Assembly (NCBI GenBank): GCA_022897995.1
Contig: GCA_022897995.1_4763.1
Reading direction: 5' to 3' (one strand)
From: a phage
Length of the DNA stretch: 64,000 bases
Shown here: one piece after another, positions 1 to 64,000 of the stretch
Position numbering within the stretch: the first letter of the stretch is position 1
Layout: each line of letters starts with the position of its first letter
Program-made: the position numbers and the translations under genes
Notes under the pieces: generated by a model
The model's input: only the letters and a program-made list of their open reading frames with translations
The model's database searches: none
Told to the model about the DNA's origin: nothing

Positions 1-221
1 TCAAAACTTCCAATATCACTTCCTGCCGTGGTTGCGTCCGGTTTGCGTTCGACTTAGCAGCGAAGCTGGGTATTAAAACCTTTACCGTTGAGAGCGGATC
101 TAACTGGACCACTCTGATTGTTACTGCCGCTTGGATCAATGGCGAGTATGTAGAAAAAGCATACTTTGACATTTTCTATGACTACGAAGAAAAATGCTTT
201 TATGCACTGCAAGACATGTAA
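1..221 (+). CDS. hypothetical protein, 3' end of a gene starting upstream of the window
   Basis: Open frame from window edge to TAA 219-221 (...CRGCVRFAFDLAAKLG...ALQDM); no recognisable motif. Confidence 0.35.
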   Translation, partial: KTSNITSCRGCVRFAFDLAAKLGIKTFTVESGSNWTTLIVTAAWINGEYVEKAYFDIFYDYEEKCFYALQDM

Positions 222-231
222 GGAGGATAAC

Positions 232-540
232 GTGACAACACAAGATATTGTTAATGTTCTTTATATCTGGCCTACTGGTGCAATGATCACCTATCTTATA
301 ATTTGCTTGTATGCCAGATTCGATAAGGACACCAAAGAGGTCGATACTGGAGCATATACCATTTGTTCTATTGTATGGCCTTTAACGTGGGTAGTTGTGA
401 TCATCGCTTACTCATACAAACTTCTTAAATGGCTTGGACTATCGATCTCGGGGAAACCGGAAGCTAAACCGCGCACACATACCGGATTCAGTCCAAAACA
501 GGAAGACGACGGTCGATATAAACCGGAAGAAGATTTTTAA
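232..540 (+). CDS. small membrane protein
   Basis: AGGAGG 221-226 then GTG 232; hydrophobic stretches ITYLIICLY and WPLTWVVVIIAY; start uncertain (track ORF 166-540). Confidence 0.4.
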   Translation: MTTQDIVNVLYIWPTGAMITYLIICLYARFDKDTKEVDTGAYTICSIVWPLTWVVVIIAYSYKLLKWLGLSISGKPEAKPRTHTGFSPKQEDDGRYKPEEDF

Positions 541-546
541 AAACAG

Positions 547-581
547 TTGACATGAAAATGCGGTTATCCTATAATAACCGC
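547..581 (+). promoter_or_regulatory. sigma70-like early promoter with inverted repeat over the -10 (PeSL-type cassette)
   Basis: TTGACA 547-552, 17-nt spacer, TATAAT 570-575; inverted repeat GCGGTTAT/ATAACCGC 560-581. Confidence 0.6.
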
Positions 582-609
582 ATCAAATGAACGATGTGAG
601 GATTATATT

Positions 610-918
610 ATGTTTATCTCTTCTGCTACTCCAGTTAAAGTTTACGGCGAAACTGTGTATCTTCCGGCTGGCTATTGCTATGTTATCGTTGACCGTCACG
701 GTGTAGTGTATGCTTTTAAAGGACGTCCGGTTGAGATTGATTCTGAATATGGTACATGGGGATATAAAGCCGCATACATGGATATTCCTGATTTTGGAGT
801 ACGTTTAGGAAGATTTGATAACTATGTTAAACCATGCTTGATTAAGTATGCATCCTATGGTAAAACTGTTAAACCAAATAGCGTCGGCTGGATTGATGAC
901 GGCGTTAACGTGAAATAA
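610..918 (+). CDS. hypothetical protein
   Basis: ATG 610 after promoter cassette and GAGGATTATATT ribosome-binding context. Confidence 0.5.
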   Translation: MFISSATPVKVYGETVYLPAGYCYVIVDRHGVVYAFKGRPVEIDSEYGTWGYKAAYMDIPDFGVRLGRFDNYVKPCLIKYASYGKTVKPNSVGWIDDGVNVK

Positions 919-932
919 TGTGAGGTGAATTT

Positions 933-1226
933 ATGCTGTCTACTCGTAAAATGGTTGTTGGTGTCGCTGAAAATGCTTTAGAAATTGCTGATGAGGCTTT
1001 GACCGTCGCTTATGTTCGACGTGAAGAACTGCTACTGAAATACGCGGATCTATTGGTTGAACTGAAAGAGATTGCGAAAGCTGGTAAAAGCACGCTAGCA
1101 ACTGCCATTAAACTTTCTGATATTGGAGATGAGATCGTGGAGATCCACACTAAGATTAAAGAAGTAGAAAAATACTCTGAAATGCTGCGACATAATCTTG
1201 ATGAATTTGGGGTAAATCATGGCTAA
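933..1226 (+). CDS. hypothetical protein
   Basis: 97-aa ORF, GAGG upstream, helical composition. Confidence 0.45.
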   Translation: MLSTRKMVVGVAENALEIADEALTVAYVRREELLLKYADLLVELKEIAKAGKSTLATAIKLSDIGDEIVEIHTKIKEVEKYSEMLRHNLDEFGVNHG

Positions 1227-1440
1227 GGGACGATCTGGACGAGTTTTAACGCTGGCTGAACTGAGAGAAAAAGGATTAGATCCCGATTCTGTCGGTATCA
1301 GACCTGTTAATTACATTCTGTTTCTAGAGTGTACACTCTTTACTAATGCTCATCCAGCATTAAATGCACCACACTTTTATAAGTGCAATGACTTTAGCGG
1401 GTATATCGTTCCAGAATATTTCTTAGAATTTGATGATTAG
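1219..1440 (+). CDS. hypothetical protein
   Basis: 73-aa ORF overlapping the stop of the previous ORF. Confidence 0.4.
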   Translation: MAKGRSGRVLTLAELREKGLDPDSVGIRPVNYILFLECTLFTNAHPALNAPHFYKCNDFSGYIVPEYFLEFDD

Positions 1441-1726
1441 TATAAAACACTCACCGACCGGAAAGGGGTCGGTGATCTTTAATGATGATAAACCGTTAAT
1501 CTTGATTCGTAATGGTGACTGGACATTACACGATACCCGTGTTACTATCCATTCACCGCCTAAAGAGATTCAACGGGAATTGGTTAGGATTGCCCTAACC
1601 GACAAGCATAAAGAGGCGGTAGGCTATTCTCTTCTGAAATTGGGTGTTGACTTTCCTTTCGAGTATACGCTAACATTCAGAGAGCAGTCGGTGAAGCTAA
1701 CAGAGATTCTATTCTCTGAGATATGA
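1433..1726 (+). CDS. hypothetical protein
   Basis: ORF in frame of track 1430-1726; start uncertain; an 8-bp perfect hairpin (1452-1474) lies at its 5' end. Confidence 0.35.
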   Translation: MISIKHSPTGKGSVIFNDDKPLILIRNGDWTLHDTRVTIHSPPKEIQRELVRIALTDKHKEAVGYSLLKLGVDFPFEYTLTFREQSVKLTEILFSEI

Positions 1727-1736
1727 GGATTATATA

Positions 1737-2168
1737 ATGGTTTATCCAACTCCTAGTAAGATTTACATTGATGATACCCATTTTATGGTTGATATGATGG
1801 GTATAAAGTTTAGTGGTAATGTTAAAATTGTAGAATGGGAATTACACGGTCAACCTGTAACCGATTATGACCATTATATCCCTTTCGGTGGTGATGATAA
1901 CTTTGTTTCGTTTGACCATGAAGGTTACATGAACTTTGAGCAAGACGATGTACCTTTATATCTGGCAATGATGGATATTCCGACTAAAACAGAATATACA
2001 GAGGGTGATTGCGATTGTTGCGGATACTACAGCGTAACAGATATTAAGCTGCCATCCGGTAAAGAACTTTACAAAGAGGACCATTTCGGAAACTGCAATT
2101 TTCCTTGCGGTTGGCAAGAATTTTTCGAACTGGTAGAGATTGAGCGAACTTATTTGAGGAAGGGATAA
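1737..2168 (+). CDS. hypothetical Cys-rich protein
   Basis: 143-aa ORF with GAGGATTATATA ribosome-binding context; CDCCGY and CNFPCG clusters. Confidence 0.5.
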   Translation: MVYPTPSKIYIDDTHFMVDMMGIKFSGNVKIVEWELHGQPVTDYDHYIPFGGDDNFVSFDHEGYMNFEQDDVPLYLAMMDIPTKTEYTEGDCDCCGYYSVTDIKLPSGKELYKEDHFGNCNFPCGWQEFFELVEIERTYLRKG

Positions 2169-2980
2169 TGAAGAAAGCATTAGGTTTAATTCCCTATACG
2201 GGCAATAAGGAAAAGTTATTGCCTGGTGTTAGTAAGTATTTCCCTAAGCAATATAACCGCTTTGTCGATGCCTTTTGTGGTGGCTTGAGCGTGTCTCTGT
2301 ACGTAGAAGGGGATGTGCTGGCTAATGACTATGATCACCGCTTAATTGATGCTTACAAAGCGATTGACGAGTGTCCTGATCCGGTTTCTACGATCAAGCG
2401 TATTATTGCCGAGAATGGTTTGTCTCGCGAAGATAAAGACGCTTACATGACATTCCGTAAGAAGTATAACGAGAATCCAGATCCGCTATCGCTGTTTGTG
2501 TTGATTCAGCATAGTTTTAGCAACATTAACCGACATAACCGGAAGGGCGAATTTAATGCTAATTTTGGTCGCCGGACTTTTAACGAAAACGCGGTAGAGC
2601 GTGTCCTGAATTTTAAAGAAGAAAACAAAGACGGTCGAATCAATTTTACGTCTGGTCGTTATGACGAGATCGAGATCTTGCCTGGTGATTTCGTTTATTT
2701 GGACCCGCCGTACCTTATCACTTCTGCTGAATATAATAAGTTCTGGAGTGACGAGGAAGAGATTAAATTCTACCAGTGGGTAGAATCTATTATGGCGCGT
2801 GGTTTTCAGTTTGGTATCAGTAATGTCACACATCATAAGGGAAAGGTAAATGATCATCTTCTTGACTTTATCAAGCGGAATGATTTAAACTGCGTCCTGT
2901 TGAATAAGACCTATTGTCTAGATCGTTCAGGTGGCAAGTCTTCTGATACGCAAGAAGTTTATGTAACTAACGTAGATTGA
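2168..2980 (+). CDS. dam: DNA adenine methyltransferase (Dam)
   Basis: FCGGLSV (AdoMet motif I) and DPPY catalytic motif; co-linear with remembered T4 Dam. Confidence 0.85.
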   Translation: MKKALGLIPYTGNKEKLLPGVSKYFPKQYNRFVDAFCGGLSVSLYVEGDVLANDYDHRLIDAYKAIDECPDPVSTIKRIIAENGLSREDKDAYMTFRKKYNENPDPLSLFVLIQHSFSNINRHNRKGEFNANFGRRTFNENAVERVLNFKEENKDGRINFTSGRYDEIEILPGDFVYLDPPYLITSAEYNKFWSDEEEIKFYQWVESIMARGFQFGISNVTHHKGKVNDHLLDFIKRNDLNCVLLNKTYCLDRSGGKSSDTQEVYVTNVD

Positions 2981-2988
2981 GGTATAAC

Positions 2989-3270
2989 ATGGTAGAAATT
3001 TTTGGTTTTGAAGGTTACAACTGTAAGTATTGCCAGAATGCAAAGCGCCTTTGTGAATCGCGTAAGATCCCTTACATCTACATTCCGGTTAATGATGGTG
3101 TTGACGAAAACGGTCGCCCTGTAAAGATTGATTCTATCATTGCCGATATTCAGGATCGCGCAGGGGTAGAAGTTATTGCCACCATGCCGCAGATTTTCTA
3201 TAATGGTGATTATATTGGTGGCTTTGATGAGTTCCGATCCTTTGTAGTCAAAAACAAGATTAATGGTTAA
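2989..3270 (+). CDS. nrdC: phage thioredoxin/glutaredoxin NrdC
   Basis: CKYC redox motif, AKRL, TMPQIF...IGGFD; ATG 2989 after GAGG. Confidence 0.8.
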   Translation: MVEIFGFEGYNCKYCQNAKRLCESRKIPYIYIPVNDGVDENGRPVKIDSIIADIQDRAGVEVIATMPQIFYNGDYIGGFDEFRSFVVKNKING

Positions 3271-3294
3271 ATACCTTCTTTGGAGGGTGAATTT

Positions 3295-3768
3295 ATGTTA
3301 CTGACTGCTAAGAGTGCTAAAGAGTACAAACAAGAACTATTCGAAAAACAGGGGGGCATTTGCCCCCTTTGTCAATTGCCACTTTTTGAGGATATGAGCA
3401 AAAACCATCTTGACCACGACCACGATCTAGATGGGAAAGGGCAAGGCCGCGTAAGGGGATTGCTTCATTCGTGTTGCAACCGCCTAGAAGGATCGTTGAC
3501 CGGAGACTTTAAGCGGTTTGGTGTTGGTGCTTTAGGTGCTGATTTCGTTGTTTGGGCTACAAACTATGTTAATTACATCAAAGGAGACTACACCAACAAT
3601 CATTTACACCCTCAATATGCTGTTGATAAAATAAAACGATTTTCACGCTTGACACGCGCGGAAATGGTCGCTATTATGGACGCAGAAGGTTTCGATTACT
3701 GCGACGCTGATACAAGAGAAGAGATCACGAAGAAGTATAAGAAACAATTTATACAAAGATTAAGATAG
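3295..3768 (+). CDS. 49: recombination endonuclease VII (gp49)
   Basis: 157 aa; CPLC...HLDHDHDL...GLLHSCCN zinc/HNH-like core as in T4 endo VII; GGAGGG upstream. Confidence 0.85.
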   Translation: MLLTAKSAKEYKQELFEKQGGICPLCQLPLFEDMSKNHLDHDHDLDGKGQGRVRGLLHSCCNRLEGSLTGDFKRFGVGALGADFVVWATNYVNYIKGDYTNNHLHPQYAVDKIKRFSRLTRAEMVAIMDAEGFDYCDADTREEITKKYKKQFIQRLR

Positions 3769-3771
3769 TAA

Positions 3772-3807
3772 TTGACAATAAGAAATGGGAGTAGTAAAAT
3801 ACTCCCA
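3772..3807 (+). promoter_or_regulatory. early promoter with GGGAGTA/TACTCCC stem-loop (PeSL)
   Basis: TTGACA 3772-3777, 17-nt spacer, TAAAAT 3795-3800 inside inverted repeat 3787-3807. Confidence 0.6.
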
Positions 3808-3831
3808 TCTAATCAAGAAGGAGAATCAACA

Positions 3832-4104
3832 ATGCGTAAGATGTTTAAAGCTGGTGTTGCCTATGTTTTTAACTCTGAGCAAGCACGTAAAGACTTCTTA
3901 GAGGATGACTACGAAGGATTGAAAGATACCTACGAAGTCATCAAGAATGGATTTACTGTTCTTAAAGTGTCACCTATTGGTTATGTAAGTGAAATCTCGG
4001 TTGATGGGAAAACATATACCGCTAAAGACTTTGATCCGCGTTGGGAATTTATGCTGCTTCCGTGTGACCGCATTCTGTTTCGTGCTGTTCAATTAGTGAA
4101 ATGA
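3832..4104 (+). CDS. paralogue family member (KNGF(K/T)VL domain)
   Basis: Shares VIKNGFTVLKV...DGKTYTAKDF pattern with 4119-5921 ORFs. Confidence 0.5.
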   Translation: MRKMFKAGVAYVFNSEQARKDFLEDDYEGLKDTYEVIKNGFTVLKVSPIGYVSEISVDGKTYTAKDFDPRWEFMLLPCDRILFRAVQLVK

Positions 4105-4118
4105 TAGAGGATTATATT

Positions 4119-4679
4119 ATGGTACAGAAAACGTATAAATTGTATCCGGCTAAGTCTTCAAATGATGCTGTTTTTGAACGAGGTCGTTATTACACTTTCC
4201 GTAATGCTGAGTCCGCAGAGGAATTTGTTAAACGCTATCCACAACATAACAAGTTCCTGTATGGTGTGCTTCACAAGGGCTTTAAAGTTCTGACGGTTAA
4301 TGTTATGGGTAAAGTGTATTTGGTAGAAACTCATGATTATGAGGGCGCGTCAATCATGATTGATGCAAGCGAGCGCAAATACTTTAAACGCATCACTAAA
4401 AAGCAGTTTGAAGAAATGAAACCAGTTAAGAAAGAAGAATCTCTGGAAGATCTGATTAACTTGTTTGGTAAAGTTCGCTCTATCTCCTTTGCGATTGAAG
4501 ATGACATTACCGACAATAAAATCTTTATCAAGAACGCGGAAGACCTGAAAGAGTTCCTTATTGAAAATAGATCTCGGCTGGAAACCTTTCTTGAAAGTGA
4601 AATTATTCGACATGATACCTACGCTAAATTCAGCGCCGAGAAAGTGGAAGAACTGAAAGAGATTAAAAAGTCACTTTAA
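4119..4679 (+). CDS. paralogue family member (GFKVL / ERKYFKRI motifs, helical C-terminus)
   Basis: HKGFKVLTV and SERKYFKRITKKQFEEM match 4743-5921 (KNGFKVLEK, NERKYFKRISKEAYEAM). Confidence 0.55.
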   Translation: MVQKTYKLYPAKSSNDAVFERGRYYTFRNAESAEEFVKRYPQHNKFLYGVLHKGFKVLTVNVMGKVYLVETHDYEGASIMIDASERKYFKRITKKQFEEMKPVKKEESLEDLINLFGKVRSISFAIEDDITDNKIFIKNAEDLKEFLIENRSRLETFLESEIIRHDTYAKFSAEKVEELKEIKKSL

Positions 4680-4682
4680 CGC

Positions 4683-4718
4683 TTGACATGATGAAACGGG
4701 AGTAGTAAGATACTCCCA
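4683..4718 (+). promoter_or_regulatory. early promoter with GGGAGTA/TACTCCC stem-loop (PeSL)
   Basis: TTGACA 4683-4688, 17-nt spacer, TAAGAT 4706-4711; inverted repeat 4698-4718. Confidence 0.6.
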
Positions 4719-4742
4719 TCTAAACAACGAGAGGATTATATT

Positions 4743-5921
4743 ATGGCTAAATTCTTTGAAGGGCATTACTATGCATTCCGTGAAGGCGGTAAAGATGAGT
4801 TTCTAGACTTTTCTCGCTATTCAATTATTCTGACCGATGCTTCGCGCCGTGGTCATATTCGGGTTGCAGAAATTGTCAAAAACGGTTTTAAAGTATTAGA
4901 AAAAGATGACCACGGTCATGTTATTACTATTGAAGCTGGAGATGTAGTTTATTCCGCTAATGATATTGTGGATTATTGGGCTACTATGATTATGCACAAT
5001 GAGCGCAAATACTTTAAACGTATCTCAAAAGAGGCATACGAAGCGATGAACAAGAAAGAGGATGCAATGCCGACTTACTTTGAAAAAGGTAAATGTTATT
5101 CGTTTACCCCGGAAGGTTTGCAAGAATTTAAGCGATTCTGGGGAGATCATGATCCAGAGCACAAAGAAGCCATGAAACTTGTTGATTTTGTCGAATATGG
5201 CTTTTTAGTTGAAGAAGAATTTCACGGATCGGCTACCATGATCACCGCGAAAGGTGAAACTGTTAAGGCGGATCGTTTTTGTGAACAGTGGAATTGCTTG
5301 TTTGACGGTAGCGAATTTGAATACTTCGCAGAAATCACGAATCATCAATTTCGTTCTATGCAAGCAGATGGTCAGCGATTTAAAGTAGGCGAACGCTACA
5401 AGCCAAATCAGCATAATTTGCCTTATTGGTTTAACACTGAAACCGTATCCAGTCATGTTATTGAAATTGTTCAAAAGCTGGAACAGGGATTTAAGGTAAC
5501 TAAAGTAGATTCTTTCGGAAGTGTTGACGCGGTTGAAATTGATGGTGTAGAATATACACCGAAATCTTTCGGGCTTTGCTGGTATCACTTGATCAGCAAT
5601 GATGAACGTTATAACTTTGTTGAACTGCCATCTGAACCGGAAGAAGCACTAGAAGATCATGATCATCTGTCTGAACTGGTTAAACTGTTTGGCGATCTGC
5701 CGGATGGTGTAGGGGTGGCGGTAATGGGTGAAGGTGCTGTTATCCGAAACCTGAAAGACTTTAAAAAGTTCTTGATCGACATGCTGCCTAAACTCGATGA
5801 GAATCTAGATACAGATATTCAGAATCGCAAAGAAATTGTTAAAGAGACTGAAAAAGAGATCGAAGAGATTCGAGCAATTCGCCAGAAGGTGAAAGCAGTA
5901 AAGAAAAAAGTTAGTGCTTGA
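4743..5921 (+). CDS. paralogue family member with internally duplicated domain
   Basis: Two copies of the GFKV..V..DG / ER(K)Y(F) unit (residues ~40-100 and ~240-290) plus coiled-coil tail. Confidence 0.55.
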   Translation: MAKFFEGHYYAFREGGKDEFLDFSRYSIILTDASRRGHIRVAEIVKNGFKVLEKDDHGHVITIEAGDVVYSANDIVDYWATMIMHNERKYFKRISKEAYEAMNKKEDAMPTYFEKGKCYSFTPEGLQEFKRFWGDHDPEHKEAMKLVDFVEYGFLVEEEFHGSATMITAKGETVKADRFCEQWNCLFDGSEFEYFAEITNHQFRSMQADGQRFKVGERYKPNQHNLPYWFNTETVSSHVIEIVQKLEQGFKVTKVDSFGSVDAVEIDGVEYTPKSFGLCWYHLISNDERYNFVELPSEPEEALEDHDHLSELVKLFGDLPDGVGVAVMGEGAVIRNLKDFKKFLIDMLPKLDENLDTDIQNRKEIVKETEKEIEEIRAIRQKVKAVKKKVSA

Positions 5922-5951
5922 CATGCGAAGGGAGTATGCTATAATACTCCC
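5918..5951 (+). promoter_or_regulatory. early promoter with GGGAGTA/TACTCCC stem-loop (PeSL)
   Basis: TTGACA 5918-5923, 16-nt spacer, TATAAT 5940-5945 inside the inverted repeat. Confidence 0.6.
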
Positions 5952-5975
5952 ACTTAACAACGAGAGGATTATATT

Positions 5976-6470
5976 ATGTGGGTACAAGATGTTTGGTATA
6001 CTGTAACTAAAGAAAACCTTGACGCATTCAGCGACCAATCTTGCGCTAATAGCTCAATTGCTGATATTCTTGAAGATGTTTTTGGCGGTGTAGATAAAAT
6101 TCGTTTTAAAGTTGTTGTTAATTCTATGGGGTGTGTAAAAGACCTATATACCGATGATAAAGACCTTGATCTTAAACTTCATCTTCGTATTGAGAATGCA
6201 AGTCTAGGTTATTGGTTTGAAGATAACGAATATGAATACTTCACCCCAGCAATTAAAGTTTTTGCAACTAAACTGGAAGCTGTACTGAATCTACGACCAA
6301 TTAATGTTGACGGTTACATTATCAAAAATATTCAGGAGTGGGATTCATATCTAGATCAGATTATCCGAAATAGTAAGCAGGAAGCCGCTAATAAGAAGCG
6401 ACAAGAGATCAAACAACTGAAAGCTGAACTGGAAGCGGCGGAAAAAGAATTAGCAGAACTGGTAAAATAA
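5976..6470 (+). CDS. hypothetical protein with C-terminal coiled coil (possible family member)
   Basis: 164-aa ORF after promoter cassette; KIRFKVVV...EYEYF resembles the family pattern weakly. Confidence 0.45.
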   Translation: MWVQDVWYTVTKENLDAFSDQSCANSSIADILEDVFGGVDKIRFKVVVNSMGCVKDLYTDDKDLDLKLHLRIENASLGYWFEDNEYEYFTPAIKVFATKLEAVLNLRPINVDGYIIKNIQEWDSYLDQIIRNSKQEAANKKRQEIKQLKAELEAAEKELAELVK

Positions 6471-6480
6471 CTATCAACGA

Positions 6481-6501
6481 GCGGGAGAAATCCCGCTTTT
6501 T
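6481..6501 (+). terminator. stem-loop with U-tract (intrinsic terminator-like)
   Basis: GCGGGA-GAAA-TCCCGC followed by TTTTT. Confidence 0.5.
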
Positions 6502-6514
6502 CATAGGTGATACA

Positions 6515-8377
6515 ATGGAAAAACTAATCAAAGACATTACAGAGATCGCAACGGGTAAAGAAAACGAAGTAAGCAAAGAGAACGCGAACAAAGACGCGCG
6601 AACATTCCCGACACGTCGAGATCTGATTGCTGGTGCTGTGTCTAAACAGATTGCTAAAACCGTGTTACCTGAGCACATCTATAAAGCGCATGTAGACGGT
6701 GACATTCATTATCATGATATGGATTATGCACCCGCTATGCCGTTTACTAACTGCTGTCTTGTTAATCTCAAAGACATGTTAGAGAATGGTTTTAAATTGG
6801 GTAGTGCACAAATCGAAAGTCCGAAATCAATCGGCGTTGCTTGTGCTGTAACCGCTCAAATTATCGCACAGGTGGCAAGTCATCAATATGGCGGGACCAC
6901 AATTGCAAACATCGATCAGGTGTTAGCACCGTATGTTGAGAAAACATATCATAAACACCTTGCCGATGCCGAAACCTACGGAATCAAAGCTGATACTCTC
7001 TATGCACAAGAGAAGACAGAAAAAGAAACGCTAGACGGATATCAGGCGTTGGAATATGAGATCAACACTTTGTTCTCTACCAATGGTCAAACGCCTTTTG
7101 TGACTTTAACATTTGGTATGGGTACTAGCTGGGAAGAAAAACTGATTCAGAAAGCGATCCTGAACGTTCGAACTAAAGGTTTAGGTAAAGATGGTATCAC
7201 TCCGGTGTTTCCTAAGCTGGTGATGTTCTTAGAAGAAGGATTAAACCTTAAACCGGAAGATCCGAACTACGACATTAAGCAACTTGCATTGGAATGTTCT
7301 AGTAAGCGTCTTTACCCTGATTATATCTCTGCGAAGAATAACCGTAGTATCACTGGATCTAGTGTTCCGGTTAGCCCGATGGGTTGTCGTAGCTTCCTGG
7401 GTGTGTGGCATAATGAGAAAGGCGAAGAAGTATTAGACGGACGTAATAACTTGGGTGTTGTGACTCTGAATCTTCCGCGTATTGCTCTTATTGCCGCGCG
7501 TCGTGCTGGTAAAGCGTCTGTAATGCGCAGAATTGAGCTATTCGAACAAGAGCTAGCTAATCGTATGCCTATTTGTTTTGATGCTCTCATGAGTCGCGTA
7601 GACGCTTTAAAAGGAGCTAAAGCCAATGTTGCTCCTGTACTGTATACCGAAGGTGCATTTTTCCGTATTCATCAAAACGATGAAATTTTGGAAGTGCTGA
7701 AAGATGGTCGCGCTAGTATCTCTCTTGGTTATATTGGTTTACATGAGGTATTGAGCGTCCTGTTTGGTGTTCATCCGTTTGATTCGGAAGATGCGCAGCG
7801 ATACGGTAAACATATTCTTAAGATCTTGCGTCATTATACTGAAAAATGGAAGGACGAAACCGGACTTGGGTTTAGTCTTTACGGTACGCCAGCCGAGAGC
7901 CTTTGCTATCGATTTAATCGACTGGACCGAGAGCAATTTGGTATTGTTAAGGGTGCTACCGATAAAGACTGGTACACCAACTCATTTCACCTTGACGTAG
8001 ACCGGAAGGTTACACCGTTTGAGAAAATCGACTTTGAGAAAGATTATCACTGGCTGGCGTCCGGTGGCATGATCTCTTATGTTGAGTTCCCGGACATGAA
8101 AAACAACCTGAAAGGTCTTGAAACTGTAGTAGACTATGCAATGGATAAATTGCACTACTTCGGTGTTAATACCCCTTCTGATGTGTGTCATGTATGCGGA
8201 TCTACTAAGGAAATGAGAGCGACCGAGTTTGGTTTTGTTTGTCCTGATTGCGGCAATGATAATCTGGAAAAAATGAATGTTATCCGTCGCGTTAGTGGAT
8301 ATCTTGGATCTGTTGATCTGCGTCCATTCAACCACGGGAAACATTCCGAGATGGTAAACCGCGTTAAGCACATGTAA
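6515..8377 (+). CDS. nrdD: anaerobic ribonucleoside-triphosphate reductase NrdD
   Basis: 620 aa; class III RNR with C-terminal glycyl-radical RVSGYLG and Cys-rich zinc site; uninterrupted. Confidence 0.95.
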   Translation: MEKLIKDITEIATGKENEVSKENANKDARTFPTRRDLIAGAVSKQIAKTVLPEHIYKAHVDGDIHYHDMDYAPAMPFTNCCLVNLKDMLENGFKLGSAQIESPKSIGVACAVTAQIIAQVASHQYGGTTIANIDQVLAPYVEKTYHKHLADAETYGIKADTLYAQEKTEKETLDGYQALEYEINTLFSTNGQTPFVTLTFGMGTSWEEKLIQKAILNVRTKGLGKDGITPVFPKLVMFLEEGLNLKPEDPNYDIKQLALECSSKRLYPDYISAKNNRSITGSSVPVSPMGCRSFLGVWHNEKGEEVLDGRNNLGVVTLNLPRIALIAARRAGKASVMRRIELFEQELANRMPICFDALMSRVDALKGAKANVAPVLYTEGAFFRIHQNDEILEVLKDGRASISLGYIGLHEVLSVLFGVHPFDSEDAQRYGKHILKILRHYTEKWKDETGLGFSLYGTPAESLCYRFNRLDREQFGIVKGATDKDWYTNSFHLDVDRKVTPFEKIDFEKDYHWLASGGMISYVEFPDMKNNLKGLETVVDYAMDKLHYFGVNTPSDVCHVCGSTKEMRATEFGFVCPDCGNDNLEKMNVIRRVSGYLGSVDLRPFNHGKHSEMVNRVKHM

Positions 8378-8382
8378 TTTTC

Positions 8383-8415
8383 AGCCGATCCGAAAGGGTC
8401 GGCTTTTTCGTTTTT
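8383..8415 (+). terminator. intrinsic terminator
   Basis: AGCCGATCC-GAAAG-GGTCGGCT hairpin followed by TTTTTCGTTTTT. Confidence 0.7.
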
Positions 8416-8420
8416 AGGTG

Positions 8421-8448
8421 TTGACAACCTGATTAGCTCATGTATAAT
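8421..8448 (+). promoter_or_regulatory. sigma70-like early promoter
   Basis: TTGACA 8421-8426, 16-nt spacer with TG, TATAAT 8443-8448. Confidence 0.6.
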
Positions 8449-8479
8449 GCTCACATTGAAACAACGAGAGGATAACATT

Positions 8480-9016
8480 ATGTTTTGTGTATTGAATAAA
8501 GAAATTAAAATTCGTAAACTGGAAATTGGTGATGGTGTCGTTGTTAAAATGCACGCCAGCACACTGGCTAGCTTTGGTACAAAAGAAAGTTTCTTTATTA
8601 TGGGAACGGTTGTTAATATCTGCTGGAGTAAAGGCGAAGGCACACAAATCCGTAGCTTTTGTGTCGTTGACGAAGATAATAACCTGTATGTGATTCGCTA
8701 TCAGAATCAATCTGTGTTGGTTTATACCGACAATTCACGAGAACTGTATACGCTGGACTTTGCTAAACTGTGTGATTGTGATAAAAAGATTCAGGCGTAC
8801 CACACAGAAGGCTGTTTTGGTGTTGGCGTCGAAGAGGAAGAGTACATCCCATTGGAAGTTGGGACAGAAATTAAACATAGTGCCACGGATCGTATTTTTA
8901 CGGTTGTCGCTGTTAATGCAACTCAATTTGTAGCACAAGCGCATAATACGGGATTCGTTATCTATGACATTGGTAATGCAAGTTCTCATTTTGATGGCGT
9001 ACAATTTCGTTTATAA
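8480..9016 (+). CDS. hypothetical protein
   Basis: ATG 8480 after GAGAGGATAACATT ribosome-binding context. Confidence 0.5.
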   Translation: MFCVLNKEIKIRKLEIGDGVVVKMHASTLASFGTKESFFIMGTVVNICWSKGEGTQIRSFCVVDEDNNLYVIRYQNQSVLVYTDNSRELYTLDFAKLCDCDKKIQAYHTEGCFGVGVEEEEYIPLEVGTEIKHSATDRIFTVVAVNATQFVAQAHNTGFVIYDIGNASSHFDGVQFRL

Positions 9017-9028
9017 TGTGAGGTGATT

Positions 9029-9559
9029 ATGTCTAAGTTATTGAATCGTAAGCGTAAAGCACAACGACACAAAGAACGATCTAAAAAGATTGCTATTGAA
9101 CTGGTTGAGCGTGAGGATAGCTATTTGTCTACTGGTCGTTTGTATACATTCCATGCATTAATTGATGACAAGCCAGTATTGCATAATCATGATTGCTTGG
9201 CACTGTTTCACGAGATCGAACCAATCCATCGTGAATGGGATGACAACAAAGCAAAAGGCCAATATTTCCTTACTTGTTCGTGTGGCCATGCTGGATGTGC
9301 TGGATATTGGGAACCTGTTACTATCCGTGAGAAAAATGATACTATTCAATGGGTCGCCCGTGCCCGCGATGGTTATGATAAAGGGGTTGATGGTACTGGT
9401 GATAACGTAGTTTACTTTAATCGTGATTGGTATTATATGGCGCGATGTATGATCCTGTTTTATCTTGACTCGATGCCGTATGAATATTTCAGTTTCCAGA
9501 ATGGGACCGAACTTACTGGCAGAGAATGGTCTGAATACATTCGAAAAAATTTAAAATAA
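9029..9559 (+). CDS. hypothetical protein
   Basis: 177-aa ORF, GTGAGGTGA upstream; basic N-terminus, Cys/His cluster CSCGHAGCAGY. Confidence 0.5.
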   Translation: MSKLLNRKRKAQRHKERSKKIAIELVEREDSYLSTGRLYTFHALIDDKPVLHNHDCLALFHEIEPIHREWDDNKAKGQYFLTCSCGHAGCAGYWEPVTIREKNDTIQWVARARDGYDKGVDGTGDNVVYFNRDWYYMARCMILFYLDSMPYEYFSFQNGTELTGREWSEYIRKNLK

Positions 9560-9563
9560 ACGC

Positions 9564-9592
9564 TTGACGGGGATCGCGAGATCCCCTATACT
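9564..9592 (+). promoter_or_regulatory. early promoter with GGGGATC/GATCCCC stem-loop (PeSL)
   Basis: TTGACG 9564-9569, 17-nt spacer, TATACT 9587-9592. Confidence 0.55.
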
Positions 9593-9634
9593 ATATTCAT
9601 CAAGACGAGATACAACTTTACAGGAGAATCAAAT

Positions 9635-9787
9635 ATGTGGACTTTACTGATTTGGGAAACTGAAAACGCACAAGTAGAAATCCGTGAATACGAATACCTA
9701 AGCCCAGCTTATCTATTGGCATCTCGCGGTGGTTACTATAAAGCGCAGATTGTAAACGAGTTTGGGGTAATTGAATATGAGTTCTGA
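9635..9787 (+). CDS. small hypothetical protein (50 aa)
   Basis: ATG 9635 after AGGAGAATCAAAT; overlaps nrdG start. Confidence 0.3.
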   Translation: MWTLLIWETENAQVEIREYEYLSPAYLLASRGGYYKAQIVNEFGVIEYEF

Positions 9788-10280
9788 TACATACGGCAAA
9801 CTACGCTATGCCGATATTAAAGATTGTGATATGGTTAACGGTGAGGGAGTGAGAGTCTCCCTTTACGTCACCGGATGTTCACACGCATGTGATGGTTGCT
9901 TTAATTCCAGTCTACTCAATCCTAAGAACGGGGAAACATTCACCGATGATACAATGGGATTGATTCTGGATCTGCTTAGACCTGATTTTATTCAGGGGCT
10001 AACATTCTTAGGTGGCGATCCACTGTATAAACGCAATTTAAAGGGTGTACAACGGATCATCGATGAAGTAAAATCATGGATGCCAAATAAAGATATTTGG
10101 CTATGGTCTGGTTATACCCTTGACCAATTGAATGATGAGCAAAGAAAAATTGTAGAATCAGTTGACATGTTCATCGATGGGCGTTATATTAAAGATATGC
10201 CAACGAAGAAGCCGTGGCGGGGGTCTGACAATCAAGTACAATACAAGATTGTTAATAGTATTCCAGTGAAAATTATTTGA
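9777..10280 (+). CDS. nrdG: anaerobic RNR activating enzyme NrdG
   Basis: Radical-SAM CSHACDGC cluster and VNGEG motif; downstream of nrdD. Confidence 0.85.
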   Translation: MSSDTYGKLRYADIKDCDMVNGEGVRVSLYVTGCSHACDGCFNSSLLNPKNGETFTDDTMGLILDLLRPDFIQGLTFLGGDPLYKRNLKGVQRIIDEVKSWMPNKDIWLWSGYTLDQLNDEQRKIVESVDMFIDGRYIKDMPTKKPWRGSDNQVQYKIVNSIPVKII

Positions 10281-10290
10281 GGTGATTATT

Positions 10291-10818
10291 ATGGAATGGG
10301 AAGTAGGTAAAATCTACAATATTAAATGCGAAGTGTCGAAAGCTGAACTGACTAAGTTTTCACCATCCATTAACAATGCGATTCTTGATTTGATTGGTGA
10401 TCGTTCGTTTAAGGTAGAAGCACTTGATGCTGATGGTGATGTTAGTAAAATTACCATTATTGGCGAAGAGACCGAGCCGATGACGTTACGAGAATCCCCT
10501 ATTAATTTTCATGGTGTTTGGTTTTGGTCGGGTGAGCGTCGTTTCTTTACCGAAGTTACTATTGAACCTAAGATTCCAGAATCGGAAGAAAAAGAAGAAG
10601 ACCTAACTTTAGAGCGTCTGGGTCTGCTTATGGAAGCCTACGACATTCAGTTGATCGATAAGATGGGGTTACATAATAGCATTGCCAAAATTACTACCCT
10701 AGAAGGTATTAAGAGCGTACTGGATGGTATGCCTAGCCGGATCGGTGCTATCCGCGAATACAAGCAAACTCGCGACCGTATGATCCAATTAGAATCACGT
10801 ATCAAAAATGAGAGATAA
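10291..10818 (+). CDS. member of tandem paralogue array (MEWEVGKIY... type)
   Basis: WE.GK.Y N-terminus, IGD..FKV, ERRFFTEV, helical C-terminus. Confidence 0.55.
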   Translation: MEWEVGKIYNIKCEVSKAELTKFSPSINNAILDLIGDRSFKVEALDADGDVSKITIIGEETEPMTLRESPINFHGVWFWSGERRFFTEVTIEPKIPESEEKEEDLTLERLGLLMEAYDIQLIDKMGLHNSIAKITTLEGIKSVLDGMPSRIGAIREYKQTRDRMIQLESRIKNER

Positions 10819-10822
10819 TATT

Positions 10823-11287
10823 ATGAAATGGGAAGCTGGTAAGACCTATGCGTGGAAAGATGTAAAAGATGCAAACCAATTTTTTAAATGGTATGATGTT
10901 GATTATTTGAAATATCTGAGATTACCGTTTAAAGTTGCGTCGGTTGATGCGAAAAAAGGATACGTGCGGTCTGTATATCTTCATGATGGAACTTATATGA
11001 GTTCAACCGATGTAGGTCTATCTTGTTGGTTTCTGGATCATGACCGTAGCAGATTTGAAGAAATTATTATTCCAGAAGAATCTAAACTGATGGACCTTCT
11101 CAAGTTGGCGATGGATAATTATAAAATTCGCTTTGAATGCAAATCACATGCGGCTATCGGTGCTAACGCCTTGCGTCATATCTCCAGTTTTGAAGAGTTG
11201 AAAGATTTTCTTGACAAAATGCCGGAAAGGGTGCAAGCTATACAGGAAGCAGAGAAAGCATTAAACGAACTTGATAAAATCGGTTAA
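10823..11287 (+). CDS. member of tandem paralogue array
   Basis: MKWEAGKTYAWKD; same architecture as neighbours. Confidence 0.55.
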   Translation: MKWEAGKTYAWKDVKDANQFFKWYDVDYLKYLRLPFKVASVDAKKGYVRSVYLHDGTYMSSTDVGLSCWFLDHDRSRFEEIIIPEESKLMDLLKLAMDNYKIRFECKSHAAIGANALRHISSFEELKDFLDKMPERVQAIQEAEKALNELDKIG

Positions 11288-11299
11288 GGGGAATATATT

Positions 11300-11848
11300 A
11301 TGAAATGGGAAATTGGTAAAACTTACACTTGGAAAGATGAAAACGCTAAAACTGAGTTTATTACTAACGTAGCAGGTGATCTTTCTCCACTTAACAGCGA
11401 TATTAGTGCAGCTATTGGTGACAAGCCATTTACCATCATCGAGATCGAGGGTAATGGTTGGATTGATGCAATAGAGCTAGACGGTGTTTATCATACGGCG
11501 AAAACGGCTACAGGAAAAGACATTTGGACGTCAACATATTTGTTTAGTCCATTTGATAGAAAATATTTTCGTGAAGTTGAAACAGTGAAAGAACCAGAAG
11601 AAAAGGTGAACGATGATTCTAAGATCGTTGGACAGTTGAAACGTCTGTTTAGTAGTCGTTATGGCCTGACGATGGTTAAATTTGGCGAAGCAAATGAAGG
11701 TAAAACCTTTGAACGTTTCGATGATTTTATTGCAGCACTTGACAAGATGGACGAAATCATGCAAGATCGCCAGAAGATTAAAGATCTTCAAAAAGACATT
11801 AAACGTCGTGAAGTTGAATTTTTGATCGGTAAAGAGCGAGGTTGGTAA
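11300..11848 (+). CDS. member of tandem paralogue array
   Basis: MKWEIGKTYTWKD, IGDKPFTIIEIEG...DGVYH, DRKYFREVE. Confidence 0.55.
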   Translation: MKWEIGKTYTWKDENAKTEFITNVAGDLSPLNSDISAAIGDKPFTIIEIEGNGWIDAIELDGVYHTAKTATGKDIWTSTYLFSPFDRKYFREVETVKEPEEKVNDDSKIVGQLKRLFSSRYGLTMVKFGEANEGKTFERFDDFIAALDKMDEIMQDRQKIKDLQKDIKRREVEFLIGKERGW

Positions 11849-11849
11849 T

Positions 11850-12332
11850 ATGTTTGTTGTTGGTATGACCTATCAGTGGAAAGATTATAAAACAAGAGAA
11901 GATTTTGCAAACTCTAGCGTTGCAAATGATGCAATAGCAGAGTTTATCGGCGACCGTCCATTTAAAGTTATTGCGTTTGATCACCATGAACCAGATATCG
12001 ATTATGTTTCTGTGATTGAAATTGATGGCACGGTATACCCCTGTCGCAATGTTGATGATGTACGGGAATACGCGCACAACTGGTTTTTGCAATCAGAAGA
12101 ACGTTATTTTAAAGTGGTATCGGCAGAACTGACTACTGATGCAATGTTGGAACAATTTTTCAACAACTACGAAGTTTCTGTACGTCGATATGGTGAAGAG
12201 GAAGTATTTAAAATTGATGACTATAATCAGTTTAAACGAGTATTCGCCACTAAGATCCAACGTGATATTGAACGCGAGAAGCGCATCAAGGAACTGGAAG
12301 AAGAACTTGAAAGATTAAAGGCCGAGAAATGA
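11850..12332 (+). CDS. member of tandem paralogue array
   Basis: MTYQWKDYK, IGDRPFKVIAFD, EERYFKVV, coiled-coil C-terminus. Confidence 0.55.
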   Translation: MFVVGMTYQWKDYKTREDFANSSVANDAIAEFIGDRPFKVIAFDHHEPDIDYVSVIEIDGTVYPCRNVDDVREYAHNWFLQSEERYFKVVSAELTTDAMLEQFFNNYEVSVRRYGEEEVFKIDDYNQFKRVFATKIQRDIEREKRIKELEEELERLKAEK

Positions 12333-12598
12333 TCGAGATATACGGCATACCGAAAGAGGCGTATCATTGTTATGGTTGTATTGGTGCAATGAAGCTACTG
12401 GATGATCTGGGTATTCCGTATACACTTAAACCAGTATTCAAGCAGGTCGGGGTTGACATTATTCCCGACCGTGATATGATTGAAGAACTGGCGGGGAGGC
12501 TGAACTCAAAGAGCCTCCGATTTGTATACCCCCAGATATTCATTGACAACGAGCACATTGGAGGCTATAAAGAACTGAGGGCTATTTATGATTATTGA
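12329..12598 (+). CDS. nrdH: glutaredoxin-like protein NrdH
   Basis: CYGC redox motif and VYPQIFIDNEHIGG glutaredoxin signature. Confidence 0.65.
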   Translation: MIEIYGIPKEAYHCYGCIGAMKLLDDLGIPYTLKPVFKQVGVDIIPDRDMIEELAGRLNSKSLRFVYPQIFIDNEHIGGYKELRAIYDY

Positions 12599-12746
12599 GA
12601 ATTTAGTTTCGGTGTTCATTATTGCTTTATTTGCTATAATGGCTTTACCGTTGAAGACGTGTAAACACTGTAACGGAACAGGATTGCGCGGTGATGGGTG
12701 TTGCGCTCATTGTCACGGATCTGGTAAAGTAAGTATCATTAAGTAA
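12588..12746 (+). CDS. 52-aa membrane-anchored DnaJ-type zinc-finger mini-protein
   Basis: Hydrophobic N-terminus then CKHCNGTG and CAHCHGSG (two CxxCxGxG repeats); below the ORF-track size cut-off. Confidence 0.35.
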   Translation: MIIENLVSVFIIALFAIMALPLKTCKHCNGTGLRGDGCCAHCHGSGKVSIIK

Positions 12747-12767
12747 TTCTTGAGTGAGGAATATATT

Positions 12768-13055
12768 ATGTTAGTACACAATGCAATCGCACACATGGTT
12801 TACTCTCGATTTGGGTGCATGGAAGAAATCAATATTACCGACGCGGATTTAGATCTGATGCAAGTCGAAGGCCAGACATATCTGAAAAATAACGGCGTGA
12901 ATATCGGTAAAGCGCGTGTGCGTGAATTGTTGGTTGAATATATTCTCTCTGAATTTGGCATTAGTGCTTTCGGTGTGAAAGAGATTGCACCGAAGCGCGA
13001 AATTTCTGATAAAATGATCAAGAAATGCCAGAAAGCACGACGTAAGGGTTTCTAA
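12768..13055 (+). CDS. hypothetical protein, translationally coupled to downstream NTPase
   Basis: ATG 12768 after GAGGAA; stop overlaps next start (TAATG at 13053-13057). Confidence 0.45.
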   Translation: MLVHNAIAHMVYSRFGCMEEINITDADLDLMQVEGQTYLKNNGVNIGKARVRELLVEYILSEFGISAFGVKEIAPKREISDKMIKKCQKARRKGF

Positions 13056-14524
13056 TGAAGATTGAAACATTAATCGCATTGCCAGCGGCGGGGAAAACTG
13101 ATGCTATACTTTCCCACGTCCTAGAGACAAAAGAAAAAGCGGTTATTGCTTCGCCATCTCGTGTTTTAAGTGAACAATCTTACAATAAGTTTAAAAGAAT
13201 GGGCGGTCGTGCTGTCTTGATTGATAGTACCAGACTAAGAAGCCTTAAGACAGTGCAAGCGTCGATAATGCAATCAGTTAAAGATGGTGCTGATGTGATA
13301 TTCATTACACATACAGCGTTATCTAATATGGAACGTTCAAAAATGTTTGGTGAATATGCTCTTTACATTGATGAAGTTCCTCAACTGGTTGAATTTAATG
13401 AGTATCCGTTTAAGTCTAATCTTGAACTTATCACGAAGCATTGCGAACCAATCGCCGACGAATCGGAATGCCTACAGAACCTAGTTCTAAAAGACTCTGA
13501 GAAGGCCGCTATCAAAGAAAAGATAGAAAGTGCAAAGGATGGTACTGATATGATCGATTCTTCTCTTAGAGGGCTTTATGAGGCGTTATTAGAGAAGAAA
13601 ATCAACGTTATGGTAAAACATAACGAAGGACACCGGAAGAATGGGTCTAAAATTGTTTTCTTGAACGATAACAAACACGGTACGTGGGGAGACTTTAAAA
13701 AGGTTACGATAGCATGTGCAAATCTCTTTGATACATATAGCGGGAAGTATCTACGATACTATGCAAATTGCGATTTTGTTCCGAGTGCGCTAGAATCCAG
13801 ACTATATTTCAAAGAGTATAAAAATACAGATAGAGTTAATATCATCCTTATGACGGACTCTGAACGATGGTCGCGTCACCAGTCAGAAACAAACAATACC
13901 TTTGAACGTCTTGTTGATATGGTTAAAAATGAATGTGGTGATGATTTCATTTATACCGTGAATCGGGACCGTGAAGCGTGCACAAATGGTATTGGTGAGC
14001 GGATACCTTACGGATCTTATGGTCTTAACTCTTACATTCATCATAAAAATGTTGCTGTGATGTTCAGCTTTAACCCTCAACGATGGGAGATTGATATTTT
14101 AAAAGGTCTTGCTAATAGTTGCGATCTCCCAACAAACGAGTTTTTGAAAGCGCGTCATGTGTCTGATTATCTGGAACCAGCATTTCAATTATGTTTGCGT
14201 TGTAACCTGAGAGACAACGAGAGCAAGGAGAATGTTAATCTATATGTTCCTGATTGGGCGTTGGTGGATTATCTAAAAAAGTTTCTGCCTAATGCCAATG
14301 TAATAACAGACCGAATGATTCCGCTAGAATGTGGTGAGCGTAAAGGGCGAAAATCATTTAAAAAGATGTTCGACTTTAACGAGCAAGAGAATGCAAGATT
14401 TAACGGATTTAAGTACCGCATGAAGAAAAAAGGAAAAACTCTTGATCCGTCTGACGGTGAATCTGTAGAGATGGTTAGAGTGTGGATAACTAAGCAAAGA
14501 AAGTATAATGGCAATGGGGAATAG
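13055..14524 (+). CDS. P-loop NTPase, helicase-like
   Basis: Walker A ALPAAGKT (res 8-15), motif Ia-like VIASPSRVLSEQ, Walker B/DExx ALYIDEVPQ (res ~100-108); 489 aa; not placed in a known T4 gene. Confidence 0.55.
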   Translation: MKIETLIALPAAGKTDAILSHVLETKEKAVIASPSRVLSEQSYNKFKRMGGRAVLIDSTRLRSLKTVQASIMQSVKDGADVIFITHTALSNMERSKMFGEYALYIDEVPQLVEFNEYPFKSNLELITKHCEPIADESECLQNLVLKDSEKAAIKEKIESAKDGTDMIDSSLRGLYEALLEKKINVMVKHNEGHRKNGSKIVFLNDNKHGTWGDFKKVTIACANLFDTYSGKYLRYYANCDFVPSALESRLYFKEYKNTDRVNIILMTDSERWSRHQSETNNTFERLVDMVKNECGDDFIYTVNRDREACTNGIGERIPYGSYGLNSYIHHKNVAVMFSFNPQRWEIDILKGLANSCDLPTNEFLKARHVSDYLEPAFQLCLRCNLRDNESKENVNLYVPDWALVDYLKKFLPNANVITDRMIPLECGERKGRKSFKKMFDFNEQENARFNGFKYRMKKKGKTLDPSDGESVEMVRVWITKQRKYNGNGE

Positions 14525-14564
14525 CCCGAAAGGGTTATTTCCTAAATAATAGCGAGGGTGCGAA

Positions 14565-15098
14565 GTGTCTGATTATGTAAACAATAAAGAGCTTTACGAA
14601 GAAATTTGCCGTTGGAAACAACGAATTGCAGCCGAAGGTCGACAAGTGCCAATGAGCAACCAAATCGGCCTAGCAATTATGCAAATCTCTAAAAATCTAT
14701 CACGGCGTTTTAACTTTTCTGGCTATAGTCAAACATGGCGCGAAGAAATGATCGACGATGGAATCGAAGCGGCGGTCAAGGGTTTGATTAATTTTGACGA
14801 GACAAAGTATAAAAATCCTCATGCTTACATCACGCAAGCGTGCTTTAATGCTTTTGTGCAGCGCATTAAAAAAGAAAGAACAGCGACAGCCGCAAAATAC
14901 AAATATTTTGTGCATCATGTATATGACGAACGCGACGCTGATATGTGCCAGATTGCGGATGAGGCATTCATACAGGACATTTACGATAAAATCAACAACT
15001 ACGAGGAATCGGTCAATAAACCGAAAGCGCCAAAGGTTGAAGATGTATTGACCGAGGAATTGCCTAGCCTGGACCAATTTTATGAGATTGAAAATTAA
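14565..15098 (+). CDS. 55: late-transcription sigma factor gp55
   Basis: [47 protein letters not shown] match remembered T4 gp55; GTG start. Confidence 0.85.
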
Positions 15099-15315
15099 CA
15101 TTTCCCGTTTGCTGGAAGAAGCAGAGTTTGAAACTGACCTTGTGCCGTATTTCGCCAAATTATTTTTGAGAGATTGCGGCGTTCCGGTGATTATCGATCC
15201 GTGCAATATCAAATCACCGGATCTTGAGGTCTTGACGGGTACAATCTCACATAGCTATAATGTTTCGGAAGATGAATTTTCTTTAATCATCGACTATATC
15301 CCAGAAGGAAAATAA
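15082..15315 (+). CDS. hypothetical protein
   Basis: 77-aa ORF overlapping gp55 stop. Confidence 0.35.
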
Positions 15316-15316
15316 T

Positions 15317-15604
15317 ATGACTTACGATGAACAACATGACCAGATTGCAGTGAATGAAGTAGACAAAGTACAAGCAGAACTAGAGGCGAAAGCCGCTAAG
15401 AAAGCGGAAAAGATCTTGCGTAAGAACTCGCGAGAGATTGCACGCCTTAAGCGGTGGGCTGAACAAGCTATCATCGATGATAACCGTGATGCGTATATCT
15501 ACGCTATCGGAAAGTTACGTGATATCTACAAACAGCCACACACGCCAGAACTGCTTTCTGCTATGTGGATTAGTACACGGCAAACGGTATTAAGTATGCT
15601 GTAA
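15317..15604 (+). CDS. hypothetical protein
   Basis: 95-aa ORF, helical. Confidence 0.4.
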   Translation: MTYDEQHDQIAVNEVDKVQAELEAKAAKKAEKILRKNSREIARLKRWAEQAIIDDNRDAYIYAIGKLRDIYKQPHTPELLSAMWISTRQTVLSML

Positions 15605-15620
15605 TGGCTTTATAAGGGAG

Positions 15621-15650
15621 ACTCCGAAAGGGGTTTCCCTTTTTATTTTT
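15621..15650 (+). terminator. intrinsic terminator
   Basis: ACUCC-GAAA-GGGGU tetraloop hairpin followed by TTCCCTTTTTATTTTT. Confidence 0.55.
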
Positions 15651-15694
15651 CTATGATATAGTGAGAACATCTAAAACGAAGAGAGGAAGAGACT

Positions 15695-16720
15695 ATGAAA
15701 ATTTTGCTTTTGGGTGATCTGCATACTGGTATCGGTGGCGATGATCCGTGGGTGCATGAGTATATTCTTGATACCATCAAGAAAGCGGTTGAATACTCCA
15801 AAGAGCATAATATTAAGACATGGATTCAAACAGGGGATTGGTTTGATTGCCGCAAGGCGATAACTCATGAAACCATGAAATTTAACCGTACTAAGGTCAT
15901 CCCATTACTGGAAGAGGCTGGTATTACTTGTTATATCACGGTCGGGAATCATGATATGTTTAAACGAAACAAGATCCAGCCTAACGCGCCGCGTGAAGTG
16001 TTAAGCCAGTATGATTGCATTAAGGTTATTGATAAACCGGAAACAGTTACCTTTGATGGTGTATCATTTGATCTGTTCCCGTGGTTTTGTGATGACAATA
16101 AATCAGAGATTTTAGAGTTTATTCAAAACTCATTCAGCGAATATTGTGTAGGCCATTGGGAATTGTCCGGTTACTATTTCTATAAAGGGCTAAAATCCGA
16201 AGGTTATAGCGCGGACTTCCTCAAGAAATACCGTGAAGTGATTTCCGGTCACTTTCATACTATTAGTGATGGGGGTAACGTAACGTATATTGGCACACCA
16301 TACACACTAACGGCGGGTGACGAAAACGACCCGCGTGGGTTTTGGGTATTCGATACCGACACACACAAAAAAGAGTTTATCCAGAATGATAAAACTTATC
16401 ATGTGCGTATCACTTACCCGTCAGATGATAAAATCGACGTAGAACGCTATAAGGGGCTGAGTGTGCGTCTTATTGCAACGGTCGCTGATAATGGGTTGAC
16501 TAAGTTAGAAAGCGCGTTAGAGACCGTTGTACACAAGCTAAAAGTGGTCCATAAGCTGGAGAGTAGCGCATCACAGGAAACAGGTGTTATTGAAGTTAAA
16601 AGCACTATTCAGATGGTCTATGAATATCTGGAAGAACAAAACCTAGAACCGGAAGAACTTGCGGCGGTCAAGCGTATTTCTGATGAACTTTTAGCCGAAG
16701 TAAATAGCGCAAAAAGTTAG
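15695..16720 (+). CDS. 47: recombination nuclease subunit gp47 (SbcD/Mre11-like)
   Basis: 341 aa; phosphoesterase motifs LLGDLHTG, TGDWFD, GNHD, GHFH. Confidence 0.85.
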   Translation: MKILLLGDLHTGIGGDDPWVHEYILDTIKKAVEYSKEHNIKTWIQTGDWFDCRKAITHETMKFNRTKVIPLLEEAGITCYITVGNHDMFKRNKIQPNAPREVLSQYDCIKVIDKPETVTFDGVSFDLFPWFCDDNKSEILEFIQNSFSEYCVGHWELSGYYFYKGLKSEGYSADFLKKYREVISGHFHTISDGGNVTYIGTPYTLTAGDENDPRGFWVFDTDTHKKEFIQNDKTYHVRITYPSDDKIDVERYKGLSVRLIATVADNGLTKLESALETVVHKLKVVHKLESSASQETGVIEVKSTIQMVYEYLEEQNLEPEELAAVKRISDELLAEVNSAKS

Positions 16721-16749
16721 TTGACGCGGGGAGAAATCCCCGTTATACT
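16721..16749 (+). promoter_or_regulatory. early promoter with GCGGGGA/TCCCCG stem-loop (PeSL)
   Basis: TTGACG 16721-16726, 17-nt spacer, TATACT 16744-16749. Confidence 0.55.
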
Positions 16750-16774
16750 CTCTAAAAATTGATTGGAGGTTGTT

Positions 16775-17026
16775 ATGATTGCTAATGCACTGAAAGAAAT
16801 CAACGAAGGTTTATCGAAATTCACTAAGATCCATGTATTTGAGGTTGTGCGAGATGGTCAGTATATGCTATCATTTCGGTCTAACTATGGTTTATGGACT
16901 CATGACGAAATACCATTTGATCGTGAACATATCACCAAAGAGGAGCTAACAAACATCGTATCCCGTAAGGTTGCTGATATTACCCAGAATGTAATTGCCC
17001 GTGGATCTATGGAGTCTGTACGATGA
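16775..17026 (+). CDS. hypothetical protein
   Basis: ATG 16775 after GGAGG. Confidence 0.4.
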   Translation: MIANALKEINEGLSKFTKIHVFEVVRDGQYMLSFRSNYGLWTHDEIPFDREHITKEELTNIVSRKVADITQNVIARGSMESVR

Positions 17027-17340
17027 AAACACTTGCACAAAAAGTAATGGAATTTAATGCAGCGTTGCCTATGTTCGCTCGCCGTAAGGGAATCTCCGTT
17101 GATGTATGGTATTCCAAAGAGCATGAAGAAGTTCGGATGATGGTCGAAAAGCGACTCACCGATACTACTGTTAAGTGTAAGTTTCGCTCTATTCCTCGCG
17201 CGGAAATAGAATTTGATGAAAGCTATTACTTTACGCTGCGGCATGTGCTGAAACAAGCAGTGGATGAACTTTTAGAAGACCTGAAACAATATGAAATTGA
17301 ACGAGGAACATATTATGAATACGACTATGGTCGCGGCTGA
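17023..17340 (+). CDS. hypothetical protein
   Basis: 105-aa ORF overlapping neighbours. Confidence 0.4.
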   Translation: MKTLAQKVMEFNAALPMFARRKGISVDVWYSKEHEEVRMMVEKRLTDTTVKCKFRSIPRAEIEFDESYYFTLRHVLKQAVDELLEDLKQYEIERGTYYEYDYGRG

Positions 17341-17887
17341 TCCTGATTCGATAGCAATGGAATATTTTATTGAATTGGTGCACGCATACACACTAAAACA
17401 ATCATATTACAAGAATCCGATCTATGGTTATCTGAAAGCGCGTATTGCTAAAATGTGGGGTCAGCCAGTGGTTAAGTTGTGGTATGATGACGGCTACCGT
17501 CGTTACCTTAAAGTGATTCACCCACAAGAATTGATGGTGACTATGGGTATTGGCGACTTTGTAAAAGACAAAGTAGAATCCATTATTAAGAGTGTGGTTG
17601 GTGAATATAATCCGATTGTATATGGTGCTTTCGTCCAGTGGAAACAATCCAGCAAATATTATTTTCCGAATACTCCATTGACGCTAACAGGTTGGATCTC
17701 TGTCATGCATAGTGGGGTATTCCTGGAAGCGTCAGAGACAATGTATAAAGGGTATATTCTCCCACATCGACTGGTGAAGTGTGATTACCGCTTGACTGTA
17801 GGTGAATTTCGTGATATTCTGGAACAACAAGCGGAAGACCTGCAAGGTGAAATTGAAGAATTTTTAGAGGAACATAAACTAAAATGA
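17315..17887 (+). CDS. hypothetical protein
   Basis: ATG 17315 after GAGGAA; 190 aa. Confidence 0.45.
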   Translation: MNTTMVAADPDSIAMEYFIELVHAYTLKQSYYKNPIYGYLKARIAKMWGQPVVKLWYDDGYRRYLKVIHPQELMVTMGIGDFVKDKVESIIKSVVGEYNPIVYGAFVQWKQSSKYYFPNTPLTLTGWISVMHSGVFLEASETMYKGYILPHRLVKCDYRLTVGEFRDILEQQAEDLQGEIEEFLEEHKLK

Positions 17888-18147
17888 TTCTATCGATGAC
17901 CTACCTTAGACACAGGGTTATAGAAGGTCTTCGCGAATATCTGGCATTGAATAAAGGGATTTATGTTGATCCCTTTATGACATATGATCCTGCGACACTG
18001 GATTATGTGATCATGTTGCCAGATCGCAGAGACACACTAGTTAAAGTGAAGGCGGCAAGTGTTTACAACATTGATGAAGATGTGTTAGCATTTAATATTA
18101 TGGAATGTGTGATTGCGGAGTGGATTAATGGCAAAGTTAAATTTTAA
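17884..18147 (+). CDS. hypothetical protein
   Basis: 87-aa ORF overlapping neighbours. Confidence 0.4.
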   Translation: MILSMTYLRHRVIEGLREYLALNKGIYVDPFMTYDPATLDYVIMLPDRRDTLVKVKAASVYNIDEDVLAFNIMECVIAEWINGKVKF

Positions 18148-19810
18148 AACCTTGCGCTATCAAAATATAATGAGCGTGGGTGCTGAACCTGTTGAGATTC
18201 AGCTAGACGGATTCAAAAAGACACTAATCACTGGTGTTAACGGTGCTGGTAAATCGACCATGATCGAGGCGCTTTGCTTTGTGTTGTTCGGTAAACCGTT
18301 TCGTAGTATCAAGAAAGGCCAATTGATTAACAGCGTCAACAAAAAGAAACTGTTAGTCGAAGTCTGGTTTGAACTGGACGGGAAAGAGTTTTATATCAAA
18401 CGTGGTCAAAAACCGGAAGTATTCGAAGTGCATCGCGACGGTCAAAAGATCGACGAGAGCGCAAGCACCAAAGACTTTCAGGAATATTTTGAAGGTATCA
18501 TAGGCATGAACCTAGCCAGCTTTAAACAGATCGTTGTTTTAGGCACTGCTGGTTATGTTCCGTTTATGAGTCTTCCGGCAGCGGGTCGCCGTAAACTGGT
18601 TGAGGATTTGCTTGATATTGCTACGCTGGGCGAAATGGATAAACTGAATAAAGCGTATGTGCGCGAGATTACCCAGAATATCCAAATGCAGGAAATGAAA
18701 GCTAATCACGTTCAGCAACAAATCAACACTCATAAAAAGTATATAGAAGACGCTAGCAAGGCGAGTGCCGAGAATCTCCAGCGTTTACAGAATATGTATG
18801 ATAAAGAGGTAGAATCGGCTAAAGCATTTAAAGCCGAAGAAACGCGCTTGACCGATGAGCTATTGGCTGTTGTTATGCCGGAAGATCCTAGTGCGGCATT
18901 GGCTAAAATTAATACGGCTATCGCACAGATTGGTGCGCAGATCCAGAACTTTGACCGTGTTATTCATATGCATGAGAAAGGCGGGGTCTGTCCTACGTGC
19001 ACACAACCGATCATTCAAGGTAATGATCAAGCTGTACGCGAACAAAAAGCACAAGCAGAACATAAACTGTCTCTTATTGACGAGAAACGCGTAGAATACG
19101 CAGAGAAAGCCAATTCTTTCCAGACAGCACAAACTAAGGTCTTGGAAATTAAACGCGCTATAGAGTCACAGAGAGCGAATTTAACGGCATCTGTAGGTCG
19201 TGCTAAACAGATCCAGAAAGCAATTCAGGAATTGCAAAAAGAAAGGGTTGACAATTCCGAAGAACTTGCTAAACTGGAACACGAACTGGTAGAGATTACT
19301 AATGAAAAATCAAAGCTAGTTCTTGAAAAATATCATCGTGGATTTGTAACAGAAATGTTGAAGGATTCCGGTGTTAAGGCGTCTATCGTCAAGAAATATA
19401 TTCCATATTTCAATGATCGGATTGCGTATTATCTTGATATCATGGAAGCGGATTATATCTTTACGCTAGATGAAGAGTTTAACGAAACAATCAAATCACG
19501 GGGGCGTGAATCGTTTTCGTATACATCATTCAGTCAAGGCGAAAAGGCACGTATTGACCTTGCGATGCTCTTTACATGGCGTGATGTTGCTGGTAAAGTA
19601 TCTGGTACTAATATTTCTTTGTTGGTACTCGACGAAATTTATGATGGGGCTACGGACGTTCAAGGCGTCAAAGCACTTGATTCCATCATTGACAAGTTAG
19701 ATGATAACGTGTATATTATCAGCCATCGTGACCATAACCCTGATGATTTTAGCCGTCATCTCAAGATGGTTAAACGTGGGCGATTCACTGAAATGAATGT
19801 TAACATTTGA
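18128..19810 (+). CDS. 46: recombination ATPase gp46 (SbcC/Rad50-like)
   Basis: Walker A GVNGAGKST near N-terminus, long coiled coil, zinc hook CPTC, C-terminal LLVLDE; ~560 aa. Confidence 0.9.
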   Translation: MAKLNFKTLRYQNIMSVGAEPVEIQLDGFKKTLITGVNGAGKSTMIEALCFVLFGKPFRSIKKGQLINSVNKKKLLVEVWFELDGKEFYIKRGQKPEVFEVHRDGQKIDESASTKDFQEYFEGIIGMNLASFKQIVVLGTAGYVPFMSLPAAGRRKLVEDLLDIATLGEMDKLNKAYVREITQNIQMQEMKANHVQQQINTHKKYIEDASKASAENLQRLQNMYDKEVESAKAFKAEETRLTDELLAVVMPEDPSAALAKINTAIAQIGAQIQNFDRVIHMHEKGGVCPTCTQPIIQGNDQAVREQKAQAEHKLSLIDEKRVEYAEKANSFQTAQTKVLEIKRAIESQRANLTASVGRAKQIQKAIQELQKERVDNSEELAKLEHELVEITNEKSKLVLEKYHRGFVTEMLKDSGVKASIVKKYIPYFNDRIAYYLDIMEADYIFTLDEEFNETIKSRGRESFSYTSFSQGEKARIDLAMLFTWRDVAGKVSGTNISLLVLDEIYDGATDVQGVKALDSIIDKLDDNVYIISHRDHNPDDFSRHLKMVKRGRFTEMNVNI

Positions 19811-20027
19811 CAGAGTAACACAGCCGGAGTTAGAATTGTATACCTTAATCAATCTATATTCCGGTGAAGAATATGTAGTTAGTATGGGGGATATGAAAAA
19901 CAGCATATACAGCGATGCAGACATAACAAAAATGTTGTCTTGTCGTCATCATGAGTTTATGCTGGTCCCCAACTTTGATAAACTTGATTACCCTGATGCT
20001 GGGGTTGCAACAAACTTTAGAACGTGA
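19797..20027 (+). CDS. hypothetical protein
   Basis: 76-aa ORF, weak start context. Confidence 0.3.
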   Translation: MLTFDRVTQPELELYTLINLYSGEEYVVSMGDMKNSIYSDADITKMLSCRHHEFMLVPNFDKLDYPDAGVATNFRT

Positions 20028-20057
20028 TATACTGATTTTATTTTGGAGATTAATATT

Positions 20058-20435
20058 ATGACTACTTCCGCAAACCTGGCTAAAATTACTGTAGCAGACA
20101 TTCAGAACAAGAAAACCAGCCTCGAATTTGACCGAGCAATGAACAAGATCCGTAAAGCGTGGGTACTGCAAATGCCGGAAAGCGAGAAAGCTAAAATGAA
20201 GGTTATCCCGCAGCAAGCACGCTTTGAACTGTACGCGCATATTGATGATATGGTGCAAAAAGAATGGATCGCTGCAATGCGCAAGTATTACGATGATTCA
20301 ATTGCTAAAGGCGCTAAAACTATTCGAGGTAAAGATATTCTCGAAAAGGGTTATCAGATTGACACTGATGAACTGCTGATTGAAGCCGCTAGCGTAGTAG
20401 TAACTCGTCTGATCGCAATTGCTGATGGGAAGTGA
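20058..20435 (+). CDS. hypothetical protein; RpbA-like by position and size only
   Basis: 126 aa between genes 46 and 45, where T4 has rpbA (129 aa); no sequence confirmation. Confidence 0.35.
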   Translation: MTTSANLAKITVADIQNKKTSLEFDRAMNKIRKAWVLQMPESEKAKMKVIPQQARFELYAHIDDMVQKEWIAAMRKYYDDSIAKGAKTIRGKDILEKGYQIDTDELLIEAASVVVTRLIAIADGK

Positions 20436-20439
20436 TAGA

Positions 20440-20817
20440 ATGAAACGTATGAGCTTAAAAGAACAAATGCTATTCATCCTACAAAATAGTAAATTATGTC
20501 ATATTCCGTTTGACTATATCAAAGATAATGATGTAATGAACTACCGTCACGGGATAGAGTGTATTGAGTGGTATTTTGTCCTAGATAAATTTGTTGATGA
20601 TGTGATTCGTCGTAAACTTGCGTTTGATGTTCGTGGTGATCTGGTGTATCTAGACGGCAAGAAGACCGCAAAGAATCCTGTGACTGTCTATGCTCTGCAA
20701 CAATACTTGACAGCTTACATTGGATTGAAGTATACTCACTCATCCGACAAGGAAGCCGAGAAAAAATTTATCGAAAGAATGCTAAAGATTCAAAATGAGC
20801 ACGAAGTAAACCCGTAA
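20440..20817 (+). CDS. hypothetical protein
   Basis: ORF between the rpbA-position gene and gene 45. Confidence 0.4.
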   Translation: MKRMSLKEQMLFILQNSKLCHIPFDYIKDNDVMNYRHGIECIEWYFVLDKFVDDVIRRKLAFDVRGDLVYLDGKKTAKNPVTVYALQQYLTAYIGLKYTHSSDKEAEKKFIERMLKIQNEHEVNP

Positions 20818-20847
20818 TTAATTGATTAACATGATAAAGGTGATTTG

Positions 20848-21534
20848 ATGAAACTGACTAAAGAAACCATTGCTACCCTGAAAAACTTTTCCGCTATTAA
20901 CCCAGGTATCATCCTGAAAAAAGGAAACGTCCTGATCACCAAAAACATGACAAACGTTGTATATGGTGAAGCGACTCTGAATCAAGAACTGGAACACGAA
21001 ATCGGGATCTATGATCTTAACTCTTTCCTGGGCATTCTGAATCTGGTAGGCGATGAAGCAGATATTACGGTTGATGACCGCACTGGTAACATTCGTGTGT
21101 CTAACGACCGTCTGAAAATTAATTATCCTGGTGCTAGTGCTGCTGCTATCGTATCACCGAAAGGCCGAGTTACTCCACCTGCAAGCGATGTAGATTACGA
21201 ACTGAGCAACGACGATCTGAAACAGCTTATGAAAATGAGCAATCAGCTTAAAGTGGATCGCCTTGAATTTCTTCCGATTGATGGTCGTCTGATGATCAAA
21301 GGTTGGGAAGAGATTGACAAAAATAATCCTAATGAGATGTTTTGTCTTGATATGGGCGAATATACCGGAACCGCAGACTTCCATTTCTTTATTCGTAAAG
21401 ATAACATGAAACTGGTTGCTACTGACTTCGGCGATTACAAACTTAGCTTCACTCGCCGTAAGGCTGTATGGCTGGCAAGTGAAACCGTATCTTATATGAT
21501 CGCGTGTGACCTTGACTCCAGCTACACCGACTAA
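20848..21534 (+). CDS. 45: sliding clamp gp45
   Basis: 228 aa; MKLTKETIATLKNF N-terminus matches remembered T4 gp45 (MKLSKDT...). Confidence 0.85.
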   Translation: MKLTKETIATLKNFSAINPGIILKKGNVLITKNMTNVVYGEATLNQELEHEIGIYDLNSFLGILNLVGDEADITVDDRTGNIRVSNDRLKINYPGASAAAIVSPKGRVTPPASDVDYELSNDDLKQLMKMSNQLKVDRLEFLPIDGRLMIKGWEEIDKNNPNEMFCLDMGEYTGTADFHFFIRKDNMKLVATDFGDYKLSFTRRKAVWLASETVSYMIACDLDSSYTD

Positions 21535-21566
21535 TATAATGTTTGTGGGGAGTGTAAATACTCCCC
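21512..21566 (+). promoter_or_regulatory. early promoter followed by GGGGAGTG/TACTCCCC stem-loop (PeSL)
   Basis: TTGACT 21512-21517, 17-nt spacer, TATAAT 21535-21540; inverted repeat 21547-21566. Confidence 0.55.
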
Positions 21567-21599
21567 GTTTTAATGATGTAATTTGTGAGAGGTGATTAT

Positions 21600-22574
21600 A
21601 TGCTGAGTGTTAATGAAAATGAGTTTCAGTGGGAACAGAAATACCGTCCGAAATCAATTTCTGAATGTATTCTGCCGGAAGCAGATAAAAAGATCTTCGC
21701 GCAGATTGTTAAACAAGGCCGAATCCCTTCTATGATCCTGCATAGCCCATCGCCTGGTACTGGTAAAACAACCGTTGCTAAGGCGCTTTGCGAAGATGTG
21801 GGTGTTGATTATCTGTTTGTTAACGGCGCAGATTGTAAGATTGATTTTATCCGCGATGAGATTACACGCTTTGCGCAGAGTGTATCACTCGATGAAGAAA
21901 AACGAGAAAAAGGCAAAGTTGTTATTATCGATGAGTATGACCGAGCGGGGCTAGCTGATGCTCAAAGACACTTGCGTAGTTTCTCTGAGGCATACTCAAA
22001 CAACGTGACATTCATTATCACAGCAAACGATCTAGAAGGTATTATCCCAGCGTTACGATCTCGATTTGATCCCATCACGTTTGGATCTCCGACCAAAGAT
22101 GATCAGCTTCGCATGATGAAAGAAATGATCGTCCGGTGTAAAGCAATTCTTGATAAAGAAGGTGTGCCAGTAGAAGAAATGCGCGTATTAGCGGAATTGG
22201 TTAAGCAGAACTTCCCAGACTTCCGGCGCGTAATGAAACTTTTGGACCGCTACGCTAAACATGGTAAAATTGATGCTGGCGTATTGAGCATGGTTATCGA
22301 AAGTAGCAATACCGAAGTAACCGATGTGGTGGAAGCACTTAAAACTAAACAGTTTGCTAATGTGCGTAAACTTGCACCGCGATATACCAATACATACGCT
22401 CAATTTGTCAAGAAACTTTATAATGAGTTGTATACTCAAGTTAAGCCAGCTTCTATTATTCGTCTCACTGAGATTATCGGTGAAAATAATCAGATGTTTG
22501 CGCACGCGGCTGATAAAGAGATTCACATTGTCTTTTTGTTAATGCAATTAATGGTTGAATTGGAGTTCGTATAA
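21600..22574 (+). CDS. 44: clamp loader large subunit gp44 (AAA+)
   Basis: Walker A SPSPGTGKTT, Walker B VVIIDEYD, SRF-type motif LRSRF. Confidence 0.9.
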   Translation: MLSVNENEFQWEQKYRPKSISECILPEADKKIFAQIVKQGRIPSMILHSPSPGTGKTTVAKALCEDVGVDYLFVNGADCKIDFIRDEITRFAQSVSLDEEKREKGKVVIIDEYDRAGLADAQRHLRSFSEAYSNNVTFIITANDLEGIIPALRSRFDPITFGSPTKDDQLRMMKEMIVRCKAILDKEGVPVEEMRVLAELVKQNFPDFRRVMKLLDRYAKHGKIDAGVLSMVIESSNTEVTDVVEALKTKQFANVRKLAPRYTNTYAQFVKKLYNELYTQVKPASIIRLTEIIGENNQMFAHAADKEIHIVFLLMQLMVELEFV

Positions 22575-23152
22575 TGTTAGGTCAATTTTTCGGTGAAGAT
22601 GATACACAATTAAACGAGCATGAAATTGCATGGCGCTCTCGTGATTGGGAAAAGGTGTCTGAATTAGCTGACACATTCACCGAGAAAACCGACAATGCAT
22701 TATTTGCTCTGATGGATCATATCACCTTAGATAAACAGCGCGTTAATGTGGGAAACAATTCTGCATATAACCAGAGATGGATTAACACCGCTCTTTCCCA
22801 GCACGCAGATTGCCTATATAGCGCGTATGTGATGAATTTAATCGGTCATGGCCTCCCAGATCAAATGCATTTTGATTATCTCTTACAGAGTATTTCTAAG
22901 GGGAAACGATACGGTAAATGGGCTAAACTAACAGAAGAATTGGACCAAAAATTGGTTTTAATGGCAGTGGCGAAAGCATATTGTGTAAATATGGATGACG
23001 CCCGGTTTTATCTCGATTTGGCTAATGAAAAGGGATATATGGACAAGTTATTGAAGCACATTAAACCGTATGCGACCGATGAACTTTTGGCGGGTGTTAC
23101 TAAGAATCAGACAGAAAGGAAACGACTTAAAAAGATTATAGAAAGGTGGTAA
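22574..23152 (+). CDS. 62: clamp loader small subunit gp62
   Basis: 192 aa; start overlaps gp44 stop (TAATG); conserved 44-62 order. Confidence 0.7.
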   Translation: MLGQFFGEDDTQLNEHEIAWRSRDWEKVSELADTFTEKTDNALFALMDHITLDKQRVNVGNNSAYNQRWINTALSQHADCLYSAYVMNLIGHGLPDQMHFDYLLQSISKGKRYGKWAKLTEELDQKLVLMAVAKAYCVNMDDARFYLDLANEKGYMDKLLKHIKPYATDELLAGVTKNQTERKRLKKIIERW

Positions 23153-23153
23153 A

Positions 23154-23516
23154 ATGATTGAAATTAATTTGATTAGTCCTGAAAACTTCCTTAAAATTAA
23201 GGAGACTTTAACCCGCTGCGGCATTGCCAACAATCGAGACAAGACACTGTATCAGTCTTGTCATATTCTCCAGAAGAAGGGGCGCTATTACATCGTTCAT
23301 TTCAAGGAGTTGTTGAAATTAGATGGTCGTAGTGTTAAAATGACGTGGGAAGATGAATTACGCCGTAATAACATTGCAAAACTTCTTGCGCAGTGGAATC
23401 TGTGTACCCTGATTGATAGTGATTTTGAAACTACCGAAGTTAATAATTTCCGTGTACTGTCTTTCAAACAGAAAGAAGAGTGGACGCTGATCGAGAAATA
23501 TCAGATCGGACGCTAA
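23154..23516 (+). CDS. regA: translational repressor RegA
   Basis: MIEINLISPENFLKIKETLTRCGIANN...YQSCHILQKKG matches remembered T4 RegA. Confidence 0.85.
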   Translation: MIEINLISPENFLKIKETLTRCGIANNRDKTLYQSCHILQKKGRYYIVHFKELLKLDGRSVKMTWEDELRRNNIAKLLAQWNLCTLIDSDFETTEVNNFRVLSFKQKEEWTLIEKYQIGR

Positions 23517-23536
23517 GATACTGATGGGATAGGGGT

Positions 23537-23566
23537 ATTGACAAACTAGGTCGATTCCCCTATAAT
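23537..23566 (+). promoter_or_regulatory. sigma70-like early promoter for gene 43
   Basis: TTGACA 23537-23542, 18-nt spacer, TATAAT 23561-23566; flanking AGGGGTA/TTCCCCT inverted repeat. Confidence 0.55.
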
Positions 23567-23598
23567 GAGTGTCTTTCGTAAATGAAGGAGTTTATATT

Positions 23599-24800
23599 AT
23601 GTATTTTCTGTCATGTGAGCGAGTGGGTGATAAGATCTACGAGCGTTATATTGATGATGCTGGACAAGAACAAGAGCGTTACGTTGAATATACGCCAACT
23701 TTATTTCATCATGCCGCGCCTGGTATGGTTACGAATTATAAAGATATCTATGGCAAGCCTTGCATTGCTAAAAAATTCCCATCTATGAACGAGGCCAACA
23801 AATGGCGTAAAAAGATGGGAGAAATGGGGCAAGAGGCGCTAGGGATGGATGATTTTATCATCTCCTATCTGTCTGATACGTATAAAGGCGAGATTCGATA
23901 TGACCGAAATAAAATCCGTGTAGCATGGGTTGATATCGAGGTCACTGCCCCAGAATTTCCTAAACCAGAAGAAGCGAAATATCCTATCGATGCAATTACG
24001 CATTATGATTCCGTACATGATCGTTTCTTTGTATTTGACTTGAAAGGAAAAAACGGTGAAATCTGGGAAGTAAGCAAGTCTATTCTTCGACCTGATATTG
24101 TAGAGCGTGTTGTTTATAACGTCTATGACACAGAAGATGAATTGCTGTTAGAATACATCCGATTCTTTGAGGAAAACCGACCCGTTGGTTTCACTGGCTG
24201 GAACACAGAAACATTCGATATTCCATATATCATTAAACGTATCAGTAATAAGTTCGGAAGTAGAACCGCTAACCGTCTAAGCCCGTGCGGTAAGATTAAA
24301 TCCCGAATCTCGCAGGATGATTTTGGCAACGAGCGTGAAGCATTTACGATCATGGGGATCGAAAGCCTTGATTATATTGACCTGTACAAGAAATTTAGCT
24401 TTACGACTCAACCAACATATGCATTAGATTATGTTGCTGAATATGAGACAGGAATCGGTAAGGTTGATTATGATGGTCCGTTAAAGAAATTGCGTGATGA
24501 CAACCATCAACTTTACATCGATTATAACATCGGCGACGTTGATCGTGTGCTGGCGATTGATAAAAAGCGTGGATTTATCGATCTTGTGTATAGTCTATGT
24601 TTCTATGCAAAGATTAAATTTAACCATGTTTATAACCCGATGAAAGTATGGGATGCTATTATCTTCGGATCTCTGAAAGCTGAGGGTAAAGTAGTACCGG
24701 AAAATAAGATACAGCCTAAGCAGACTTATCCGGGCGCATTCGTAAAAGAACCTGTGCCGAATGCTTACCGTTGGATGATGAGCTTTGACCTTACTTCCCT
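23599..24800 (+). CDS. 43: DNA polymerase gp43 (family B), exon 1
   Basis: N-terminal and 3'-5' exonuclease region co-linear with T4/RB69 gp43; ends ...SFDLTSL in motif A; ATG 23599 after AAGGAG. Confidence 0.85.
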
Positions 24801-25914
24801 AAACTGATATGGGGCTTTCACTGGTGACAGTGATCGAATAACCTGCTTAATTGCTGGGAAATCTCTAAGGAGACAATCAGCAGCAGTTGCATTTTGAGCT
24901 AACGTGTCTTATAATGTATATAGATATTGATATACATTGGAGGCGCGAGATGAAAGACATTTTAAGAAAGTACGAAATACATAACGAGGAAGCATTAAAC
25001 GACTACATTAAACTGGTGTCTAATCCGTATCAGGGTGAAGAATATTCCGAGGTGCATCATATATGCCCGAAGTCAATGTTCCCGGAATATCGGTTAGATA
25101 AATGGAATCTTGTTAGGCTTAAGTTTGAAGACCACGTCGAGGCACATCGGTTATTGTGCTTAATATTCAATAACGGTGAATGCAAGAGAGCATATGCTTT
25201 CATCTCTAGAGGATCTTATGACGATAAAGTGAAGGCGTTAACCAAAGATGCATTCGCTGGAGACAATAACCCAGCCAAGCGAGAGGAAGTTAGACTGAAA
25301 ATATCCGAAAACAAGACCGGAAAAGCCAGAACCGATATGAGCGGAAAGAAATATTTCGGGGCTGATGAGGACACTATACGAAAAGGTCTTGATTCTATGG
25401 CAGAAAAGCTAAAGAATACTGTTATCGTTAAGGATAAGGAAGGAAATCGGTTTAGAGTTAGTTGTGATGATCCTAGATATGTTTCCGGTGAGTTGGTATC
25501 ATTTAATACTGGCGAGAAACGCGAAAATTCAGCGTCTAAACGACCGGAAGTTATGAGTAAAATAATGTCAAAACGTAATGAAACTTATGCTAAATTTGCA
25601 AGTTTCACATTTGATGAAATGGTGAATTTTCTTGTTGAAGCACACAATTCAGGAAAAGAGATTTTTGGTAAGAAGAAACCTTTTGCTAAGAATTATAGCG
25701 GATACTGTAAGAGAACACCGTTTGATCAAAATGAGCTTAAAGATGCAGTTGTTCAACGACTATCGAAAGGGTAACGAACCGAGTAGAGTAGAATCAAGCG
25801 ATTCGAAATGGCAGGATTCTCTATGAGAATGTGATATAGTCTGATCTACATGGTGACATGTAGCAGTTCGCAAGAGAACGGGCGCGGGAGTAGCGAACCG
25901 CGCTGAACATAATG
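24801..25914 (+). mobile_element. group I intron with internal HNH endonuclease ORF
   Basis: Exon U 24800 / intron 3' G 25914; P 24849-24861, Q 24875-24884, R 25751-25762, S 25833-25841 core-like blocks; splicing restores DLTSLYPSIIRQ. Confidence 0.7.
24950..25774 (+). CDS. intron-encoded HNH homing endonuclease with NUMOD3-like repeats
   Basis: EVHHICPKS...N...EDHVEAH HNH core; GDNNPAKREEVRLKISE NUMOD3-like; GGAGG 24939-24943 then ATG 24950. Confidence 0.8.
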   Translation: MKDILRKYEIHNEEALNDYIKLVSNPYQGEEYSEVHHICPKSMFPEYRLDKWNLVRLKFEDHVEAHRLLCLIFNNGECKRAYAFISRGSYDDKVKALTKDAFAGDNNPAKREEVRLKISENKTGKARTDMSGKKYFGADEDTIRKGLDSMAEKLKNTVIVKDKEGNRFRVSCDDPRYVSGELVSFNTGEKRENSASKRPEVMSKIMSKRNETYAKFASFTFDEMVNFLVEAHNSGKEIFGKKKPFAKNYSGYCKRTPFDQNELKDAVVQRLSKG

Positions 25915-27391
25915 GTATCCATCAATCATCCGTCAGGTTAACATTTCGCCGGAAACAATCGCCGGATCTTTTGATGCTGCACCGATGCACGAGTATATCA
26001 ATAAAACTGCACCACGTCCGAGTGATGAGTATTCTTGCTCGCCTAACGGATGGATGTATCGAAAAGATATTCATGGTATCGTACCGATTGAGATTAAAAA
26101 GGTATTCGATCAGCGTAAGCAGTACAAAAACATGATGTTGGCGTGTGATCGCAATGCTGAACTCTGTAAAGCGATTCTACACGATGAAAATCATGTTTAC
26201 GGGGGAACCATTAGCTATAGCGTTGAAGTTCGTCACGACTTCGATGAAGCGTTTAAATCTATGCTTTCGGAATTAAGCAAAGATGCCTTAGAGAAATTGC
26301 TGGAAGAATGTAAAGACGAGTCGATCTTGTGCAATACAAACCAGCTTTCTCGAAAAGTTTTGATCAACTCCCTTTATGGTGCGTTGGGGAATCCTAAATT
26401 CCGTTTTTATGATCTCCGTAACGCTAGTGCGATCACCTTGTTTGGTCAGCTTGCAATTCAGTGGATTGAGCGTAAGATTAACGAATACTTAAACGAGCTT
26501 TGCGGAACAACCGATTTTGCATATGTTCGTTATTGTGATACTGACTCCGTTTATGTGCTGGTTAACAATGTTGTTGATAAGGTTGGCGGGGAAGACCGTT
26601 TCGACGATACCGAAAAACTTGTTGACTTCCTTGATAATTTCGGTAAACATCGAATGGAACCTATTATCGACAAGGGATATCGCGAGTTATGCGAGTACAT
26701 GAACAACTATGAGCACTTGATGTTTATGGACCGCGAGGCAATTGCTGGTCCTCCGTTGAAATCTGCGGGTATCGGTGGATTCTGGACGGGTAAAAAACGC
26801 TATGCTCTTAATGTTTGGGATATGGAAGGAACGCGCTTTGCTGAGCCTAAGCTAAAAATCATGGGCTTGGAAACGCAACGTAGCTCCACCCCTAAAGCAT
26901 GTCAGAAATCACTGAAAGAATGTATTCGCCGTATGTTGCAGGAAGGTGAAGAGTCATTGCAGGAATATTACGGTATTTTTGAGCAAGAGTTTAGAAAACT
27001 TGACTATCTTGAGGTTGCTGCGGTATCATCTGCAAACAACCTACAGAAATACAGCGATTCAAACGGGTATCCGATTAAGGGTTGTCCGTATGCGGTTAAG
27101 AGTGTATTGTGCTATAATCGTAATGCTCGAAAATTCGGACTAGATCCGATTCGTGAGGGCGAGAAGGTTATGATTGTACCGCTTAAAGACCGAAATCCGT
27201 TTGGAGAAATCTGTTTTGGTTGGTTGTCCGGTACTCGTATTCCGCCAGAAATTGAATCAGAGGTGTTAAAGTGGTTGGACTGGCCTTTGTTGTTTAATAA
27301 GACTTTCGTCAAACCACTGGAGAACATTACCACGGCTGCAAAGCTGCAATATGAAAAGGTGGCATCGCTTACGGACCTGTTTGACATTTAA
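25915..27391 (+). CDS. 43: DNA polymerase gp43, exon 2 (palm/fingers/thumb)
   Basis: YPSIIRQVNISPET..., KILINSLYGALGN, YCDTDSVYV (motif C) in frame from 25916. Confidence 0.85.
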
Positions 27392-27452
27392 GATAAAGTG
27401 TGTATAATGGCGGGTGTTGGGTGACGATACCCGCCAACGTGAGAAATATACT

Positions 27453-27641
27453 ATGAGAGACATTGAAAAGATTAAACGTGAACGTGAAGAAGGCATAGAG
27501 CATTTCAAGAAAGTTCACGGAAATCACAGCAACGAAGTATTTGTGACGATCGATGTTGGTGCGATGAAAAAGTTAATTCAAGAGCACTACAAAGATCGAA
27601 TAACAATGAAGCAATTAAAGTATTACGGATTAACTGAATAG
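27453..27641 (+). CDS. hypothetical protein
   Basis: 62-aa ORF between gene 43 and uvsX. Confidence 0.35.
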   Translation: MRDIEKIKREREEGIEHFKKVHGNHSNEVFVTIDVGAMKKLIQEHYKDRITMKQLKYYGLTE

Positions 27642-27652
27642 AGGTATTAATA

Positions 27653-28723
27653 ATGTCTGTACTTGAAAAACTGAAAAAGAACTCTACCCTGAAAACTACT
27701 TCGGTACTGTCTAAATCCAGCTTCTTTAACGAAAAAACAAATACTCGCACTAAGATCCCGATGCTGAATATTGCGTTTTCAGGTGATCTTAAAAAAGGAT
27801 TTCAATCTGGTCTGATTTTCTTTGCTGGTCCGTCTAAGCACTTTAAATCAAACATGGGATTAACTTGTGTTAGTGCATACATGAAACAGAATCCTGATGC
27901 GGCGTGTTTGTTCTTTGATTCTGAGTTCGGTATTACACCCGCTTATCTTGAATCTATGGGTGTAGATCCTGATCGCGTGGTGCATGTTCCAATCAAGAAC
28001 ATCGAAGAACTTAAATTTGAAATCATGAACCAGCTTGAGCAAATTACCCGTGAAGATAAAGTGATCATCTTTATTGACTCAATCGGTAACTTAGCAAGTA
28101 AAAAAGAAGTTGAAGACGCGATTAATGAGAAATCCGCACAGGATATGACGCGAGCGAAAGCACTTAAAGGCTTGTTCCGTATGGTTACGCCGTATCTGAC
28201 TATGAATGATATCCCGTGCATCGCTATTAACCACACTTACGAAACGCAAGAAATGTTTAGTAAGACCGTTATGTCCGGCGGTACGGGCGCGATGTATTCA
28301 GCCAATGAAGTTTTCATTATTGGTCGTCGTCAGCAGAAAGAAGGAACCGAAATTACTGGTTATGATTTTATCCTGAATGCGGAAAAATCACGAACCGTTA
28401 AAGAAAAATCGAAGTTCCCGATTAGCGTAACATTTAGCGGTGGCATCGATCCTTATTCCGGCTTGCTGGAATTGGCTGTAGAGTTAGGTTGGGTAGTGAA
28501 ACCGTCAAACGGCTGGTATTCTCGTTCCATCCTGAATACTGAGACCGGAGAGATGGAAACCGAAGAACGCAAGTTCCGTGCTAAAGAAACCAATAGCATT
28601 GAGTTCTGGAAACCACTTCTGACAAACGATAAGTTTAACGAAGCAATCAACGATCATTATAAGCTGGGGCAAGTGATCAGCGACGAAGCAGTTGACAAAG
28701 AAATCGAAGATATGTTAGCATAA
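27653..28723 (+). CDS. uvsX: recombinase UvsX (RecA-like)
   Basis: KIPMLNIAFSGDLKKGFQSGLIFFAGPSKHFKSN, CIAINHTYETQEMFSKTVMSGGTG match remembered T4 UvsX. Confidence 0.95.
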   Translation: MSVLEKLKKNSTLKTTSVLSKSSFFNEKTNTRTKIPMLNIAFSGDLKKGFQSGLIFFAGPSKHFKSNMGLTCVSAYMKQNPDAACLFFDSEFGITPAYLESMGVDPDRVVHVPIKNIEELKFEIMNQLEQITREDKVIIFIDSIGNLASKKEVEDAINEKSAQDMTRAKALKGLFRMVTPYLTMNDIPCIAINHTYETQEMFSKTVMSGGTGAMYSANEVFIIGRRQQKEGTEITGYDFILNAEKSRTVKEKSKFPISVTFSGGIDPYSGLLELAVELGWVVKPSNGWYSRSILNTETGEMETEERKFRAKETNSIEFWKPLLTNDKFNEAINDHYKLGQVISDEAVDKEIEDMLA

Positions 28724-28733
28724 CTATGGTAGT

Positions 28734-28757
28734 AAAGGGGCTACGTGCCCCTTTTTC
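28734..28757 (+). terminator. intrinsic terminator
   Basis: AAAGGGGC-TACGT-GCCCCTTT followed by TTTTC. Confidence 0.6.
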
Positions 28758-28778
28758 ATATCTAGAGAGGATTATATT

Positions 28779-29096
28779 ATGGATAAGAAACCAACAAGTT
28801 TAGAAGAAGCACACAGCTTGATTCAAGAAGCAATGAAGACAGTTATTCAGGAATTGATAATTGTTGATGAAGAGGGAGAACATCATATTGTCTATATTCA
28901 TAATGTTGAATACGATCCAGACACTAAAGGTATTGTGGTCGACTACTCCACGCCGTCAGATCGTGATGTGGTATATCCACACGTCATTAAGGCGTTAACA
29001 GCGCAGATCAAAGAAGCAGAAGAAAAGTTGAAAAAAGAAACTTTCTGGTATAAACTCAAGACCTTTGTTATGCGTGTAGTTGGGGGCTATGTATGA
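28779..29096 (+). CDS. hypothetical protein at the gene-40 position
   Basis: 105 aa between uvsX and gene 41 as T4 gene 40; no sequence confirmation. Confidence 0.35.
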   Translation: MDKKPTSLEEAHSLIQEAMKTVIQELIIVDEEGEHHIVYIHNVEYDPDTKGIVVDYSTPSDRDVVYPHVIKALTAQIKEAEEKLKKETFWYKLKTFVMRVVGGYV

Positions 29097-30505
29097 TTAA
29101 AACTATCTTTTCACAGTTGATTTACAATGGCGCATTCTTTACGAATGTATGGCCTCACCTTAAAGCGGACTACTTCACCGAAGACGAAGAAAAACTGATT
29201 TATAAGCTGATTAAAAAGCACGTAGACGAATATTCCAATATTCCTACGCCAACTGCATTACAGATTGCTTTAGACAAGGAGAGAGGCAATCAGACAACAT
29301 ATGAAGGGGCTAAAACTCTTCTTGATTCGCTTGAGAATACACCGGAAGACCTTGATTGGTTAATGAAGGAAACAGAAAAATTTATCCGTGACCGAGCTAT
29401 GTATAATGCAATGTCACGGGCACTAGAGATTCAGGCGAACGCACAACTACCAAAAGAGAAACAGAATAAGAAATTGCCGAGTGAGGGTGCTATTCCTGAG
29501 ATCATGCAGGAAGCACTATCCATTACGTTTGATTCTGATGTAGGTCATGACTGGTTTAATGACTTTGAAAAACGATTCTTGCTATATCAGACTAAGGCGA
29601 ATAAGATCCCGTTTAAGCTGCCGATGTTGAATAAAATCACGAAAGGAGGGGCGGAAAGAAAAACGCTAAATGTGTTGCTTGCTGGTGTAAACGTTGGTAA
29701 ATCGCTTGGACTGTGTTCTCTTGCTGCGGATTATATGGAATGTGGTTATGATGTATTGTATATCTCAATGGAGATGGCAGAGCATGTAGTAGCAAAACGT
29801 ATCGACGCAAACTTGCTTGACATTACATTAGATGAATTGGATAATGGTAATGTTTCTTTTGCGGAATATTCCGCACGCATGAAGCGTGTTAAGAATAAGA
29901 AGATCGGAGATCGTCCGGTTGGAAAATTGATGATCAAGCAGTATCCGACTGGTGGCGCGAACTCCAATCACTTTGAGGCGTTAATGAATGAATTGCGACT
30001 CAAGAAACAGTTTAAACCTGATGTTGTGATTGTTGACTATCTGGGGATTTGCGCATCGTCTCGCTTGCGTGTATACTCTGAAAATAGTTACACACTAGTT
30101 AAGGCGATTGCGGAAGAACTGCGAGGATTTTTTGTTAAGTGGGATGTTGTTGGTTGGACTGCGGCACAGACTACCCGCGCGGGTTGGGATGCTTCCGACC
30201 TTAACATGAGTGATACCGCTGAATCAGCAGGTCTTCCGGCTACTGCCGACTTTATGTTGGGTGTTATCGAAACCGAAGACCTGGCTAAAATGGGCGTCCA
30301 ACTCATGAAGCAGATCAAGTCTCGTTACGGTGATAAGAACTATTATTCACGGTTTAACGTTGGTGTGAAGAAAGGCAATCAGCGTTGGTATGAAGTACCA
30401 AACCAGATCGCAGATCAGGAGAATGCACAAGTTAAACCACAAAGCGCACAGCAAGCCGAGAAACGAGAAAAACTCGACGAGCTAGCAAATAACATGACTT
30501 TCTAA
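29093..30505 (+). CDS. 41: replicative helicase gp41 (DnaB-like)
   Basis: 470 aa; Walker A LAGVNVGKS, Walker B VVIVDY, C-terminal RecA-like fold motifs. Confidence 0.9.
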   Translation: MIKTIFSQLIYNGAFFTNVWPHLKADYFTEDEEKLIYKLIKKHVDEYSNIPTPTALQIALDKERGNQTTYEGAKTLLDSLENTPEDLDWLMKETEKFIRDRAMYNAMSRALEIQANAQLPKEKQNKKLPSEGAIPEIMQEALSITFDSDVGHDWFNDFEKRFLLYQTKANKIPFKLPMLNKITKGGAERKTLNVLLAGVNVGKSLGLCSLAADYMECGYDVLYISMEMAEHVVAKRIDANLLDITLDELDNGNVSFAEYSARMKRVKNKKIGDRPVGKLMIKQYPTGGANSNHFEALMNELRLKKQFKPDVVIVDYLGICASSRLRVYSENSYTLVKAIAEELRGFFVKWDVVGWTAAQTTRAGWDASDLNMSDTAESAGLPATADFMLGVIETEDLAKMGVQLMKQIKSRYGDKNYYSRFNVGVKKGNQRWYEVPNQIADQENAQVKPQSAQQAEKREKLDELANNMTF

Positions 30506-30511
30506 TAAAAT

Positions 30512-30527
30512 GCGCCCTGCGGGGCGC
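30512..30527 (+). terminator. GC-rich stem-loop (weak terminator candidate)
   Basis: GCGCCC-TGCG-GGGCGC; no clear U-tract. Confidence 0.3.
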
Positions 30528-30555
30528 TGGTGAATGATTTGATAGGAGATATAAC

Positions 30556-31191
30556 ATGATCGCTAATGCTTTACCGCCAAAATGGATCGTAAGTCGCTTT
30601 TATACTCTCAAGGAAGGTAACGCACCTGATGGTCGTCCGATCCGAGATCTGTTTCTGGAGATGACTACAGCCGAAGCACAGTTTTATAATGATCTGACAG
30701 ACGATAAGCCATTTCTCGTAAATTCGGTGGACCTCGATGGCAATGTCACATCAATCATCACACATGGTGGGGGAGTGAAAAATATTACTTCTCTGCGTGA
30801 TCACGGTTGGGAAATTGCTTGTGTATTTCCTGCGGATGTACGCGGATTCTTTGATGAGGTATCTGATATTAAAGTAAATGCACTAGAACCATATAACGAG
30901 AACCCACCCCTGAAAGAAGAAAAAGAGTTGACACCGGAAGATGTAGGTAGTACACTACACCCAGACCTATTTAAGAAGATTAGCGGTTTATGGACTGTTA
31001 CCCTGTATCCAACCGCATTAGGTCTAGAATTGGGTATGCCAACTTATTCTGATATTGATAACTGGAATAAGAGCATTGATAAAGATGTTGAAAAACAGCG
31101 AAATAATGCTAAAATGCAACTTAAAGAGAAACGCAAAGATCTTGAACGACAACTGAAAGAAACAAAACATTTGCTTTCTACATTCGCTTGA
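30556..31191 (+). CDS. hypothetical protein
   Basis: 211-aa ORF; basic coiled-coil C-terminus. Confidence 0.45.
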   Translation: MIANALPPKWIVSRFYTLKEGNAPDGRPIRDLFLEMTTAEAQFYNDLTDDKPFLVNSVDLDGNVTSIITHGGGVKNITSLRDHGWEIACVFPADVRGFFDEVSDIKVNALEPYNENPPLKEEKELTPEDVGSTLHPDLFKKISGLWTVTLYPTALGLELGMPTYSDIDNWNKSIDKDVEKQRNNAKMQLKEKRKDLERQLKETKHLLSTFA

Positions 31192-31221
31192 TCTATAATG
31201 AAACTCTAAGGAGACTATATT

Positions 31222-31599
31222 ATGAAAAATATGATTACGCCGGAAGATGTAGCATTCAAAACCGCATTCAACGGAGATATTCTTATTTTTATCGACGGTA
31301 AACACGCCGGAATGATTGAACCGGAAGGTCGCTGGGGTGTTGCTGAACTATATAACGTGGCGGGTGTAGAAGGTCATAAAACAGCACTTGTTTTCTTGTC
31401 GGATAAAGATCAAATGCGTCGAAAAATTGCTGCGCTCTATAATGAAGCAGTATATTTCTACGAACCGTTTCATCGTATTAAAACGATCTCCCGCGTGACT
31501 CGAAAAGATGTTAATGCTTGTGTTATCAAGATTGTAGAGAATCAGGATAAACTGACGAAAGACCAGATTGTTGACTTACTGAAAGAGATTATTCTATGA
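31222..31599 (+). CDS. hypothetical protein
   Basis: 125-aa ORF after AAGGAGACTATATT. Confidence 0.45.
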   Translation: MKNMITPEDVAFKTAFNGDILIFIDGKHAGMIEPEGRWGVAELYNVAGVEGHKTALVFLSDKDQMRRKIAALYNEAVYFYEPFHRIKTISRVTRKDVNACVIKIVENQDKLTKDQIVDLLKEIIL

Positions 31600-31772
31600 T
31601 TGGCTTTAAACAGTTTGTTGAAGAAAATAAACTCAAAGAAGATATGACCGCTGGCGATGCTGGCGGCAATCCTGAGAAGATCGCAGCAGGGGAAACGAGC
31701 GGATCTATTACCAATCGTGGACCTAGTGTAGCGGGTAAAGAAAAACGCAAAAAGGAGAAAGACGGTGCTTAG
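31596..31772 (+). CDS. small hypothetical protein (58 aa)
   Basis: ATG 31596 overlapping previous stop; Gly/Lys-rich. Confidence 0.3.
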   Translation: MIGFKQFVEENKLKEDMTAGDAGGNPEKIAAGETSGSITNRGPSVAGKEKRKKEKDGA

Positions 31773-31779
31773 TATCATC

Positions 31780-31923
31780 ATGTTTATCGTTGGCTTGCTG
31801 TCCGCTATTATCGGTGTTGTTGTTTTCGGATTATCTGGACACAAAACAAAAACAGAAAAGTTATCCGAGATCACAATGTATGTTGGTGTAGTTCTCATTC
31901 TGTTGTCGGTGGCGCTTAAATGA
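31780..31923 (+). CDS. small single-pass membrane peptide (47 aa)
   Basis: Two hydrophobic helices FIVGLLSAIIGVVVF and MYVGVVLILLSVAL. Confidence 0.3.
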   Translation: MFIVGLLSAIIGVVVFGLSGHKTKTEKLSEITMYVGVVLILLSVALK

Positions 31924-32123
31924 TTACGATGAAATGTCTTAAAAGCACATATGCACTTTTTGAAGCCGGAAAAGAATATGAATTTACAGAAATTGATTCG
32001 GTAGGCCGTTTTCGTGTATTCTCTTACACATCGCCAGATGGTAGTGTCTACAAATTTGGCTTAGATGAGAACGGAGAGAATGAAAATGAAAGTGTGGGAA
32101 CTTTCATGAAATTTGAGTTATAA
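31920..32123 (+). CDS. hypothetical protein
   Basis: 67-aa ORF overlapping previous stop. Confidence 0.35.
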   Translation: MITMKCLKSTYALFEAGKEYEFTEIDSVGRFRVFSYTSPDGSVYKFGLDENGENENESVGTFMKFEL

Positions 32124-32138
32124 GAGGTTAATAACATC

Positions 32139-32693
32139 ATGAAACGGTATTGTGATGAACATCCAGAAGAATGGAAAGACCTTGTTTATATGGGCGTATC
32201 GTATCCAGAATATGAAATTAGTTCTTATGGTAAACTAAGAAATAAAGCCACTGGCAAGGTCAGATCAACTAAAATAACAAAAGGTTATGTCTCTTGTAAT
32301 ATCAGAGATTACGCCAACAGAACAAAGTCAGGCAAGCCAAAGACCGTCGGCGTTTATATTCATAGGGCATTAGCAGAAGCATTTATACCAAATCCAAACA
32401 ACTACCCTGTAGTAAATCACAAATTTGGTGATAAAAAAGATTTTGATCTGTATGGCCTTGAGTGGACAACACAAAGAGAAAATCTTATACACGCTAAAGA
32501 AGAAGGATTGAACAAAAACTATGGAGAAACACACGGAAACGCAAAGTTAACTGACCATCAAGTAGAAGAGATCAGGTCTAAACAGGGTGTTGCGTCTGTA
32601 AAAGAACTTGCTGTAATATACGGAGTGCACACGATAACCATAAGAAGAATATGGAAGAGTCAGACCAGAACATCACGATATAAAGAGAGGTGA
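32139..32693 (+). CDS. free-standing HNH endonuclease (NUMOD4-HNH family)
   Basis: YEISSYGKLRN (NUMOD4-like) then HRALAEAFIPNP...VNHKFGDKKD...LEWTTQREN HNH_3-type core. Confidence 0.75.
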   Translation: MKRYCDEHPEEWKDLVYMGVSYPEYEISSYGKLRNKATGKVRSTKITKGYVSCNIRDYANRTKSGKPKTVGVYIHRALAEAFIPNPNNYPVVNHKFGDKKDFDLYGLEWTTQRENLIHAKEEGLNKNYGETHGNAKLTDHQVEEIRSKQGVASVKELAVIYGVHTITIRRIWKSQTRTSRYKER

Positions 32694-32697
32694 TATT

Positions 32698-33726
32698 ATG
32701 ATATACTACGCAGATTGTGAGATTGCAGAGAAGGCGATATATGGTGAGAGAAACTTTAAACGCCTACACACTCAATCATTTACATTGGTATGCTCATGTC
32801 CGATCTGCGGAGATTCCAAAAAGAATAGCACAATGGCGCGTTTCAGAATCTACACTTATAAAGACTCGTTACGTGCATCGTGTTTCAACTGTAACTATAA
32901 TCAACCGTTAGGTGAATTTCTCAAACAGTATAAGCCGGACCTATTCAGGGAATGGCTTATGGAACGAAGGAAGGAACAAGGCGACCACAAGAACACCACG
33001 TTCAAGCCACTGAAAAAGGTAGAAAAGCCGGAGATTAAGAAAGTGCAAACATTGCCTTTCTGCGAGAGATTAGATACTCTTCCGGCTAATCATCCTATAA
33101 TAAAGTATGTCAGTGATCGCTGTATTCCTCACGATAAATGGGATCTTCTGTATTTCACGAGAGAATGGCAAAAGGTAGCAAATCACATTAAGGCGGATAC
33201 TTTCAAGAATCCACAACCTGAACCGCGTTTAGTGATTCCTATCTTTAACCGCGAGAACAAGATAGAATCCATTCAGGGGCGAGCATTGAGAAAGGATTAC
33301 GGAAAGACCAAATATATGACGATTAAAACTCATGAGTTAGCGAGTAAGGTCTATGGTCTTGAACGCGCCGATCCGAGTAAACCAGTGTATTTCTTAGAAG
33401 GTCCGATCGATTCATTGTTTATTGATAACGGGTGTGCAATTACTGGCGGTACTTTGGGATTAGATGAAATCCCTTTCCCAGACCAGCGAGTGTTTGTACT
33501 TGATGCGGAACCACGGTCTGCCGATACAATGCACCGACTGGAAAAGTTTATCAATGCAGGGGAAAAGATTGTTTTGTGGGACCGTTGCCCGTGGCATTCT
33601 AAAGACGTTAACGCCATGATTCAGGACGAGGGCGCTACACGCGACCAGATCATGGAATATATCAAAGAGAACACCGTACAAGGTCTGATGGCTAAAATGC
33701 GGTTTATGAAATATTGTAAATTTTAA
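32698..33726 (+). CDS. 61: DNA primase gp61
   Basis: 342 aa as T4 gp61; N-terminal zinc ribbon CSCPICGDSKKN...CFNC and TOPRIM-like FLEGPIDSLF. Confidence 0.85.
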   Translation: MIYYADCEIAEKAIYGERNFKRLHTQSFTLVCSCPICGDSKKNSTMARFRIYTYKDSLRASCFNCNYNQPLGEFLKQYKPDLFREWLMERRKEQGDHKNTTFKPLKKVEKPEIKKVQTLPFCERLDTLPANHPIIKYVSDRCIPHDKWDLLYFTREWQKVANHIKADTFKNPQPEPRLVIPIFNRENKIESIQGRALRKDYGKTKYMTIKTHELASKVYGLERADPSKPVYFLEGPIDSLFIDNGCAITGGTLGLDEIPFPDQRVFVLDAEPRSADTMHRLEKFINAGEKIVLWDRCPWHSKDVNAMIQDEGATRDQIMEYIKENTVQGLMAKMRFMKYCKF

Positions 33727-33740
33727 TTAATGAGGTGAAT

Positions 33741-34259
33741 ATGTCAGAATTTAATTCTTGTGCTGGTCTGGTTAACGAAAAAGATATTAACGCGGCTATC
33801 GCCGCATATCATCACGCGATTGCAGAAGGTAAAGATCCGTTTCAGGTGATGCTAGAAATGCAAACTGGTTTGCAGGTTGCACTATCCGAAAAATTTGATT
33901 GGGTCCCAAATCCAACTAAGCTAGAGACTTGCGGTGAAATGCTGGATTGGATGCAACGGATGGATGACGCTATCGCAGACGAAACACGAGAGCTTTACAC
34001 ATCGCTGGGTGGAATGTCCAATGGTAAAGATGCAAGTGCAATCTGGAAAATGTGGAAAAAGAACCACGGGGAAGCGCGAGCGCGTAAATTCTCTGAACTG
34101 TCACCAGAAGATCAGCTTGAAGTGAAATTTGAATTTGTGGACGCGATCCACTTCATTCTGTCAAAGATGATCCCGCTGGGTATTAACGCTCAAGAACTCT
34201 TTATTCTGTACTATCTGAAAAATGCTGAAAACTTCGCCCGTCAAGAACGCGGCTACTAA
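33741..34259 (+). CDS. 56: gp56-like dCTPase/dUTPase (MazG-like all-alpha NTP pyrophosphatase)
   Basis: 172 aa; MSEFNSCAGL...DPFQVMLEMQ...KLETCGEM...ILYYLKNAENFARQERGY resembles remembered T4 gp56; adjacent to gene 61. Confidence 0.55.
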   Translation: MSEFNSCAGLVNEKDINAAIAAYHHAIAEGKDPFQVMLEMQTGLQVALSEKFDWVPNPTKLETCGEMLDWMQRMDDAIADETRELYTSLGGMSNGKDASAIWKMWKKNHGEARARKFSELSPEDQLEVKFEFVDAIHFILSKMIPLGINAQELFILYYLKNAENFARQERGY

Positions 34260-34266
34260 AAATTAG

Positions 34267-34320
34267 TTGACGCTACTCTATAATGGTTTTATTATGCCTC
34301 CCGTCGAAAGATTGGAGGCT
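34267..34320 (+). promoter_or_regulatory. early promoter plus 5'-UTR hairpin that includes the Shine-Dalgarno
   Basis: TTGACG 34267-34272, 17-nt spacer, TATTAT 34290-34295; GCCTCC...GGAGGC hairpin 34296-34320 then TTTTTTATT ATG. Confidence 0.45.
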
Positions 34321-34328
34321 TTTTTATT

Positions 34329-34832
34329 ATGCAATTTACACCAGAAGAACTTAACATCATTGATGAAGTGATGAACTCTAAAGAAAATATCGATATGTCG
34401 ATCCTTAATGGATTGATTGAAAAGACTGAGCGGTTAGTGCATCATGAAGCCTTGTATCGCGGTGTGAGCAAAAGAGAAGGCCGTAAGCTGGATACCTTAA
34501 TTGTAGGTGATTCTTTCGTTGTAGAGCGTCCTATGAGCTTTACGCCACTGCAATCAACAGCAGAGGACTTTGCAACCGATGTTTATGCAACAGGAAAGAT
34601 TATTGCAATAAAACCTACCAAGCCTTGCATGAATTATTACGAACATGCTATTGACCGAGTGGTGTCTAAAGAGTATGACAATCCGACTACTCGACTGTCT
34701 TTGTATGCTATGTTGGCAGATGAGCGCGAGTGCATATACAAGACAGGGACGACCATGATCCTTGATGAGATCGAGGAAGTTTACGCGTGTAACGGCGATC
34801 TGATAGAGATTTACAAATTTTCTTTAATTTAA
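34329..34832 (+). CDS. putative mono-ADP-ribosyltransferase (ModA/ModB-like R-S-ExE pattern)
   Basis: LYRG (Arg ~44), SFT/QST (~70-77), ERE (~132-134) at spacing typical of ART folds; sits where T4 has modA/modB near dda. Confidence 0.4.
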   Translation: MQFTPEELNIIDEVMNSKENIDMSILNGLIEKTERLVHHEALYRGVSKREGRKLDTLIVGDSFVVERPMSFTPLQSTAEDFATDVYATGKIIAIKPTKPCMNYYEHAIDRVVSKEYDNPTTRLSLYAMLADERECIYKTGTTMILDEIEEVYACNGDLIEIYKFSLI

Positions 34833-34835
34833 GTG

Positions 34836-34866
34836 TTGACAGCACAAACCAGATAGACAATAATAC
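34836..34866 (+). promoter_or_regulatory. sigma70-like early promoter
   Basis: TTGACA 34836-34841; A/T-rich -10 region about 17 nt downstream. Confidence 0.45.
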
Positions 34867-34893
34867 ACACATACCAACTAAGGAGAATCAATT

Positions 34894-35649
34894 ATGAAAC
34901 TGTTTGCTTTTAAATCTAACGAAGAATTGGCGCTGGTTGTTTTCCGGCTGAACTCTATCATGGCTGGTGCTTCACGTCGCAACAAAGACTTCTCTATGAG
35001 CTTAGTCACTGTGCGTAACATTTACCGTCAGACTCATTGCGCCTATTCCGGTGAGGCTTTCGGTGAAGGTGATGATGGACTCTCCTTAGAGCGCATTGAT
35101 TGCAATCTAGGATATGTTGATGGCAATGTAATTCCGGTTAAACTGAAATACAATTCTTTCCGTGGCAATCACACTATCGAATCTCTTAAAGAGATCCAGG
35201 AACTAGGAACTAACGGTAAACTTTCTGATGATGAAATTGCCCTACGTGCGAAGTACATCGAGTGGATCGAACTTAACGAGAATCGCATCAAAAATCAGGA
35301 AATAGCAATCGAAGAAAAGAAGTTAGCAATCGAGCGCCACAAAAAGCACAACGAACCGGAGAAAGCAGAGGCAGCCGAGCGAGCGATTAAAAATACTCTC
35401 TTCCGTATGGAAGAACGTTATCAGAAAATTGCAGATCTCAAGCAAGCCCTTAGCGAAATCAACAAGAAAGAAGAAAAACTTAAGGCTATTGCAAACAATA
35501 CCGAAATCGTGCTAAAATATACCAGCGTTTTGATTGAATCTCTTTCTAAGTATGAGAACTTAACGCCAGCACAAAAAGAACGCGTGAAATACGGGCTTCC
35601 GATTGATGCGTCGTGGATTGAATTGATGAAAGCGAAGGTAGGTTTATAA
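34894..35649 (+). CDS. hypothetical coiled-coil protein (at the srd position)
   Basis: 251 aa; N-domain with YSGEAF...LSLERID...GYVDGNV, long coiled coil; function not assigned. Confidence 0.35.
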   Translation: MKLFAFKSNEELALVVFRLNSIMAGASRRNKDFSMSLVTVRNIYRQTHCAYSGEAFGEGDDGLSLERIDCNLGYVDGNVIPVKLKYNSFRGNHTIESLKEIQELGTNGKLSDDEIALRAKYIEWIELNENRIKNQEIAIEEKKLAIERHKKHNEPEKAEAAERAIKNTLFRMEERYQKIADLKQALSEINKKEEKLKAIANNTEIVLKYTSVLIESLSKYENLTPAQKERVKYGLPIDASWIELMKAKVGL

Positions 35650-35963
35650 TGCATGTATTTGCTGTATGTTATCGTGATAAAGACGGATTCTTTCAATACT
35701 CAGTGGACGCGAAAGGTCGCGTCCTAACTTGCGAAACACATGATGCTGCGTTAGCGTCAATGTGTGATCAGATAGATTATTGTGAGAGTCTATTGGCGGG
35801 TGAACCGAAATACAAGGTTGTGCCTAAAAGAAAATTTGGTATAATCCGGTCTTCTGAAATTGTTCGGGATGGTATCGAATATAAAATTCCTGAATATGAA
35901 AAAGAACGGGTACGGCGAGAACTCAATACTATCTGTGTTCGCAAGGTGAGGATTTTAGGATAA
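35649..35963 (+). CDS. hypothetical protein
   Basis: 104-aa ORF overlapping neighbours, directly upstream of dda. Confidence 0.4.
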   Translation: MHVFAVCYRDKDGFFQYSVDAKGRVLTCETHDAALASMCDQIDYCESLLAGEPKYKVVPKRKFGIIRSSEIVRDGIEYKIPEYEKERVRRELNTICVRKVRILG

Positions 35964-37354
35964 TGAGCAGAGTATTAACTTTCGATATGTTAACAGACGG
36001 GCAAAAACATGCTTTTGATGTTCTAATGAAACGCATTGAACAAAAGAAGCATACAACTGTCCGTGGTGCGGCGGGTACTGGTAAAACCGCAATGATGAAA
36101 TTCATTGTTCAGGAAATGGTCCGCCGTGGTGTAACTGGTGTGGTTTTGGCAACGCCTACCCACCAGGCTAAAAAAGTTTTGAGTAAAGCGGTAGGTCGTC
36201 AAGCATTTACTTTACATGCACTACTGCGACTAAACCCGACCAACTATGAAGATACTCAAGTATTTGAGCAAAAAGATACTCCTAAGCTAGATGATGTTCA
36301 GATCATCATTGTTGATGAAGCGAGTATGGTCGATAAGAAACTATTTGATATTCTCATGAAGAGTATCAACGGTCGAATTGTTATTATTGCCGTGGGTGAT
36401 CTGTACCAGTTACGACCAGTTGATCCGAGCGGTGCAACGTCGATCTCTCCTTTCTTCACCGATGAAAGGTTTCAGAATGTAGAACTTACAGAGATTAAAC
36501 GATCTAATGCGCCAATAATTGATGTGGCGACCGCTGTCCGTAATGGTAAATGGGTATTCGAAAAGCAGTGCGGTAACGAGGGTGTATTCCATAGCTCAAC
36601 TCTGCCGGAGTTTATGAAGCATTATTTCGAAACCGTTAAAACGCCGGAAGACCTTCTAGAAAACCGTATTCTGGCCTACACTAACAAGAGCGTCGAAAAA
36701 CTCAATGAAATTGTACGTAAGCGCGTTTATAACACCGATGAACCAGTGATTGTAGATGAAATTCTGGTTACTCAGGAACCATTGATCGAATATCTGCGAG
36801 ATGAACGCGGGAAGAAGATCCCCAATGTTATTTTTAACAATGGTGAGATGATCCGAGTTAAAGAGGTCATCCCGCGTGAATTTACATTACGTTGCACGGG
36901 GGTAGATCCGCAACCAGTTTTAGGCTATACTCTGAAAGTGGAAAGCGTCGATGATGACGAAGACAAAGAAATCCTAAATCAGAAAGTCGGTTTAGATGCG
37001 GTCGGAATCACTACAGATAAACCAGATTTAGTAGAAATCAACATTCTGACAGAACAACGTCAGAAGAACATTTTCTCTATCTATCTGAATACGGTCGCCG
37101 GACAATATCGCGAAATGAAGAAAGAGAATCCAAAATTTAAACCAGATTGGGATTCATTCTGGACGATGAAGCGTATGTTCTTGAATGTAAAAGCATTACC
37201 AGCTTGCACCATTCATAAGTCACAAGGGATCAGCGTAGACCGCGTGTTCCTGTATACTCCTTGCATGTGTACAGACAATGTTGACTTTGAATTGGCAATG
37301 CAGTTATTATATGTGGGTGTTACCCGTGCGAGGTATCGAGTAGACTATATTTGA
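35963..37354 (+). CDS. dda: DNA helicase Dda (SF1B)
   Basis: FDMLTDGQKHAF, Walker A GAAGTGKT, LATPTHQAKKVL, IIVDEASMVD, YVGVTRAR match remembered T4 Dda. Confidence 0.9.
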   Translation: MSRVLTFDMLTDGQKHAFDVLMKRIEQKKHTTVRGAAGTGKTAMMKFIVQEMVRRGVTGVVLATPTHQAKKVLSKAVGRQAFTLHALLRLNPTNYEDTQVFEQKDTPKLDDVQIIIVDEASMVDKKLFDILMKSINGRIVIIAVGDLYQLRPVDPSGATSISPFFTDERFQNVELTEIKRSNAPIIDVATAVRNGKWVFEKQCGNEGVFHSSTLPEFMKHYFETVKTPEDLLENRILAYTNKSVEKLNEIVRKRVYNTDEPVIVDEILVTQEPLIEYLRDERGKKIPNVIFNNGEMIRVKEVIPREFTLRCTGVDPQPVLGYTLKVESVDDDEDKEILNQKVGLDAVGITTDKPDLVEINILTEQRQKNIFSIYLNTVAGQYREMKKENPKFKPDWDSFWTMKRMFLNVKALPACTIHKSQGISVDRVFLYTPCMCTDNVDFELAMQLLYVGVTRARYRVDYI

Positions 37355-37364
37355 GGAAATTATT

Positions 37365-37532
37365 ATGATTATGCGAAGTATCCCAGAATTTAATGATGTG
37401 ACGGTAAGCCGTCACAATGGAACTGTTACCATGTGCTTTAGATGGGGTCTATACGGCTGGAACGTGTCCGGCGATAGTGAAGCTGCATGTATCAATAAAA
37501 TGATCGAGCATTTCACTAAGCGAGGTTTTTGA
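37365..37532 (+). CDS. small hypothetical protein (55 aa)
   Basis: Ends ...ACINKMIEHFTKRGF; 3' end is copy 1 of a ~59-nt direct repeat. Confidence 0.3.
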   Translation: MIMRSIPEFNDVTVSRHNGTVTMCFRWGLYGWNVSGDSEAACINKMIEHFTKRGF

Positions 37533-37537
37533 TATGG
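37479..37537 (+). repeat. direct repeat copy 1 (gene 3' end plus stop/start junction)
   Basis: GAAGCTGCATGTATCAATAAAATG...CATTTCACTAAGCGAGGTTTTTGATATGG; ~85% identical to 37658-37716. Confidence 0.7.
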
Positions 37538-37710
37538 CTAATGAAGCTAGAAGAACGAAGGGTTTAGATACGCGGTGTAAGCCAAAAATGACAAACGAAC
37601 AGTTACAGGATTTTTTGGCTGTAGCTCTTAATTCGTCAAAAAAATCTCGTGACTACCAAGCTGAATGTATCAATAAAATCCCAGAACATTCCACTAAGCG
37701 AGGGTTTTGA
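37534..37710 (+). CDS. small hypothetical protein (58 aa)
   Basis: Ends ...AECINKIPEHSTKRGF; 3' end is copy 2 of the direct repeat. Confidence 0.3.
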   Translation: MANEARRTKGLDTRCKPKMTNEQLQDFLAVALNSSKKSRDYQAECINKIPEHSTKRGF

Positions 37711-37716
37711 TATGGT
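37658..37716 (+). repeat. direct repeat copy 2
   Basis: CAAGCTGAATGTATCAATAAAATC...CATTCCACTAAGCGAGGGTTTTGATATGG. Confidence 0.7.
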
Positions 37717-37954
37717 TGTTATTAATAATGTGGCTAATGTAATACATCTACAATCAATTGTCGCGTGGAACCGTCAAAAGATTCATTGTGACTATGCACA
37801 ACATGTAATGAATTTTAACAACAAAGTACGCGCATACATGGCAACGGAACGACTGTTAACCGATAATTACGGTAACGGGATTATTGATTGTAGCGGTTTC
37901 ATTCTGGATAAAAACGATCTGGAGTTGTTCCGGCATATCGCGGAGGATATTTAA
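37712..37954 (+). CDS. hypothetical protein
   Basis: ATG 37712 immediately after repeat copy 2. Confidence 0.4.
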   Translation: MVVINNVANVIHLQSIVAWNRQKIHCDYAQHVMNFNNKVRAYMATERLLTDNYGNGIIDCSGFILDKNDLELFRHIAEDI

Positions 37955-37955
37955 A

Positions 37956-38624
37956 ATGCTTCCAGTGGATTTAATGATTGACTTTGAAAGTTTAGGTTAT
38001 CCGCCTGATGGGGTGGTGATCAATATGGCGGCAATCGGGTTTAAAGAAGATCCGCACAATCCACCTACATTTAAAGAACTGGTTGACAATTCCTTTCTGG
38101 TAAAATTTGATATTCCTTCCCAGAAAGGTGTAAGGGTGTTTGATCATGGTGTGGTTGAATGGTGGAAGAATACCGCCTCAGAAGGCATGAGAAAGCAATT
38201 AATCACAAATGGTACGGAAGTATCAACTAAAGAAGGTTTAGCGCGTTTTAACGCATTCTGTGAATCTGTAGGAGTAGATCCGGTTAAATCCGTAATGTGG
38301 TCACGCGGTAATGCGTTTGATATTCCGTTACTAGTTGATATGATCCGCCGTGCACACAATACACGAGAGACGTTCAGCCTTGAACCTGTGCGATTCTGGA
38401 ATATCAGAGATGTTCGCACCGCCATTGAGCGTACATTGATGCATCGCGGGATGTGTGAGTGTCCGTTACCAATGGGTACGCTAGATGGTTTTATCGCACA
38501 TGATGCAATTCATGATTGCGCTCGCGATATTCTTATGCTAATCTATGCACAACGTTATGCTATGGGTCTGGAAGACCTACCAGAAAATCCAGATCCAAAT
38601 TCAGTTAAGAAACAAAGGGGATAA
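37956..38624 (+). CDS. dexA: exonuclease A DexA (DnaQ-like 3'-5' exonuclease)
   Basis: DLMIDFESLG (exo I D-x-E), downstream Asp/His motifs; adjacent to dda; GGAGGA upstream. Confidence 0.7.
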   Translation: MLPVDLMIDFESLGYPPDGVVINMAAIGFKEDPHNPPTFKELVDNSFLVKFDIPSQKGVRVFDHGVVEWWKNTASEGMRKQLITNGTEVSTKEGLARFNAFCESVGVDPVKSVMWSRGNAFDIPLLVDMIRRAHNTRETFSLEPVRFWNIRDVRTAIERTLMHRGMCECPLPMGTLDGFIAHDAIHDCARDILMLIYAQRYAMGLEDLPENPDPNSVKKQRG

Positions 38625-38625
38625 T

Positions 38626-38799
38626 ATGCCATTATACGATTATTCTTGTGAAGAACACGGTCAATTTCAGAAAATCCGCAAAATTTCCGAGCGTGAAAAG
38701 GCAGAATGCCCTGAATGTGGTAAAGAATGCAAACAGGGATTAACTGCCCCGCGCGGGATTAATGGCGGGTACTATGATAAAAATGTGCGCGTGTCATGA
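38626..38799 (+). CDS. zinc-ribbon protein (FmdB-like CxxC...CPxCG)
   Basis: MPLYDYSCEEHG...ECPECGKEC. Confidence 0.5.
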   Translation: MPLYDYSCEEHGQFQKIRKISEREKAECPECGKECKQGLTAPRGINGGYYDKNVRVS

Positions 38800-38898
38800 G
38801 TCATATACTTGACAATCACTCAATTTTTAATATGATTGTTGCAGCCGTCTTTGTGGCGGTTGCAGTAAGTTATGGTTATGTTATGAAGAGGTTTAATA

Positions 38899-40722
38899 AT
38901 GAGTGAGTTTCGCATTTTATCTGATCGTGAACATGTCCTTAAGCGTGCAGGAATGTATATAGGATCAACAACTTACGAAGAACATCAACGTTTCCTGTTC
39001 GGTAAATGGACAAAAATTTCATACGTTCCTGGACTGGTTAAAATCATTGATGAGATCATCGACAACTCTGTAGACGAGGCGATCCGCACTAACTTTGAAT
39101 TTGCCAATGTGATTAGCGTCGATATCCAAAACAATATTGTTACGGTAACAGACAATGGTCGCGGTATTCCTCAACATATGGTTACTACCCCAGAGGGCAC
39201 GCAGATTCCGCAACCTGTAGCCGCATGGACACGAACAAAAGCAGGGTCTAACTTTGATGATACCAATCGATTAACGCAAGGGATGAACGGTGTTGGGTCG
39301 TCGTTGTCAAATTTCTTTAGCGATTGGTTTACTGGTGTAACCTGTGACGGCGAAACAGAAATGACCGTTCAATGCACAAACGGTGCTGAAAATATCACAT
39401 GGTCATCAAAACCATCAAAATTGAAGGGAACGAAGGTTACATTTTGTCCAGACTTCGACCACTTCGAAGGTTATATGATGGACAACTCTGTTTTAGATAT
39501 TGTTCATGATCGTCTGCAATCATTGAGCGTAATATTTCCTAAGATCACGTTTAAGTTTAATGGTAAACGTATTGTTAGTAAGTTCAAGGATTATGCTAAA
39601 CTATACAATGATGATCCGTTTGTCATTGAAGATAAAAACTTTTCACTTGCCCTAGTTCCTGCGGTCGAGGGAGAAGGTTTTAAATCAGTATCCTTTGCTA
39701 ATGGTCTGTTTACCAAAAACGGGGGAACACACGTAGACTACGTGACAGATGATCTTTGTGAAGAGATTGTAAAACGAATCAAGAAAGAATATAAGGTTGA
39801 TGTTACTAAAGCTGCGGTTAAGTCTGGATTGACCTGTATTCTTATTGTTCGTGAATTGCCTAACCTTCGTTTTGATTCACAGACAAAAGAACGATTGACT
39901 AACCCGACTGGTGATATCAAGCGTCATATTGATCTTGATTTTAAAAAGCTGGCTAAAGTCATTGCGAAGAAAGAAAACATTATCATGCCTATTATTGCTG
40001 TAGTCCTGGCACGCAAAGAGGCAGCCGATAAAGCGGCAGCGACTAAGGCAGCAAAGGCAGCAAAACGGGCTAAGGTGGCAAAACACGTTAAAGCTAACCT
40101 TATTGGAACTGACGCAGAAACTACCCTGTTTTTGACGGAAGGTGATTCCGCGATCAACTATCTGATCTCTGTACGTGATCAAGATTTACATGGCGGTTTC
40201 CCGTTGCGAGGCAAAACTCTTACAACGTGGGAACAACCGGAGGCAAAGATCGTTAAGAACGCCGAAATTTTTAACATCATGGCGATCACTGGCTTGCAAT
40301 TTGGTGTTGATGCATTGGAAGTTATGCAATACAAAAATATTGCGATTATGACAGACGCTGATACTGACGGGATCGGGTCTATTAAACCTAGTCTGATCTC
40401 TTTCTTTGCACGTTGGCCTGAATTGTTCGAAGATGGACGAATCCGGTTTATCAAAACACCTATTATCATTGCTGAACCAAAGAAAGGTGATGATGTTCGA
40501 TGGTATTATGACCTAGAAGATTTCGAGAACGACCGAGATAATATCAAAGGTTACAACATTCGATATATCAAAGGTTTAGCATCGCTCACAGAATCCGACT
40601 ATCATCGCGTGATCAACGATCCTGTCATGGAGATCATCACGTTACCGGAAAACTATAAAGAGCTATTCGATTTGCTCTATAGTGAAGATGCAGATCAGCG
40701 CAAAATTTGGATGTGTAGCTAA
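38899..40722 (+). CDS. 39: DNA topoisomerase II large subunit (unsplit gene 39, GyrB-like)
   Basis: 607 aa; GHKL ATPase motifs IIDEIIDNSVDE, DNGRGIP, GLHG-type TOPRIM region; no separate gene 60. Confidence 0.9.
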   Translation: MSEFRILSDREHVLKRAGMYIGSTTYEEHQRFLFGKWTKISYVPGLVKIIDEIIDNSVDEAIRTNFEFANVISVDIQNNIVTVTDNGRGIPQHMVTTPEGTQIPQPVAAWTRTKAGSNFDDTNRLTQGMNGVGSSLSNFFSDWFTGVTCDGETEMTVQCTNGAENITWSSKPSKLKGTKVTFCPDFDHFEGYMMDNSVLDIVHDRLQSLSVIFPKITFKFNGKRIVSKFKDYAKLYNDDPFVIEDKNFSLALVPAVEGEGFKSVSFANGLFTKNGGTHVDYVTDDLCEEIVKRIKKEYKVDVTKAAVKSGLTCILIVRELPNLRFDSQTKERLTNPTGDIKRHIDLDFKKLAKVIAKKENIIMPIIAVVLARKEAADKAAATKAAKAAKRAKVAKHVKANLIGTDAETTLFLTEGDSAINYLISVRDQDLHGGFPLRGKTLTTWEQPEAKIVKNAEIFNIMAITGLQFGVDALEVMQYKNIAIMTDADTDGIGSIKPSLISFFARWPELFEDGRIRFIKTPIIIAEPKKGDDVRWYYDLEDFENDRDNIKGYNIRYIKGLASLTESDYHRVINDPVMEIITLPENYKELFDLLYSEDADQRKIWMCS

Positions 40723-40728
40723 AAATAC

Positions 40729-40767
40729 TTGACATAAAAGGGAGATTCTCTATAATGGGAGTCTCCC
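40729..40767 (+). promoter_or_regulatory. early promoter with GGGAGA/TCTCCC stem-loop (PeSL)
   Basis: TTGACA 40729-40734, 16-nt spacer, TATAAT 40751-40756; hairpin followed by TTTTCTTTT. Confidence 0.6.
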
Positions 40768-40790
40768 TTTTCTTTTATGAGGATTAAACA

Positions 40791-41090
40791 ATGAGCAAAA
40801 AGAATAATATGATGATGAGTATGGCAAAGTTTATGGAAGCGGACCTGATCAAAAATACAGTACAACATGAACGCCAGCGAGAAGCCGCAGTGATTGCAGA
40901 ACAAGGTTTTCAGGTTATCCGCAATCCACCTAAAGACACGGTTAAATCGAAATACAGAGACGATCTGAAAGACCATGAAGTACGGGAACTGGTTAATGAT
41001 CTGCGTGACATTGCCATCAAATATCATGGTTATCAGTGCTTACGAGAACTGATTGCATCGCGAGTAATGGATGCCCTGAAAAAAGATTAA
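40791..41090 (+). CDS. hypothetical protein
   Basis: 99-aa ORF after promoter cassette. Confidence 0.45.
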   Translation: MSKKNNMMMSMAKFMEADLIKNTVQHERQREAAVIAEQGFQVIRNPPKDTVKSKYRDDLKDHEVRELVNDLRDIAIKYHGYQCLRELIASRVMDALKKD

Positions 41091-41096
41091 AATCTG

Positions 41097-41131
41097 TTGA
41101 CACCGGATCGGGGATATATCATAATGTCCCC
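41097..41131 (+). promoter_or_regulatory. early promoter with GGGGATAT/ATGTCCCC stem-loop (PeSL)
   Basis: TTGACA 41097-41102, 17-nt spacer, CATAAT 41120-41125. Confidence 0.55.
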
Positions 41132-41155
41132 ATCGAAAACAAAAGGTTGACTTAT

Positions 41156-41350
41156 ATGAAACCGTTTAAGAATGAAGAAACTCAAAAATTTTGTGAAAAA
41201 ATTGCAGAAATCTACTTGACAGGGAATAAGGAAAAAGCTAATATTATGTTCAAAGAGTCAGTTTCCATGATGAAAGTAGCACGCTGGGAACTGATCGCAA
41301 TGCAAGACCAAATTCGTTATCTAGTAACAAAGGAGAATCAAAATGCGTAA
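41156..41350 (+). CDS. hypothetical protein
   Basis: ATG 41156 downstream of promoter; 64 aa. Confidence 0.4.
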   Translation: MKPFKNEETQKFCEKIAEIYLTGNKEKANIMFKESVSMMKVARWELIAMQDQIRYLVTKENQNA

Positions 41351-41537
41351 CCATTACATCGAACTGACAAGCCGTAGAGTTTCCGATCTGAAAGGCGTAA
41401 TTGCTTACTATGAAGAAGTCCTGAAAAACGAAATTGCCGAGTGGGAACGTAAAGAATACAGCAAGTGCTTAGAGAAAAGCCGCGCTGAACTGGTTGACGC
41501 AGAAGCCCATTTGCAATGGGTGATTGAAAATGTATAA
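41343..41537 (+). CDS. hypothetical protein
   Basis: 64-aa ORF, AAGGAGAATCAAA upstream. Confidence 0.4.
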   Translation: MRNHYIELTSRRVSDLKGVIAYYEEVLKNEIAEWERKEYSKCLEKSRAELVDAEAHLQWVIENV

Positions 41538-41547
41538 GGAGTAGAAA

Positions 41548-41805
41548 ATGAATAGAAGTTTTGATTTTATTTTCGCCAAGTGTCATCGAGAAAAGAAATC
41601 GATGGACCTGTTTATGGAGTGTTTGAGGTATGAATATGCGCATCTTCGTAAACACAAAATTGATCCGCAAGTTTCCTACGAAAACATCAAGAAATATGCG
41701 AAAGAAGTGATTGACAACGATTGCACCGTGACATATAATGCGTTTATTGATTTATGGGCGTGGGATGTAATCTACGCAGAGATGGACAAAGAAGATTTTA
41801 ATTAA
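41548..41805 (+). CDS. hypothetical protein
   Basis: 85-aa ORF. Confidence 0.4.
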   Translation: MNRSFDFIFAKCHREKKSMDLFMECLRYEYAHLRKHKIDPQVSYENIKKYAKEVIDNDCTVTYNAFIDLWAWDVIYAEMDKEDFN

Positions 41806-41819
41806 GTGAGGATTATATT

Positions 41820-43928
41820 ATGAAAATGCATATTGATAATGAAGAAGTATTTGGCAGTGACTTGAGCGGTGCGGTTGATTTTTCACTGAAAGCAAGTAGC
41901 AAGGCTTTTATGGTGCTTTCTAAGAACACTTATCAATATTGTGAGCGTGCTTGCGTCCGTGAGTATTCGTGCAATGCTACCGACACTCACAAAGAAGCCG
42001 GAACCTTAGATCGTCCGTTTGATATTCATTTACCGACTGCAATCGAACCGTATTTTTCTGTGCGTGATTATGGTACTGGTATTCCGTCTAAGAAAGAATT
42101 AGAACAACTGTTTACGGTTTACTTTGAATCAACCAAAGACCAGACTAATGATTATATCGGATCTTTTGGTTTGGGTGCGAAGTCTGCTTATAGCTATACC
42201 GACACCTTTACAATCGTAAACTACTACAATGGTCGCGCTTATGGCTTTACTGCATTTGTGCAAAACTCTATGCCGAAAATGGTGCAGATTTTCGACGAAC
42301 CGACCTATGAAGACAATGGTCTGAAAATCACTATTCCGGTGAAAGAAAAAGACATTCAGACATGGCATCGAGAAGCACAATTTGTACTGCGTCATTTTGG
42401 GGAACACAAACCTAATATCAATGCCATCGAAATTAATTATTTCCCTAGCTTTGATAATTATTATGTGTGTAATGGACGTGATAACGATTCCTATGTGGTA
42501 TATGCAATCATGGGTAAGATCCAGTATCCGATCCCGTATGAATATGTTCGCGGAACATGGTTAGAAGCTGTAAACCACCAGCACCAGACCATTTACATTA
42601 ATTTTGAGTTGGGTGATCTGGACCTTATGCCATCGCGTGAAGAAGTTCACTTGTCAATTGAGACTAAAGCGAACATCGAAAAACGCATTGCAGAAATCAA
42701 TGAAATGATGTTGGAAAAGGTTAAAGAGAAGATCGCCAACATTAAAACAGAGCGTAAACTTGCTCAATTTATGAGCGAGTATTCATCGACGCAACGCAAT
42801 ATTATTAGCAAGATGGGTAAGATCGGACAATGGGACGATCCGGTAGCAATCTATAATAAGTTTGTGAATGCGGGTAAATATTCGCCTAATGACGTAGAAG
42901 GTCAGGTGTATACTCTGTATCGTACTCGTCACACAATCAGTAAATTGCGACCTGCTTTCGTTAGCAGTCAATACAACATTACGCATTTTGTATGGATGCA
43001 TAAAGAAGATATTACGTGTCTTATTGATGATACCGATAAACCGAAACTGCGTGCACTGACTCTTAACGGCATGGTCCAGGAATATGGAATCAATAAAAAA
43101 GTACTGGTGTTCCGTCAGAACAACGAAAAACATATGGAGACTTTCGAGTACATCAAACAGTATTATGATGATTCTGAAATGACCGTGATTAAGGTATCAG
43201 AGGCCGATGATCTGCGTGCTAAAGCAGTTAAGCCGGAGAAGACCGAGCGTACACAACGTGAAGCTACTCCCAAGCTGCCTAACGTGTATATCATGGAAAA
43301 GATTGGTGACAGTTGGCATAAAACCAGCCATCACATGAAAGCGGCAGAGATTCGCGAGTTATCAGGCTTGCACATGTTCCGCGTAGGTGATGCATTCGAA
43401 AGCCGTAGCCGTCAATCGATCTATAATGAAAATACATTACATACGGCGCTTGACTACTTCGGGGTAACAAAGTATATTATTACTCGAAACGAGACACAAA
43501 AATATCTCGTTGACGAACAATTGGAATGTGCGCTAGAATTTGTTCGCGGTAAGCTGGCTGGTCTGGCTAAGAAGGTTAAGACCAATCATCTGGGGTATGG
43601 CGAATATCTGGGTGTGATCACTATGTTGTTTCATGACGATGAACTAGAACGCTGTGTTCCAGAATTTATTGACAGACTGTACGGTCGTCATTATAATAAA
43701 GAGGTTTCCAAGTTACTCCTTCATACTCGTTGGATTATGGACGAAGAAACTAAAAAGATTTGTGATGAAAAATTCACGGCAGCAAACGAACGAATTAAAG
43801 CAGTTTGTGCGAAGTTTAAAGAGAATAGCCCGTTACTGTATGATATTGTAGATAACTGGTATCGTATTCTGCATAACGACAAACGCGCACAAGACTTTAT
43901 GAAACTGGTTAAGAATGTTAAATTTTAA
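41820..43928 (+). CDS. rIIA: rIIA protein
   Basis: 702 aa; N-terminal GHKL-like region (DYGTGIP, GSFGLGAKS); position upstream of rIIB. Confidence 0.85.
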   Translation: MKMHIDNEEVFGSDLSGAVDFSLKASSKAFMVLSKNTYQYCERACVREYSCNATDTHKEAGTLDRPFDIHLPTAIEPYFSVRDYGTGIPSKKELEQLFTVYFESTKDQTNDYIGSFGLGAKSAYSYTDTFTIVNYYNGRAYGFTAFVQNSMPKMVQIFDEPTYEDNGLKITIPVKEKDIQTWHREAQFVLRHFGEHKPNINAIEINYFPSFDNYYVCNGRDNDSYVVYAIMGKIQYPIPYEYVRGTWLEAVNHQHQTIYINFELGDLDLMPSREEVHLSIETKANIEKRIAEINEMMLEKVKEKIANIKTERKLAQFMSEYSSTQRNIISKMGKIGQWDDPVAIYNKFVNAGKYSPNDVEGQVYTLYRTRHTISKLRPAFVSSQYNITHFVWMHKEDITCLIDDTDKPKLRALTLNGMVQEYGINKKVLVFRQNNEKHMETFEYIKQYYDDSEMTVIKVSEADDLRAKAVKPEKTERTQREATPKLPNVYIMEKIGDSWHKTSHHMKAAEIRELSGLHMFRVGDAFESRSRQSIYNENTLHTALDYFGVTKYIITRNETQKYLVDEQLECALEFVRGKLAGLAKKVKTNHLGYGEYLGVITMLFHDDELERCVPEFIDRLYGRHYNKEVSKLLLHTRWIMDEETKKICDEKFTAANERIKAVCAKFKENSPLLYDIVDNWYRILHNDKRAQDFMKLVKNVKF

Positions 43929-43939
43929 GAGGTGATATT

Positions 43940-44071
43940 ATGACTAAACTGACCGCTATCCAGAAAGAAACCATCCGTAAACAATACGCTCGCGGCTTGA
44001 CTAAAGGCGAACTGGCACGAATCTATAATGTGTCAGACCGCACAATCCGCAAGGTTGTAGAAGCAAAATAA
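43940..44071 (+). CDS. small helix-turn-helix protein (43 aa)
   Basis: GLTKGELARIYNVSDRTIRK HTH-like; GAGGTGA upstream. Confidence 0.4.
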   Translation: MTKLTAIQKETIRKQYARGLTKGELARIYNVSDRTIRKVVEAK

Positions 44072-44133
44072 TTCTGGTATAATGATGTGAATCGGGCGGC
44101 GATAGTCGCCCAACTAATAGAGGAATGAATACT

Positions 44134-45126
44134 ATGACTAAAGCAAAAATCACCGTCTCTGACCGTAACGTTCAATGCCTGGATTCTGAAAAACAAATCA
44201 AACTGGCTAAACAGTGGGGCGAAGGTAAGTTTACTACCCGCGAAGCACTTGCGGCAGCATTTGGGGTATCTCGTCGTACTGCCTCCCGTGTATTACTGAT
44301 TCAGAAAGACGCAGTAGCGGAAGGTCGCAAGGCACTAGAAAAACGTAAAGCACGCCGTAAAACCAGTAAAGGAAAAGGCGGTGAACGCGCAAAAAAGCCC
44401 GTGACTACTTCCTCAAAAATCGTAGCAATAGCCTCAACTAAGTTTATTACTATTACATGTGGTGACATTGTTTATACTGCTGATCCGTCGCATGTTAACT
44501 TTAATGAAGCACTGGAAGCGATTAAACATAATGATTTCATCAAAGCTATTACGCTGATTGACATTAAGAAAGCGGTTGAAGTATATTATCACGGCGCTTT
44601 CCGTATCGAAAATGGTATTGTGTATTATCATAATATTGTTCTTGATAATAATCTGACTCGTCGAGTTGTGGAGTCGATTAAAGAGAATAAGCCATATACG
44701 CACTATCTGAACTTCTTTGAGAAGTGCAAGAAAAACCCTAGCCGTAAGGCCGTAGATCGTCTATTTGACTTCTTAGAGCACAACGACATTGAGATCGGGG
44801 AAGATGGTTGTTTCTATGCATGGAAACGTGTTGATGTTGATTATAAAGATTTCTTTACGCATACGTTTGATAATAGCCCAGGTCGCACGGTTAAAATGAA
44901 GCGTAAAGACGTGGACCCAGATGATGATCGCACTTGCTCTAATGGCCTCCACGTTGCAGCGAAACACTATATTCCGCACTATGGCGGTGGACGAGGCCGA
45001 ATCATTAAATGTAAAGTTGATCCGCGTCACGTTGTAAGTATCCCGAAAGATTATGCGAATGCCAAAATGCGCTGTCATCGTTACTATGTGGTTGAAGATG
45101 TAACCGAAGGTTTTAGCCATTACTAA
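44134..45126 (+). CDS. rIIB: rIIB protein
   Basis: SRLFDFLEHNDIEIGEDGCFYAWK, DRTCSNGLHV, PKDYANAKMRCHRYYVVEDVTE match remembered T4 rIIB. Confidence 0.8.
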   Translation: MTKAKITVSDRNVQCLDSEKQIKLAKQWGEGKFTTREALAAAFGVSRRTASRVLLIQKDAVAEGRKALEKRKARRKTSKGKGGERAKKPVTTSSKIVAIASTKFITITCGDIVYTADPSHVNFNEALEAIKHNDFIKAITLIDIKKAVEVYYHGAFRIENGIVYYHNIVLDNNLTRRVVESIKENKPYTHYLNFFEKCKKNPSRKAVDRLFDFLEHNDIEIGEDGCFYAWKRVDVDYKDFFTHTFDNSPGRTVKMKRKDVDPDDDRTCSNGLHVAAKHYIPHYGGGRGRIIKCKVDPRHVVSIPKDYANAKMRCHRYYVVEDVTEGFSHY

Positions 45127-45140
45127 CAGAGGAATTAATT

Positions 45141-45467
45141 ATGGTTGATATGAAAGTTACTTGCGAAAGTGCACATGTTGAAGTTGAAAGTAGCCAATAT
45201 TCATTGCGTCCGTCCGGTCGCGTTACTGTGACTATGGATGATGTTGATTTGGTTAATAATGTTAGTGTTGAAGATATCGTTAATGAGTATGATCATAGCG
45301 AACTGCTAGACGCAATTCCTGAACATGTTGTGATCCAGCACGTAGTAAGCAATAATGATCCATCGACTTTCATTAAAGAATACGGCGCTGATGAAATGCT
45401 CGATGAAATTGGCGAAAAGATTGTTATTGCATGGCTTGAAAACAACGGTTATACTGTAGAACAATAA
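45141..45467 (+). CDS. hypothetical acidic protein
   Basis: 108-aa ORF. Confidence 0.4.
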   Translation: MVDMKVTCESAHVEVESSQYSLRPSGRVTVTMDDVDLVNNVSVEDIVNEYDHSELLDAIPEHVVIQHVVSNNDPSTFIKEYGADEMLDEIGEKIVIAWLENNGYTVEQ

Positions 45468-45475
45468 TCAACATA

Positions 45476-45498
45476 GGCCGCTTTGCGCGGCCTTTCTT
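45476..45498 (+). terminator. stem-loop with short U-tract
   Basis: GGCCGC-TTTGC-GCGGCC then TTTCTT. Confidence 0.4.
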
Positions 45499-45512
45499 AG
45501 AGGGAATACATT

Positions 45513-45806
45513 ATGACGGTCACGGTTATTACCAAATACGACGACGAAAATGTGATTTACGGTGACGTGGTTGTTGTTCACGGTCGTAGCATGAAAGTTA
45601 CTGGTAATTGTAAAGATGGTGCTATTATTTGTGGTGAATTTGTGAGAACAGTCAATCCTATCACCGACGAACAAAAGCGAGTCATTATCAGAAAACTTAA
45701 AGACAGTGGATATTGTAACGTCGTGGTGATTCAAGAAAAAATTGAAGTAGGCCACTTATACACAAATCAGAAAACAATTCCGGTATCAATGGTTAAAGGC
45801 GGTTAA
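45513..45806 (+). CDS. hypothetical protein
   Basis: 97-aa ORF. Confidence 0.4.
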   Translation: MTVTVITKYDDENVIYGDVVVVHGRSMKVTGNCKDGAIICGEFVRTVNPITDEQKRVIIRKLKDSGYCNVVVIQEKIEVGHLYTNQKTIPVSMVKGG

Positions 45807-45808
45807 TA

Positions 45809-46171
45809 ATGCTAGGTCATTCTAAAATAGAAGATTGCTCATTCAGAGCAATGAAAGATGATTTTTCGGTCCTGTACGCGTCTATCCGAGAGTTGTTTGT
45901 AGATTTTAAGCAATTCAGAGAATACAAAGGCGTTAAGATGCGGGAGTGGGTATTCTGGCCTTTCTATATCATTACTCTGTTTTCTATGGTATTTTGTTTT
46001 GTCGGGATCTCTATCGCTAGTTTTGTCACTTGCGTTTTCCTGATTATCAGGTGTATCATGTTTGCTTTGATTGCTGCCCCGTTTATTGTGTCAATCCTTC
46101 CGTTAAAATGGCTATTGGATTGGGCTGATAAATCTGATAAAGTAAAGAATGTGATTTGTAAGCGTGTATGA
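45809..46171 (+). CDS. hypothetical membrane protein
   Basis: Hydrophobic helices WVFWPFYIITLFSMVFCFVGISIASFV and IMFALIAAPFIVSIL. Confidence 0.4.
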   Translation: MLGHSKIEDCSFRAMKDDFSVLYASIRELFVDFKQFREYKGVKMREWVFWPFYIITLFSMVFCFVGISIASFVTCVFLIIRCIMFALIAAPFIVSILPLKWLLDWADKSDKVKNVICKRV

Positions 46172-46178
46172 GGTGAAG

Positions 46179-47543
46179 ATGGATAAAATTAGTCAAATTG
46201 TAAACACATTTACTTACCGCAGCCTTGAAAGCATTGTACATAATGAAGCTAAGGAATATGCGATCTATTCTGCCGAGGAACGCGGGATTCCTCAATTAGT
46301 GGATGGGCTTAAACCAGTTCAACGCTTTGTTATGGAGTGCGCACTTCAAAAGAGTAAAGGCGACCGTAAGAAATTCCGTAAGATGGCAGATATTGGATCT
46401 GGTGTTGCTGAGTTGGGTTATCACCACGGGGAAACTAATGCCGTAGAAGCCGGATCACTCATGGCGAATACATGGAGCAATAATACTCCACTGCTTGACG
46501 GTCAAGGTAACTTCGGATCGCGTTTAGTCCAGAAAGCAGGTGCGGCACGTTATATCTTTGCTCGTGTTCATGAAAACTTCTTTAAAATCTATAAAGATAT
46601 GAATTGCGCACCTAAACACGAAGATCTGGAACACATCCCGCCAGTGTTCTACTTGCCAGTTGTGCCAATGGTATTGGCTAATGGTATTAGTGGTATTGCT
46701 ACAGGGTATAAAACTGACATTTTACCGCATTCACTGGAAAGCCTTATTGAATGCACAGAGCTAGCACTTGCCGGAAAACTGGATAAAGAACCTAGTGTTC
46801 AATTCCCGAAATTCACGGGTAAAGTTATCCCTCGTGATGACCGAGATGGTGTCATTCTTGAGGGTACATATGAACTAAACGGCAAGACTAAGCTGACAAT
46901 ATCAGAAGTTCCTTATAAGTTCGACCGTGAAGAATATGTAGCGGTACTGGATGCACTGGAAGAAAAAGATCTGATTGTCTCATATAATGACCGTTGCTCT
47001 AAGGATGGATTCAGATTTGAAGTAACACTGAAACGCGATTATTTCAAAAGCGAAGATGAATCCGCTCGACATGAGCAAATCATGAAGGATTTTAAACTAA
47101 CGCAGTTAGTAGCCCAGAATATCGTAGTAGTTAACGAACGTGGTTTAGTTGAAGTATTCGAGAAAGCTAGCGACCTGATCCGTCGATTCGTCGAAATCCG
47201 ATTAGGGTATGTCGATAAACGCATTGAATTGATGCAAGCGGAAACGCTGGAAGCATACAATTATGCAATGGCTAAAGCCGAATTTATCGATCGCGTAATT
47301 AAGGGCGAAATCGAGCTACAGGGCAAGAAAAAGGCCGAGGTAATGCAATCCATCAATGGACATGAAAAACTGCGTCCATACGCCGATAAGCTAGTTTCTA
47401 TGCCATTGTATAGCGTTACTCAAGAAGAGTATGATCGACTGGTCAAAGATGCCGATAAACATCATAGTGAATATGAGTATTGGACAAAGACGACCGCAAT
47501 GAAGGAATATAAGAAAGATCTTAAAGAACTTAAGAAGGGTTGA
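46179..47543 (+). CDS. 52: DNA topoisomerase II medium subunit gp52 (GyrA-like)
   Basis: GLKPVQRFV, LGYHHGE, ANTWSNNTPLLDGQGNFGSR match remembered T4 gp52. Confidence 0.9.
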   Translation: MDKISQIVNTFTYRSLESIVHNEAKEYAIYSAEERGIPQLVDGLKPVQRFVMECALQKSKGDRKKFRKMADIGSGVAELGYHHGETNAVEAGSLMANTWSNNTPLLDGQGNFGSRLVQKAGAARYIFARVHENFFKIYKDMNCAPKHEDLEHIPPVFYLPVVPMVLANGISGIATGYKTDILPHSLESLIECTELALAGKLDKEPSVQFPKFTGKVIPRDDRDGVILEGTYELNGKTKLTISEVPYKFDREEYVAVLDALEEKDLIVSYNDRCSKDGFRFEVTLKRDYFKSEDESARHEQIMKDFKLTQLVAQNIVVVNERGLVEVFEKASDLIRRFVEIRLGYVDKRIELMQAETLEAYNYAMAKAEFIDRVIKGEIELQGKKKAEVMQSINGHEKLRPYADKLVSMPLYSVTQEEYDRLVKDADKHHSEYEYWTKTTAMKEYKKDLKELKKG

Positions 47544-47743
47544 TTATGAAAGAATATCCAGAAGGCGGTTATATTGCATTTCTGTACAACAATAAAAAGA
47601 TTGTGCCAATTGTCGTTGAAACACTGGAAGAATCCAACCGGATCACCAGTGAATCTCTGAGCAAATTAGCAGAGATGACAAACACGCCAGAACACAGAGC
47701 AAAGATCGACAACTTGATGAAAGAATTATCAGAGAGGAAATAA
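47540..47743 (+). CDS. hypothetical protein
   Basis: 67-aa ORF overlapping gp52 stop. Confidence 0.35.
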   Translation: MIMKEYPEGGYIAFLYNNKKIVPIVVETLEESNRITSESLSKLAEMTNTPEHRAKIDNLMKELSERK

Positions 47744-47746
47744 ATT

Positions 47747-48142
47747 ATGACTGAACGACGCATCACTTCAAATGGTTTGGGTACTCATCATGCATGGATG
47801 GTTGACCCAGACAAAAATCCTTATAAACTTTACGACACAACGATTAAACCGTGGAATAATGGCGTATGGAAAACACCGCCCACAACAGCACCTATTATGA
47901 CAGACCCGAAACCGTTTAGCCCGATGGCGGAACCAGTACAGATTAAGCCGTTACCTTACCAGATAACGACGAATAGCATCGCCAACAAACAAGAAAATGA
48001 TATTGATATGATCTACGAGATGATTAAACTTTGGCGTGATGTTTATCTGGGTGTTCTATGCAACACAGATAAAAGTGCACATGCGGCAGCGGTACTTGCA
48101 TCTCATGCGGTAGACGAAGCCAAAAAGAAATTTAGTAAGTAA
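47747..48142 (+). CDS. hypothetical protein
   Basis: 131-aa ORF. Confidence 0.4.
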   Translation: MTERRITSNGLGTHHAWMVDPDKNPYKLYDTTIKPWNNGVWKTPPTTAPIMTDPKPFSPMAEPVQIKPLPYQITTNSIANKQENDIDMIYEMIKLWRDVYLGVLCNTDKSAHAAAVLASHAVDEAKKKFSK

Positions 48143-48152
48143 CTGATTATTA

Positions 48153-48178
48153 AGCCGATCCGTGTGGTCGGCTTTTTT
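48153..48178 (+). terminator. intrinsic terminator
   Basis: AGCCGATCC-GTGTG-GTCGGCT then TTTTTT; near-identical stem to 8383-8404. Confidence 0.7.
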
Positions 48179-48192
48179 ATTTTAAAAAGTTG

Positions 48193-48221
48193 TTGACTTC
48201 CATAATCCATCATTGCATAAT
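48193..48221 (+). promoter_or_regulatory. sigma70-like early promoter
   Basis: TTGACT 48193-48198, 17-nt spacer, CATAAT 48216-48221. Confidence 0.5.
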
Positions 48222-48254
48222 ACACACCCATACCAAACGAAAGGAGAATCAAAG

Positions 48255-48527
48255 ATGAGCAACGAAAACAGCAAAGTGTTAGCAATTGCCGATAAAGTAG
48301 GTTACTGGAAATGTTGGGATGATATGGAGAAATTAGGCGGTCGATATCTCGATAACTTAGAGTTGCATTATTGCCAAGCGCGTAATGCAGAAGTTGCGGG
48401 AGTAGCAATTGAAGATATTCCGTCTAAGGTCTTCGGATTCTCTAAAGATGATACTTTAGAATATGTTTTCAAGGCTGTTATGGATCAAGCATGGGAAGAC
48501 GCAGAGACACGCGCTCTTGATTGGTGA
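48255..48527 (+). CDS. hypothetical protein
   Basis: ATG 48255 after AAGGAGAATCAAAG. Confidence 0.4.
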   Translation: MSNENSKVLAIADKVGYWKCWDDMEKLGGRYLDNLELHYCQARNAEVAGVAIEDIPSKVFGFSKDDTLEYVFKAVMDQAWEDAETRALDW

Positions 48528-48531
48528 TAAT

Positions 48532-48693
48532 ATGAACTGGTATAAAATTTGGAAAAATCAGGTGGAGGCTTATCTAGGGTATAAGCCCACCGACAAAGAA
48601 TTACTTGATGCAATGTACGAAGACGGCTTAAATCCGAAAGTAGCCGCGCAAGAATACGCGGAATGGGTGAAGGTCGAAAATAATTTAAAATAG
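48532..48693 (+). CDS. small hypothetical protein
   Basis: 53-aa ORF (MNWYKIWKNQ...). Confidence 0.3.
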   Translation: MNWYKIWKNQVEAYLGYKPTDKELLDAMYEDGLNPKVAAQEYAEWVKVENNLK

Positions 48694-48696
48694 TTG

Positions 48697-48731
48697 TTGA
48701 CGTAAAGAAATGGGAGTAGTATTATACTCCC
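48697..48731 (+). promoter_or_regulatory. early promoter with GGGAGTA/TACTCCC stem-loop (PeSL)
   Basis: TTGACG 48697-48702, 17-nt spacer, TATTAT 48720-48725. Confidence 0.6.
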
Positions 48732-48758
48732 ACACCGAAACGAAAGAAGGAGAATCAC

Positions 48759-48971
48759 ATGAAATCTATTGAGCAAGTAGTAACAGAATTTATGAGCTAC
48801 GAAGGAAACCGCATCTTTGGACGTTCTCAAGTTCGCGAGATCGTAGAAGAAGTTGCGGGAGAGTTTGCGGAATCTGGTCACGTTATCACGCAAGAACGTA
48901 AAGAAGAAGCAGTAAGCCAGATCATGGCTATGCAGAAAATGCGTATTAATGCACGAGCGGGTAAAAATTAA
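48759..48971 (+). CDS. hypothetical protein
   Basis: 70-aa ORF after AAGGAGAATCACAT. Confidence 0.4.
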   Translation: MKSIEQVVTEFMSYEGNRIFGRSQVREIVEEVAGEFAESGHVITQERKEEAVSQIMAMQKMRINARAGKN

Positions 48972-48978
48972 AAAGTAG

Positions 48979-49014
48979 TTGACACCGGATTATGGGAGTA
49001 GTAAGATACTCCCA
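48979..49014 (+). promoter_or_regulatory. early promoter with GGGAGTA/TACTCCC stem-loop (PeSL)
   Basis: TTGACA 48979-48984, 17-nt spacer, TAAGAT 49002-49007; hairpin identical to 4698-4718. Confidence 0.6.
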
Positions 49015-49041
49015 TCAAGACAAAACATTGAGGAATATATT

Positions 49042-49842
49042 ATGAAAAACATTATCGCTGCTATCGTTCTTTCTGCTACTGCTTTCGGTGCTAATGCTGC
49101 GTCCTTTGATTGCGCTAAAGCTACTACCAAATCAGAGAAGTTTATTTGTGCTAATGAGTCAATCTCCGCACTGGATTCGAAACTTCATGAAGTATATGTT
49201 AAAGCTGTTAAGATTGATCCGTCTCTGAAACAAGAGCAACGCAACTGGAATAAAACTGTTCGTGATACAATGATCAATATCGGGCAGATTCAGCCACTGG
49301 AGGCTGTATATAACGCTCAAATCCAAAACTTGATGAATGTATTACCTAAAGAAGAAACCTCGTCAGAAAGCGATTCAGAGACTTCTGTGAAGGTTGAAGA
49401 AGAACAACCGAAACAGGAAGAAAAAGTGGTGGAAGAACAGAAGAAAGAAGAAAAAATCTCTGGATCTATCACTTACCAGTGCATTGCAAAATTTACATGG
49501 AAAATCATTGATGGTATTGAAACAGACAGCCGCAAAGATCCATTGTATGGAAACTCTACTTATGGCAACAAGGGCGGAAAGCTGAAAATGACCATGACCG
49601 AAGGTGAATTGTCTTCTTTCGTATATGTTGATGAGCGCGAAGTGTTTAAATCAAATCTGACACGCAGCAAACAATATAAAAATATGGTTGTTGGTATGAG
49701 CAAACCGGATGTAGCAGGATACTTCAACGAGTACAAAATGTGGGTAGGGGAAAACGATGAAATCCGCTTTGAAGTCATCGAGAAAGGTCGCATTAGCTAT
49801 GATTATGGTACTCAATATGTTTGCGAATATAAGAAGGGTTAA
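49042..49842 (+). CDS. secreted protein with N-terminal DUF1311/LprI-like domain
   Basis: Signal peptide MKNIIAAIVLSATAFGANA; FDCAKATTKSEKFICANESISALDSKLHEVY matches the DUF1311 two-Cys signature; Glu/Lys-rich linker; unknown C-domain. Confidence 0.55.
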   Translation: MKNIIAAIVLSATAFGANAASFDCAKATTKSEKFICANESISALDSKLHEVYVKAVKIDPSLKQEQRNWNKTVRDTMINIGQIQPLEAVYNAQIQNLMNVLPKEETSSESDSETSVKVEEEQPKQEEKVVEEQKKEEKISGSITYQCIAKFTWKIIDGIETDSRKDPLYGNSTYGNKGGKLKMTMTEGELSSFVYVDEREVFKSNLTRSKQYKNMVVGMSKPDVAGYFNEYKMWVGENDEIRFEVIEKGRISYDYGTQYVCEYKKG

Positions 49843-50124
49843 ATGATGAAATTTAACAACATGAAGTTTAAAAAAGATTGGTGGGATGCTATGAGAGCTA
49901 ACGACCGAATCGGAATTGGAAAGGCAGAAAAGACAGTTGTTATTGTCAAGTATAAAGCGACGCAAGATCTTTTGATTAAGGAACTCATTCGAGCGGGTAA
50001 CTATCAAACACCGGAAGGTCTTATTGACATGATGGTTGATAACATGTATAGTGACGAACCACCAAACATTAAACAATATTACAAGCAGTATTACCGAAAG
50101 TGGCAGAAGTATAACCGAAAATAG
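49843..50124 (+). CDS. hypothetical protein
   Basis: 93-aa ORF. Confidence 0.35.
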   Translation: MMKFNNMKFKKDWWDAMRANDRIGIGKAEKTVVIVKYKATQDLLIKELIRAGNYQTPEGLIDMMVDNMYSDEPPNIKQYYKQYYRKWQKYNRK

Positions 50125-50147
50125 TTTGTTGACGTGAGGATTATATT

Positions 50148-50339
50148 ATGGTAATTTTTAATCGCGATGGTATCATAGTTCGGCAACACCCATTCCTTGA
50201 ATACTATCAGGTTGAACAATGGGGATACGGGGATTGCTCTCGATCATACGGTCAAAGCTGGGGATACCGTACAGTTTTTGAATCAACTAATATTAACAAA
50301 GTACGACAGAAAGTTTTAGAACTTCTTAACGATAAGTGA
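50148..50339 (+). CDS. hypothetical protein
   Basis: 63-aa ORF after TGAGGATTATATT. Confidence 0.3.
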   Translation: MVIFNRDGIIVRQHPFLEYYQVEQWGYGDCSRSYGQSWGYRTVFESTNINKVRQKVLELLNDK

Positions 50340-50351
50340 GGATATTATATC

Positions 50352-50720
50352 ATGGAAATTCAAAACAATTACGAAAAATGTGTTATTATCAATGATTTGC
50401 AACGTCAATTGCATCATTACGAAACCGATTATAAAACAGCAACCAAAACCGGAAAGTTGAAAGTGTGGGAAGTCTGGTATAACCGAAACTATCTGGGAAG
50501 CATCCACAAACTTGATCGCAGTGATGTTTATACAATGCATGTGGGCGCGTGTGGCGAATCGGATGTAGCATCTAATTTCATGGAAGCACTTGCATTCTAT
50601 GTAGAATATCTGGTAGACTATATCGAGTTGGAAGAGGAAGTTGTAGAATTGCTTCCTCCACCGGAAGAAGCACCGGAAGCAACGATCCTGAAAGCATTAA
50701 AGAAAATCTTTGTTAAGTGA
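50352..50720 (+). CDS. hypothetical protein
   Basis: 122-aa ORF. Confidence 0.4.
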   Translation: MEIQNNYEKCVIINDLQRQLHHYETDYKTATKTGKLKVWEVWYNRNYLGSIHKLDRSDVYTMHVGACGESDVASNFMEALAFYVEYLVDYIELEEEVVELLPPPEEAPEATILKALKKIFVK

Positions 50721-50728
50721 GGTGAACT

Positions 50729-51061
50729 ATGAAAAATGTACTGATTGTGTGGGAACTGATTCCAGAAACTACTGAATTATACATGGTACAGGTTGACAAT
50801 AAAGAATTTGAAATTCTGAAACGCGTCAACTGCAAATATATTAACATTGATGACATGACCCCAGAAATGGACTATGTAAACTATGCTCTCATGCAGCCTA
50901 GTTGGATTATGGATGAAACTAAAGCAGACGCCGAATCGCTGGGTGTACCGGAAGAAGTATTAGCGAAATGGCATCAATTCAAAGTTGAGATAAAAGAGGG
51001 TGAACCTTTTATCCCTAGCGGTATGATCGACGCGGTGATCGTAACAGGTTTTCATCTGTAA
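50729..51061 (+). CDS. hypothetical protein
   Basis: 110-aa ORF. Confidence 0.4.
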   Translation: MKNVLIVWELIPETTELYMVQVDNKEFEILKRVNCKYINIDDMTPEMDYVNYALMQPSWIMDETKADAESLGVPEEVLAKWHQFKVEIKEGEPFIPSGMIDAVIVTGFHL

Positions 51062-51074
51062 GGACATTTATACA

Positions 51075-51407
51075 ATGTTTAATTATGACAAATATGAATC
51101 ATGGAAAGCATCCGAACTGAAAGAGGCAGCGCGGTTAATCACACCGCGTCTTTATCCGGTACTGTTTAGCGCCGATAAAGTAACAAGGGAAGTAAACGAG
51201 GCGCTATCGGTTTTAGGTTATCTAATCGATAAAGTAGAGAAAACATCGGTATTCACAAATAGTATAGAATATACCCGTTATCGAGTGTTTTTAGATTCCT
51301 TGCTCGTTGTTATTAAAGCACTAAATGATCATAACTACACCATGAACATGACGAAAATAATCGACGAAGCAAGAATTATGACAGAGAATATTTTCGGAAG
51401 ATTTTGA
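51075..51407 (+). CDS. hypothetical protein, paralogue of 51522-51836
   Basis: C-terminus ...MTKIIDEARIMTENIFGRF resembles ...MNDIIIDARKLAENVYGKF of the next gene. Confidence 0.4.
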   Translation: MFNYDKYESWKASELKEAARLITPRLYPVLFSADKVTREVNEALSVLGYLIDKVEKTSVFTNSIEYTRYRVFLDSLLVVIKALNDHNYTMNMTKIIDEARIMTENIFGRF

Positions 51408-51521
51408 TTATGAAAGATGATGAATCATTGAAAATTGCACTGGTTATGCTATTACAAGGTATAGAATTAGCAAACCACGAAAAAATGTTGATACAACAGC
51501 GTGAAATTATGAGAGGTGATT

Positions 51522-51836
51522 ATGAGTGATATTAAAACCGATGAAGAAATGCAGGATATTGCAAAGGAATTAACCACCATCATGATCCGTCGCGGATCGT
51601 ATAATGCAAAAACCATTATCGATGAAGTCAATACAGCGGTTAAGGCAATCGAGAAAGTAAAGTCAGACGTTGCATTTGAAAGATACACATGGGAAGATAT
51701 TCGCAATCGAAGCCGCTATAATTTCTTTGTTGATTGTATTATGTCAATGACTGAACACTACGGGCATAGCATGAACGACATTATCATCGATGCGCGTAAA
51801 TTAGCAGAGAATGTTTACGGGAAGTTTCCAGAATGA
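51522..51836 (+). CDS. hypothetical protein, paralogue of 51075-51407
   Basis: ATG 51522; shared C-terminal motif with upstream gene. Confidence 0.4.
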   Translation: MSDIKTDEEMQDIAKELTTIMIRRGSYNAKTIIDEVNTAVKAIEKVKSDVAFERYTWEDIRNRSRYNFFVDCIMSMTEHYGHSMNDIIIDARKLAENVYGKFPE

Positions 51837-52081
51837 GATTAGAGCAAGCGATTGTTTATTTTGAGATGGGTTATGATATTGCTCGTGTAGAATGGGAAGA
51901 TGGTGATTTTGTACGATTGATCGATCTTCCAGAAACAGCTATTGCACTGGTCAAAGTAGAAAACGGCATACAACGCAATTACGCGTTTTCTGACGAAGAC
52001 AAACAAGCCGATGACTGGTACGCTACCTGTTTTCATCATACAGCGTCAAAATGTGATTCAGGGGCTTCTATGCGCCAATAA
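51833..52081 (+). CDS. hypothetical protein
   Basis: 82-aa ORF; last + strand gene before convergent terminator. Confidence 0.35.
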   Translation: MRLEQAIVYFEMGYDIARVEWEDGDFVRLIDLPETAIALVKVENGIQRNYAFSDEDKQADDWYATCFHHTASKCDSGASMRQ

Positions 52082-52086
52082 AAAAG

Positions 52087-52113
52087 AAGGGGAAGCCTTT
52101 CGGCTTCCCCTTT
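52087..52113. terminator. bidirectional intrinsic terminator between convergent early block and holin gene
   Basis: GGGGAAGCC-TTTC-GGCTTCCCC flanked by A-run (52081-52086) and T-run (52111-52113). Confidence 0.7.
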
Positions 52114-52116
52114 AAG

Positions 52117-52773
52117 TTATCTAATCCTTCCGAGGATTCTGGCAGATTGATTGCAAAGAGTATCTAAATTCTCAATGTCAATATCCGGTTTATTCTTCCA
52201 TGCAATGGAGATACTACCAGAATAGACATTATCGAGATTGAATATAGGGCAAGAATACATAAACCCTATATCGATACTCTCTAATTTCTTTTCTCTTGAT
52301 GGAATATACTGGAAATCTTTATCGGTAAAATATGATTTACCTAAAAGATGCCTACGATATTCTTCACTCGTTTTATTGATAGGGAATCCGCCTAAATTTT
52401 TTTCATCGATTGTGTGCGGTAGCTTTCCTTCATACGCCACCAAATCAACAAAATAGTTTAGGTTTTTCGGACGAAAACTAAAAACAGCAGAAAAATCGGC
52501 ATCAGCCGATACATGAACTATCTGTAACTGCTCCTGTGCTGCATTATCAAAATTGCGGTCTTTCTCTACCTGGAGAACGTGAGCATAAGTCTCATAACGA
52601 GTCTCTTTATACAATGCAAATAACTCGTTTTTACTATAAACGACAAATGCTAATATAGACAACACGACGGCAGCAAAAACACGAAGTACGAGCAACTCCG
52701 TGCTTTTAGTTGTGAAAATAGCGCGCAGGACATTTGAGATAGCAAAGTCTTTCCCTTTTTCAGAAACTTGCAT
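52117..52773 (-). CDS. t: holin T
   Basis: 218 aa as T4 T; LEQLQIVHVSADADFSAVFSFRPKNLNYFVDLVAYEGKLP and C-terminal ARILGR match remembered T4 holin. Confidence 0.85.
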   Translation of the reverse strand: MQVSEKGKDFAISNVLRAIFTTKSTELLVLRVFAAVVLSILAFVVYSKNELFALYKETRYETYAHVLQVEKDRNFDNAAQEQLQIVHVSADADFSAVFSFRPKNLNYFVDLVAYEGKLPHTIDEKNLGGFPINKTSEEYRRHLLGKSYFTDKDFQYIPSREKKLESIDIGFMYSCPIFNLDNVYSGSISIAWKNKPDIDIENLDTLCNQSARILGRIR

Positions 52774-52806
52774 ATAATGCCCTAAGATAACTATGACAGT
52801 GTACTC

Positions 52807-53046
52807 TTATTTAGGTAGTTGACTATCACTAGATTTATCTTGCTCGTTACTATCTTCTGACTGATCTTTATTAAACTCCTTATAAAGTTCTTCCACAAAA
52901 CGATCATCAATTGGCGTATTGGTATAAGCCGCAAGACGACGAGCGCAATAGAAGAAAATTTTAGTGAGCATCTTTTCACTAATTAACTTTGATAATAGTT
53001 TCATTCCGAAACTAGACAAAGCACCAATAACGATATTATAGACCAT
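52807..53046 (-). CDS. hypothetical protein
   Basis: 79-aa ORF with AAGGAG 8 nt upstream of ATG; between gene 38 and t. Confidence 0.4.
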   Translation of the reverse strand: MVYNIVIGALSSFGMKLLSKLISEKMLTKIFFYCARRLAAYTNTPIDDRFVEELYKEFNKDQSEDSNEQDKSSDSQLPK

Positions 53047-53109
53047 AGCCGTTTCTCCTTAGTAGTTCCCTTCCGTGGGAGTTTTCCTTAATTCTTTTTA
53101 TAATTACGT

Positions 53110-53889
53110 CTAAACAGCCGGTCCGTAAATAGCTCCGCGATTTATCCACGTTGGAGCAGACCCTATAACAGCATAACCAGCACCGCCGCCGTTATATTCT
53201 GTGCCGGTACCGTGAGTATTACATCTACCTCCTGCGGAGCCAACTTCGCCGCCATTCCCGCCTGTATATGCACTAAGAGACCCCTCACCGACAGATCCTG
53301 CACCCGGAGCGTAAATGGAGCCAGCGGTTGCACCAGAACTCATATGAGAGGAAGACCCGCCACCACCGAATGGGCGACCACCGCCACCACCAAATACTAG
53401 TCTACCCCTGTTACCGCCGCCACCGCCGCCACCGCCGCCAGCGATAGCACCGCCATTATTAATTCTTAGCCTCCCACCAATATCATTTTGAATACAATGA
53501 CCCCCAGATGAGCCAGGACTATTACTACCGCCATTACCGCCACGACCATACATCGTTACGCCGTGTATATTTAACTGAACATATTCATTTGGTGTATCCC
53601 CGTACATGAAGAATAAAGGAACATCTTTAGAATATGATACTAAATCACCTGTAATATTAAACACTATAGGTGTACTACCTGCCTCAAAGCATCTATCACG
53701 GAACCACTGACCATTGAAGTTATGGTCTGCTCCAAGTGTATGAATAATTTCTCGCGAGCGACCTGCAAATTGACTCATCCAGCAAGGAACACCCAATCTT
53801 AGTTGACCAGCCGCTTGACTCATCCACCGTTGTCCTGTTTCATTTGCGGCTGAACTTCCAATCCAACCGGGAACACCAACTACTGCCAT
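53110..53889 (-). CDS. 38: long tail fibre adhesin gp38 (T2-type, glycine-rich motifs)
   Basis: [71 protein letters not shown] and poly-Gly blocks match remembered T2/T6 gp38. Confidence 0.9.
53355..53450 (-). repeat. GGC/GGT-rich low-complexity repeat encoding the gp38 glycine-rich motifs
   Basis: CCACCGCCACCACC / CCGCCGCCACCGCC runs on + strand. Confidence 0.7.
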
Positions 53890-53903
53890 AATTTATACTC
53901 CAA

Positions 53904-53920
53904 AGGGGGCAATGCCCCCT
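53904..53920 (-). promoter_or_regulatory. G5/C5 stem-loop just upstream of gene 38 ribosome-binding site
   Basis: AGGGGGC-AAT-GCCCCCT between gp37 stop and gp38 start. Confidence 0.4.
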
Positions 53921-53925
53921 TGTTG

Positions 53926-56694
53926 TTAGAATTTAAAATATTTACTAATTTTGCGAGCAATTTTAGTAAAGAAAGGAGTTTTCAATTCTTTAATTTCTTC
54001 ACTCATTTCCTGAATAGCCTTAATTAAAAGAGCATTCACTGCCGAGTTAGAAATTGTCAGAACGTCAGATCCATCAACTTCAACTTTCGATACAGCTTCC
54101 GGCAATTCTTTTTCAAGATCCTGAGCAATAATACCAGCTTCACGTTTAATCACACTACGATCTTTAATAGACTTAACTTTATCGTAAGTATAAACTTTCA
54201 GACGGCATACTTTTTCAAGTGCTCCGTTTTCTAACTCTTCTTTATTAATCTTAAGACGGTCATCAGAACGAATATAAACATCGTTAAAGTTACCATTACC
54301 AGGACAGTAAAAAGTACCATCATGATGGAACTCGAATACAGCTTGAGGATGACCAGCCGCTGGCGATGCCTCCGCAGATCCAACACGAATAATTGCTTGT
54401 CCCCAATTGTTAGGAACACGACGCATACCAAAATCGACGGCAGTTGTATATCCTTGATTGGTGATTAAACTTCTGCCTTTAATAATTGGGTAATAACTGT
54501 CTGGTCCAACATAGCCGTGGTCAACAAATATCGGCGCTTCTAATCCCCATTGGTCGTTCCAACTTCCAGATTGGCTAGCAGTCCAACGTTCACCATGAAC
54601 ATAGAATCGAACGTTATTGACATGAGTCATTTCGATGCCTTTTGGACTTAGTGCGATATCCCCCGCGTTTGTAATGTATATGGCAGCATTAGTAGCATAA
54701 CTATAGAACGCTAATCCATTATCAGCACCACCTTTACCGATATACCAGTTGTTATTATCAGCACAAGTACCCAACAAATATACCGACGAATCTCCCGTTT
54801 CAGCATTAATGGTAATAGCGTCAGAACCACGATTAACTTTCAGTTTCCCAAAGAATGTATTTTGAATGGTGTTATCACCTTTACGCTCAAATTCGGCTAA
54901 AAATCCTTTTGAGTCACGAAGACTTAAAACGTTATTTCGACCTATATTGCTTGCCCCCCAATGGACGATTTCCATATAGTCCATAGATTGACGAGAACCA
55001 GCTTTAAAGAAAAGATTGTCCTCAAGACGAGTGCTGCCATCAATTCCAAGATGCAAACAACGAGCGGTTTCAGTACCACCTAAATATAATCCACCGTCCG
55101 CAAAATTATAGCTGAATGGTCTGCGATTATTCCAACTACCAAAAGAATCTTTTAAATTGGTAGTAAGAATATGGAAATTAGAACCATCATTGCGTAACAT
55201 CAAACCATAGTTACCGCCTTTGACAGCCAAACGAGCATTTTCAGACAATGCAACTTCGCCATTCATTACAATTTTCTGGCCTTTACCACCAGAAATCTGT
55301 AATTCACCGTTTTCGAGCAAGTTTATCGAGTTTTGACCGTTATCGTTCCACCAAATAAAATCTTTGGTCTGACCATCACCGAAACCAAACCAGCCATTAC
55401 GAACATCTTGTCCAGTGCGATAATCCATAAAATTAAAATGGCTTGCTTCGTTTGGTCCTCGACGAATGTCAATACCGGCATTACCAACACCACCATCCAA
55501 CGTTAATCTCTTGACATGTAACCCGGTTACAGCCGAAAGCAATAATTCCTGACTTGTATCTTCGTATCCAGTAGCAAGACGATATGAGTTAGCATCAACT
55601 GTCTCATGCCAGATAGTGGCAGGAGCACAACTACGGAAGCGACGCAACATCTTTTTAGCATTTGTCGGTTGTTCGTTCAAATGCTCAATGTCATATTGGC
55701 CTTGAGAATTAGCACCAAAATTTAATGTCCCGTGGTTGCGATGAGTACTAAATGAAGTGATTGTATAAGCATCGAACTTTGTTTCAGCTTCCGGTAATTG
55801 ACCTCCTATAAATTGTGGTTTATCATATAAAGTCAGGTTAACATCAGGGCTAGTCTGGTATTCAGCCAACACAAATCCAGTATGACCGGAATAGCTACCG
55901 TATATATCATAAGAGTCACCACCAGTAGGAATAGCACAAAACTTCTGGTCTATATACCAGATGGTCATATAAGCGTTAAACACAACACCAACCGGATTTC
56001 CATTCCCGCTACGCAGAACCAATTCAATAATATTAGCTTGCCCGGTCTGTCCTACATTATAACCATTACCACCAACCAATCTAATTTTAGCACTACGCCC
56101 ATATTGTTGTGGTAGATATACTGTCGCGATTTTAAACCAACCGAACTCAATTCCAAAATCAAGTGTCTTTTGGAACATCCGATCTACTTCTTGTTTGCTG
56201 TACACATTCAATTCCGACGGACTAGGCTTATCACCTTCGTGATACATGCGATATGAATATGCCAATACACCATCAGCGTTATAACCATAGGTTTTTACAG
56301 TAGGAACAACGTTAGAACCATAAGTAAAATCCAACCCACGAGCATGATTTATACCGCTAGGATGGGGAATATGCAAAGCCAATGCTAGATGACCATCCAT
56401 ATCATTAGTACGAAATGCCCCAAATTTATCAAGATTTCGTGAGGTCGGGTCATCGAAATAGTTTGCGGTATTACTCCACACAAGGTCATCCACAACCACG
56501 CGGCCTCTTACATCAAAGCCTTTGTCATAAACAGGAGGGCAGCTTAAATTAACAATTTGCCCATCATCATTTTTTGTAAGCAGATATTGGTCTGCTAAGT
56601 TAATTGCCAACTCTCCCGGATTCATCGTACCAGCATCCGGTTTACGTCCGGCTGCGCTAGTGCGTTTAAACTGGATTCTGTTTAAATCTGCCAT
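53926..56694 (-). CDS. 37: long tail fibre distal subunit gp37 with C-terminal intramolecular chaperone-like domain
   Basis: N-terminus MADLNRIQFKRTSAAGRKPDAGTMNPGELAINL as T4 gp37; C-terminus ...EAGIIAQDLEKELPEAVSKVEVDGSDVLTISNSAVNALLIKAIQEMSEEIKELK resembles endosialidase-type auto-chaperone. Confidence 0.85.
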   Translation of the reverse strand: MADLNRIQFKRTSAAGRKPDAGTMNPGELAINLADQYLLTKNDDGQIVNLSCPPVYDKGFDVRGRVVVDDLVWSNTANYFDDPTSRNLDKFGAFRTNDMDGHLALALHIPHPSGINHARGLDFTYGSNVVPTVKTYGYNADGVLAYSYRMYHEGDKPSPSELNVYSKQEVDRMFQKTLDFGIEFGWFKIATVYLPQQYGRSAKIRLVGGNGYNVGQTGQANIIELVLRSGNGNPVGVVFNAYMTIWYIDQKFCAIPTGGDSYDIYGSYSGHTGFVLAEYQTSPDVNLTLYDKPQFIGGQLPEAETKFDAYTITSFSTHRNHGTLNFGANSQGQYDIEHLNEQPTNAKKMLRRFRSCAPATIWHETVDANSYRLATGYEDTSQELLLSAVTGLHVKRLTLDGGVGNAGIDIRRGPNEASHFNFMDYRTGQDVRNGWFGFGDGQTKDFIWWNDNGQNSINLLENGELQISGGKGQKIVMNGEVALSENARLAVKGGNYGLMLRNDGSNFHILTTNLKDSFGSWNNRRPFSYNFADGGLYLGGTETARCLHLGIDGSTRLEDNLFFKAGSRQSMDYMEIVHWGASNIGRNNVLSLRDSKGFLAEFERKGDNTIQNTFFGKLKVNRGSDAITINAETGDSSVYLLGTCADNNNWYIGKGGADNGLAFYSYATNAAIYITNAGDIALSPKGIEMTHVNNVRFYVHGERWTASQSGSWNDQWGLEAPIFVDHGYVGPDSYYPIIKGRSLITNQGYTTAVDFGMRRVPNNWGQAIIRVGSAEASPAAGHPQAVFEFHHDGTFYCPGNGNFNDVYIRSDDRLKINKEELENGALEKVCRLKVYTYDKVKSIKDRSVIKREAGIIAQDLEKELPEAVSKVEVDGSDVLTISNSAVNALLIKAIQEMSEEIKELKTPFFTKIARKISKYFKF

Positions 56695-56730
56695 TTTATA
56701 AAATCCTTAAACGGTTATTAGAATAATATT

Positions 56731-56757
56731 ATTTAGAAAAGCGGGGAGAATCCCCGC
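56731..56757 (-). terminator. stem-loop with U-tract between genes 36 and 37 (attenuator or terminator)
   Basis: GCGGGGA-GAA-TCCCCGC, on - strand followed by UUUUCUAAAU; same stem as promoter-associated hairpin at 16726-16742. Confidence 0.45.
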
Positions 56758-56762
56758 TAAAA

Positions 56763-58253
56763 TTAGAAAGTACCAAAATCAATCACCGCATTAAGTGGAA
56801 CCGCGCCAACTTCGGCAGGGGTGGGTTTATGCCCTTCGTGGTAAAGTTCAAAGGTATCGGTGTCCTGAGTATTGTCACGGGATTTAACGAAAATAATTTT
56901 AGAATCATGTGTGATTCCTAGTTTCTCGTGCGCTTTAATATCACTAACACGATGAATCATTGCTGTACCATTTAAGCTATTAAGTCCAGCGTAGCAATTA
57001 TCACCATTATAGTTAGATTCTGTGGTATGAACGCCGTTCGCAGCAGGAACCGTCAAAGCGCCAGTCATGGTATCGCCAGTCACATTAACATAGCGAATAT
57101 CAGCCAATTTACGGTGATCTACATAGTTCCATGCAGTCCATGATTCATTAGAACACGAACGCCAGCACATCGGATGGTCAATAGATTCAGGATAATACAC
57201 CTGAACAATTCGACGAGTACCGACCGCATCTTCTGGGCGATATACCATCAAAACGCCGTTATAATAGCTATCAGACGGTTTATTAGTACCTGACCCAGCA
57301 TTTTCCACACGATAGATACCGCGATTAATAAGAGTGTTCCAATCAACGTTTCCAATGATGGTTGGATTTGCTACCATTGATTTTTTCTCAAAGTAGCTCA
57401 AACGAACCAATTCATTAGGACCAGCCGGATCGTTTGTCGCCAACATTCTAGGCGCTTGCAAGTTACCTTCCATAATATCACCAGCACGTTTAACCTGTGC
57501 ATCATTGGTGACATTGCCTAGTCCAACATCGGCTTTAGTTGGTTTATTGTTGGTGTGATAAAAACGACCTTCTCTGCCATTAACAAAAATGGTAGGCTCA
57601 TCTTTACTTCGGAAGACCAACGTATCAAGAACGTTGCCATAATAGATCTTAGTCGCATCAAAATTAATTAAATCACGCTCCCTTGCAATTAATTTCGAAT
57701 CAACCGATAGTTTAACAGTGACAGTGTTTAAATTATATGTTCCTGTGAGGGTATCACCGCGACGAGACACCAAATCTAAATCATTATTCGTTGGTTTATT
57801 AACAGGGCTATAGACGCGTTGACCTGTGTCTTTAATGGTTGTCCCTTCGATAGTCCCTTTAGTTTTAAAATCACCTGTGGTAGTGTCAATATAAGCCATG
57901 ATAACATCATCACGAGCATTAACAAAACCAATAGATTTCCACGAATGCAAACCCCAACTTACACCATCAAAGTTAGCCGCATCACTATTTCCTTTAAAGA
58001 TCCCGTTCTTTTTGGTTTCTCCACCGGATGCGCTACCTACGCTTAAACCTTCCTCAAAATGGACCAGTTTCTGAAATGTACCTCCTTCGGATGCACTAAC
58101 AGCATCAAAATCGGCAGCCGAAGGTTTATCAAAAGCGGTATAGATTTTATGACCTTTGTAGAAAAGCTGATCCCCCGCTGGCTGGATCGTCAAGTTTCCT
58201 TGCGTCCAAATGGGAGATCCGCCTACAGTAGATCCATGTTTCAAATCTGCCAT
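56763..58253 (-). CDS. 36: long tail fibre hinge/distal connector gp36
   Basis: N-terminus MADLKHGSTVGGSPIWTQGNLTIQPAGD resembles T4 gp36 MADLKVGSTTGGSVIWHQGNF; 496 aa, larger than T4. Confidence 0.75.
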   Translation of the reverse strand: MADLKHGSTVGGSPIWTQGNLTIQPAGDQLFYKGHKIYTAFDKPSAADFDAVSASEGGTFQKLVHFEEGLSVGSASGGETKKNGIFKGNSDAANFDGVSWGLHSWKSIGFVNARDDVIMAYIDTTTGDFKTKGTIEGTTIKDTGQRVYSPVNKPTNNDLDLVSRRGDTLTGTYNLNTVTVKLSVDSKLIARERDLINFDATKIYYGNVLDTLVFRSKDEPTIFVNGREGRFYHTNNKPTKADVGLGNVTNDAQVKRAGDIMEGNLQAPRMLATNDPAGPNELVRLSYFEKKSMVANPTIIGNVDWNTLINRGIYRVENAGSGTNKPSDSYYNGVLMVYRPEDAVGTRRIVQVYYPESIDHPMCWRSCSNESWTAWNYVDHRKLADIRYVNVTGDTMTGALTVPAANGVHTTESNYNGDNCYAGLNSLNGTAMIHRVSDIKAHEKLGITHDSKIIFVKSRDNTQDTDTFELYHEGHKPTPAEVGAVPLNAVIDFGTF

Positions 58254-58286
58254 AAAGTAACCTCAAAAATTAGTTATAGTTCCGAG

Positions 58287-58294
58287 TATTTATA
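58287..58294 (-). promoter_or_regulatory. T4-type late promoter (TATAAATA) for gene 36
   Basis: TATAAATA on - strand 33 nt upstream of gp36 ATG; GAGG ribosome-binding site. Confidence 0.65.
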
Positions 58295-58411
58295 GAATGT
58301 TAACAAAATATCGCTTCGCGACGTGCCGTAGGCACTGACTATTTTTTAGCCGAAACAAATTTTCTATTATTCTAAAGATCTTTCTTCGTTTTGGTTATGT
58401 TTTAACCAACT

Positions 58412-58446
58412 GTATAAAAATAAAGCCGACCACATGGATCGGCTTG
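58412..58446 (-). terminator. intrinsic terminator downstream of gene 35
   Basis: - strand AAGCCGATCC-ATGTG-GTCGGCTT then UUAUUUUUAUAC; inverted copy of the 8383/48153 terminator module. Confidence 0.65.
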
Positions 58447-58455
58447 TTAAAAATG

Positions 58456-59595
58456 TTAATCAACATCGAACTCTTTAAAGTTGTTGGATGTGATGTGTTT
58501 ATTATCTCTAGGCAGTTTAAGAAGACTCATTACAGGGTTAGTAAAATCACCGTTATCCTGAATATGAGTTGTTCTAACACCATTAACACCAAATGAAGTA
58601 GGACCAGTAGTTTTGACGACTCCACTGATCGGCGTTATTAGTATGTTTCTAACCTTAACAACACCTTCATTGGAGTTGGTTGGATATCTGATACAACCAG
58701 TTACTACACTATCAACTCCTTCCGGTACGGTATAGACGGCTTCAAACTTTTCCCATTGATCTTTCTGGCTGGCATTATAACGAACGCCAGTTTGATATTG
58801 TCCATCAGTGAAGTAGTTGTGATAGAAACGCGCTGTTACGTTGGCTGCGGCTGCGGCACTATCACGGAACAATTCAAAGGATATTGATAGTTTGTCACCT
58901 GCCTTTATGTTAAAATATTCAAGTGGTGCGCTGATCTCATCATGAGGCCATTGTATTAGCTCGAAATGTTCGGCATCTTCGCTAACATACTCGACCGGAT
59001 AATCTAAAAATCGTTGTGGTGTTCCTGTGACCGCAAGATCATCTATAGTATCATAGACTTTCTCAATCTGTATAGACGAATCTTGCCCTTCTCCGTGAGT
59101 TGCTTGCATACCTTCACAAACAATTTTACCCATTTTAGTAGAATAAATTGCTGCATACGATACACGAGGCATTTGCTGTAATAGAATATAATTAGGGAAA
59201 GACACAGATCCTAACTTAGCAAATATGCCATCACTTACAACATCTGCAAATAGTTCTCCATGTGATGCCATTGCGATAATATAATCACCTTTCAGTAAAG
59301 AAAGATAATCACGCATTGCCAATACAGCACCACGACCATAGAATACCTTTTCTTCGTGCAATTGTCCAGTTGGAGTAAGAACTTTAAAGTTTAGGCCAGT
59401 CTCATAGCCAGTCCCGACGATCTCCACTCCATTAAATCTAATCCTTGCTGGTTTGGAAGAATCCGCATTAGATCCGCGCACTTCCAGCTTATACATCACA
59501 GAGTTGTTTTCTGAAATGCTTGTAAATGTCGCGGAGTCTTCGTCGAAATGCGCAAACTTAATTCCAGTATTGCGTAATTCTATCTCTTGTGTCAT
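58456..59595 (-). CDS. 35: long tail fibre hinge protein gp35
   Basis: 379 aa (T4 gp35 372 aa); position between 34 and 36. Confidence 0.7.
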   Translation of the reverse strand: MTQEIELRNTGIKFAHFDEDSATFTSISENNSVMYKLEVRGSNADSSKPARIRFNGVEIVGTGYETGLNFKVLTPTGQLHEEKVFYGRGAVLAMRDYLSLLKGDYIIAMASHGELFADVVSDGIFAKLGSVSFPNYILLQQMPRVSYAAIYSTKMGKIVCEGMQATHGEGQDSSIQIEKVYDTIDDLAVTGTPQRFLDYPVEYVSEDAEHFELIQWPHDEISAPLEYFNIKAGDKLSISFELFRDSAAAAANVTARFYHNYFTDGQYQTGVRYNASQKDQWEKFEAVYTVPEGVDSVVTGCIRYPTNSNEGVVKVRNILITPISGVVKTTGPTSFGVNGVRTTHIQDNGDFTNPVMSLLKLPRDNKHITSNNFKEFDVD

Positions 59596-59606
59596 AATAA
59601 CCCCAT

Positions 59607-59623
59607 AGGGGGCTTTCGCCCCC
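59607..59623 (-). promoter_or_regulatory. G5/C5 stem-loop between genes 34 and 35
   Basis: GGGGGC-TTTC-GCCCCC immediately upstream of gp35 start on the mRNA. Confidence 0.4.
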
Positions 59624-59630
59624 CTTTTAA

Positions 59631-62600
59631 TTAGTCTTCCCAGATAAAATCTACGGTACGAGTCAGATTATTGGCAATGATTTTAACATTACCAACCTTG
59701 ATCCAGTCACGAACCGTCATAGAGTTCATTAAACCACCTTCGGCAACAACTGCCCCGATTTCCTGAGCGGTAGGCTTGTTCTGTTTGGTGTAAATTTCGC
59801 CCCATGCGGTCCATTGACCATCTGTACCGGAACGGATATAATGCTTATGAGTACCATCAGGCGACCAGATTTGGGTAAGGCCGTTTTCATCAGTACCCCA
59901 TTGCATCAATGTACCATTTTTCTTTTCTGGGTAGGTTTCTTTGATGTTTTGGGTCGTTACTCGCATGTTCCAGAAGCCAATGTTACCAATTGCTGGTGCA
60001 GTAGTAGCGATCGCTTCATGCTTAACTGATACAATAGACGCGTTATCCATAATCAATTTACCAGTCATTGTATCGCCAGCATTCTTAACAAACTGACGGT
60101 TGAGAACTTCGTCTGCGTTTCCTGCGTGGACGATCTGATATTTCTGTCCTGCGATCTCTGTAGTCAGATTCTGATAACCTGCTTTGATGTTAACACTTCC
60201 ACCGTGACCGATATTCAACATACCATCAGGGGAACGAGTCATTGCCGGATTAGACTGATCAACAATGTATAAACCGCCTTGTTTCGCATACAGGTTACGA
60301 CCTGCAATAAAGTCTCGATATGCTGCCGCGTCGCCATTATGTTCCATAGCAAAGGCGTAATGCTCAACAGATCCAGAATCGTCAATCTTACAGAAAGCGA
60401 TAGCATCACTATTAACTGCTTGCGCCGTTCCAGTACCACCAACGATAAGAGACCATGAGTTTTCCATACCTTCTGACAAGGTTGTGCCATGCAGAGTAAT
60501 TCCGGTGTGACCATCAACTCCACGCTCGCCCAATACCAGATGACCATTACTCGGATCATCAGTTGAGTTCTTAGTCACAAAGAGAGTTTCAAAGGAACCG
60601 GATTTTAAGCACTCTAAATCGCCCTCTACGTTGACGTTTTTCTTAAAGGTGTAATTACTCTCGATGGTCTGGTCAATGTCTCTACGCGCCCATTTAGCGG
60701 CCTCTACGTTGCCCAACTTCAAACTATTCTGAGCGGTTGCCATCTTAGGTAAGAAATTAGCAAGTGTGTAGTTTAATCCTTTCGGAGTTACCGCAATCCC
60801 GTCATGCTGATATTCATCAAGCTCTTGAGTAGAACCTTGCAGATCGTCACCAACAAAACAGTTTTCTTGTGTTGCTACTTTCAGGAATCCGCGACGGGCT
60901 TCCGTTGCTTGCCATGTTTCTTCTGTCTGCGCAACATACTTGAAGTTTTTAGGCGAAATTGCTACGTTGTCCATAGTACCAGCGACGGTTTCGGCTTGAG
61001 TACCGACTCGGATAATACCTTCTTTACCCTCGGTGGCCTTTTTGCCTTGCAGCTTTTTAGGAGTAATGATCGTAGCGTCATCTTCTCCTGCGTCCGTAAG
61101 CTGACTAGTTGCAACTTTCGCGACGCCTTTTGTATCTTCGGTTGCATCAAGACCACTGATCATGATACCCTGCCACAAGTCACCAGTAAGGTTAAGTCCT
61201 TGAGTCGGATCTACTTTCAAACGCTGTGCGTTCTCAAAGAAGGTTTTAATCTTCAATGGGGTAGAAATGCGAGCGTCGTCACGACCTGCGTCGAACTCTT
61301 CTTGAGTTGCAATTTCTGCTAAACCATGTAAAGTTTCCGTAGCACGGCGAGTATGCAGTTTTTTAGGTGTGATAATATGTTTATCACTTTGGCCTAAGTT
61401 AGTTTCTTCCTGCGTAGCAATTTCAGCGATACCAGTACGGGATTCGGTAGCAGTACGCTTGGTTAACGTGCGAGTGGTGATCAGCAATGCATCTTGCGGG
61501 GTTGATTCAGTAGCCCCTTGCACTTCCGCGTCAGTTGCCAGATACCCAACACCACGAGAAGTTTCAGTAGCTTTAACTTCGTTGATGTTTTGCGGAGTAA
61601 CGATTTTAGCGTGGTCGTTGATGTTATAGATCCCCGTGCCAGCTTCACCCCTTCGAGCGGCAGCATTACCGCCTACCTGAACAATTTCAGCGATACCAGC
61701 AAGATCCTCGGACGCGCGACGTTCTTCTAACTTCTTAGGAGTGATTGCGCGAGTATCGTCTAAACCTTCGTTGGTTTCATGTTGAGTTGCAATTTCCATC
61801 ACACCACGACGGTCTTCGGTAGCAACACAGTCATTTAACTTTTTAGGTGTAACGATAACATCATCCAGGAAGTTGGAACCAGTATCTTGATGCGTTTCCG
61901 CTTGAGTTGCAATGCGAGCAATACCGCGTCGAGTTTCGTTGGCTGTTTTATTGGCCAGAACCTTTGGAGTCACCGCAACTTCGTCGCTAGGATCATCTTC
62001 ATGGTTTTTGTTTGTTTCATCCTGGTTAGCCAGTGCAATTACACCAACTCGATCTTTACGGGTAGGATCTACTCGTTCTACAATCGGGTGAGCATGTGCT
62101 ACCAACCAGTGTTTCTTACCGTCATCACCTTCTGAATAAGAGAACTCCAGATAAGGTACATAATCATTTGCAGCGTTGAAAGACAATTCAGACACTTCCG
62201 TCCATGTATCGGTCCCATTGAATGGGTACTCGCTACGCTTAGGAAACTGAACCATGTTTTTCTGCATAAGAATTTTTGTATCTTCTGCGGCGGTAATGAT
62301 TCGGCAGGTCTGGTTTCCGTGCATATACTGCATAGAAACTTGGATACGATCGCCAGGCTCGACGTTAGTCGGTAAGGTCAGAGTAACATCATGATCACCA
62401 AATACAGCAACATAGCTATTAGGAGATAGGCGAGTATCATCAATGATTGGATTCAAGCGAACCGACTGATCACCATCCCACACACGCCATAAGTTTTCCG
62501 GCTTGTCAAAGATGAATACACCATGACCGCTACGCTTACCAACAATTTCTTTTAACCCGAAAGTACCGATTGATTGTTCTTGCGCACCTTCATGCACTTT

Positions 62601-63371
62601 TACCGTAACATGGTTGGTTGCCGTCAATCCGTCAAGATCGGTAGTCTGGATCATATCACCGTTATTAGCAAACTTAGGAAGCATCAAAACGATGTTACCT
62701 AAAGAACTACGACGGAATACCTGATCACCGTTTTGCATCTGAATCGGATCAATAGATGGTTGTGCATATACCCCGCGCGGCTCTGTTCCCGTCTGGTAAA
62801 CGTGCCAGCGATTGCGAACAAAAATGAAGTAGTTCATTGCATAAGGGGTAGTACAATACCATTTGCGGTTGTTTACCACACCGTTATGATAGAACTCATG
62901 ACCAGCCGCAAGGAACGATAACTCATTAACACCGCACTTGCCACCGATATCTTTTACTGTTATAGTGTCGCCCTCTGCCGGATTAGTAGGCATTGAGAAT
63001 GTCAAGTTTGCAAACTGACAGTCCGCTGCGATATAATCACCGGACTTTAAAGGAGTATCGCCGGAAGTTGCTGCAACATAATCCCAACGTGGGTCCGTGC
63101 GCAGTGCTTGCCATTTAGTCGGGTCAAAGTCACCTGCTGGTTTTGCGATATCTTCTTTTGCATAATACGGGCGGTTTTGATATATTGTAGTTCCGTATTG
63201 ATCATAACCGCGAGTTGTGTCATACTGAGTAATACCATTATGGTAATTGAAAAATTCAACGTTGACCGCATCCGTTGATGTGTTTTTATCTGCGTATGCT
63301 ACATTGACGACCTTTTCATTACCAGCGTCAAAGCCAAATGTGGCCTTGAAATGTTGAGAAAAATCTGCCAT
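59631..63371 (-). CDS. 34: long tail fibre proximal subunit gp34
   Basis: 1246 aa; PAGDFDPTKWQALRTDPRW, repeated TETRRG(I/V)A(E/R)IAT motifs, C-terminal IGAVVAEGG...VRDWIKVGNVKII as T4 gp34. Confidence 0.9.
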   Translation of the reverse strand: MADFSQHFKATFGFDAGNEKVVNVAYADKNTSTDAVNVEFFNYHNGITQYDTTRGYDQYGTTIYQNRPYYAKEDIAKPAGDFDPTKWQALRTDPRWDYVAATSGDTPLKSGDYIAADCQFANLTFSMPTNPAEGDTITVKDIGGKCGVNELSFLAAGHEFYHNGVVNNRKWYCTTPYAMNYFIFVRNRWHVYQTGTEPRGVYAQPSIDPIQMQNGDQVFRRSSLGNIVLMLPKFANNGDMIQTTDLDGLTATNHVTVKVHEGAQEQSIGTFGLKEIVGKRSGHGVFIFDKPENLWRVWDGDQSVRLNPIIDDTRLSPNSYVAVFGDHDVTLTLPTNVEPGDRIQVSMQYMHGNQTCRIITAAEDTKILMQKNMVQFPKRSEYPFNGTDTWTEVSELSFNAANDYVPYLEFSYSEGDDGKKHWLVAHAHPIVERVDPTRKDRVGVIALANQDETNKNHEDDPSDEVAVTPKVLANKTANETRRGIARIATQAETHQDTGSNFLDDVIVTPKKLNDCVATEDRRGVMEIATQHETNEGLDDTRAITPKKLEERRASEDLAGIAEIVQVGGNAAARRGEAGTGIYNINDHAKIVTPQNINEVKATETSRGVGYLATDAEVQGATESTPQDALLITTRTLTKRTATESRTGIAEIATQEETNLGQSDKHIITPKKLHTRRATETLHGLAEIATQEEFDAGRDDARISTPLKIKTFFENAQRLKVDPTQGLNLTGDLWQGIMISGLDATEDTKGVAKVATSQLTDAGEDDATIITPKKLQGKKATEGKEGIIRVGTQAETVAGTMDNVAISPKNFKYVAQTEETWQATEARRGFLKVATQENCFVGDDLQGSTQELDEYQHDGIAVTPKGLNYTLANFLPKMATAQNSLKLGNVEAAKWARRDIDQTIESNYTFKKNVNVEGDLECLKSGSFETLFVTKNSTDDPSNGHLVLGERGVDGHTGITLHGTTLSEGMENSWSLIVGGTGTAQAVNSDAIAFCKIDDSGSVEHYAFAMEHNGDAAAYRDFIAGRNLYAKQGGLYIVDQSNPAMTRSPDGMLNIGHGGSVNIKAGYQNLTTEIAGQKYQIVHAGNADEVLNRQFVKNAGDTMTGKLIMDNASIVSVKHEAIATTAPAIGNIGFWNMRVTTQNIKETYPEKKNGTLMQWGTDENGLTQIWSPDGTHKHYIRSGTDGQWTAWGEIYTKQNKPTAQEIGAVVAEGGLMNSMTVRDWIKVGNVKIIANNLTRTVDFIWED

Positions 63372-63399
63372 TATTGGGTCTCCTTTTATAGTATGTTCA

Positions 63400-63407
63400 T
63401 ATTTATA
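63400..63407 (-). promoter_or_regulatory. T4-type late promoter (TATAAATA) for gene 34
   Basis: TATAAATA on - strand 29 nt upstream of gp34 ATG, AAGGAG ribosome-binding site. Confidence 0.65.
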
Positions 63408-63443
63408 AAATAAGGCTTGATAGAAACAAAAGAGGATGATATT

Positions 63444-63629
63444 ATGGTTAAAGTTAATTTGTCAGACGGTGCAAAATGGGTAGTTGACAGAATCCCAGAT
63501 AAGGATTATAATCATTTCCGTGCCGAATTAAACAATGCTATTCTGCGAGTTATGGAGAAATACGGGTATGATCGTGAAGTATCTAGCTCGTTTGATGAGT
63601 CTGTTGTTGTGAGAGTGGAGAGAACTTAA
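63444..63629 (+). CDS. small hypothetical protein
   Basis: 61-aa ORF after AGAGGA. Confidence 0.35.
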   Translation: MVKVNLSDGAKWVVDRIPDKDYNHFRAELNNAILRVMEKYGYDREVSSSFDESVVVRVERT

Positions 63630-63631
63630 TT

Positions 63632-64000
63632 ATGACGTATAACCCGTTTACAAAAACTACCGCTACACTTAATGATTTTTTTGATGACCCAGAAGATAAA
63701 CTGCCGGAAGGTGTGCATTTGATTGATATGTCGCAGCTTATGATTGCTACTATCTCTCATACATTTAAGCCGGAAGATCCGATTAATGAAGGTATGATCC
63801 GTCATCTTATCCTTGACACCATGCGTTATAATATGACAAAATTCAAAGAGCAATACCCGATTACGGTACTTGCCTTTGACTCTAGCAAAGGTTACTGGCG
63901 ACGTGATATCGCACCTTATTACAAGCGTAACCGTAAGGAAAAGCGAGACGCAGATCCGCGTGATTGGGATATGATCTTTGCGGCGATCAATAAGATCACC
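63632..64000 (+). CDS. rnh: RNase H (5'-3' exonuclease/FEN), 5' part; continues beyond window
   Basis: GVHLIDMSQLMIATI..., MIRHLILDT, GYWRRDIAPYYKRNRKEKR match remembered T4 RNase H; divergent from gene 34 as in T4. Confidence 0.8.
   Translation, partial: MTYNPFTKTTATLNDFFDDPEDKLPEGVHLIDMSQLMIATISHTFKPEDPINEGMIRHLILDTMRYNMTKFKEQYPITVLAFDSSKGYWRRDIAPYYKRNRKEKRDADPRDWDMIFAAINKIT

Follow-up and report, generated by a model that had tools for sequence, protein, structure and literature searches.

Absence of the T-even cytosine-modification genes from a 64-kb genome segment of an RB49-type Krischvirus

The closest described relatives of the phage considered here are RB49, Phi1 and JSE, and the absence of cytosine-modification genes is an already known, long-published and defining trait of these RB49-type phages. 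In the comparison by Petrov et al. (2010, Table 4; PMC2993671), gene 42, alc and denB were recorded in T-even phages, JS98, RB69, CC31, Acinetobacter phages and some Aeromonas phages; the RB49 type falls outside this distribution and inside that of genes 56 and denA. HpaII and NheI, both sensitive to cytosine modification, were shown to cut RB49 DNA, but not T4 DNA (Yaung et al., 2014; PMC4041780). Nikulin et al. (2025; PMC12115623) noted that Krischvirus has neither endonuclease IV nor the genes for hmC and that it transduces plasmids, RB49 was reported to carry out generalized transduction of plasmid DNA (PMC12115623), and the formation of cytosine DNA in T4 was stated to require that 42, 56, denB and alc all be mutated (PMC12115623). 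A 2026 study aligned the nrdD-to-rIIA region of RB49, T4, T6 and RB69 and detected no modified nucleoside by HPLC-MS in the DNA of Krischvirus TB34 (PMC13390438). Because both the gene distribution and the cutting of RB49 DNA have been published, the finding described below is a rediscovery; its value is for annotation, in that the contig can be identified as that of an RB49-type phage with, very probably, ordinary cytosine DNA.

The window, by which is meant the whole 64,000-nt stretch of phage DNA analysed, is, as judged from its nucleotide relationships, an RB49/Phi1/JSE-type Krischvirus, that is, a "pseudo-T-even" coliphage. When three segments (1-25000, 20000-32000 and 39001-64000) were used as megablast queries, about 60-70 phage genomes, including RB49, Phi1, JSE, kvi, G5211, G2494, MIZ4 and ECD7, were found to be collinear with the window at 94-98.6% nucleotide identity over 87-100% of each query. 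RB49 is 96-98.6% identical to the window where the two align, and kvi, G5211, G2494 and MIZ4 are 95-98.5% identical across all three segments. Collinearity and high identity to Krischvirus were both found, and the taxonomy of the hits reads Straboviridae; Krischvirus. No record among the phage genomes matched is identical to the window, which is therefore new as an isolate or contig within a genus that has been sampled well. The G+C content is 40.7%, versus 35% in T4. Krischvirus records range from 155 to 176 kb, and the window amounts to about 40% if the genome measures about 164 kb. RB49, Phi1 and JSE resemble it in gene order and content throughout, including the two junctions described below, in the presence of gp56 and Dam, and in the absence of 42, a-gt, b-gt, alc and denB.

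With T4 and other Tequatrovirus phages the window shares the replication, recombination and nucleotide-metabolism core, in the same order and at 50-65% protein identity (for example, 57% for gp41 and 51% for gp46 by tblastn). In the T4 record the order uvsX-segA-b-gt-42-imm-imm.1-43 gives an interval of 3,635 bp between gene 43 and uvsX, compared with 261 bp in the window, from the end of gene 43 (27391) to the start of uvsX (27653). The flanks of this spacer are readily assigned. The second coding segment, or 3' exon, of the DNA polymerase gene 43 (25916..27391, plus strand) corresponds to residues 402-892 of RB49 gp43 with 100% identity (tblastn), matches T4 gp43 with 58% identity over 25916-27382 (tblastn) and contains the Pfam domain DNA_pol_B, while the first segment matches T4 gp43 with 52% identity over 23602-24801 (tblastn). 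The uvsX recombinase gene (27653..28723, plus strand) matches T4 UvsX with 63% identity over 27668-28717 and contains the Pfam domains T4_UVSX_C and RecA.

A sigma-70-type promoter of the T4 early type, TTGACA-16 nt-TATAAT with 12 of 12 consensus matches, lies at 27381..27408 on the plus strand, where it covers the last nucleotides of gene 43 and is oriented to read toward a 62-aa ORF and uvsX. One such site per 500 bp is close to the mean of 1.1 obtained from shuffled sequences, and the match is not statistical proof; at the matching place after gene 43, the RB49 annotation records a "hypothetical early promoter". The 62-aa ORF (27453..27641, plus strand, ATG start), a homologue of RB49p025, is the sole gene between 43 and uvsX; its reading frame spans 27414-27641, or 75 aa if counted from a GTG. 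The product belongs over its full length to phrog_12120 (function unknown; E 3.5e-41), no Pfam family was found in it by Pfam scan, and it bears no resemblance to gp42, beta-gt, imm or imm.1. Counterparts with at least 95% identity occur in 59 phage records. Thirteen other records contain weakly similar ORFs (<60%), and the five of these that were listed are phages, about 46-49 kb in size, of Klebsiella, Salmonella and Escherichia. The 62-aa ORF is a conserved genus-level ORFan. That the 261-bp spacer might hold a remnant of 42 or b-gt was considered and rejected, as no tblastn match was obtained and the promoter and the conserved ORF fill the spacer. The 12-kb region from 45 to 41 measures about 10.9-12.8 kb in all 25 relatives among the matches listed, with no 3.6-kb insert in any of them.

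The second modification locus of T4 is similarly reduced. The T4 record gives the order 47-47.1-a-gt-mobB-a-gt.2-a-gt.3-a-gt.4-a-gt.5-55, with an interval of 3,152 bp between 47 and 55, versus 596 bp in the window. Here, gene 55, encoding the late sigma factor (14565..15098, plus strand; 61% identity to T4 gp55 over 14571-15086; equivalent to RB49p043), is followed on the same strand by a 77-aa homologue of T4 a-gt.5 (15082..15315; 32% identity, E 2e-7; phrog_1169; Pfam DUF5491 at 21.0 bits, under the cut-off of 27), a 95-aa homologue of a-gt.4 (15317..15604; 44% identity, E 3e-12; Pfam DUF2654, 1.3e-22; phrog_951) and gene 47, encoding the SbcD-like nuclease subunit (15695..16720; 56% identity to T4 gp47 over 15695-16630; Pfam Metallophos). 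The 55-proximal part of the T4 module is thus kept, and a-gt.3, a-gt.2, mobB, a-gt and 47.1 are absent. A preliminary description of this DNA had stated that only a 62-aa ORF separates gene 43 from uvsX where T4 has 42 and b-gt, and that alpha-gt is missing between 47 and 55, leaving two small ORFs at 15082-15604. The ORF map, the T4 tblastn matches to the flanking genes and the T4 record bear out both statements, and the two small ORFs can now be named as the a-gt.5 and a-gt.4 homologues.

The presence of a gp56-like dCTPase and of Dam, also noted in that description, was confirmed. The gene 56 homologue (33735..34259, plus strand), of the dCTPase/dUTPase family of NTP pyrophosphohydrolases, shows 49.7% identity to T4 gp56 over 173 aa (E 5e-51) and matches Pfam dUTPase_2 at 24.7 bits (cut-off 22.9) and phrog_173 (2e-36). 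Dam, a GATC N6-adenine DNA methyltransferase (2168..2980, plus strand), shows 45.9% identity to T4 Dam (E 2e-63) with a Pfam MethyltransfD12 match of 1.6e-30. In sum, gp56, Dam, a-gt.4 and a-gt.5 are common to T4 and the window, DenA and Cd are common to T4 and RB49, and gp42, alpha-gt, beta-gt, imm, imm.1, alc, denB, ndd and arn are present in T4, but not in the window. Between 55.2 and gene 55, the window also encodes a 489-aa protein (13055-14524), homologous to RB49p044, which is annotated as hypothetical. It gives a weak N-terminal DEAD-box helicase match (E 3.3e-6) and belongs to phrog_2467, of unknown function; the T4 record has no counterpart at this position.

The modification genes were sought in the whole window and in the complete RB49 genome. 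In all six frames of the window, T4 gp42, alpha-gt and beta-gt gave no match by tblastn (best E 3.9, none reported and 0.85, respectively), and the set of gp42, a-gt, b-gt, alc, denB, ndd, arn, motA and asiA gave chance matches there, with E of at least 0.37. Pfam scans of 100 window ORFs, essentially all those of at least 40 aa on the coding strand, revealed no Thymidylat_synt, glycosyltransferase, C5-methylase or TET/JBP family. For the 17.3-38.8 kb part of the window, the joint scan listed 25 of 49 families, ten of the larger ORFs of unknown function were scanned singly, and a few of the smallest ORFs there are covered by the six-frame tblastn rather than by a single Pfam re-scan. For a-gt and b-gt, only chance matches were obtained in the window and RB49 together (E of at least 0.72), and for alc, denB and arn the best E values in the window or the whole of RB49 were 0.36, 6.7 and 0.043, none of them significant. 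In the complete RB49 genome (164,018 bp), both the annotation and six-frame tblastn indicate the absence of gene 42, a-gt, b-gt, alc, denB, ndd and arn, while the annotation (299 features) includes 56, dam, cd, td, frd, denA and gene 1. No candidate modification enzyme was recognised among ten more RB49 proteins (158-485 aa) that are encoded outside the window.

In the whole of RB49, T4 gp42 matches only its paralogue, the thymidylate synthase td (E 0.008). This match doubles as a control for sensitivity, since the search was evidently able to see even a distant protein of the ThyA fold. Across 50,697 phage records, T4 gp42 found matches in 1,504 (tblastn). The RB49 td product (410 aa) was itself considered as a disguised hydroxymethylase and rejected: it scores 284 bits against Thymidylat_synt, its gene adjoins frd, and it has Asn in the motif LPFNVASY where gp42 has Asp, which indicates specificity for dUMP. 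An unusual feature of this protein (L005:6870-8102) is an insertion of about 125 aa between "WRR" and "DQL" of an otherwise canonical ThyA, and the Pfam match accordingly falls in two stretches. T4 Td is about 286 aa.

Only 64 kb of the present phage is visible, so that any claim about the rest of its genome rests on its relatives; likewise, the basis for absence across the genus is the complete genome of RB49 together with published statements about the genus. The preliminary description had left two branches: a location of the hydroxymethylation genes in another part of the genome, or cytosine that is unmodified or modified in a different way. The first branch holds that hydroxymethylase and glucosyltransferase genes are located in the roughly 100 kb beyond the window and that virion DNA carries hmC or glucosyl-hmC as in T4, and some room for this is given by the share of the genome that the window represents (about 40% of about 164 kb) and by the variable regions of Krischvirus, whose genomes span 155 to 176 kb. 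The whole of RB49, however, lacks these genes by annotation and six-frame search, the published surveys of the genus agree on their absence (PMC12115623, PMC13390438, PMC2993671), and alc, denB and arn, which make hmC DNA workable in T4, are missing as well. The proposed search for 42, alpha-gt and beta-gt homologues beyond the window, carried out on the complete genome of this relative, returned none. Together with the restriction-site record presented next, these data make it extremely improbable that the genes lie elsewhere, while the branch of unmodified cytosine gained support from RB49 digestion, gene absence and site avoidance.

Protective modification of cytosine would be expected to leave restriction sites unpurged, as they are in T4. 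Avoidance of restriction sites was assessed against the expectation of a maximal-order Markov model, with 80 kb of T4 for comparison. For hexamer palindromes containing C or G, the median ratio of observed to expected counts was 0.49 in the window and 0.44 in RB49, versus 0.96 in T4, while for A/T-only hexamer palindromes the ratio was near 0.84-0.91 in all three. Palindromes were found below non-palindromes by the Mann-Whitney test with p = 1e-19 in the window, 1e-20 in RB49 and 0.085 in T4, and hexamer palindromes with a ratio of 0.2 or less numbered 21 in the window, compared with one in T4. Observed over expected counts in the window were 0/29 for TCCGGA, 0/18 for AAGCTT, 0/15 for GAATTC, 0/14 for GGATCC and 0/13 for ACCGGT. 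Sites for HindIII, BamHI, AgeI, BspEI, StuI, SacII, NcoI, PstI, XhoI and other enzymes are entirely missing from both the window and RB49; RB49 has two EcoRI sites. EcoKI sites (AACN6GTGC) number zero in the window (5.6 expected) and zero in RB49 (14.4 expected), versus five in T4 (5.1 expected).

The pattern for GATC is the reverse. The ratio of observed to expected counts is 1.01 in the window and 1.0-1.06 over the two Krischvirus sequences examined, the window and RB49, in which the site is not avoided, whereas T4 strongly avoids it (83 observed versus 265 expected in 80 kb); T4 shows no avoidance of palindromic sites. Retention of GATC in the window is consistent with protection by Dam. 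The purging of C/G-containing palindromes and of EcoKI sites points to DNA long exposed to restriction, fits unmodified cytosine and is unlike the situation in hmC-protected T4, which argues further against modification genes beyond the window. The cause of the avoidance appears to be restriction pressure. This signature is supportive of unmodified cytosine and does not constitute a formal definition of the group.

One published result runs counter to the general picture. HPLC-MS of DNA from Krischvirus SAP, which lacks the known modification genes, revealed about one-third 5-hmdC and about two-thirds alpha-gentiobiosyl-hmdC, with glucosyl-hmdC in trace amounts. SAP was also found to be sensitive to the type IV enzyme BrxU, and the authors of the study identified no candidate genes (PMC13390438). 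The genus could, on this basis, hypermodify cytosine by a pathway without homology to gp42 or the DNA glucosyltransferases, which the window phage may share, and the many Krischvirus ORFs of no known function would offer places for it. In that case, the absence of the known genes would be the sign of a modification route yet to be discovered, perhaps switchable, encoded among these ORFs. TB34, however, which shares 99.96% identity with SAP, is unmodified, and analysis of SNPs pointed to no cause (PMC13390438). Seven T6-like Tequatrovirus phages from the collection that includes SAP have its profile too, HpaII and NheI cut RB49 DNA (PMC4041780), the window ORFs contain no ThyA-like, TET-like, C5-methylase or glycosyltransferase family, and the strong avoidance of C-containing restriction sites indicates that the DNA of this lineage has long been exposed to restriction. 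A hidden pathway of this kind is therefore considered very unlikely. The identity of the SAP profile with that of the seven T6-like phages, taken with the deep site purging in the genus, suggests that a mixed or swapped lysate more probably accounts for the modification reported in SAP.

A narrower form of modification would be site-specific N4- or C5-methylation of cytosine by a phage methyltransferase, rather than replacement throughout the genome. RB49 is annotated with two more "DNA methyltransferases" outside the window, RB49p143 and RB49p189, which would be the candidates. The scans, however, revealed no C5-cytosine methylase family, the domains detected are of the amino-methyltransferase type, and Dam, which acts on adenine, is the sole confidently assigned enzyme. 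The cutting of RB49 DNA by HpaII and NheI (PMC4041780) and the HPLC-MS of TB34, in which no modified nucleoside was present (PMC13390438), also speak against cytosine methylation, to which only a slight probability can be given; were it to occur, it would complement rather than displace the explanation based on ordinary cytosine. As to the individual RB49 proteins, RB49p143 (L003:29465-30304) gives an MTS/Eco57I/N6_Mtase match, of the amino-methyltransferase type, and RB49p189 (L004:20890-21606), annotated as a "DNA methyltransferase", has no Pfam match. Two genes from the latter lies RB49p187 (L004:20041-20559), a 172-aa protein matching GmrSD_N (DUF262; E 4.8e-20).

It is very probable that the window derives from a Krischvirus in which the T4 core has been kept, the whole T-even cytosine-substitution network is missing and the DNA contains ordinary cytosine. 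The lineage would, in this explanation, replicate and package ordinary-cytosine DNA without gp42, glucosyltransferases, Alc, DenB or Arn. At the modification loci of T4, conserved flanks simply abut, with 43, the putative early promoter, the 62-aa ORFan and uvsX in one case and 55, a-gt.5, a-gt.4 and 47 in the other. The phage would polymerise host-type dCTP, and it would escape restriction mainly through the loss of type II and EcoKI sites and through Dam methylation of GATC.

The proposed end state is that of the T4 "dC" mutants (42- 56- denB- alc-), which likewise have cytosine DNA without gp42, DenB and Alc and carry out generalized transduction (PMC12115623). Those mutants have lost gene 56 (PMC12115623), whereas the Krischviruses keep an apparently intact gp56 homologue. 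Since T4 dC phages must lose 56, the retention of this gene is the one feature that is not self-evidently consistent with cytosine DNA, and it would imply that the dCTPase and dUTPase activities are balanced differently or that the nucleotide pools are regulated in another way. RB49 has kept Cd, Td, Frd and DenA, all encoded outside the window. The gp56 homologue most likely acts as a dUTPase/dCTPase that keeps uracil out of the DNA; it would supply dTMP synthesis with dUMP and, through Cd, with dCMP, and together with Cd and Td it would shift the pyrimidine flux toward dTTP for a genome of 40% G+C. It would not, in such a role, exclude cytosine or clear dCTP.

Phages with ordinary cytosine DNA are restrictable, can be targeted by CRISPR and are cut by common enzymes, and their capacity for generalized transduction matters for the choice of therapy phages.

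RB49 has an HNH-AP2 endonuclease gene, RB49p040, between a-gt.4 and 47, which the window lacks. In the window, in turn, gene 43 contains an intron-like insertion in which a full-length HNH gene is located, and an additional HNH/NUMOD4 gene is present. The latter is a free-standing homing-endonuclease-like ORF of 184 aa (32139-32693), just upstream of the primase gene 61, with matches to Pfam NUMOD4 (3e-7) and phrog_59 (1.5e-31); RB49 has no such gene there.

Gene 43 is split within PolB motif A (DLTSL / YPSII) by the stretch 24801-25914, in which the HNH ORF occupies 24887-25774 and encodes a full-length HNH homing endonuclease (phrog_12434). Residues 1-401 of RB49 gp43 map to 23599-24801 and residues 402-892 to 25916-27388, with no start codon before 25985, and relatives annotate the interrupted gene as two "DNA polymerase" CDSs. 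The Rfam model Intron_gpI matches at 25603-25863 with 33.9 bits, under the gathering score of 50 (E 1.5e-6), and the core elements UUCAACGACUA and GAUAUAGUCUGAUCU are conserved in this match. The gene 43 frame would be restored by removal of a group I intron of 1,114 nt, with the 5' splice after U24800, a terminal G25914 and a CU/G junction encoding Leu. In JSE, gene 43 was reported to contain a putative intron whose endonuclease gene is truncated (Petrov et al., 2010; PMC2993671); as the endonuclease gene of the window is full length, its gene 43 intron would be the intact version.

Finally, an 82-aa ORF adjoining the holin gene t (51833-52081) matches the Pfam family Tad2-like (PF11195, Thoeris anti-defence 2-like) at 27.1 bits, only just above the cut-off of 25 (E 6.4e-6), and its product is a possible anti-Thoeris sponge.

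Follow-up and report, generated by a model that had tools for sequence, protein, structure and literature searches.

A short, predicted Mod-family ADP-ribosyltransferase encoded between gene 56 and srd in an RB49-like phage

The gene at positions 34329 to 34832 of the window (the whole 64,000-nucleotide stretch of phage DNA that was analyzed) very probably codes for the one Mod-family mono-ADP-ribosyltransferase of a T-even phage of the RB49-like (Krischvirus) group, as judged from sequence comparison and a structural model. The original prediction, made from the letters of the DNA, proposed an ADP-ribosyltransferase (ART) of the R-S-ExE type; it is supported by homology, the predicted fold, conserved catalytic residues, and synteny with modA and modB of T4. 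Homology, fold, catalytic-residue conservation, synteny, and purifying selection are established here; enzymatic activity, arginine specificity, expression timing, and target proteins are inferred. The gene, called mod below, and the features that surround it or lie within it are the following:

32698..33726, primase gp61
33735..34259, dCTPase gp56
34266..34295, plus strand, early-type sigma-70 promoter-like site GTTGAC-N17-TATTAT directly upstream of mod (consensus scan, 10/12 matches)
34296..34325, plus strand, GC-rich hairpin GCCUCC-N12-GGAGGC followed by U6, whose 3' arm holds the mod Shine-Dalgarno sequence GGAGG
34329..34832, plus strand, mod gene with an ATG start, for a 167-aa Mod-family (R-S-ExE) mono-ADP-ribosyltransferase by prediction; "modB" in RB49
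34455..34463, plus strand, codons Y43-R44-G45, the aromatic-Arg motif on strand beta-1, with the predicted NAD-binding Arg
34536..34544, plus strand, codons S70-F71-T72, the S-x-S/T (STS-equivalent) motif
34722..34730, plus strand, codons E132-R133-E134, the ExE motif at the ARTT-loop position just before a beta strand
34894..35649, Srd
35649..35963, Dda.1/Y01A
35963..37354, Dda helicase

Bases 33700-37400 of the window match 77 phage records, all from RB49-like phages of the genus Krischvirus, and the best records (Whisky, FL15, kaaroe, ECD7, RB49) are 98.4-99.4% identical over the full length of this segment. ECD7, W115, Skers, and UPWr_E1 encode exactly this Mod protein (100% identity), and the gene for its RB49 counterpart (AAQ15305.1 in AY343333, named "modB") differs from the window gene by three synonymous codon changes and no amino acid change. 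RB49 ModB and the identical Krischvirus proteins represent the same gene in the same place, between gene 56 and srd. Labels across the records include "ModB ADP-ribosylase," "RNA polymerase ADP-ribosylase," "NAD--protein ADP-ribosyltransferase," and "ModA or ModB ADP-ribosyltransferase," with a few entries reading "hypothetical protein"; these RB49-type annotations are similarity based and differ among records, and they describe nothing substantively different from the window gene. The mod gene is an ordinary, known gene: RB49 and dozens of related phage genomes carry it with an ADP-ribosylase annotation, and the Mod family has a Pfam entry of its own and includes T4 members that have been studied in detail. 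Because RB49 and many relatives already carry the label, the identification has little importance beyond correct annotation. A search of the searchable literature found no experimental work on a Krischvirus Mod enzyme.

The predicted 167-aa open reading frame is present on the plus strand with an ATG start, and its surroundings are those of a Mod gene. The order in the window (primase, dCTPase, mod, Srd, Y01A/Dda.1, Dda) recurs in RB49, T4, JS98, and STP4-a, which places mod at the gene 56/srd-dda location expected of the family. The gene had been described as lying near dda, in the region that corresponds to the one encoding ModA and ModB in T4; dda indeed begins 1.1 kb downstream of mod, and T4 modB and modA sit between gene 56 and srd-dda. 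Whereas T4 has two mod genes (modB and then modA) and several small open reading frames at this locus, Krischvirus has one mod gene, and a search with a family HMM across the 64-kb window detected no second Mod paralog (the next best match had an E value of 0.16). An open reading frame on the opposite strand (34708..34872, 54 aa) was dismissed, as it falls within the conserved mod gene and has no support.

The 167-aa protein contains LYRG at residues 42-45 (with R44), SFT at 70-72, QST at 75-77, and ERE at 132-134, as well as a second E-x-E at 147-149. The order and spacing predicted for an R-S-ExE enzyme were confirmed, with 26 residues from R44 to S70 and 62 from S70 to E132. Taken alone, this motif set is weak evidence: the loose pattern [FYWH]R..S.[ST]..E.E is met by 3.1% of shuffles of the protein, a rate that drops to 0.16% once a G is demanded after the R. 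The case must therefore rest on homology and structure.

Homology to characterized Mod enzymes is significant. The protein matches PHROG 832 ("RNA polymerase ADP-ribosylase") over residues 2-153 with an E value of 1e-20. BLASTP aligns it to T4 ModB with 33% identity over 113 aa (residues 2-113; E=8e-11), in an alignment that ends at residue 113, ahead of the ExE region, and to T4 ModA with 23% identity over 159 residues (E=2e-6), in an alignment that covers the ExE. PF26816 (Mod_ADP_RT) is a precomputed tag on the 99%-identical cluster P0001 and on every relative found; a scan against a Pfam-A release older than PF26816 returned only DUF5507 (E=0.13), and an NCBIfam scan matched neither this protein nor even T4 ModA or ModB. 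The family HMM gives an E value of 9.4e-47, which is partly circular because the alignment from which the HMM was built includes the mod protein itself. A word-indexed homolog search yielded only 3 close relatives, and searching with a mixed alignment that included T4, JS98, and others raised this to 11; an exhaustive profile search recovered 147 representative clusters at E≤0.001, and 41 family members were taken for conservation.

An alignment of ten Mod proteins drawn from six genera, T4 ModA and ModB included, shows no variation at R44, G45, S70, E132, or E134. Among the 41 family members, R44, G45, E132, and E134 again do not vary, and conservation of S70 is at least 90%. The aligned equivalents of R44, S70, and E132/E134 are R73, S99, and E171/E173 in T4 ModB and R72, S96, and E163/E165 in T4 ModA. 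R73 of T4 ModB is an experimentally validated catalytic Arg, and the R73A,G74A variant loses both ADP-ribosylation and RNAylation (PMC10468400). Two candidates, SFT and QST, had been put forward for the Ser/Thr motif. The former stands, as the conserved S-x-S/T; the latter does not, being unconserved, and in the alignment its S76 faces H105 in T4 ModB and N102 in T4 ModA. By this sequence comparison, the motif set gains significance through homology, as its residues lie in invariant columns. About 3% of shuffled sequences contain the loose pattern, as would be expected if the motifs had arisen by chance in an unrelated small phage protein, but significant homology and the fold match to ARTs make that reading practically negligible, and we regard it as refuted by the PHROG 832 match, the invariant columns, and the ART fold match.

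The predicted fold of the mod protein matches only R-S-ExE ADP-ribosyltransferases. Structure prediction and comparison with ART folds had been proposed as a check, with an unrelated fold as the refuting outcome; an ART fold was matched instead. The model is confident and complete across the ART core, a mixed alpha/beta structure with a split beta-sheet NAD cleft. Residue placement was judged from predicted secondary structure and alignments: Y43-R44 lies inside predicted strand 42-45, as an aromatic-Arg pair on beta-1 should; S70-F71-T72 lies inside the next core strand (69-72); and E132-R-E134 directly precedes predicted strand 135-137, the position of an ARTT-loop E-x-E. Sequence searches of the PDB add little: phmmer with the mod protein found no match, and the family profile gave marginal matches to Vis (E=0.018) and XopAI (0.09) that are not significant alone. 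The profile pairs LYRG with AYRG, tSFS with TSTS, and E-k-E with E-A-E of Vis, and E-k-E with E-Q-E of XopAI. No solved structure of a Mod-family member was found in PDB sequence and fold searches, so the residue roles given below rest on the predicted structure and alignment.

Other members of the ART superfamily differ more plainly from the window protein. The bacterial toxins VIP2 (1qs1), Vis (4xzj), Certhrax (4fxq), and CPILE-a (5gtt) and the C3 exoenzymes are 8-20% identical to it. Toxins of the C2/C3/VIP2 type are secreted, or are delivered into rival or eukaryotic cells, and many have additional domains, whereas the window protein appears to be an early phage protein that is intracellular and stand-alone. 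T4 Alt belongs to the same superfamily, in the R-S-E clade, but is about 680 aa long, packaged in the capsid, and a member of the Alt/VIP2 family rather than the Mod family (PMC9503650). Unlike the head-packaged Alt, the window protein would be a small, newly synthesized early product. Alt-type proteins are among its weaker fold matches (ranks 47 and 49).

In ExE enzymes, an Arg and a Ser hold NAD+, the second Glu is catalytic, and the first Glu directs the reaction to arginine. By analogy, we consider it highly probable that the mod product is an active, arginine-specific mono-ADP-ribosyltransferase; the mechanism proposed here is based on homology with T4 ModA and ModB and with structurally solved R-S-ExE enzymes. 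NAD+ would be held in the cleft of the ART fold by R44 on strand beta-1 and S70 on the S-F-T strand. E134 of the E132-x-E134 loop would act as the catalytic Glu, stabilizing the oxocarbenium transition state, and E132 would confer specificity for arginine acceptors. ADP-ribose would then be transferred to arginines of host transcription or translation proteins, helping the phage to take over the cell. In T4, ModA modifies R265 of the RNA polymerase alpha subunit, and ModB modifies S1, EF-Tu, and trigger factor (PMC3014915). T4 ModB also attaches NAD-capped RNAs to S1 and L2, a reaction termed RNAylation (PMC10468400), and 5'-NAD-capped RNA may be an alternative cargo of the enzyme described here.

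The mod product could instead be a catalytically inactive or repurposed ART-fold protein, such as a binding decoy. It is shorter than the characterized enzymes, and its activity is deduced from theirs; this alternative nevertheless seems very unlikely, as all catalytic-motif residues are retained and invariant across the Mod family, the short clade described below included, the gene is under purifying selection, and the predicted model covers the whole ART core with confidence.

The mod protein is 33-40 residues shorter than T4 ModA and ModB: the N-terminal ∼30 residues are absent, such that its residue 2 pairs with residue ∼31 of T4 ModB, and the loop before the ExE is shorter. It thus departs from the full-length architecture, in which ∼190-210 aa include a helical extension at the N terminus. 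Its shortness is genuine, because there is no in-frame start upstream of the mod ATG and the upstream neighbor is gene 56; N-terminal shortness is a subfamily difference and not a family-defining one. Since the N-terminal residues are absent and the loop is shorter, activity or targets could differ from those of T4 ModA and ModB.

A neighbor-joining tree places the window protein in a separate short clade (161-176 aa) with clusters P0001-3, P0012, P0016, and P0021. This Krischvirus clade lies outside the T4 ModA and T4 ModB clades, on a tree with long, star-like branches, and over the full alignment the protein is 27% identical to T4 ModB, 23% to T4 ModA, and 28% each to JS98 ModA and JS98 ModB. 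These comparisons show no clear orthology of the protein to T4 ModA or to T4 ModB; given the tree position and the near-equal identities, the name "modB" is a best-hit label. T4 ModB (207 aa) resembles the window protein in family, in LYRG and SFT, in its aligned catalytic residues, and in gene neighborhood, but it is 40 residues longer, has a ∼12-residue longer loop before the ExE, and falls in a different clade. T4 ModA (200 aa) is the most distant comparison. It belongs to the same family, its catalytic residues align, and modA lies directly upstream of srd; on the other hand, it has LWRG and SAS where the window protein has LYRG and SFT.

Which T4 role, if either, the Krischvirus enzyme fills bears on its targets. 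It is possible, though we hold it only tentatively, that the protein is a functional orthologue of T4 ModB, one whose ADP-ribosylation targets are S1, EF-Tu, and trigger factor and which could also use NAD-capped RNA to RNAylate S1 and L2. T4 ModB is its best pairwise match (33% and 8e-11, versus 23% and 2e-6 for ModA), LYRG and SFT are common to the two proteins and are replaced by LWRG and SAS in ModA, and the RB49 gene is annotated modB. However, that BLASTP alignment stops short of the ExE, the full-length identities to T4 ModB, T4 ModA, and both JS98 proteins are those given above, the star-like tree sets the Krischvirus clade apart from both ModA and ModB, and the RB49 annotation is a best-hit transfer.

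Equally doubtful is a ModA role, in which the sole Mod enzyme ADP-ribosylates Arg265 of RNA polymerase alpha, possibly along with ModB-like targets. Krischvirus genomes carry one mod gene compared with two in T4, the window gene is directly upstream of srd, as is T4 modA, and PHROG 832 is named for RNA polymerase ADP-ribosylase. RB49 also carries a putative alt gene that has diverged, and in RB49 early promoters the position thought to contact modified alpha is different (PMC1524935). Against this role, identity is lowest to the T4 ModA clade (23%), and the ModA signatures LWRG and SAS are absent from the window protein.

With no greater confidence, we suggest that the lone, N-terminally shortened, 167-aa Krischvirus Mod is a member of a distinct short clade with no orthologue in T4 ModA or T4 ModB, and that it may have its own target set. 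If so, one minimal enzyme could cover the RNA polymerase alpha role together with the translation-factor and RNAylation roles; alternatively, the target could be a different host protein altogether. Krischvirus phages manage with one minimal Mod of 167 aa that shows no clear affiliation with either ModA or ModB, and this Mod is therefore a compact candidate for studying target choice and RNAylation ability in the family.

T4 modA and modB are expressed early. The mod gene may likewise be transcribed early from its own sigma-70 promoter, and the promoter-like site directly upstream, a consensus match, agrees with early expression. Its GTTGAC -35 element fits the preference of RB49 early promoters for G at -33 (PMC1524935); in diverged relatives, the -35 is invariant and the -10 is kept as TAT(T/G)AT. 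The 61 nt that separate mod from srd contain a second early-type promoter-like site (GTTGACA-N17-AATAAT, 34834-34864, 11/12 matches). With promoter-like sites before both mod and srd, these early genes may therefore have separate promoters.

Between the promoter-like site and the start codon, the predicted hairpin has a folding energy of -15 kcal/mol (z=-2.9). It is kept in L007 and L008, and in L008 one stem pair has changed from T:A to C:G; this compensatory change, in the relative whose Mod protein is 63% identical, preserves the stem but spoils the GGAGG consensus. The intergenic region upstream of mod (34266-34331) is far better conserved than the Mod protein. A transcript that begins ∼7 nt past the -10 would be without the 5' arm of the hairpin, and its ribosome-binding site would stay accessible. 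In RNA that reads through from gene 56, by contrast, the hairpin would form and would act as a terminator and/or mask the ribosome-binding site.

The searches also returned observations outside the mod gene. The Mod profile matches inner segments of very large proteins (1,500-7,000 aa; P0031, P0039, P0041, P0043, and P0056 among them), with several stretches in each; these are probably ART domains within polyvalent or toxin proteins. The srd product, beside its match to phrog_1400 (E=1.5e-73), has weaker matches to the HNH endonuclease families phrog_3118 (E=3e-12) and phrog_3322 (E=1.4e-10), a sequence similarity that hints at a relationship between the "anti-sigma factor" Srd and HNH-fold proteins.

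Just upstream of the primase gene, an open reading frame at 32139..32693 (plus strand) resembles HNH/NUMOD4 homing endonucleases (phrog_59, E=1.5e-31; PF07463, E=3e-07). It is carried on an insertion of ∼565 bp relative to RB49 (window positions 32134-32697) that separates primase gene 61 from the RB49ORF017c homolog; RB49 has only 10 nt there. Over the ∼180 nt at the start of the primase gene (32698-32880), adjoining the insertion, identity to RB49 is only 66-76% at the DNA level but 90-93% at the protein level, and DNA identity over the remainder is 97-100%. Such mostly synonymous recoding typically marks a homing-endonuclease insertion whose target site has been recoded (immunity) or a co-conversion tract.

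Follow-up and report, generated by a model that had tools for sequence, protein, structure and literature searches.

Phage T4 is known from the classical studies of rII deletions to undergo illegitimate recombination at microhomologies and to lose DNA between short direct repeats. In its relatives RB49 and Phi1, mobile cassettes have been described that are made of promoter and stem-loop elements (promoter-early stem-loop, PeSL) and in which homologous recombination between flanking direct repeats removes a single variable ORFan (Arbiol et al., 2010, PMC2839356; Comeau et al., 2014, PMC4122927). Among the seven Phi1-specific genes, and outside the hyperplastic regions, is a gene named ORFan009.1 (Arbiol et al., 2010, PMC2839356); the main text of that study mentions neither a flanking repeat nor a plasmid origin for it. 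Two further systems concern plasmid toxin-antitoxin modules: the lytic myovirus PhiTE has taken the antitoxin part alone of such a module, the RNA antitoxin ToxI (type III), under laboratory selection and with demonstrated function (2012, PMC3475682), and the small early T4 protein Dmd replaces the labile antitoxin against RnlA and against LsoA, the latter borne on the small plasmid pOSAK1 (PMC5308261).

ORF009.1, the gene called ORFan009.1 in Phi1, lies between dda and dexA in the 64,000-nt stretch of phage DNA analyzed here (the window). It is well supported, as a structural and evolutionary account, that this gene derives from part of a plasmid gene, which entered by illegitimate recombination and in doing so duplicated 58 nt of the target. 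For the whole explanation, comprising chimeric capture, expression, loss and function, we estimate a probability of about 80%, and the function is also graded on its own below. The event resembles those of the T4 rII type in its 6-7-nt identities within patchy similarity and in deletion between repeats of tens of nucleotides, but differs in that it would have inserted foreign DNA and itself created the repeat. The likeness to PeSL cassettes lies in the genus, the single variable ORFan, the flanking direct repeat and the removal of the ORF by homologous recombination between its copies, whereas the 58-nt repeat here is mostly coding, is without promoter or stem-loop, and is a one-off target duplication instead of a member of a dispersed family. 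As in PhiTE, the antitoxin part alone would have been taken from a plasmid module by a lytic myovirus; in contrast to ToxI, ORF009.1 encodes a putative protein antitoxin (type II, YafO family), occurs in natural isolates, and is truncated and fused to a phage tail. The Dmd case is similar in that a small early T4-type protein takes the place of an antitoxin and, for LsoA, in that the target module sits on a small plasmid. Dmd is, to our knowledge, not similar in sequence to either RnlB or LsoB, whereas ORF009.1 is a direct DNA-level copy of a candidate antitoxin.

The interval 36900-38700 of the window matches 59 phage records, all of them Krischvirus (RB49/Phi1-like T4-type coliphages), with the best matches in Skers and G37-3 at 99%. 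The genes and elements of the locus are as follows:

35963 to 37354, plus strand: dda helicase gene, the left flank; a 463-aa ORF annotated as Dda DNA helicase in RB49, Phi1 and JSE.
37365 to 37532, plus strand: ORF010 (55 aa, phage ORFan, phrog_16162), its last 17 codons lying in repeat copy 1.
37480 to 37537, plus strand: repeat copy 1, the ORF010 3' end, with a GAGG Shine-Dalgarno at 37522-37525, TGA at 37530-37532 and ATGG at 37534-37537.
37531 to 37537, plus strand: left junction microhomology GATATGG, 7 nt exact, 12 of 15 positions in register with plasmid AAGGTTTCGATATGG.
37534 to 37710, plus strand: ORF009.1 (58 aa, phrog_37371), a chimeric gene of duplicated-start ATGG, 120-nt plasmid-derived body and duplicated ORF010 tail and stop.
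37538 to 37657, plus strand: unique body of the insertion, 120 nt, 88% identical to a 50-aa gene of ColE1-like E. coli plasmids.
37658 to 37664, plus strand: right junction microhomology AAGCTG(A), common to the plasmid gene (CCAAGCTGATATCAC) and the ORF010 tail (GTGAAGCTG[A/C]ATGTATCA).
37658 to 37715, plus strand: repeat copy 2, the duplicated ORF010 tail that ends ORF009.1, with GAGG at 37700-37703, TGA at 37708-37710 and the ATGG of ORF009.
37712 to 37954, plus strand: ORF009 (80 aa, phrog_15021), with its ribosome-binding site and start codon inside the repeat.
37956 to 38624, plus strand: dexA exonuclease A gene, the right flank.
38626 to 38799, plus strand: 39.2 (FmdB-like zinc ribbon).
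From 38899, plus strand: gene 39.

The first-pass annotation of this region had described a direct repeat of about 59 nt and about 85% identity. The repeat is real, its copies aligning without gaps at 50 of 58 positions (86%, 8 differences) with a start-to-start spacing of 178 in a repeat search, but its length is 58 nt and the range given for the second copy, 37658-37716, was one base too long. It had been seen correctly that each copy holds the end of a small ORF, the stop codon and the ATG of the next gene; the end comprises the last 17 codons, and 53 of the 58 nt, through the stop codon, lie within an open reading frame. The possibility, raised at the same time, that the likeness is no better than chance is dispelled by the local alignment of the ORF010 and ORF009.1 regions, which scores 38 against 7.9 ± 1.0 with a maximum of 13.5 in 2000 shuffles, and a degenerate 38-nt pattern of the repeat has 2 matches in the window against 0.00 expected (100 shuffles). 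The two small proteins had been called otherwise unrelated, and this too holds: the DNA 5' of the repeat gives a global score below the shuffle mean and a local p of 0.12, and in BLASTP the C-terminal 28 residues alone align (E = 2e-9). No further copy of the repeat or of the 120-nt body was found in the window or in phage genomes outside this locus, and blastn with the 178-nt unit places the repeat in phage genomes at this locus only.

Matches to 36900-38700 fall into two classes, one of full length (1801 nt) and one shorter by 178 nt. When the 178-nt unit is used as query, 18 records (15 distinct phages) carry it and 34 records (32 distinct phages) match over the 54-nt repeat part only, with no match outside Krischvirus. 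The carriers of ORF009.1 include Phi1, GEC-3S, ECD7, kvi, the Makalu phages and Skers. Variants with one copy, which the first-pass annotation had proposed to look for, are represented by RB49, JSE and about 30 other phages, in which ORF010 is followed directly by ORF009 and exactly 178 nt are absent; altogether about two thirds of the sequenced Krischvirus are without ORF009.1. Protein searches with ORF009.1 return near-identical Krischvirus proteins only, always at this locus, and PHROG/Pfam-type searches with the phage small proteins give no informative family. In a set of 5.8 billion proteins, the homologues of ORF009.1 and ORF010 came from close Krischvirus relatives only, and the plasmid homologue was not reported.

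The plasmid homologue was found with the 120-nt body as a blastn query against 5,426 E. coli genomes (20,395 records). Two records match, NZ_AP022094.1 and NZ_CP145632.1, the latter being plasmid p2-S1-SRL-01-C (88% identity, 100% of the query, E = 3e-34); both are plasmids of roughly 3.1 kb, and there are no chromosomal matches. One of the two, a circular plasmid, carries an RNAI gene and is therefore a ColE1-type replicon. The match falls in a 50-codon gene (WP_024046379.1) located 36 nt upstream of a gene for a 172-aa “YafO family toxin”, with a helix-turn-helix gene divergently upstream, and the 172-aa protein passes Pfam YafO_toxin (PF13957) with 35.2 bits against a cut-off of 25. The plasmid small protein (P0023) is indexed in 1307 blocks of the searched collection, and variants 78-82% identical to it occur in Enterobacter, Serratia and metagenomes. 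In 16 of the 16 contexts read, from E. coli, Enterobacter and metagenomes, the 50-aa gene is co-oriented with a YafO-like gene and lies 36-40 nt upstream of it. Since the gene order in YafO modules is antitoxin followed by toxin (PMC11980606), the plasmid 50-codon gene is a candidate antitoxin. Its product matches no Pfam, NCBIfam or PADLOC family, is not a member of described antitoxin families such as YafN/Phd, RelB or MazE, and gives chance matches only (E ≥ 0.68) in a PDB profile search. The AlphaFold2 monomer, of low confidence (pLDDT 67), consists of one helix (residues 21-37) with the rest disordered, and this predicted fold is compatible with an antitoxin without being diagnostic of one. 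A plasmid donor family for the body of ORFan009.1 is new here.

Phage-plasmid homology begins 7-9 nt 5' of the ATG, continues to ...GACTACCAAGCTG(A) and then ends. With the microhomologies included it spans about 37527 to 37664 of the window and 2471/2473 to 2606/2607 of the plasmid, and ORF009.1 keeps residues 1-43 of the 50-residue plasmid protein while the last 7 residues are lost. The alignment at the left junction is of phage gaggtttttGATATGG with plasmid aaggtttcGATATGG, and at the right junction of plasmid CCAAGCTGAtatcac with GTGAAGCTG(A/C)atgtatca of the ORF010 tail, where 6-7 nt are exact. Both microhomologies form the outer borders of the 58-nt repeat, the places where plasmid homology ends, and the AAGCTG(A) of the phage lies 51 nt upstream of the phage GATATGG site, inside the ORF010 tail. 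The first-pass annotation had read the repeat as the trace of an illegitimate recombination in which a gene cassette was swapped or duplicated, and the limits of the plasmid homology, at microhomologies bordering the repeat, bear that reading out. An insertion of a transposon or insertion sequence with target-site duplication was also considered and rejected; the ends of the 120-nt body show no inverted repeats, the body leaves no room for a transposase, and the junctions are microhomologies with the donor.

We infer both the direction of the join and, from the junctions, a mechanism of the template-switch type. A single illegitimate-recombination event in a Krischvirus ancestor (a template switch, or two illegitimate crossovers) would have made the gene, in which a phage 3' end may have paired at GATATGG, in the ribosome-binding-site/start region of both genes, and about 125-130 nt of the plasmid gene would have been copied into the ORF010/ORF009 junction. 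The switch back to phage DNA would have occurred at AAGCTG(A), 51 nt upstream of the exit from the phage. With the return point upstream of the point of entry, the switch would have duplicated the 58 nt from one microhomology through the other.

It is also important to consider where the repeated tail comes from, and it is native to the upstream phage gene ORF010. The tail is kept where ORF010 homologues (34-69% identity) stand without an adjoining ORF009.1, with CINSMIDHFTKRGY in the KFS-EC protein (69% identical), ...ECINKMVEHFTK in the metagenomic homologues P0013 and P0016 (47-55% identical), and a weaker form, ADCINQ, in Kagunavirus gp35. In the allele tree of the body, the E. coli plasmid clade encloses the alleles of the phages, and the plasmid alleles are more diverse than the phage ones. 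Two metagenomic Krischvirus contigs, L032 (170 kb) and L033 (169 kb), carry plasmid-like alleles that share this site and its junctions; these are about 97-98% identical to the plasmid throughout, while the common, window-type allele is about 98% identical over the first 80 nt and about 75% over the last 40 nt, the class I helix substitutions of the allele being QLQDFLAVALNSSKKS. The plasmid-like class may be ancestral, may stem from a later exchange with a plasmid, or may represent a second capture via the same microhomologies. Transfer from plasmid to phage is the simplest reading because of the junctions, the native ORF010 tail and the nesting of the phage alleles.

The opposite direction, in which plasmids would have received the gene from Krischvirus, seems very improbable. 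The near-identity of the L032 allele and the E. coli plasmid does indicate a recent exchange, which by itself is directionless; the plasmid gene, however, is complete, with its own ribosome-binding site and C-terminus and a constant partner toxin, its alleles are more deeply diverse and occur across genera, the non-plasmid part of the phage chimera duplicates the neighboring phage gene, and the one-copy phages together with the divergent ORF010 homologues show the pre-insertion state. Another way to obtain a shared 3' end would be for ORF010 and ORF009.1 to be paralogues, with tandem duplication followed by divergence and by selection that kept the tail or the ORF009 initiation region. The shared C-terminal 17-21 residues, the PHROG cross-matches restricted to residues 35-55 and 38-58 and the BLASTP match already given are what such a history could leave, but we consider it extremely unlikely and reject a tandem-duplication origin, as there is no residual similarity 5' of the repeat; the body has another identified source at 88-98% DNA identity, and the repeat has a sharp boundary just where the plasmid homology ends. 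The plasmid records cannot owe this homology to contamination, since synteny is conserved in more than 1000 independent plasmid contigs (contexts read: 16). Mis-assembly, a concern of the first-pass annotation, or a sequencing artefact has a negligible probability: we found no evidence supporting it, the two-copy arrangement recurs in about 15 phages whose genomes were sequenced independently, in various laboratories and countries and on various platforms, as well as in several metagenomic contigs, and the two copies differ at 8 positions.

That the repeat is instead a PeSL cassette border of the RB49/Phi1 kind, with the ORF moving as a PeSL mini-circle, would be attractive insofar as the phages are the same, the ORFan is present in Phi1 and absent from RB49, and a direct repeat with stop, Shine-Dalgarno and start is involved (PMC2839356). 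The repeat studied here does hold an upstream stop, a Shine-Dalgarno and a downstream start, and it flanks an ORFan of the presence/absence type. We nevertheless regard this as very improbable, and PeSL identity was rejected on both the promoter and the stem-loop. No sigma-70-type promoter-like site (-35/-10) overlaps 37480-37537 or 37658-37715, a terminator-like stem-loop is absent from both copies, the repeat is largely open reading frame, as described above, and the repeat bears little resemblance to a genuine PeSL-like pair that the window has at 3772-3850 and 4683-4761. A double-stranded circle of 178 bp would moreover be near the persistence length of DNA and is an unlikely intermediate. 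A conserved RNA element was rejected as well, since folding of the 58-nt copies gave z = +0.92 and +0.47 with no common RNA structure and Rfam had no match in 35500-39500 at E ≤ 1.

The capture of a plasmid fragment also raises the matter of how it would be expressed. The fragment has no stop codon of its own, and the ATG at which it starts is at the same time the duplicated start of ORF009. Copy 1 would give ORF009.1 the Shine-Dalgarno and the ATG that formerly started ORF009, and copy 2 would supply 15 in-frame codons of the ORF010 tail, a stop codon, and a Shine-Dalgarno with the overlapping TGAtATG restart for ORF009. With its signals duplicated in this way, the gene string from dda to dexA, which is tightly packed and probably translationally coupled, would remain uninterrupted and the insertion would be non-polar. 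The locus may serve as a clear example of the way in which a piece of foreign DNA lacking both start and stop comes to be expressed as a gene via duplicated translation signals, with a gain that is reversible, and as an example of reversible gain it holds independently of the function of ORF009.1.

The reversal can be followed in closely related phages. PHB13, with one copy, is the sister of 011D4, with two copies, in the trees of both flanks. Its single repeat equals copy 2 of 011D4, down to GCCAGAACATTCC and a diagnostic extra A, and adjoins the ORF010 body directly, and the two phages show zero substitutions for hundreds of bases around the repeat; judged from these sequences, PHB13 lost the unit by a crossover at the 5' end of the repeat copies. 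A second chimeric deletion product is found in FL15 and kaaroe, which differ from the window by 17 substitutions in 2.2 kb plus the 178-nt gap, compared with 26 for the two-copy phage Skers. Their single copy has the sequence of copy 1 through position 34 and that of copy 2 from position 47, and this mosaic places the crossover in CACTAAGCGAGG. Position 47 of the repeat (T/G) is polymorphic in both copies and taken alone is weak evidence of a crossover.

In the trees of either flank, phages with one copy are scattered among phages with two, and more sister pairs have opposite states (ECD7/MIZ6, pEJ01/Whisky and Skers/kaaroe). The identity of the two copies within a genome varies from 50 of 58 in the window to 57 of 58 in Makalu, and this range indicates exchange between the copies. 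The repeat copies have acted as a substrate of the phage's homologous recombination, in which crossovers at different points precisely deleted the 178-nt unit at least twice and exchange between copies homogenized the repeat in some lineages. Recombination between the repeats explains the patchy presence of ORF009.1 among close relatives. For most one-copy phages, those of the JSE type, “never inserted” and “deleted” both fit the data, and we cannot tell which applies.

The selective regime of ORF009.1 was assessed over codons 1-34. Within phages, pN/pS is 0.40 (0.32 by segregating variants) at a pS of about 0.10, compared with pN/pS values of 0.21 for ORF010, 0.23 for ORF009, 0.05 for dexA and 0.02 for dda, and there are 10 non-synonymous and 8 synonymous variants where the neutral expectation is about 4:1. 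Because a pS of about 0.10 resembles that of the flanks, ORF009.1 is old in the gene pool. These values suggest that the gene is not free of constraint, a case that is weakened by frameshifts, by altered plasmid-like alleles and by non-synonymous divergence. Frameshifts in homopolymer runs truncate ORF009.1 in pEJ01, 011D4, ECD7 and three Makalu phages (6 of the 15 two-copy phages), all but that of pEJ01 sparing the first 34-36 codons among the sequenced phages, and the plasmid-like alleles of L032 and L033 are also frameshifted or truncated. Between the phage and plasmid genes there are 9-13 non-synonymous and 0-2 synonymous differences, clustered in the predicted helix (codons 24-37). A test for positive selection after capture gave a non-synonymous excess with p = 0.05-0.57, the numbers being small, and the pattern fits adaptation and relaxed constraint equally well.

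In its DNA the phage gene is homologous to the putative host antitoxin at 88% for the window allele and at about 98% for L032. ORF009.1 would be made early in infection and may neutralize a plasmid YafO-like toxin that would otherwise abort the infection, and by analogy with T4 Dmd, which replaces RnlB and LsoB, and with ToxI of PhiTE, we give this activity only just less than an even chance. The frameshifted alleles argue that any counter-defence benefit would be conditional. The fuller reading is a tentative one, somewhat under even odds: ORF009.1 would be a working counter-defence gene, a tail-swapped protein antitoxin with which Krischvirus could grow on E. coli that bears very common small ColE1-type plasmids, whose YafO-like module would act as an abortive-infection defence. 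It would have been gained from a plasmid by template switching guided by microhomology at a junction of translational coupling, perhaps re-sampled repeatedly (L032/L033), and shed via the duplication where it brings no benefit, with an ORF of an N4-like coliphage as a possible independent instance. A functionless passenger, that is, a scrap of plasmid tolerated as the junction keeps downstream translation going and now decaying or being deleted, is a serious contender that we nonetheless put below even odds. It shares the structural explanation and differs on function only. The frameshifted or truncated alleles in 6 of 15 two-copy phages and in both plasmid-like metagenomic contigs agree with a passenger, as do the absence of the gene from about two thirds of Krischvirus, the mostly non-synonymous divergence from the plasmid gene and the lack of any known family match. 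It fits less well that the gene has been retained at a pS of about 0.10, as old as the flank diversity, with a within-phage pN/pS of 0.3-0.4, and that frameshifts other than that of pEJ01 leave the first 34-36 codons intact. Moreover, it is precisely the gene in the antitoxin position that was captured, in frame and from its own ATG onward; the site also has a second class of alleles, which are plasmid-like, and an N4-like coliphage may possess a small ORF of a similar kind.

A literature search found no paper in which Krischvirus or ORF009.1 is connected with an antitoxin or with the plasmid module described here. An ORFan known since 2010 as present in Phi1 and absent from RB49 thereby gains a traceable donor, exact junctions and a candidate function. 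If the proposed function of ORF009.1 is true, the locus would be a natural, sequence-documented theft of a protein antitoxin from a plasmid by a lytic T4-type phage, and it would point to an anti-phage role for the YafO-family module of widespread small ColE1 plasmids. The gene could then also serve as a host-range marker among therapy-used Krischvirus, in which Phi1, GEC-3S and ECD7 carry it and RB49 and JSE are without it. When the whole plasmid was compared with phages by blastn, the remaining matches were to the ColE1 origin or to vector-like sequence in unrelated records.

Three homopolymer runs within ORF009.1, the chimeric gene on the plus strand, coincide with sites of +/−1 frameshifts in related phages:

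37612-37617 of the window, T6 run
37640-37646 of the window, A7 run
37675-37678 of the window, AAAA in repeat copy 2

The reading frame of ORF009.1 is shifted at the T run in pEJ01 and at the A run in the ECD7 and Makalu phages, while the frameshift of 011D4 and PHB13 (a two-copy and a one-copy phage, respectively) lies at AATAAAAT. At least where several isolates share a frameshift, it is an inherited change and not a sequencing error. The plasmid-like allele of the metagenomic Krischvirus contig L033 (ORF 1501-1653) carries an in-frame tandem duplication of 9 nt (AGCGTTTAG), giving ...SRKRLEPK..., together with a 1-nt deletion as a result of which the ORF stops directly after CINK.

For the surroundings of the indel, neighbour-joining trees over L001-L024 were built separately for its left flank (the dda 3' end and ORF010) and its right flank (ORF009 to 39.2). 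The two trees are incongruent, which shows that mosaic recombination in Krischvirus is frequent, even within 2 kb. The range of ORF010 itself extends beyond this genus, as remote homologues with 34-55% identity occur in Kagunavirus siphophages as well as metagenomes, and these retain the A-x-CIN...FTK tail:

Escherichia phage 26 (Kagunavirus), 707-856, remote homologue of ORF010
P0013 and P0016, remote homologues of ORF010

With regard to the plasmid donor family, a perfect 9-bp hairpin (GAATCCCTG-N9-CAGGGATTC) is found at 264-290 of plasmid NZ_AP022094.1, where it directly abuts the start codon (ATG) of the gene for the YafO-like toxin, and could serve in the control of toxin translation. A small unannotated ORF (617-835, including ...KPVMTNEQLQEFIDAGLKQSK...) of the N4-like coliphage AN24P2 (Gamaleyavirus, OZ035740.1) resembles the plasmid 50-aa protein (KPKMTNEQLLAFLAAGINASK), a putative antitoxin, with 47% identity over 34 aa (tblastn, E = 0.1). 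AN24P2 may represent a second phage lineage with this family.

Other repeats are also present in the window, including three short direct repeat pairs:

10818-10886 and 11295-11363
4371-4420 and 5001-5050
45150-45180 and 45591-45621

These pairs, with 71-78% identity, lie at the starts of or inside adjacent small ORFs and are probably tandem paralogues. The five copies of a 37-nt motif at 61301-61937 (65-73% identity, spaced by 108-252 nt) suggest a periodic repeat inside a coding region. A 79-nt direct repeat (3772-3850 and 4683-4761, 73% identical) contains TTGACA, a Shine-Dalgarno sequence, an ATG and a GGGAGTA...TACTCCC stem-loop that overlies a −10 box (TAAAAT), and looks like a genuine pair of PeSLs (promoter-early stem-loop elements) bordering a unit of ~900 nt.

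Follow-up and report, generated by a model that had tools for sequence, protein, structure and literature searches.

In T4, the interval between gene 52 and the holin gene t contains motA.1, motA, arn.4-arn.1, arn, asiA.1 and asiA, in agreement with what a preliminary description of the DNA analysed here had said of it. RB49 and Phi1, which belong to the same genus as the phage studied here, carry hyperplastic regions (HPRs), one of which occupies the same locus (ORFs 255-268 in RB49 and ORFs 255-268 in Phi1). The PeSL elements of these phages have an AT-rich tract followed by a sigma70-consensus promoter whose -10 box is covered or preceded by a stem-loop (Arbiol 2010, PMC2839356; Comeau 2014, PMC4122927). 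A passage in Nolan 2006 (PMC1524935), citing Desplats 2002, states that RB49 lacks both a motA orthologue and a consensus for middle promoters.

The window, which is the whole stretch of 64,000 nucleotides that was analysed, comes from a Krischvirus (RB49/Phi1/JSE-type T4-like coliphage). It matches 63 GenBank phages at 88-97% identity, and at least 80% of the query is covered in 56 of these records. The flanking genes named in the preliminary description, gene 52 and the holin gene, both have Pfam matches. The gene 52 product aligns with T4 gp52 at 50% identity (tblastn, E 3e-146), and the gene carries this label in the RB49, Phi1 and JSE annotations. Between the two flanks lie 14 co-directional plus-strand ORFs of 41-266 aa, each with an annotated counterpart in relatives, and the annotated relatives have an identical gene order across the interval. 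The genes are as follows.

46179..47543, plus strand: gene 52, topoisomerase II medium subunit, left boundary (Pfam DNA_topoisoIV, E 5e-69)
47546..47743, plus strand: o1, 65 aa (phrog_15105, E 1e-45; 71-98% identity in six relatives)
47747..48142, plus strand: o2, 131 aa (phrog_15644, E 2e-92; relatives 90-99% identical)
48255..48527, plus strand: o3, 90 aa (phrog_7287, E 9e-39; relatives 98-99% identical)
48532..48693, plus strand: o4, 53 aa (phrog_8655, E 9e-27; relatives 91-100% identical)
48759..48971, plus strand: o5, 70 aa (phrog_14966, E 1e-49; relatives 87-100% identical)
49042..49842, plus strand: o6, 266 aa, predicted secreted protein (signal peptide; Pfam LprI/DUF1311)
49843..50124, plus strand: o7, 93 aa (phrog_15915, E 3e-52)
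50148..50339, plus strand: o8, 63 aa (phrog_6957, E 2e-42; relatives 95-98% identical)
50352..50720, plus strand: o9, 122 aa, T4 Arn.4 homologue (phrog_1594, E 9e-26)
50729..51061, plus strand: o10, 110 aa (phrog_4658, E 4e-40; relatives 99-100% identical)
51075..51407, plus strand: o11, 110 aa, first paralogue (phrog_9457, E 5e-42)
51404..51529, plus strand: o12, 41 aa (phrog_17009, E 7e-29)
51516..51836, plus strand: o13, 106 aa, second paralogue (phrog_9457, E 1e-35)
51833..52081, plus strand: o14, 82 aa, short DUF2829/Tad2-like protein (Pfam PF11195, 27.1 bits)
52117..52773, minus strand: holin gene t, right boundary (Pfam Phage_holin_T, E 8e-61)

All 14 ORFs match PHROG families (E 1e-18 to 1e-156), every one labelled 'unknown function'. 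The small-gene island of the preliminary description is thus real, with a corrected count and size range; its 13 ORFs of 47-266 aa were one short because the 41-aa o12 had been missed. In all RB49-like (Krischvirus) coliphages, a variable block of small early genes separates gene 52 from the holin gene; the interval is this block, one of the published hyperplastic regions of the genus. The observation of an island is confirmed with small corrections and is largely known already; its interpretation in the preliminary description is partly supported as a whole. The interval shares with T4 the flanking genes, their orientation and a set of small early genes facing the convergent holin gene. It differs in having no MotA, AsiA or Arn homologue and no Mot-box promoters, and the gene adjoining t is asiA in T4 and the Tad2-like o14 here.

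The following transcription elements were found in the interval.

48193-48221, plus strand: PeSL-1 promoter TTGACT-17-CATAAT, found by scan (element 48152..48221)
48697-48725, plus strand: PeSL-2 promoter TTGACG-17-TATTAT (element 48683..48732)
48979-49007, plus strand: PeSL-3 promoter TTGACA-17-TAAGAT (element 48965..49015)
50024..50052, plus strand: consensus sigma70 promoter TTGACA-17-TATAGT inside the 3' part of o7, matching at 11 of 12 positions
50113..50134, plus strand: AT-rich/-35 PeSL-like remnant AACCGAAAATAGTTTGTTGACG, directly 5' of the o8 ribosome-binding site
52086..52113, both strands: bidirectional intrinsic terminator common to the island and the holin gene

The three PeSL repeats have in common an AT-rich tract and TTGAC. 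In PeSL-1, which belongs to the AT-rich/-35 repeat family D2, a terminator hairpin (48152-48174; -12.5 kcal/mol, z -3.9) followed by a T-run precedes the promoter, and in the GEC-3S annotation the corresponding site bears both a terminator and a promoter. In PeSL-2 and PeSL-3, stem-loops overlap the -10 boxes (48711-48732, -12.6 kcal/mol, z -4.4; 48992-49015, -13.6 kcal/mol, z -3.9). These cassettes are the published PeSL elements (PMC2839356). Four promoter cassettes had been counted previously; three are intergenic combinations of promoter and stem-loop, but the fourth is the promoter inside o7. Both hexamers of the latter are kept in six of six relatives, including RB49, where o7 is 47% identical. 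The remnant next to o8 has no usable -10 box upstream of the o8 start codon, and Phi1 holds the same unit as three tandem copies. The terminator is a 12-bp GC-rich hairpin flanked on either side by T-runs (-22.6 kcal/mol for one strand, -21.9 for the other), and GEC-3S is annotated with a terminator on both strands at the matching site. On the early strand, 41 sites fit the sigma70-type pattern (TTGACN, 16-18 nt, TANNNT) compared with 4.3 +/- 2.2 in dinucleotide shuffles, an approximately 10-fold enrichment. Mot-box-type sites are at chance level (1 versus 1.1 expected). Both counts bear out the earlier remarks that consensus sigma70 promoters occur throughout the early region and that MotA boxes are absent.

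As in RB49 and Phi1, the PeSL cassettes are the exact sites where single orphan ORFs come and go. All indels relative to six relatives fall on PeSLs and show duplicated alignment of 15-66 nt. At PeSL-1, an insertion of 232 bp is found in SSG23. In relatives, extra ORFs amounting to 191-502 bp sit exactly at PeSL-2 between stretches of repeated PeSL sequence; at PeSL-3, RB49, JSE, Phi1 and SSG23 have extra ORFs amounting to 196-491 bp. The island version studied here is the shortest among the seven compared; it lacks ORF263 of RB49 and Phi1, ORF263.1 of Phi1 and the extra ORFs of GEC-3S, PHB13 and SSG23. In addition, the o6 C-domain, o7 and o13 occur as alleles that are 36-50% identical within a 95%-identical backbone. 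The o6 C-domain, which falls into eight clusters, changes among relatives by non-homologous replacement of equal length, and o7 covaries with it (74% identity in JSE). o13 is dimorphic, with 97% identity to SSG23 and ~49% to the allele of RB49, Phi1, GEC-3S, PHB13 and JSE. The present island combines an o6 C-domain of the Phi1/GEC-3S type with an SSG23-type o13.

Combining these data, we consider it highly probable that the interval is the Krischvirus gene 52 - t hyperplastic region, driven by PeSLs and filled with accessory genes, in a lineage without a MotA/AsiA programme. We infer early timing and promoter use from the sequence and the RB49/Phi1 literature. In the proposed scheme, o1 and o2 would be expressed by read-through from gene 52 that stops at the 48152 hairpin. 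Host sigma70 RNA polymerase would re-initiate at the three PeSLs and at the promoter inside o7, and the tightly packed, partly overlapping o3-o14 would be carried on early transcripts ending at the terminator shared with the holin gene. Gene content would change by recombination between repeated PeSLs, through which single ORFs are inserted or lost, and by a second route, allelic replacement (the o6 C-domain with o7; o13). The whole lineage would follow an early-then-late programme without T4-type middle promoters, with no island gene substituting for MotA or AsiA. The cargo would consist of accessory genes: o9, o14, o6, the o11/o13 pair and eight further orphan ORFs.

A more specialised role is conceivable but less probable, namely that the island serves mainly in anti-defence, with several ORFs besides o14 acting against immune systems of the host or against rival phages, and with an arms race behind the allelic replacements. 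The place of o14 in the Pfam Tad2-like family, the divergent alleles, the eight o6 C-domain clusters and the presence of arn, an anti-McrBC gene, in the T4 counterpart are consistent with it. However, hypervariability can also result from superinfection exclusion or other interactions with the host envelope, the ligand pocket of o14 is only partly conserved, and for 13 of the 14 ORFs no characterised anti-defence family gave a match. The suggestion in the preliminary description that anti-defence genes cluster here gains limited support, from one ORF, o14, whose Pfam score is marginal and whose ligand motif is half changed.

o14 belongs to the Pfam Tad2-like family of proteins that sequester immune nucleotides, although it exceeds the PF11195 gathering cutoff of 25 by only 2 bits. 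Relatives of o14 at 57% and 48% identity also exceed the cutoff, and o14 is genus-wide, occurring with at least 95% identity in 59 of the 61 phage records that match. Its AF2 model is an alpha+beta fold (a1-b1-b2-b3-b4-a-b5) that agrees with the described Tad2 core, an N-terminal helix and a sheet of five strands, the last of which is preceded by a short helix. We aligned o14 with the Tad2 references by MAFFT (SPO1 gp34.65, HgmTad2 and ModTad2; PDB 8SME, 8KBI and 9EIB). The invariant residues A6, G13, R18, W21, D56, D61 and W62 and the S-x-x-D...A-x-D-W motif are shared. In contrast to Tad2, o14 lacks the ~20-40-residue insertion between b2 and b3 and bears a C-terminal tail of ~17 residues. 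The ligand pocket is conserved only partly. Of the seven ligand-contacting residues mapped from HgmTad2, three are changed in o14 (N22->E, G23->D and T92->E, giving W-E-D for W-N-G and E for T), including two of the five residues important by mutagenesis. Only part of the gcADPR-binding motif is thus kept. No Tad2 was found by an o14-family profile against the PDB or by Foldseek with the monomer model, and hhalign of o14 against SPO1 Tad2 gave a probability of 1.6%. The link between o14 and Tad2 is therefore weak. Tad2 family members sequester gcADPR, His-ADPR, cCMP/cUMP, N7-cADPR or cGG, and the likeliest role of o14 is that of a small-molecule sponge directed at a defence system that signals by nucleotides. 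New leads are o14 as a possible immune-signal sponge and o6 with its hypervariable domain.

The secreted DUF1311-like protein of the preliminary description is o6. It matches Pfam LprI/DUF1311 (E 5e-5; 24 bits, cutoff 22), and its N-terminus resembles a signal peptide (MKNIIAAIVLSATAFGANA|AS). A near-invariant helical DUF1311/LprI domain (residues ~20-103) is followed by an acidic disordered linker (residues 104-138) and a hypervariable 8-stranded beta-barrel (residues 139-266) with conserved Cys147 and Cys261. This barrel behind a near-invariant N-domain distinguishes o6 from secreted DUF1311/LprI proteins and from the PliC/MliC inhibitors. It matches no Pfam family and resembles many unrelated 8-stranded barrels about equally; therefore, the fold alone gives no function. 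Could o6 be a periplasmic lysozyme inhibitor, or a superinfection-exclusion factor like T4 Spackle whose barrel attaches to a competing phage's tail lysozyme or tip proteins? We regard this as improbable. Pfam MliC/PliC gave no match to o6 even at E 10, no lysozyme-inhibitor motif was identified in o6, and among the generic 8-stranded barrels PliC comes only 25th and PhiA 38th. One o6 C-domain type occurs both with RB49-type and with gp38-type fibres; therefore, the domain does not track the phage's own adhesin. The likeliest role of o6 is to bind, in the periplasm, a partner that evolves fast.

The earlier claim that the interval has no MotA or AsiA counterpart holds. A sensitive search for the pair, the finding named beforehand as contradicting that claim, was run and no pair was found. 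The best tblastn hit of MotA and AsiA in the window has E above 1, and Pfam AsiA, MotA_activ and MotCF gave nothing at E <= 0.1. Custom profile HMMs run on all six-frame ORFs of a complete RB49 genome and the window gave a best E of 0.5 for MotA and, for AsiA, 0.01 on a 468-aa ORF, a spurious hit. The hhalign probabilities for MotA and AsiA are at most 2.7%, compared with 97.6% and 99.7% in leave-one-out positive controls. The absence, already published, characterises the Krischvirus (RB49-type) lineage as a whole and is not specific to the island. It is very improbable that the 14 ORFs conceal a strongly diverged MotA/AsiA pair or a protein of analogous function by which sigma70 is redirected, although a non-homologous analogue of AsiA would escape sequence methods. 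Several of the small proteins have no function assigned, structures were predicted for two of the 14 ORFs, and o14 sits where the 90-aa asiA sits in T4, JS98 and Acinetobacter phages, likewise convergent with and abutting the holin gene, an adjacency preserved in distant relatives. AsiA is all-helical. The o14 model, however, is alpha+beta and Tad2-like, and the validated profile searches, the Pfam models and the chance level of Mot boxes all argue against a hidden pair. The RB49 searches reported in the passage of PMC1524935 failed as well.

The statement that no ORF resembles T4 motA, arn or asiA is correct for these three genes but needs one exception for the T4 interval, because o9 is a homologue of Arn.4. 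o9 matches the T4 locus (tblastn, E 6e-7) and a 110-codon T4 ORF there (pairwise alignment, E 3e-9), and the RB49 annotation note supports the assignment. It is the sole ORF common to the island and the T4 interval. The L025 gene syntenic with o9 bears PF26821. T4 Arn.4 is described as a '12.8 kDa protein in the asiA-motA region' of the Pfam Phage_T4_Y16F family. The tandem paralogue pair noted earlier is o11/o13; the two are diverged (27.6% identity over 98 aa, blastp E 2e-6), and the family is confined to Krischvirus-like contigs.

That many of the small ORFs, being short (41-131 aa) and drawn from lists that alone prove no genes, are chance reading frames in non-coding spacer is scarcely credible, since besides having PHROG families all 14 are intact in six relatives, mostly at 90-100% amino-acid identity, are densely packed with Shine-Dalgarno sequences and overlapping stop and start codons, and keep their order even in a relative with o14 at just 48% identity. 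Even o12, which shares 4 nt with o11 and 14 nt with o13, is annotated in RB49 (p256.1), Phi1, JSE and GEC-3S. At the other end of the island, o1 starts close behind the gp52 stop codon, and the N-terminal half of o2 is rich in proline.

Megablast of positions 46000-53000 gave 63 matching phage records (88-97% identity), none of them identical to the window. All are RB49-like T4-type coliphages in the genus Krischvirus, among them RB49, Phi1, JSE, GEC-3S, PHB13 and kvi. Phage kvi is nearest by the protein of the last island ORF (100% amino acid identity), and only 95% identical in the fibre region. The island is bounded by conserved core genes. On the left it is flanked by gene 52 (Pfam DNA_topoisoIV, E 5e-69; 50% identity to T4 gp52, E 3e-146) and on the right by a T-type holin gene on the minus strand (Pfam E 8e-61). 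Between them lie 14 plus-strand ORFs of 41-266 aa, here called o1 to o14 in order. The preliminary description was right about an island of small genes, but its count and size range (13 genes, 47-266 aa) need correction. All 14 ORFs have an annotated counterpart in RB49, Phi1, JSE, GEC-3S, PHB13 or SSG23, and most are 90-100% identical in amino acid sequence across these six relatives. A PHROG family was found for each, all of them without a functional label. Twelve of the 14 match no functionally characterised family in Pfam, PHROG and NCBIfam searches, with no NCBIfam match for the ten ORFs searched. Shine-Dalgarno sequences are present, stop and start codons overlap or abut, and a metagenomic relative with an o14 of only 48% identity keeps the gene order. 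These features and the conservation in relatives argue that the ORFs are real genes. With small ORFs between core genes in a Krischvirus genome, the island belongs to the PeSL-bearing hyperplastic regions of this genus; it is the ORF255-268 region of RB49/Phi1, one hyperplastic region analysed by Arbiol et al.

PeSLs, or 'promoter-early stem-loop' cassettes, were described for Phi1 and RB49 (PMC2839356). There are about 50 per genome, they act as strong promoters and terminators, and modular shuffling has been proposed to be mediated by them (PMC2839356). Promoter and terminator activity and mini-circle formation were shown experimentally for PeSLs of Phi1 and RB49 other than the three found here (PMC2839356). 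Judged by their motifs, three cassettes in the island, PeSL-1 to PeSL-3, are of this type.

Predicted promoters and terminators of the island
48152-48181, plus strand: terminator hairpin with T-run, 3' of o2
48193-48221, plus strand: sigma70-consensus promoter of PeSL-1, intergenic
48697-48725, plus strand: sigma70-consensus promoter of PeSL-2, intergenic
48979-49007, plus strand: sigma70-consensus promoter of PeSL-3, intergenic
50024-50052, plus strand: consensus promoter TTGACA-17-TATAGT, within o7
Island 3' end: bidirectional terminator (12-bp, GC-rich), common to the island and the holin gene

A common AT-rich tract plus GTTGTTGAC precedes all three intergenic promoters. In PeSL-2 and PeSL-3, a GGGAGTAGTA...TACTCCC stem-loop covers the -10 box. 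The three PeSL hairpins have energies of -12.5 to -13.6 kcal/mol (z -3.9 to -4.4), and the cassette motif occurs 6 times in the window versus 1.5 expected. Four promoter cassettes had been proposed; three are intergenic PeSLs, whereas the fourth is the promoter within o7. This internal promoter is kept even in RB49, where the identity of o7 falls to 47%. Directly before o8 (50113-50134) there is a PeSL-like -35 remnant. TTGACG at 50129 was ruled out as an o8 promoter, since the -10 box would fall within o8. In the Phi1 record, three tandem copies of a 27-nt unit, AGTACAACCGAAAATAAGTTGTTGACA (AT-rich tract and -35 box), lie upstream of the o8 homologue at about 4880-4960; the window and the other relatives carry a single copy. 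Four sigma70-type promoters (3772-3800, 4683-4711, 48697-48725 and 48979-49007) have the spacer motif GGGAGTAGTA in common. It forms one arm of the stem-loop over the -10 box and marks a single PeSL subclass, which at least two separate hyperplastic regions of the window contain.

When the island was aligned with the six relatives, every indel was found to sit on one of the three PeSLs. Gene-content differences between close relatives thus map to the cassettes.

Extra sequence in relatives at the three indel sites
48218-48258: SSG23, +232 bp
48675-48696: GEC-3S, +502 bp; PHB13, +356 bp; SSG23, +191 and +246 bp
48961-48981: RB49 and JSE, +208 bp; Phi1, +491 bp; SSG23, +196 bp

Neighbouring alignment blocks overlap by 15-66 nt at most indel junctions, indicating repeated PeSL sequence on either side of the extra ORFs. 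Of the seven genomes compared, the window has the shortest version of the island. Allelic replacement is seen in three coding segments inside a backbone of 95-100% identity: the C-terminal domain of o6 (36-38% identical to RB49 and SSG23, with no detectable similarity in JSE), o7 (47% identical in RB49, 74% in JSE) and o13 (97% identical to SSG23, about 49% to the five other relatives). The two o13 alleles (51516-51836), about 49% identical, divide the window and SSG23 from RB49, Phi1, JSE, GEC-3S and PHB13. In these phages the neighbouring o11 and o14 share 95-99% identity.

In the T4 record the gene 52-holin interval holds motA.1, motA, arn.4-arn.1, arn, asiA.1 and asiA, in agreement with the preliminary description. 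That description had found no ORF in the island resembling the T4 genes, which is correct for MotA and AsiA but not for Arn.4, of which o9 is a homologue. Tblastn of the T4 interval proteins against the whole window recovered gp52 only (best AsiA match E 1.2, best MotA match E 3.7), and no island ORF matched AsiA, MotA_activ or MotCF in Pfam at E <= 0.1. Profile HMMs were built for AsiA from six orthologues (T4, JS98, and Klebsiella, Acinetobacter, Aeromonas and Pseudomonas phages) and for MotA from five, and were searched against six-frame ORFs of at least 30 aa from the complete RB49 genome (OZ035808) and the window. The best MotA match had an E value of 0.5. The best AsiA match (E 0.01, 13.7 bits; 25985-27391, plus strand) lies outside the island and was judged spurious because its ORF is 468 aa long. 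Each island ORF, together with family alignments of o6, o11/o13 and o14, was also compared with both profiles by hhalign. Probabilities never exceeded 2.7% (at most 1.6% for AsiA with island ORFs), versus 97.6% for AsiA, with a sequence only 29% identical to T4, and 99.7% for MotA in leave-one-out controls. No MotA/AsiA pair was found in the window or the RB49 genome, and the absence is real at the level of profile homology, genome-wide.

The promoter sequences agree with this. The pattern TTGACN-16..18-TANNNT occurs 41 times on the early strand (1-52100), versus 4.3 +/- 2.2 in dinucleotide shuffles. Strict Mot boxes (TGCTTnA, 11-13 nt, TAnnnT) on the early strand number 1 versus 1.1 expected, and loose matches 7 versus 10.6. 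Earlier remarks that sigma70 consensus promoters occur throughout the early region and that MotA boxes are missing are therefore confirmed quantitatively. MotA, AsiA and Mot-box enrichment, the marks of the T4 middle mode, are all lacking. Their absence is already published for RB49-type phages. The relevant passage of Nolan et al. 2006 (PMC1524935), citing Desplats et al. 2002, states that a motA orthologue and a middle-promoter consensus were sought in RB49 without success, and AsiA orthologues are listed there only for RB69, 44RR, Aeh1 and KVP40.

The sequence and the RB49/Phi1 literature together suggest how the island may be expressed and evolve. It would be transcribed early by the unmodified host sigma70 polymerase from PeSL promoters, with hairpins limiting read-through. 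Single ORFs would be gained or lost by recombination between PeSLs, and transcription would pass from early to late with no middle class dependent on MotA/AsiA. Overall, the feature is real and was correctly described, and its first interpretation is partly supported, but the main point belongs to the known biology of this genus. As first written, the finding is already known; its headline repeats established knowledge on RB49-type phages and so raises no new question. Modest, testable leads come from individual genes, namely the Tad2-like o14, the contrast between the two domains of o6 and the o13 dimorphism. Among the matches listed in the literature searched, we did not find the assignment of the gene beside the holin gene to the Tad2-like proteins, with its altered pocket, the invariant N-domain versus hypervariable barrel of o6 with its chromosomal homologue, or the o13 dimorphism. 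The literature searched gave no relevant paper on Krischvirus and anti-defence, and among the matches listed there was none on Krischvirus or RB49 with Thoeris or Tad2.

The 82-aa o14 matches Pfam PF11195 (DUF2829/Tad2-like) with 27.1 bits against a cutoff of 25; o14 relatives at 57% and 48% identity also pass, the scores of P0025 and P0026 being 26.1 and 25.5 bits. Of 61 matching phage records, 59 carry o14 at no less than 95% identity, and its distant relatives are likewise convergent with a T-holin gene. In T4 (NC_000866 record, 3379-3651), JS98 and an Acinetobacter phage, asiA (90-91 aa) abuts the holin gene in convergent orientation; the same slot in the window (51833-52081) is occupied by the unrelated o14. 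A word-indexed search returned 2 proteins and a full HMMER search against 1.84 billion representatives returned 8, three of them spurious eukaryotic repeat proteins. The o14 subfamily is therefore small, and what ties it to Tad2 is the Pfam profile together with a motif alignment. The Tad2 core consists of an N-terminal helix and an antiparallel five-stranded sheet with a helix before the last strand, in an interlocked tetramer. The order of helix, four strands, short helix and strand in the AlphaFold2 model of o14 (pLDDT 75) fits this core. Foldseek of the monomer model found no Tad2 chain in the PDB, nor did single-sequence and profile searches of PDB sequences find a Tad2. Hhalign of the o14 family with SPO1 Tad2 aligned the first 24 columns only, at 1.6% probability.

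SPO1 Tad2 (gp34.65) was located in the SPO1 record and further solved Tad2 sequences were added for MAFFT, which aligns o14 with the Tad2s through two signature regions. The invariant positions are A6, G13, R18, W21, D56, D61 and W62. o14 lacks the 20-40-residue insertion found between b2 and b3 in Tad2. The residues contacting gcADPR in HgmTad2 (W21, N22, G23, W87, S90, T92 and D93) were mapped onto o14. W21, S90 (S53 in o14) and D93 (D56) are kept, W87 is replaced by Y50, and N22, G23 and T92 are replaced by E, D and E. In view of the hhalign and Foldseek results we regard o14 as a divergent DUF2829 superfamily member and not as a proven Tad2. The Tad2 family has diversified towards other ligands, including His-ADPR, cCMP/cUMP, N7-cADPR and cGG. 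A role for o14 as a sponge for some immune signal is plausible if speculative, and does not make it a proven anti-Thoeris protein.

The island was also said to encode a secreted DUF1311-like protein, and o6 bears this out. Its N-terminus is signal-peptide-like with the cleavage motif A-N-A, and its N-domain belongs to DUF1311/LprI by its match to Pfam PF07007 (E 5e-5, above the gathering score) and its helical fold. An acidic linker follows, and the C-domain (residues 139-266) is modelled as an 8-stranded barrel (AlphaFold2; pLDDT 72 overall, about 87 in the barrel). Across 21 homologues the mean pairwise identity is 96.8% in the N-domain versus 32.5% in the C-domain, which splits into 8 clusters. 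Cys24/Cys36 and Cys147/Cys261 are kept among the homologues. Pfam searches at E <= 10 with the C-domain and six variant homologues detected neither MliC/PliC nor any other family, and single-sequence and profile searches of PDB sequences with o6 gave nothing relevant. o6 looks like an arms-race molecule, and we speculate that it is a periplasmic binder. Co-variation of the C-domain with the phage's own adhesin was ruled out, since one C-domain type occurs with gp38-type fibres in the window and with RB49-type fibres in GEC-3S, PHB13 and Phi1.

A 264-aa homologue of o6 is also found in E. coli chromosomes (e.g. CP035865.1 record, 6001-6795), adjoining hicA-hicB, yncJ and ydcP with an IS element close by. 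Its N-domain is almost the same as in the phage protein and its C-domain belongs to another type, a pattern that suggests recent exchange between phage and host.

The homology of o9 to T4 Arn.4 (tblastn E 6e-7, pairwise E 3e-9) is already noted in the RB49 annotation, and Pfam Phage_T4_Y16F is matched by the syntenic gene of a distant relative. At 5128-5460 of the NC_000866 record (minus strand), T4 arn.4 has an annotated length of 68 aa. The similarity to o9 (W-D/E-I/V-W-Y...Y-L-G-T/S-I) starts upstream of the annotated start, in a 110-codon stop-to-stop ORF, so the RefSeq start of arn.4 may be too far downstream. The tandem paralogue pair noted previously is o11 and o13, which have diverged to 27.6% identity (E 2e-6) and share phrog_9457. 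Their family has many alleles and no Pfam domain, and was seen only on Krischvirus-like contigs.

Krischvirus-type phages are used in therapy cocktails, and the island gives a short list of genes for experiments. It also offers a clean natural case of PeSL-mediated gene gain and loss. The Tad2-like gene, found genus-wide and altered in its pocket, could widen the range of immune signals known to be sponged by coliphages, and o6 combines a conserved handle with at least 8 interchangeable barrels, in E. coli chromosomes too. One could go further and imagine o14, which adjoins the holin gene in nearly all Krischvirus records searched, as a minimal, insertion-less Tad2-type sponge whose remodelled pocket (W-E-D for W-N-G, E for T) would sequester an E. 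coli immune signal other than 1''-3' gcADPR, and o6 as a secreted decoy or inhibitor whose hypervariable barrel would track a fast-evolving periplasmic or phage-borne target. The slot would then be a dedicated locus for counter-defence and competition in the place of the T4 transcription-takeover genes. We consider this combination rather unlikely.

Beyond the holin gene, 53110-53889 (minus strand) encodes a T2/T6-type gp38 adhesin (phrog_2056, E 5e-106), 259 aa long and bearing Gly-rich motifs. It lies downstream of gp37 (922 aa; 53926-56694, minus strand). In RB49, Phi1, JSE, GEC-3S and PHB13, gp37 instead directly follows a 79-aa ORF. The gp38 module occurs in only part of the genus (kvi, MIZ4/5, FL20, LF73P4, KMB43, FL04, FL15 and phiS) and also matches several hundred Tequatrovirus-type records.
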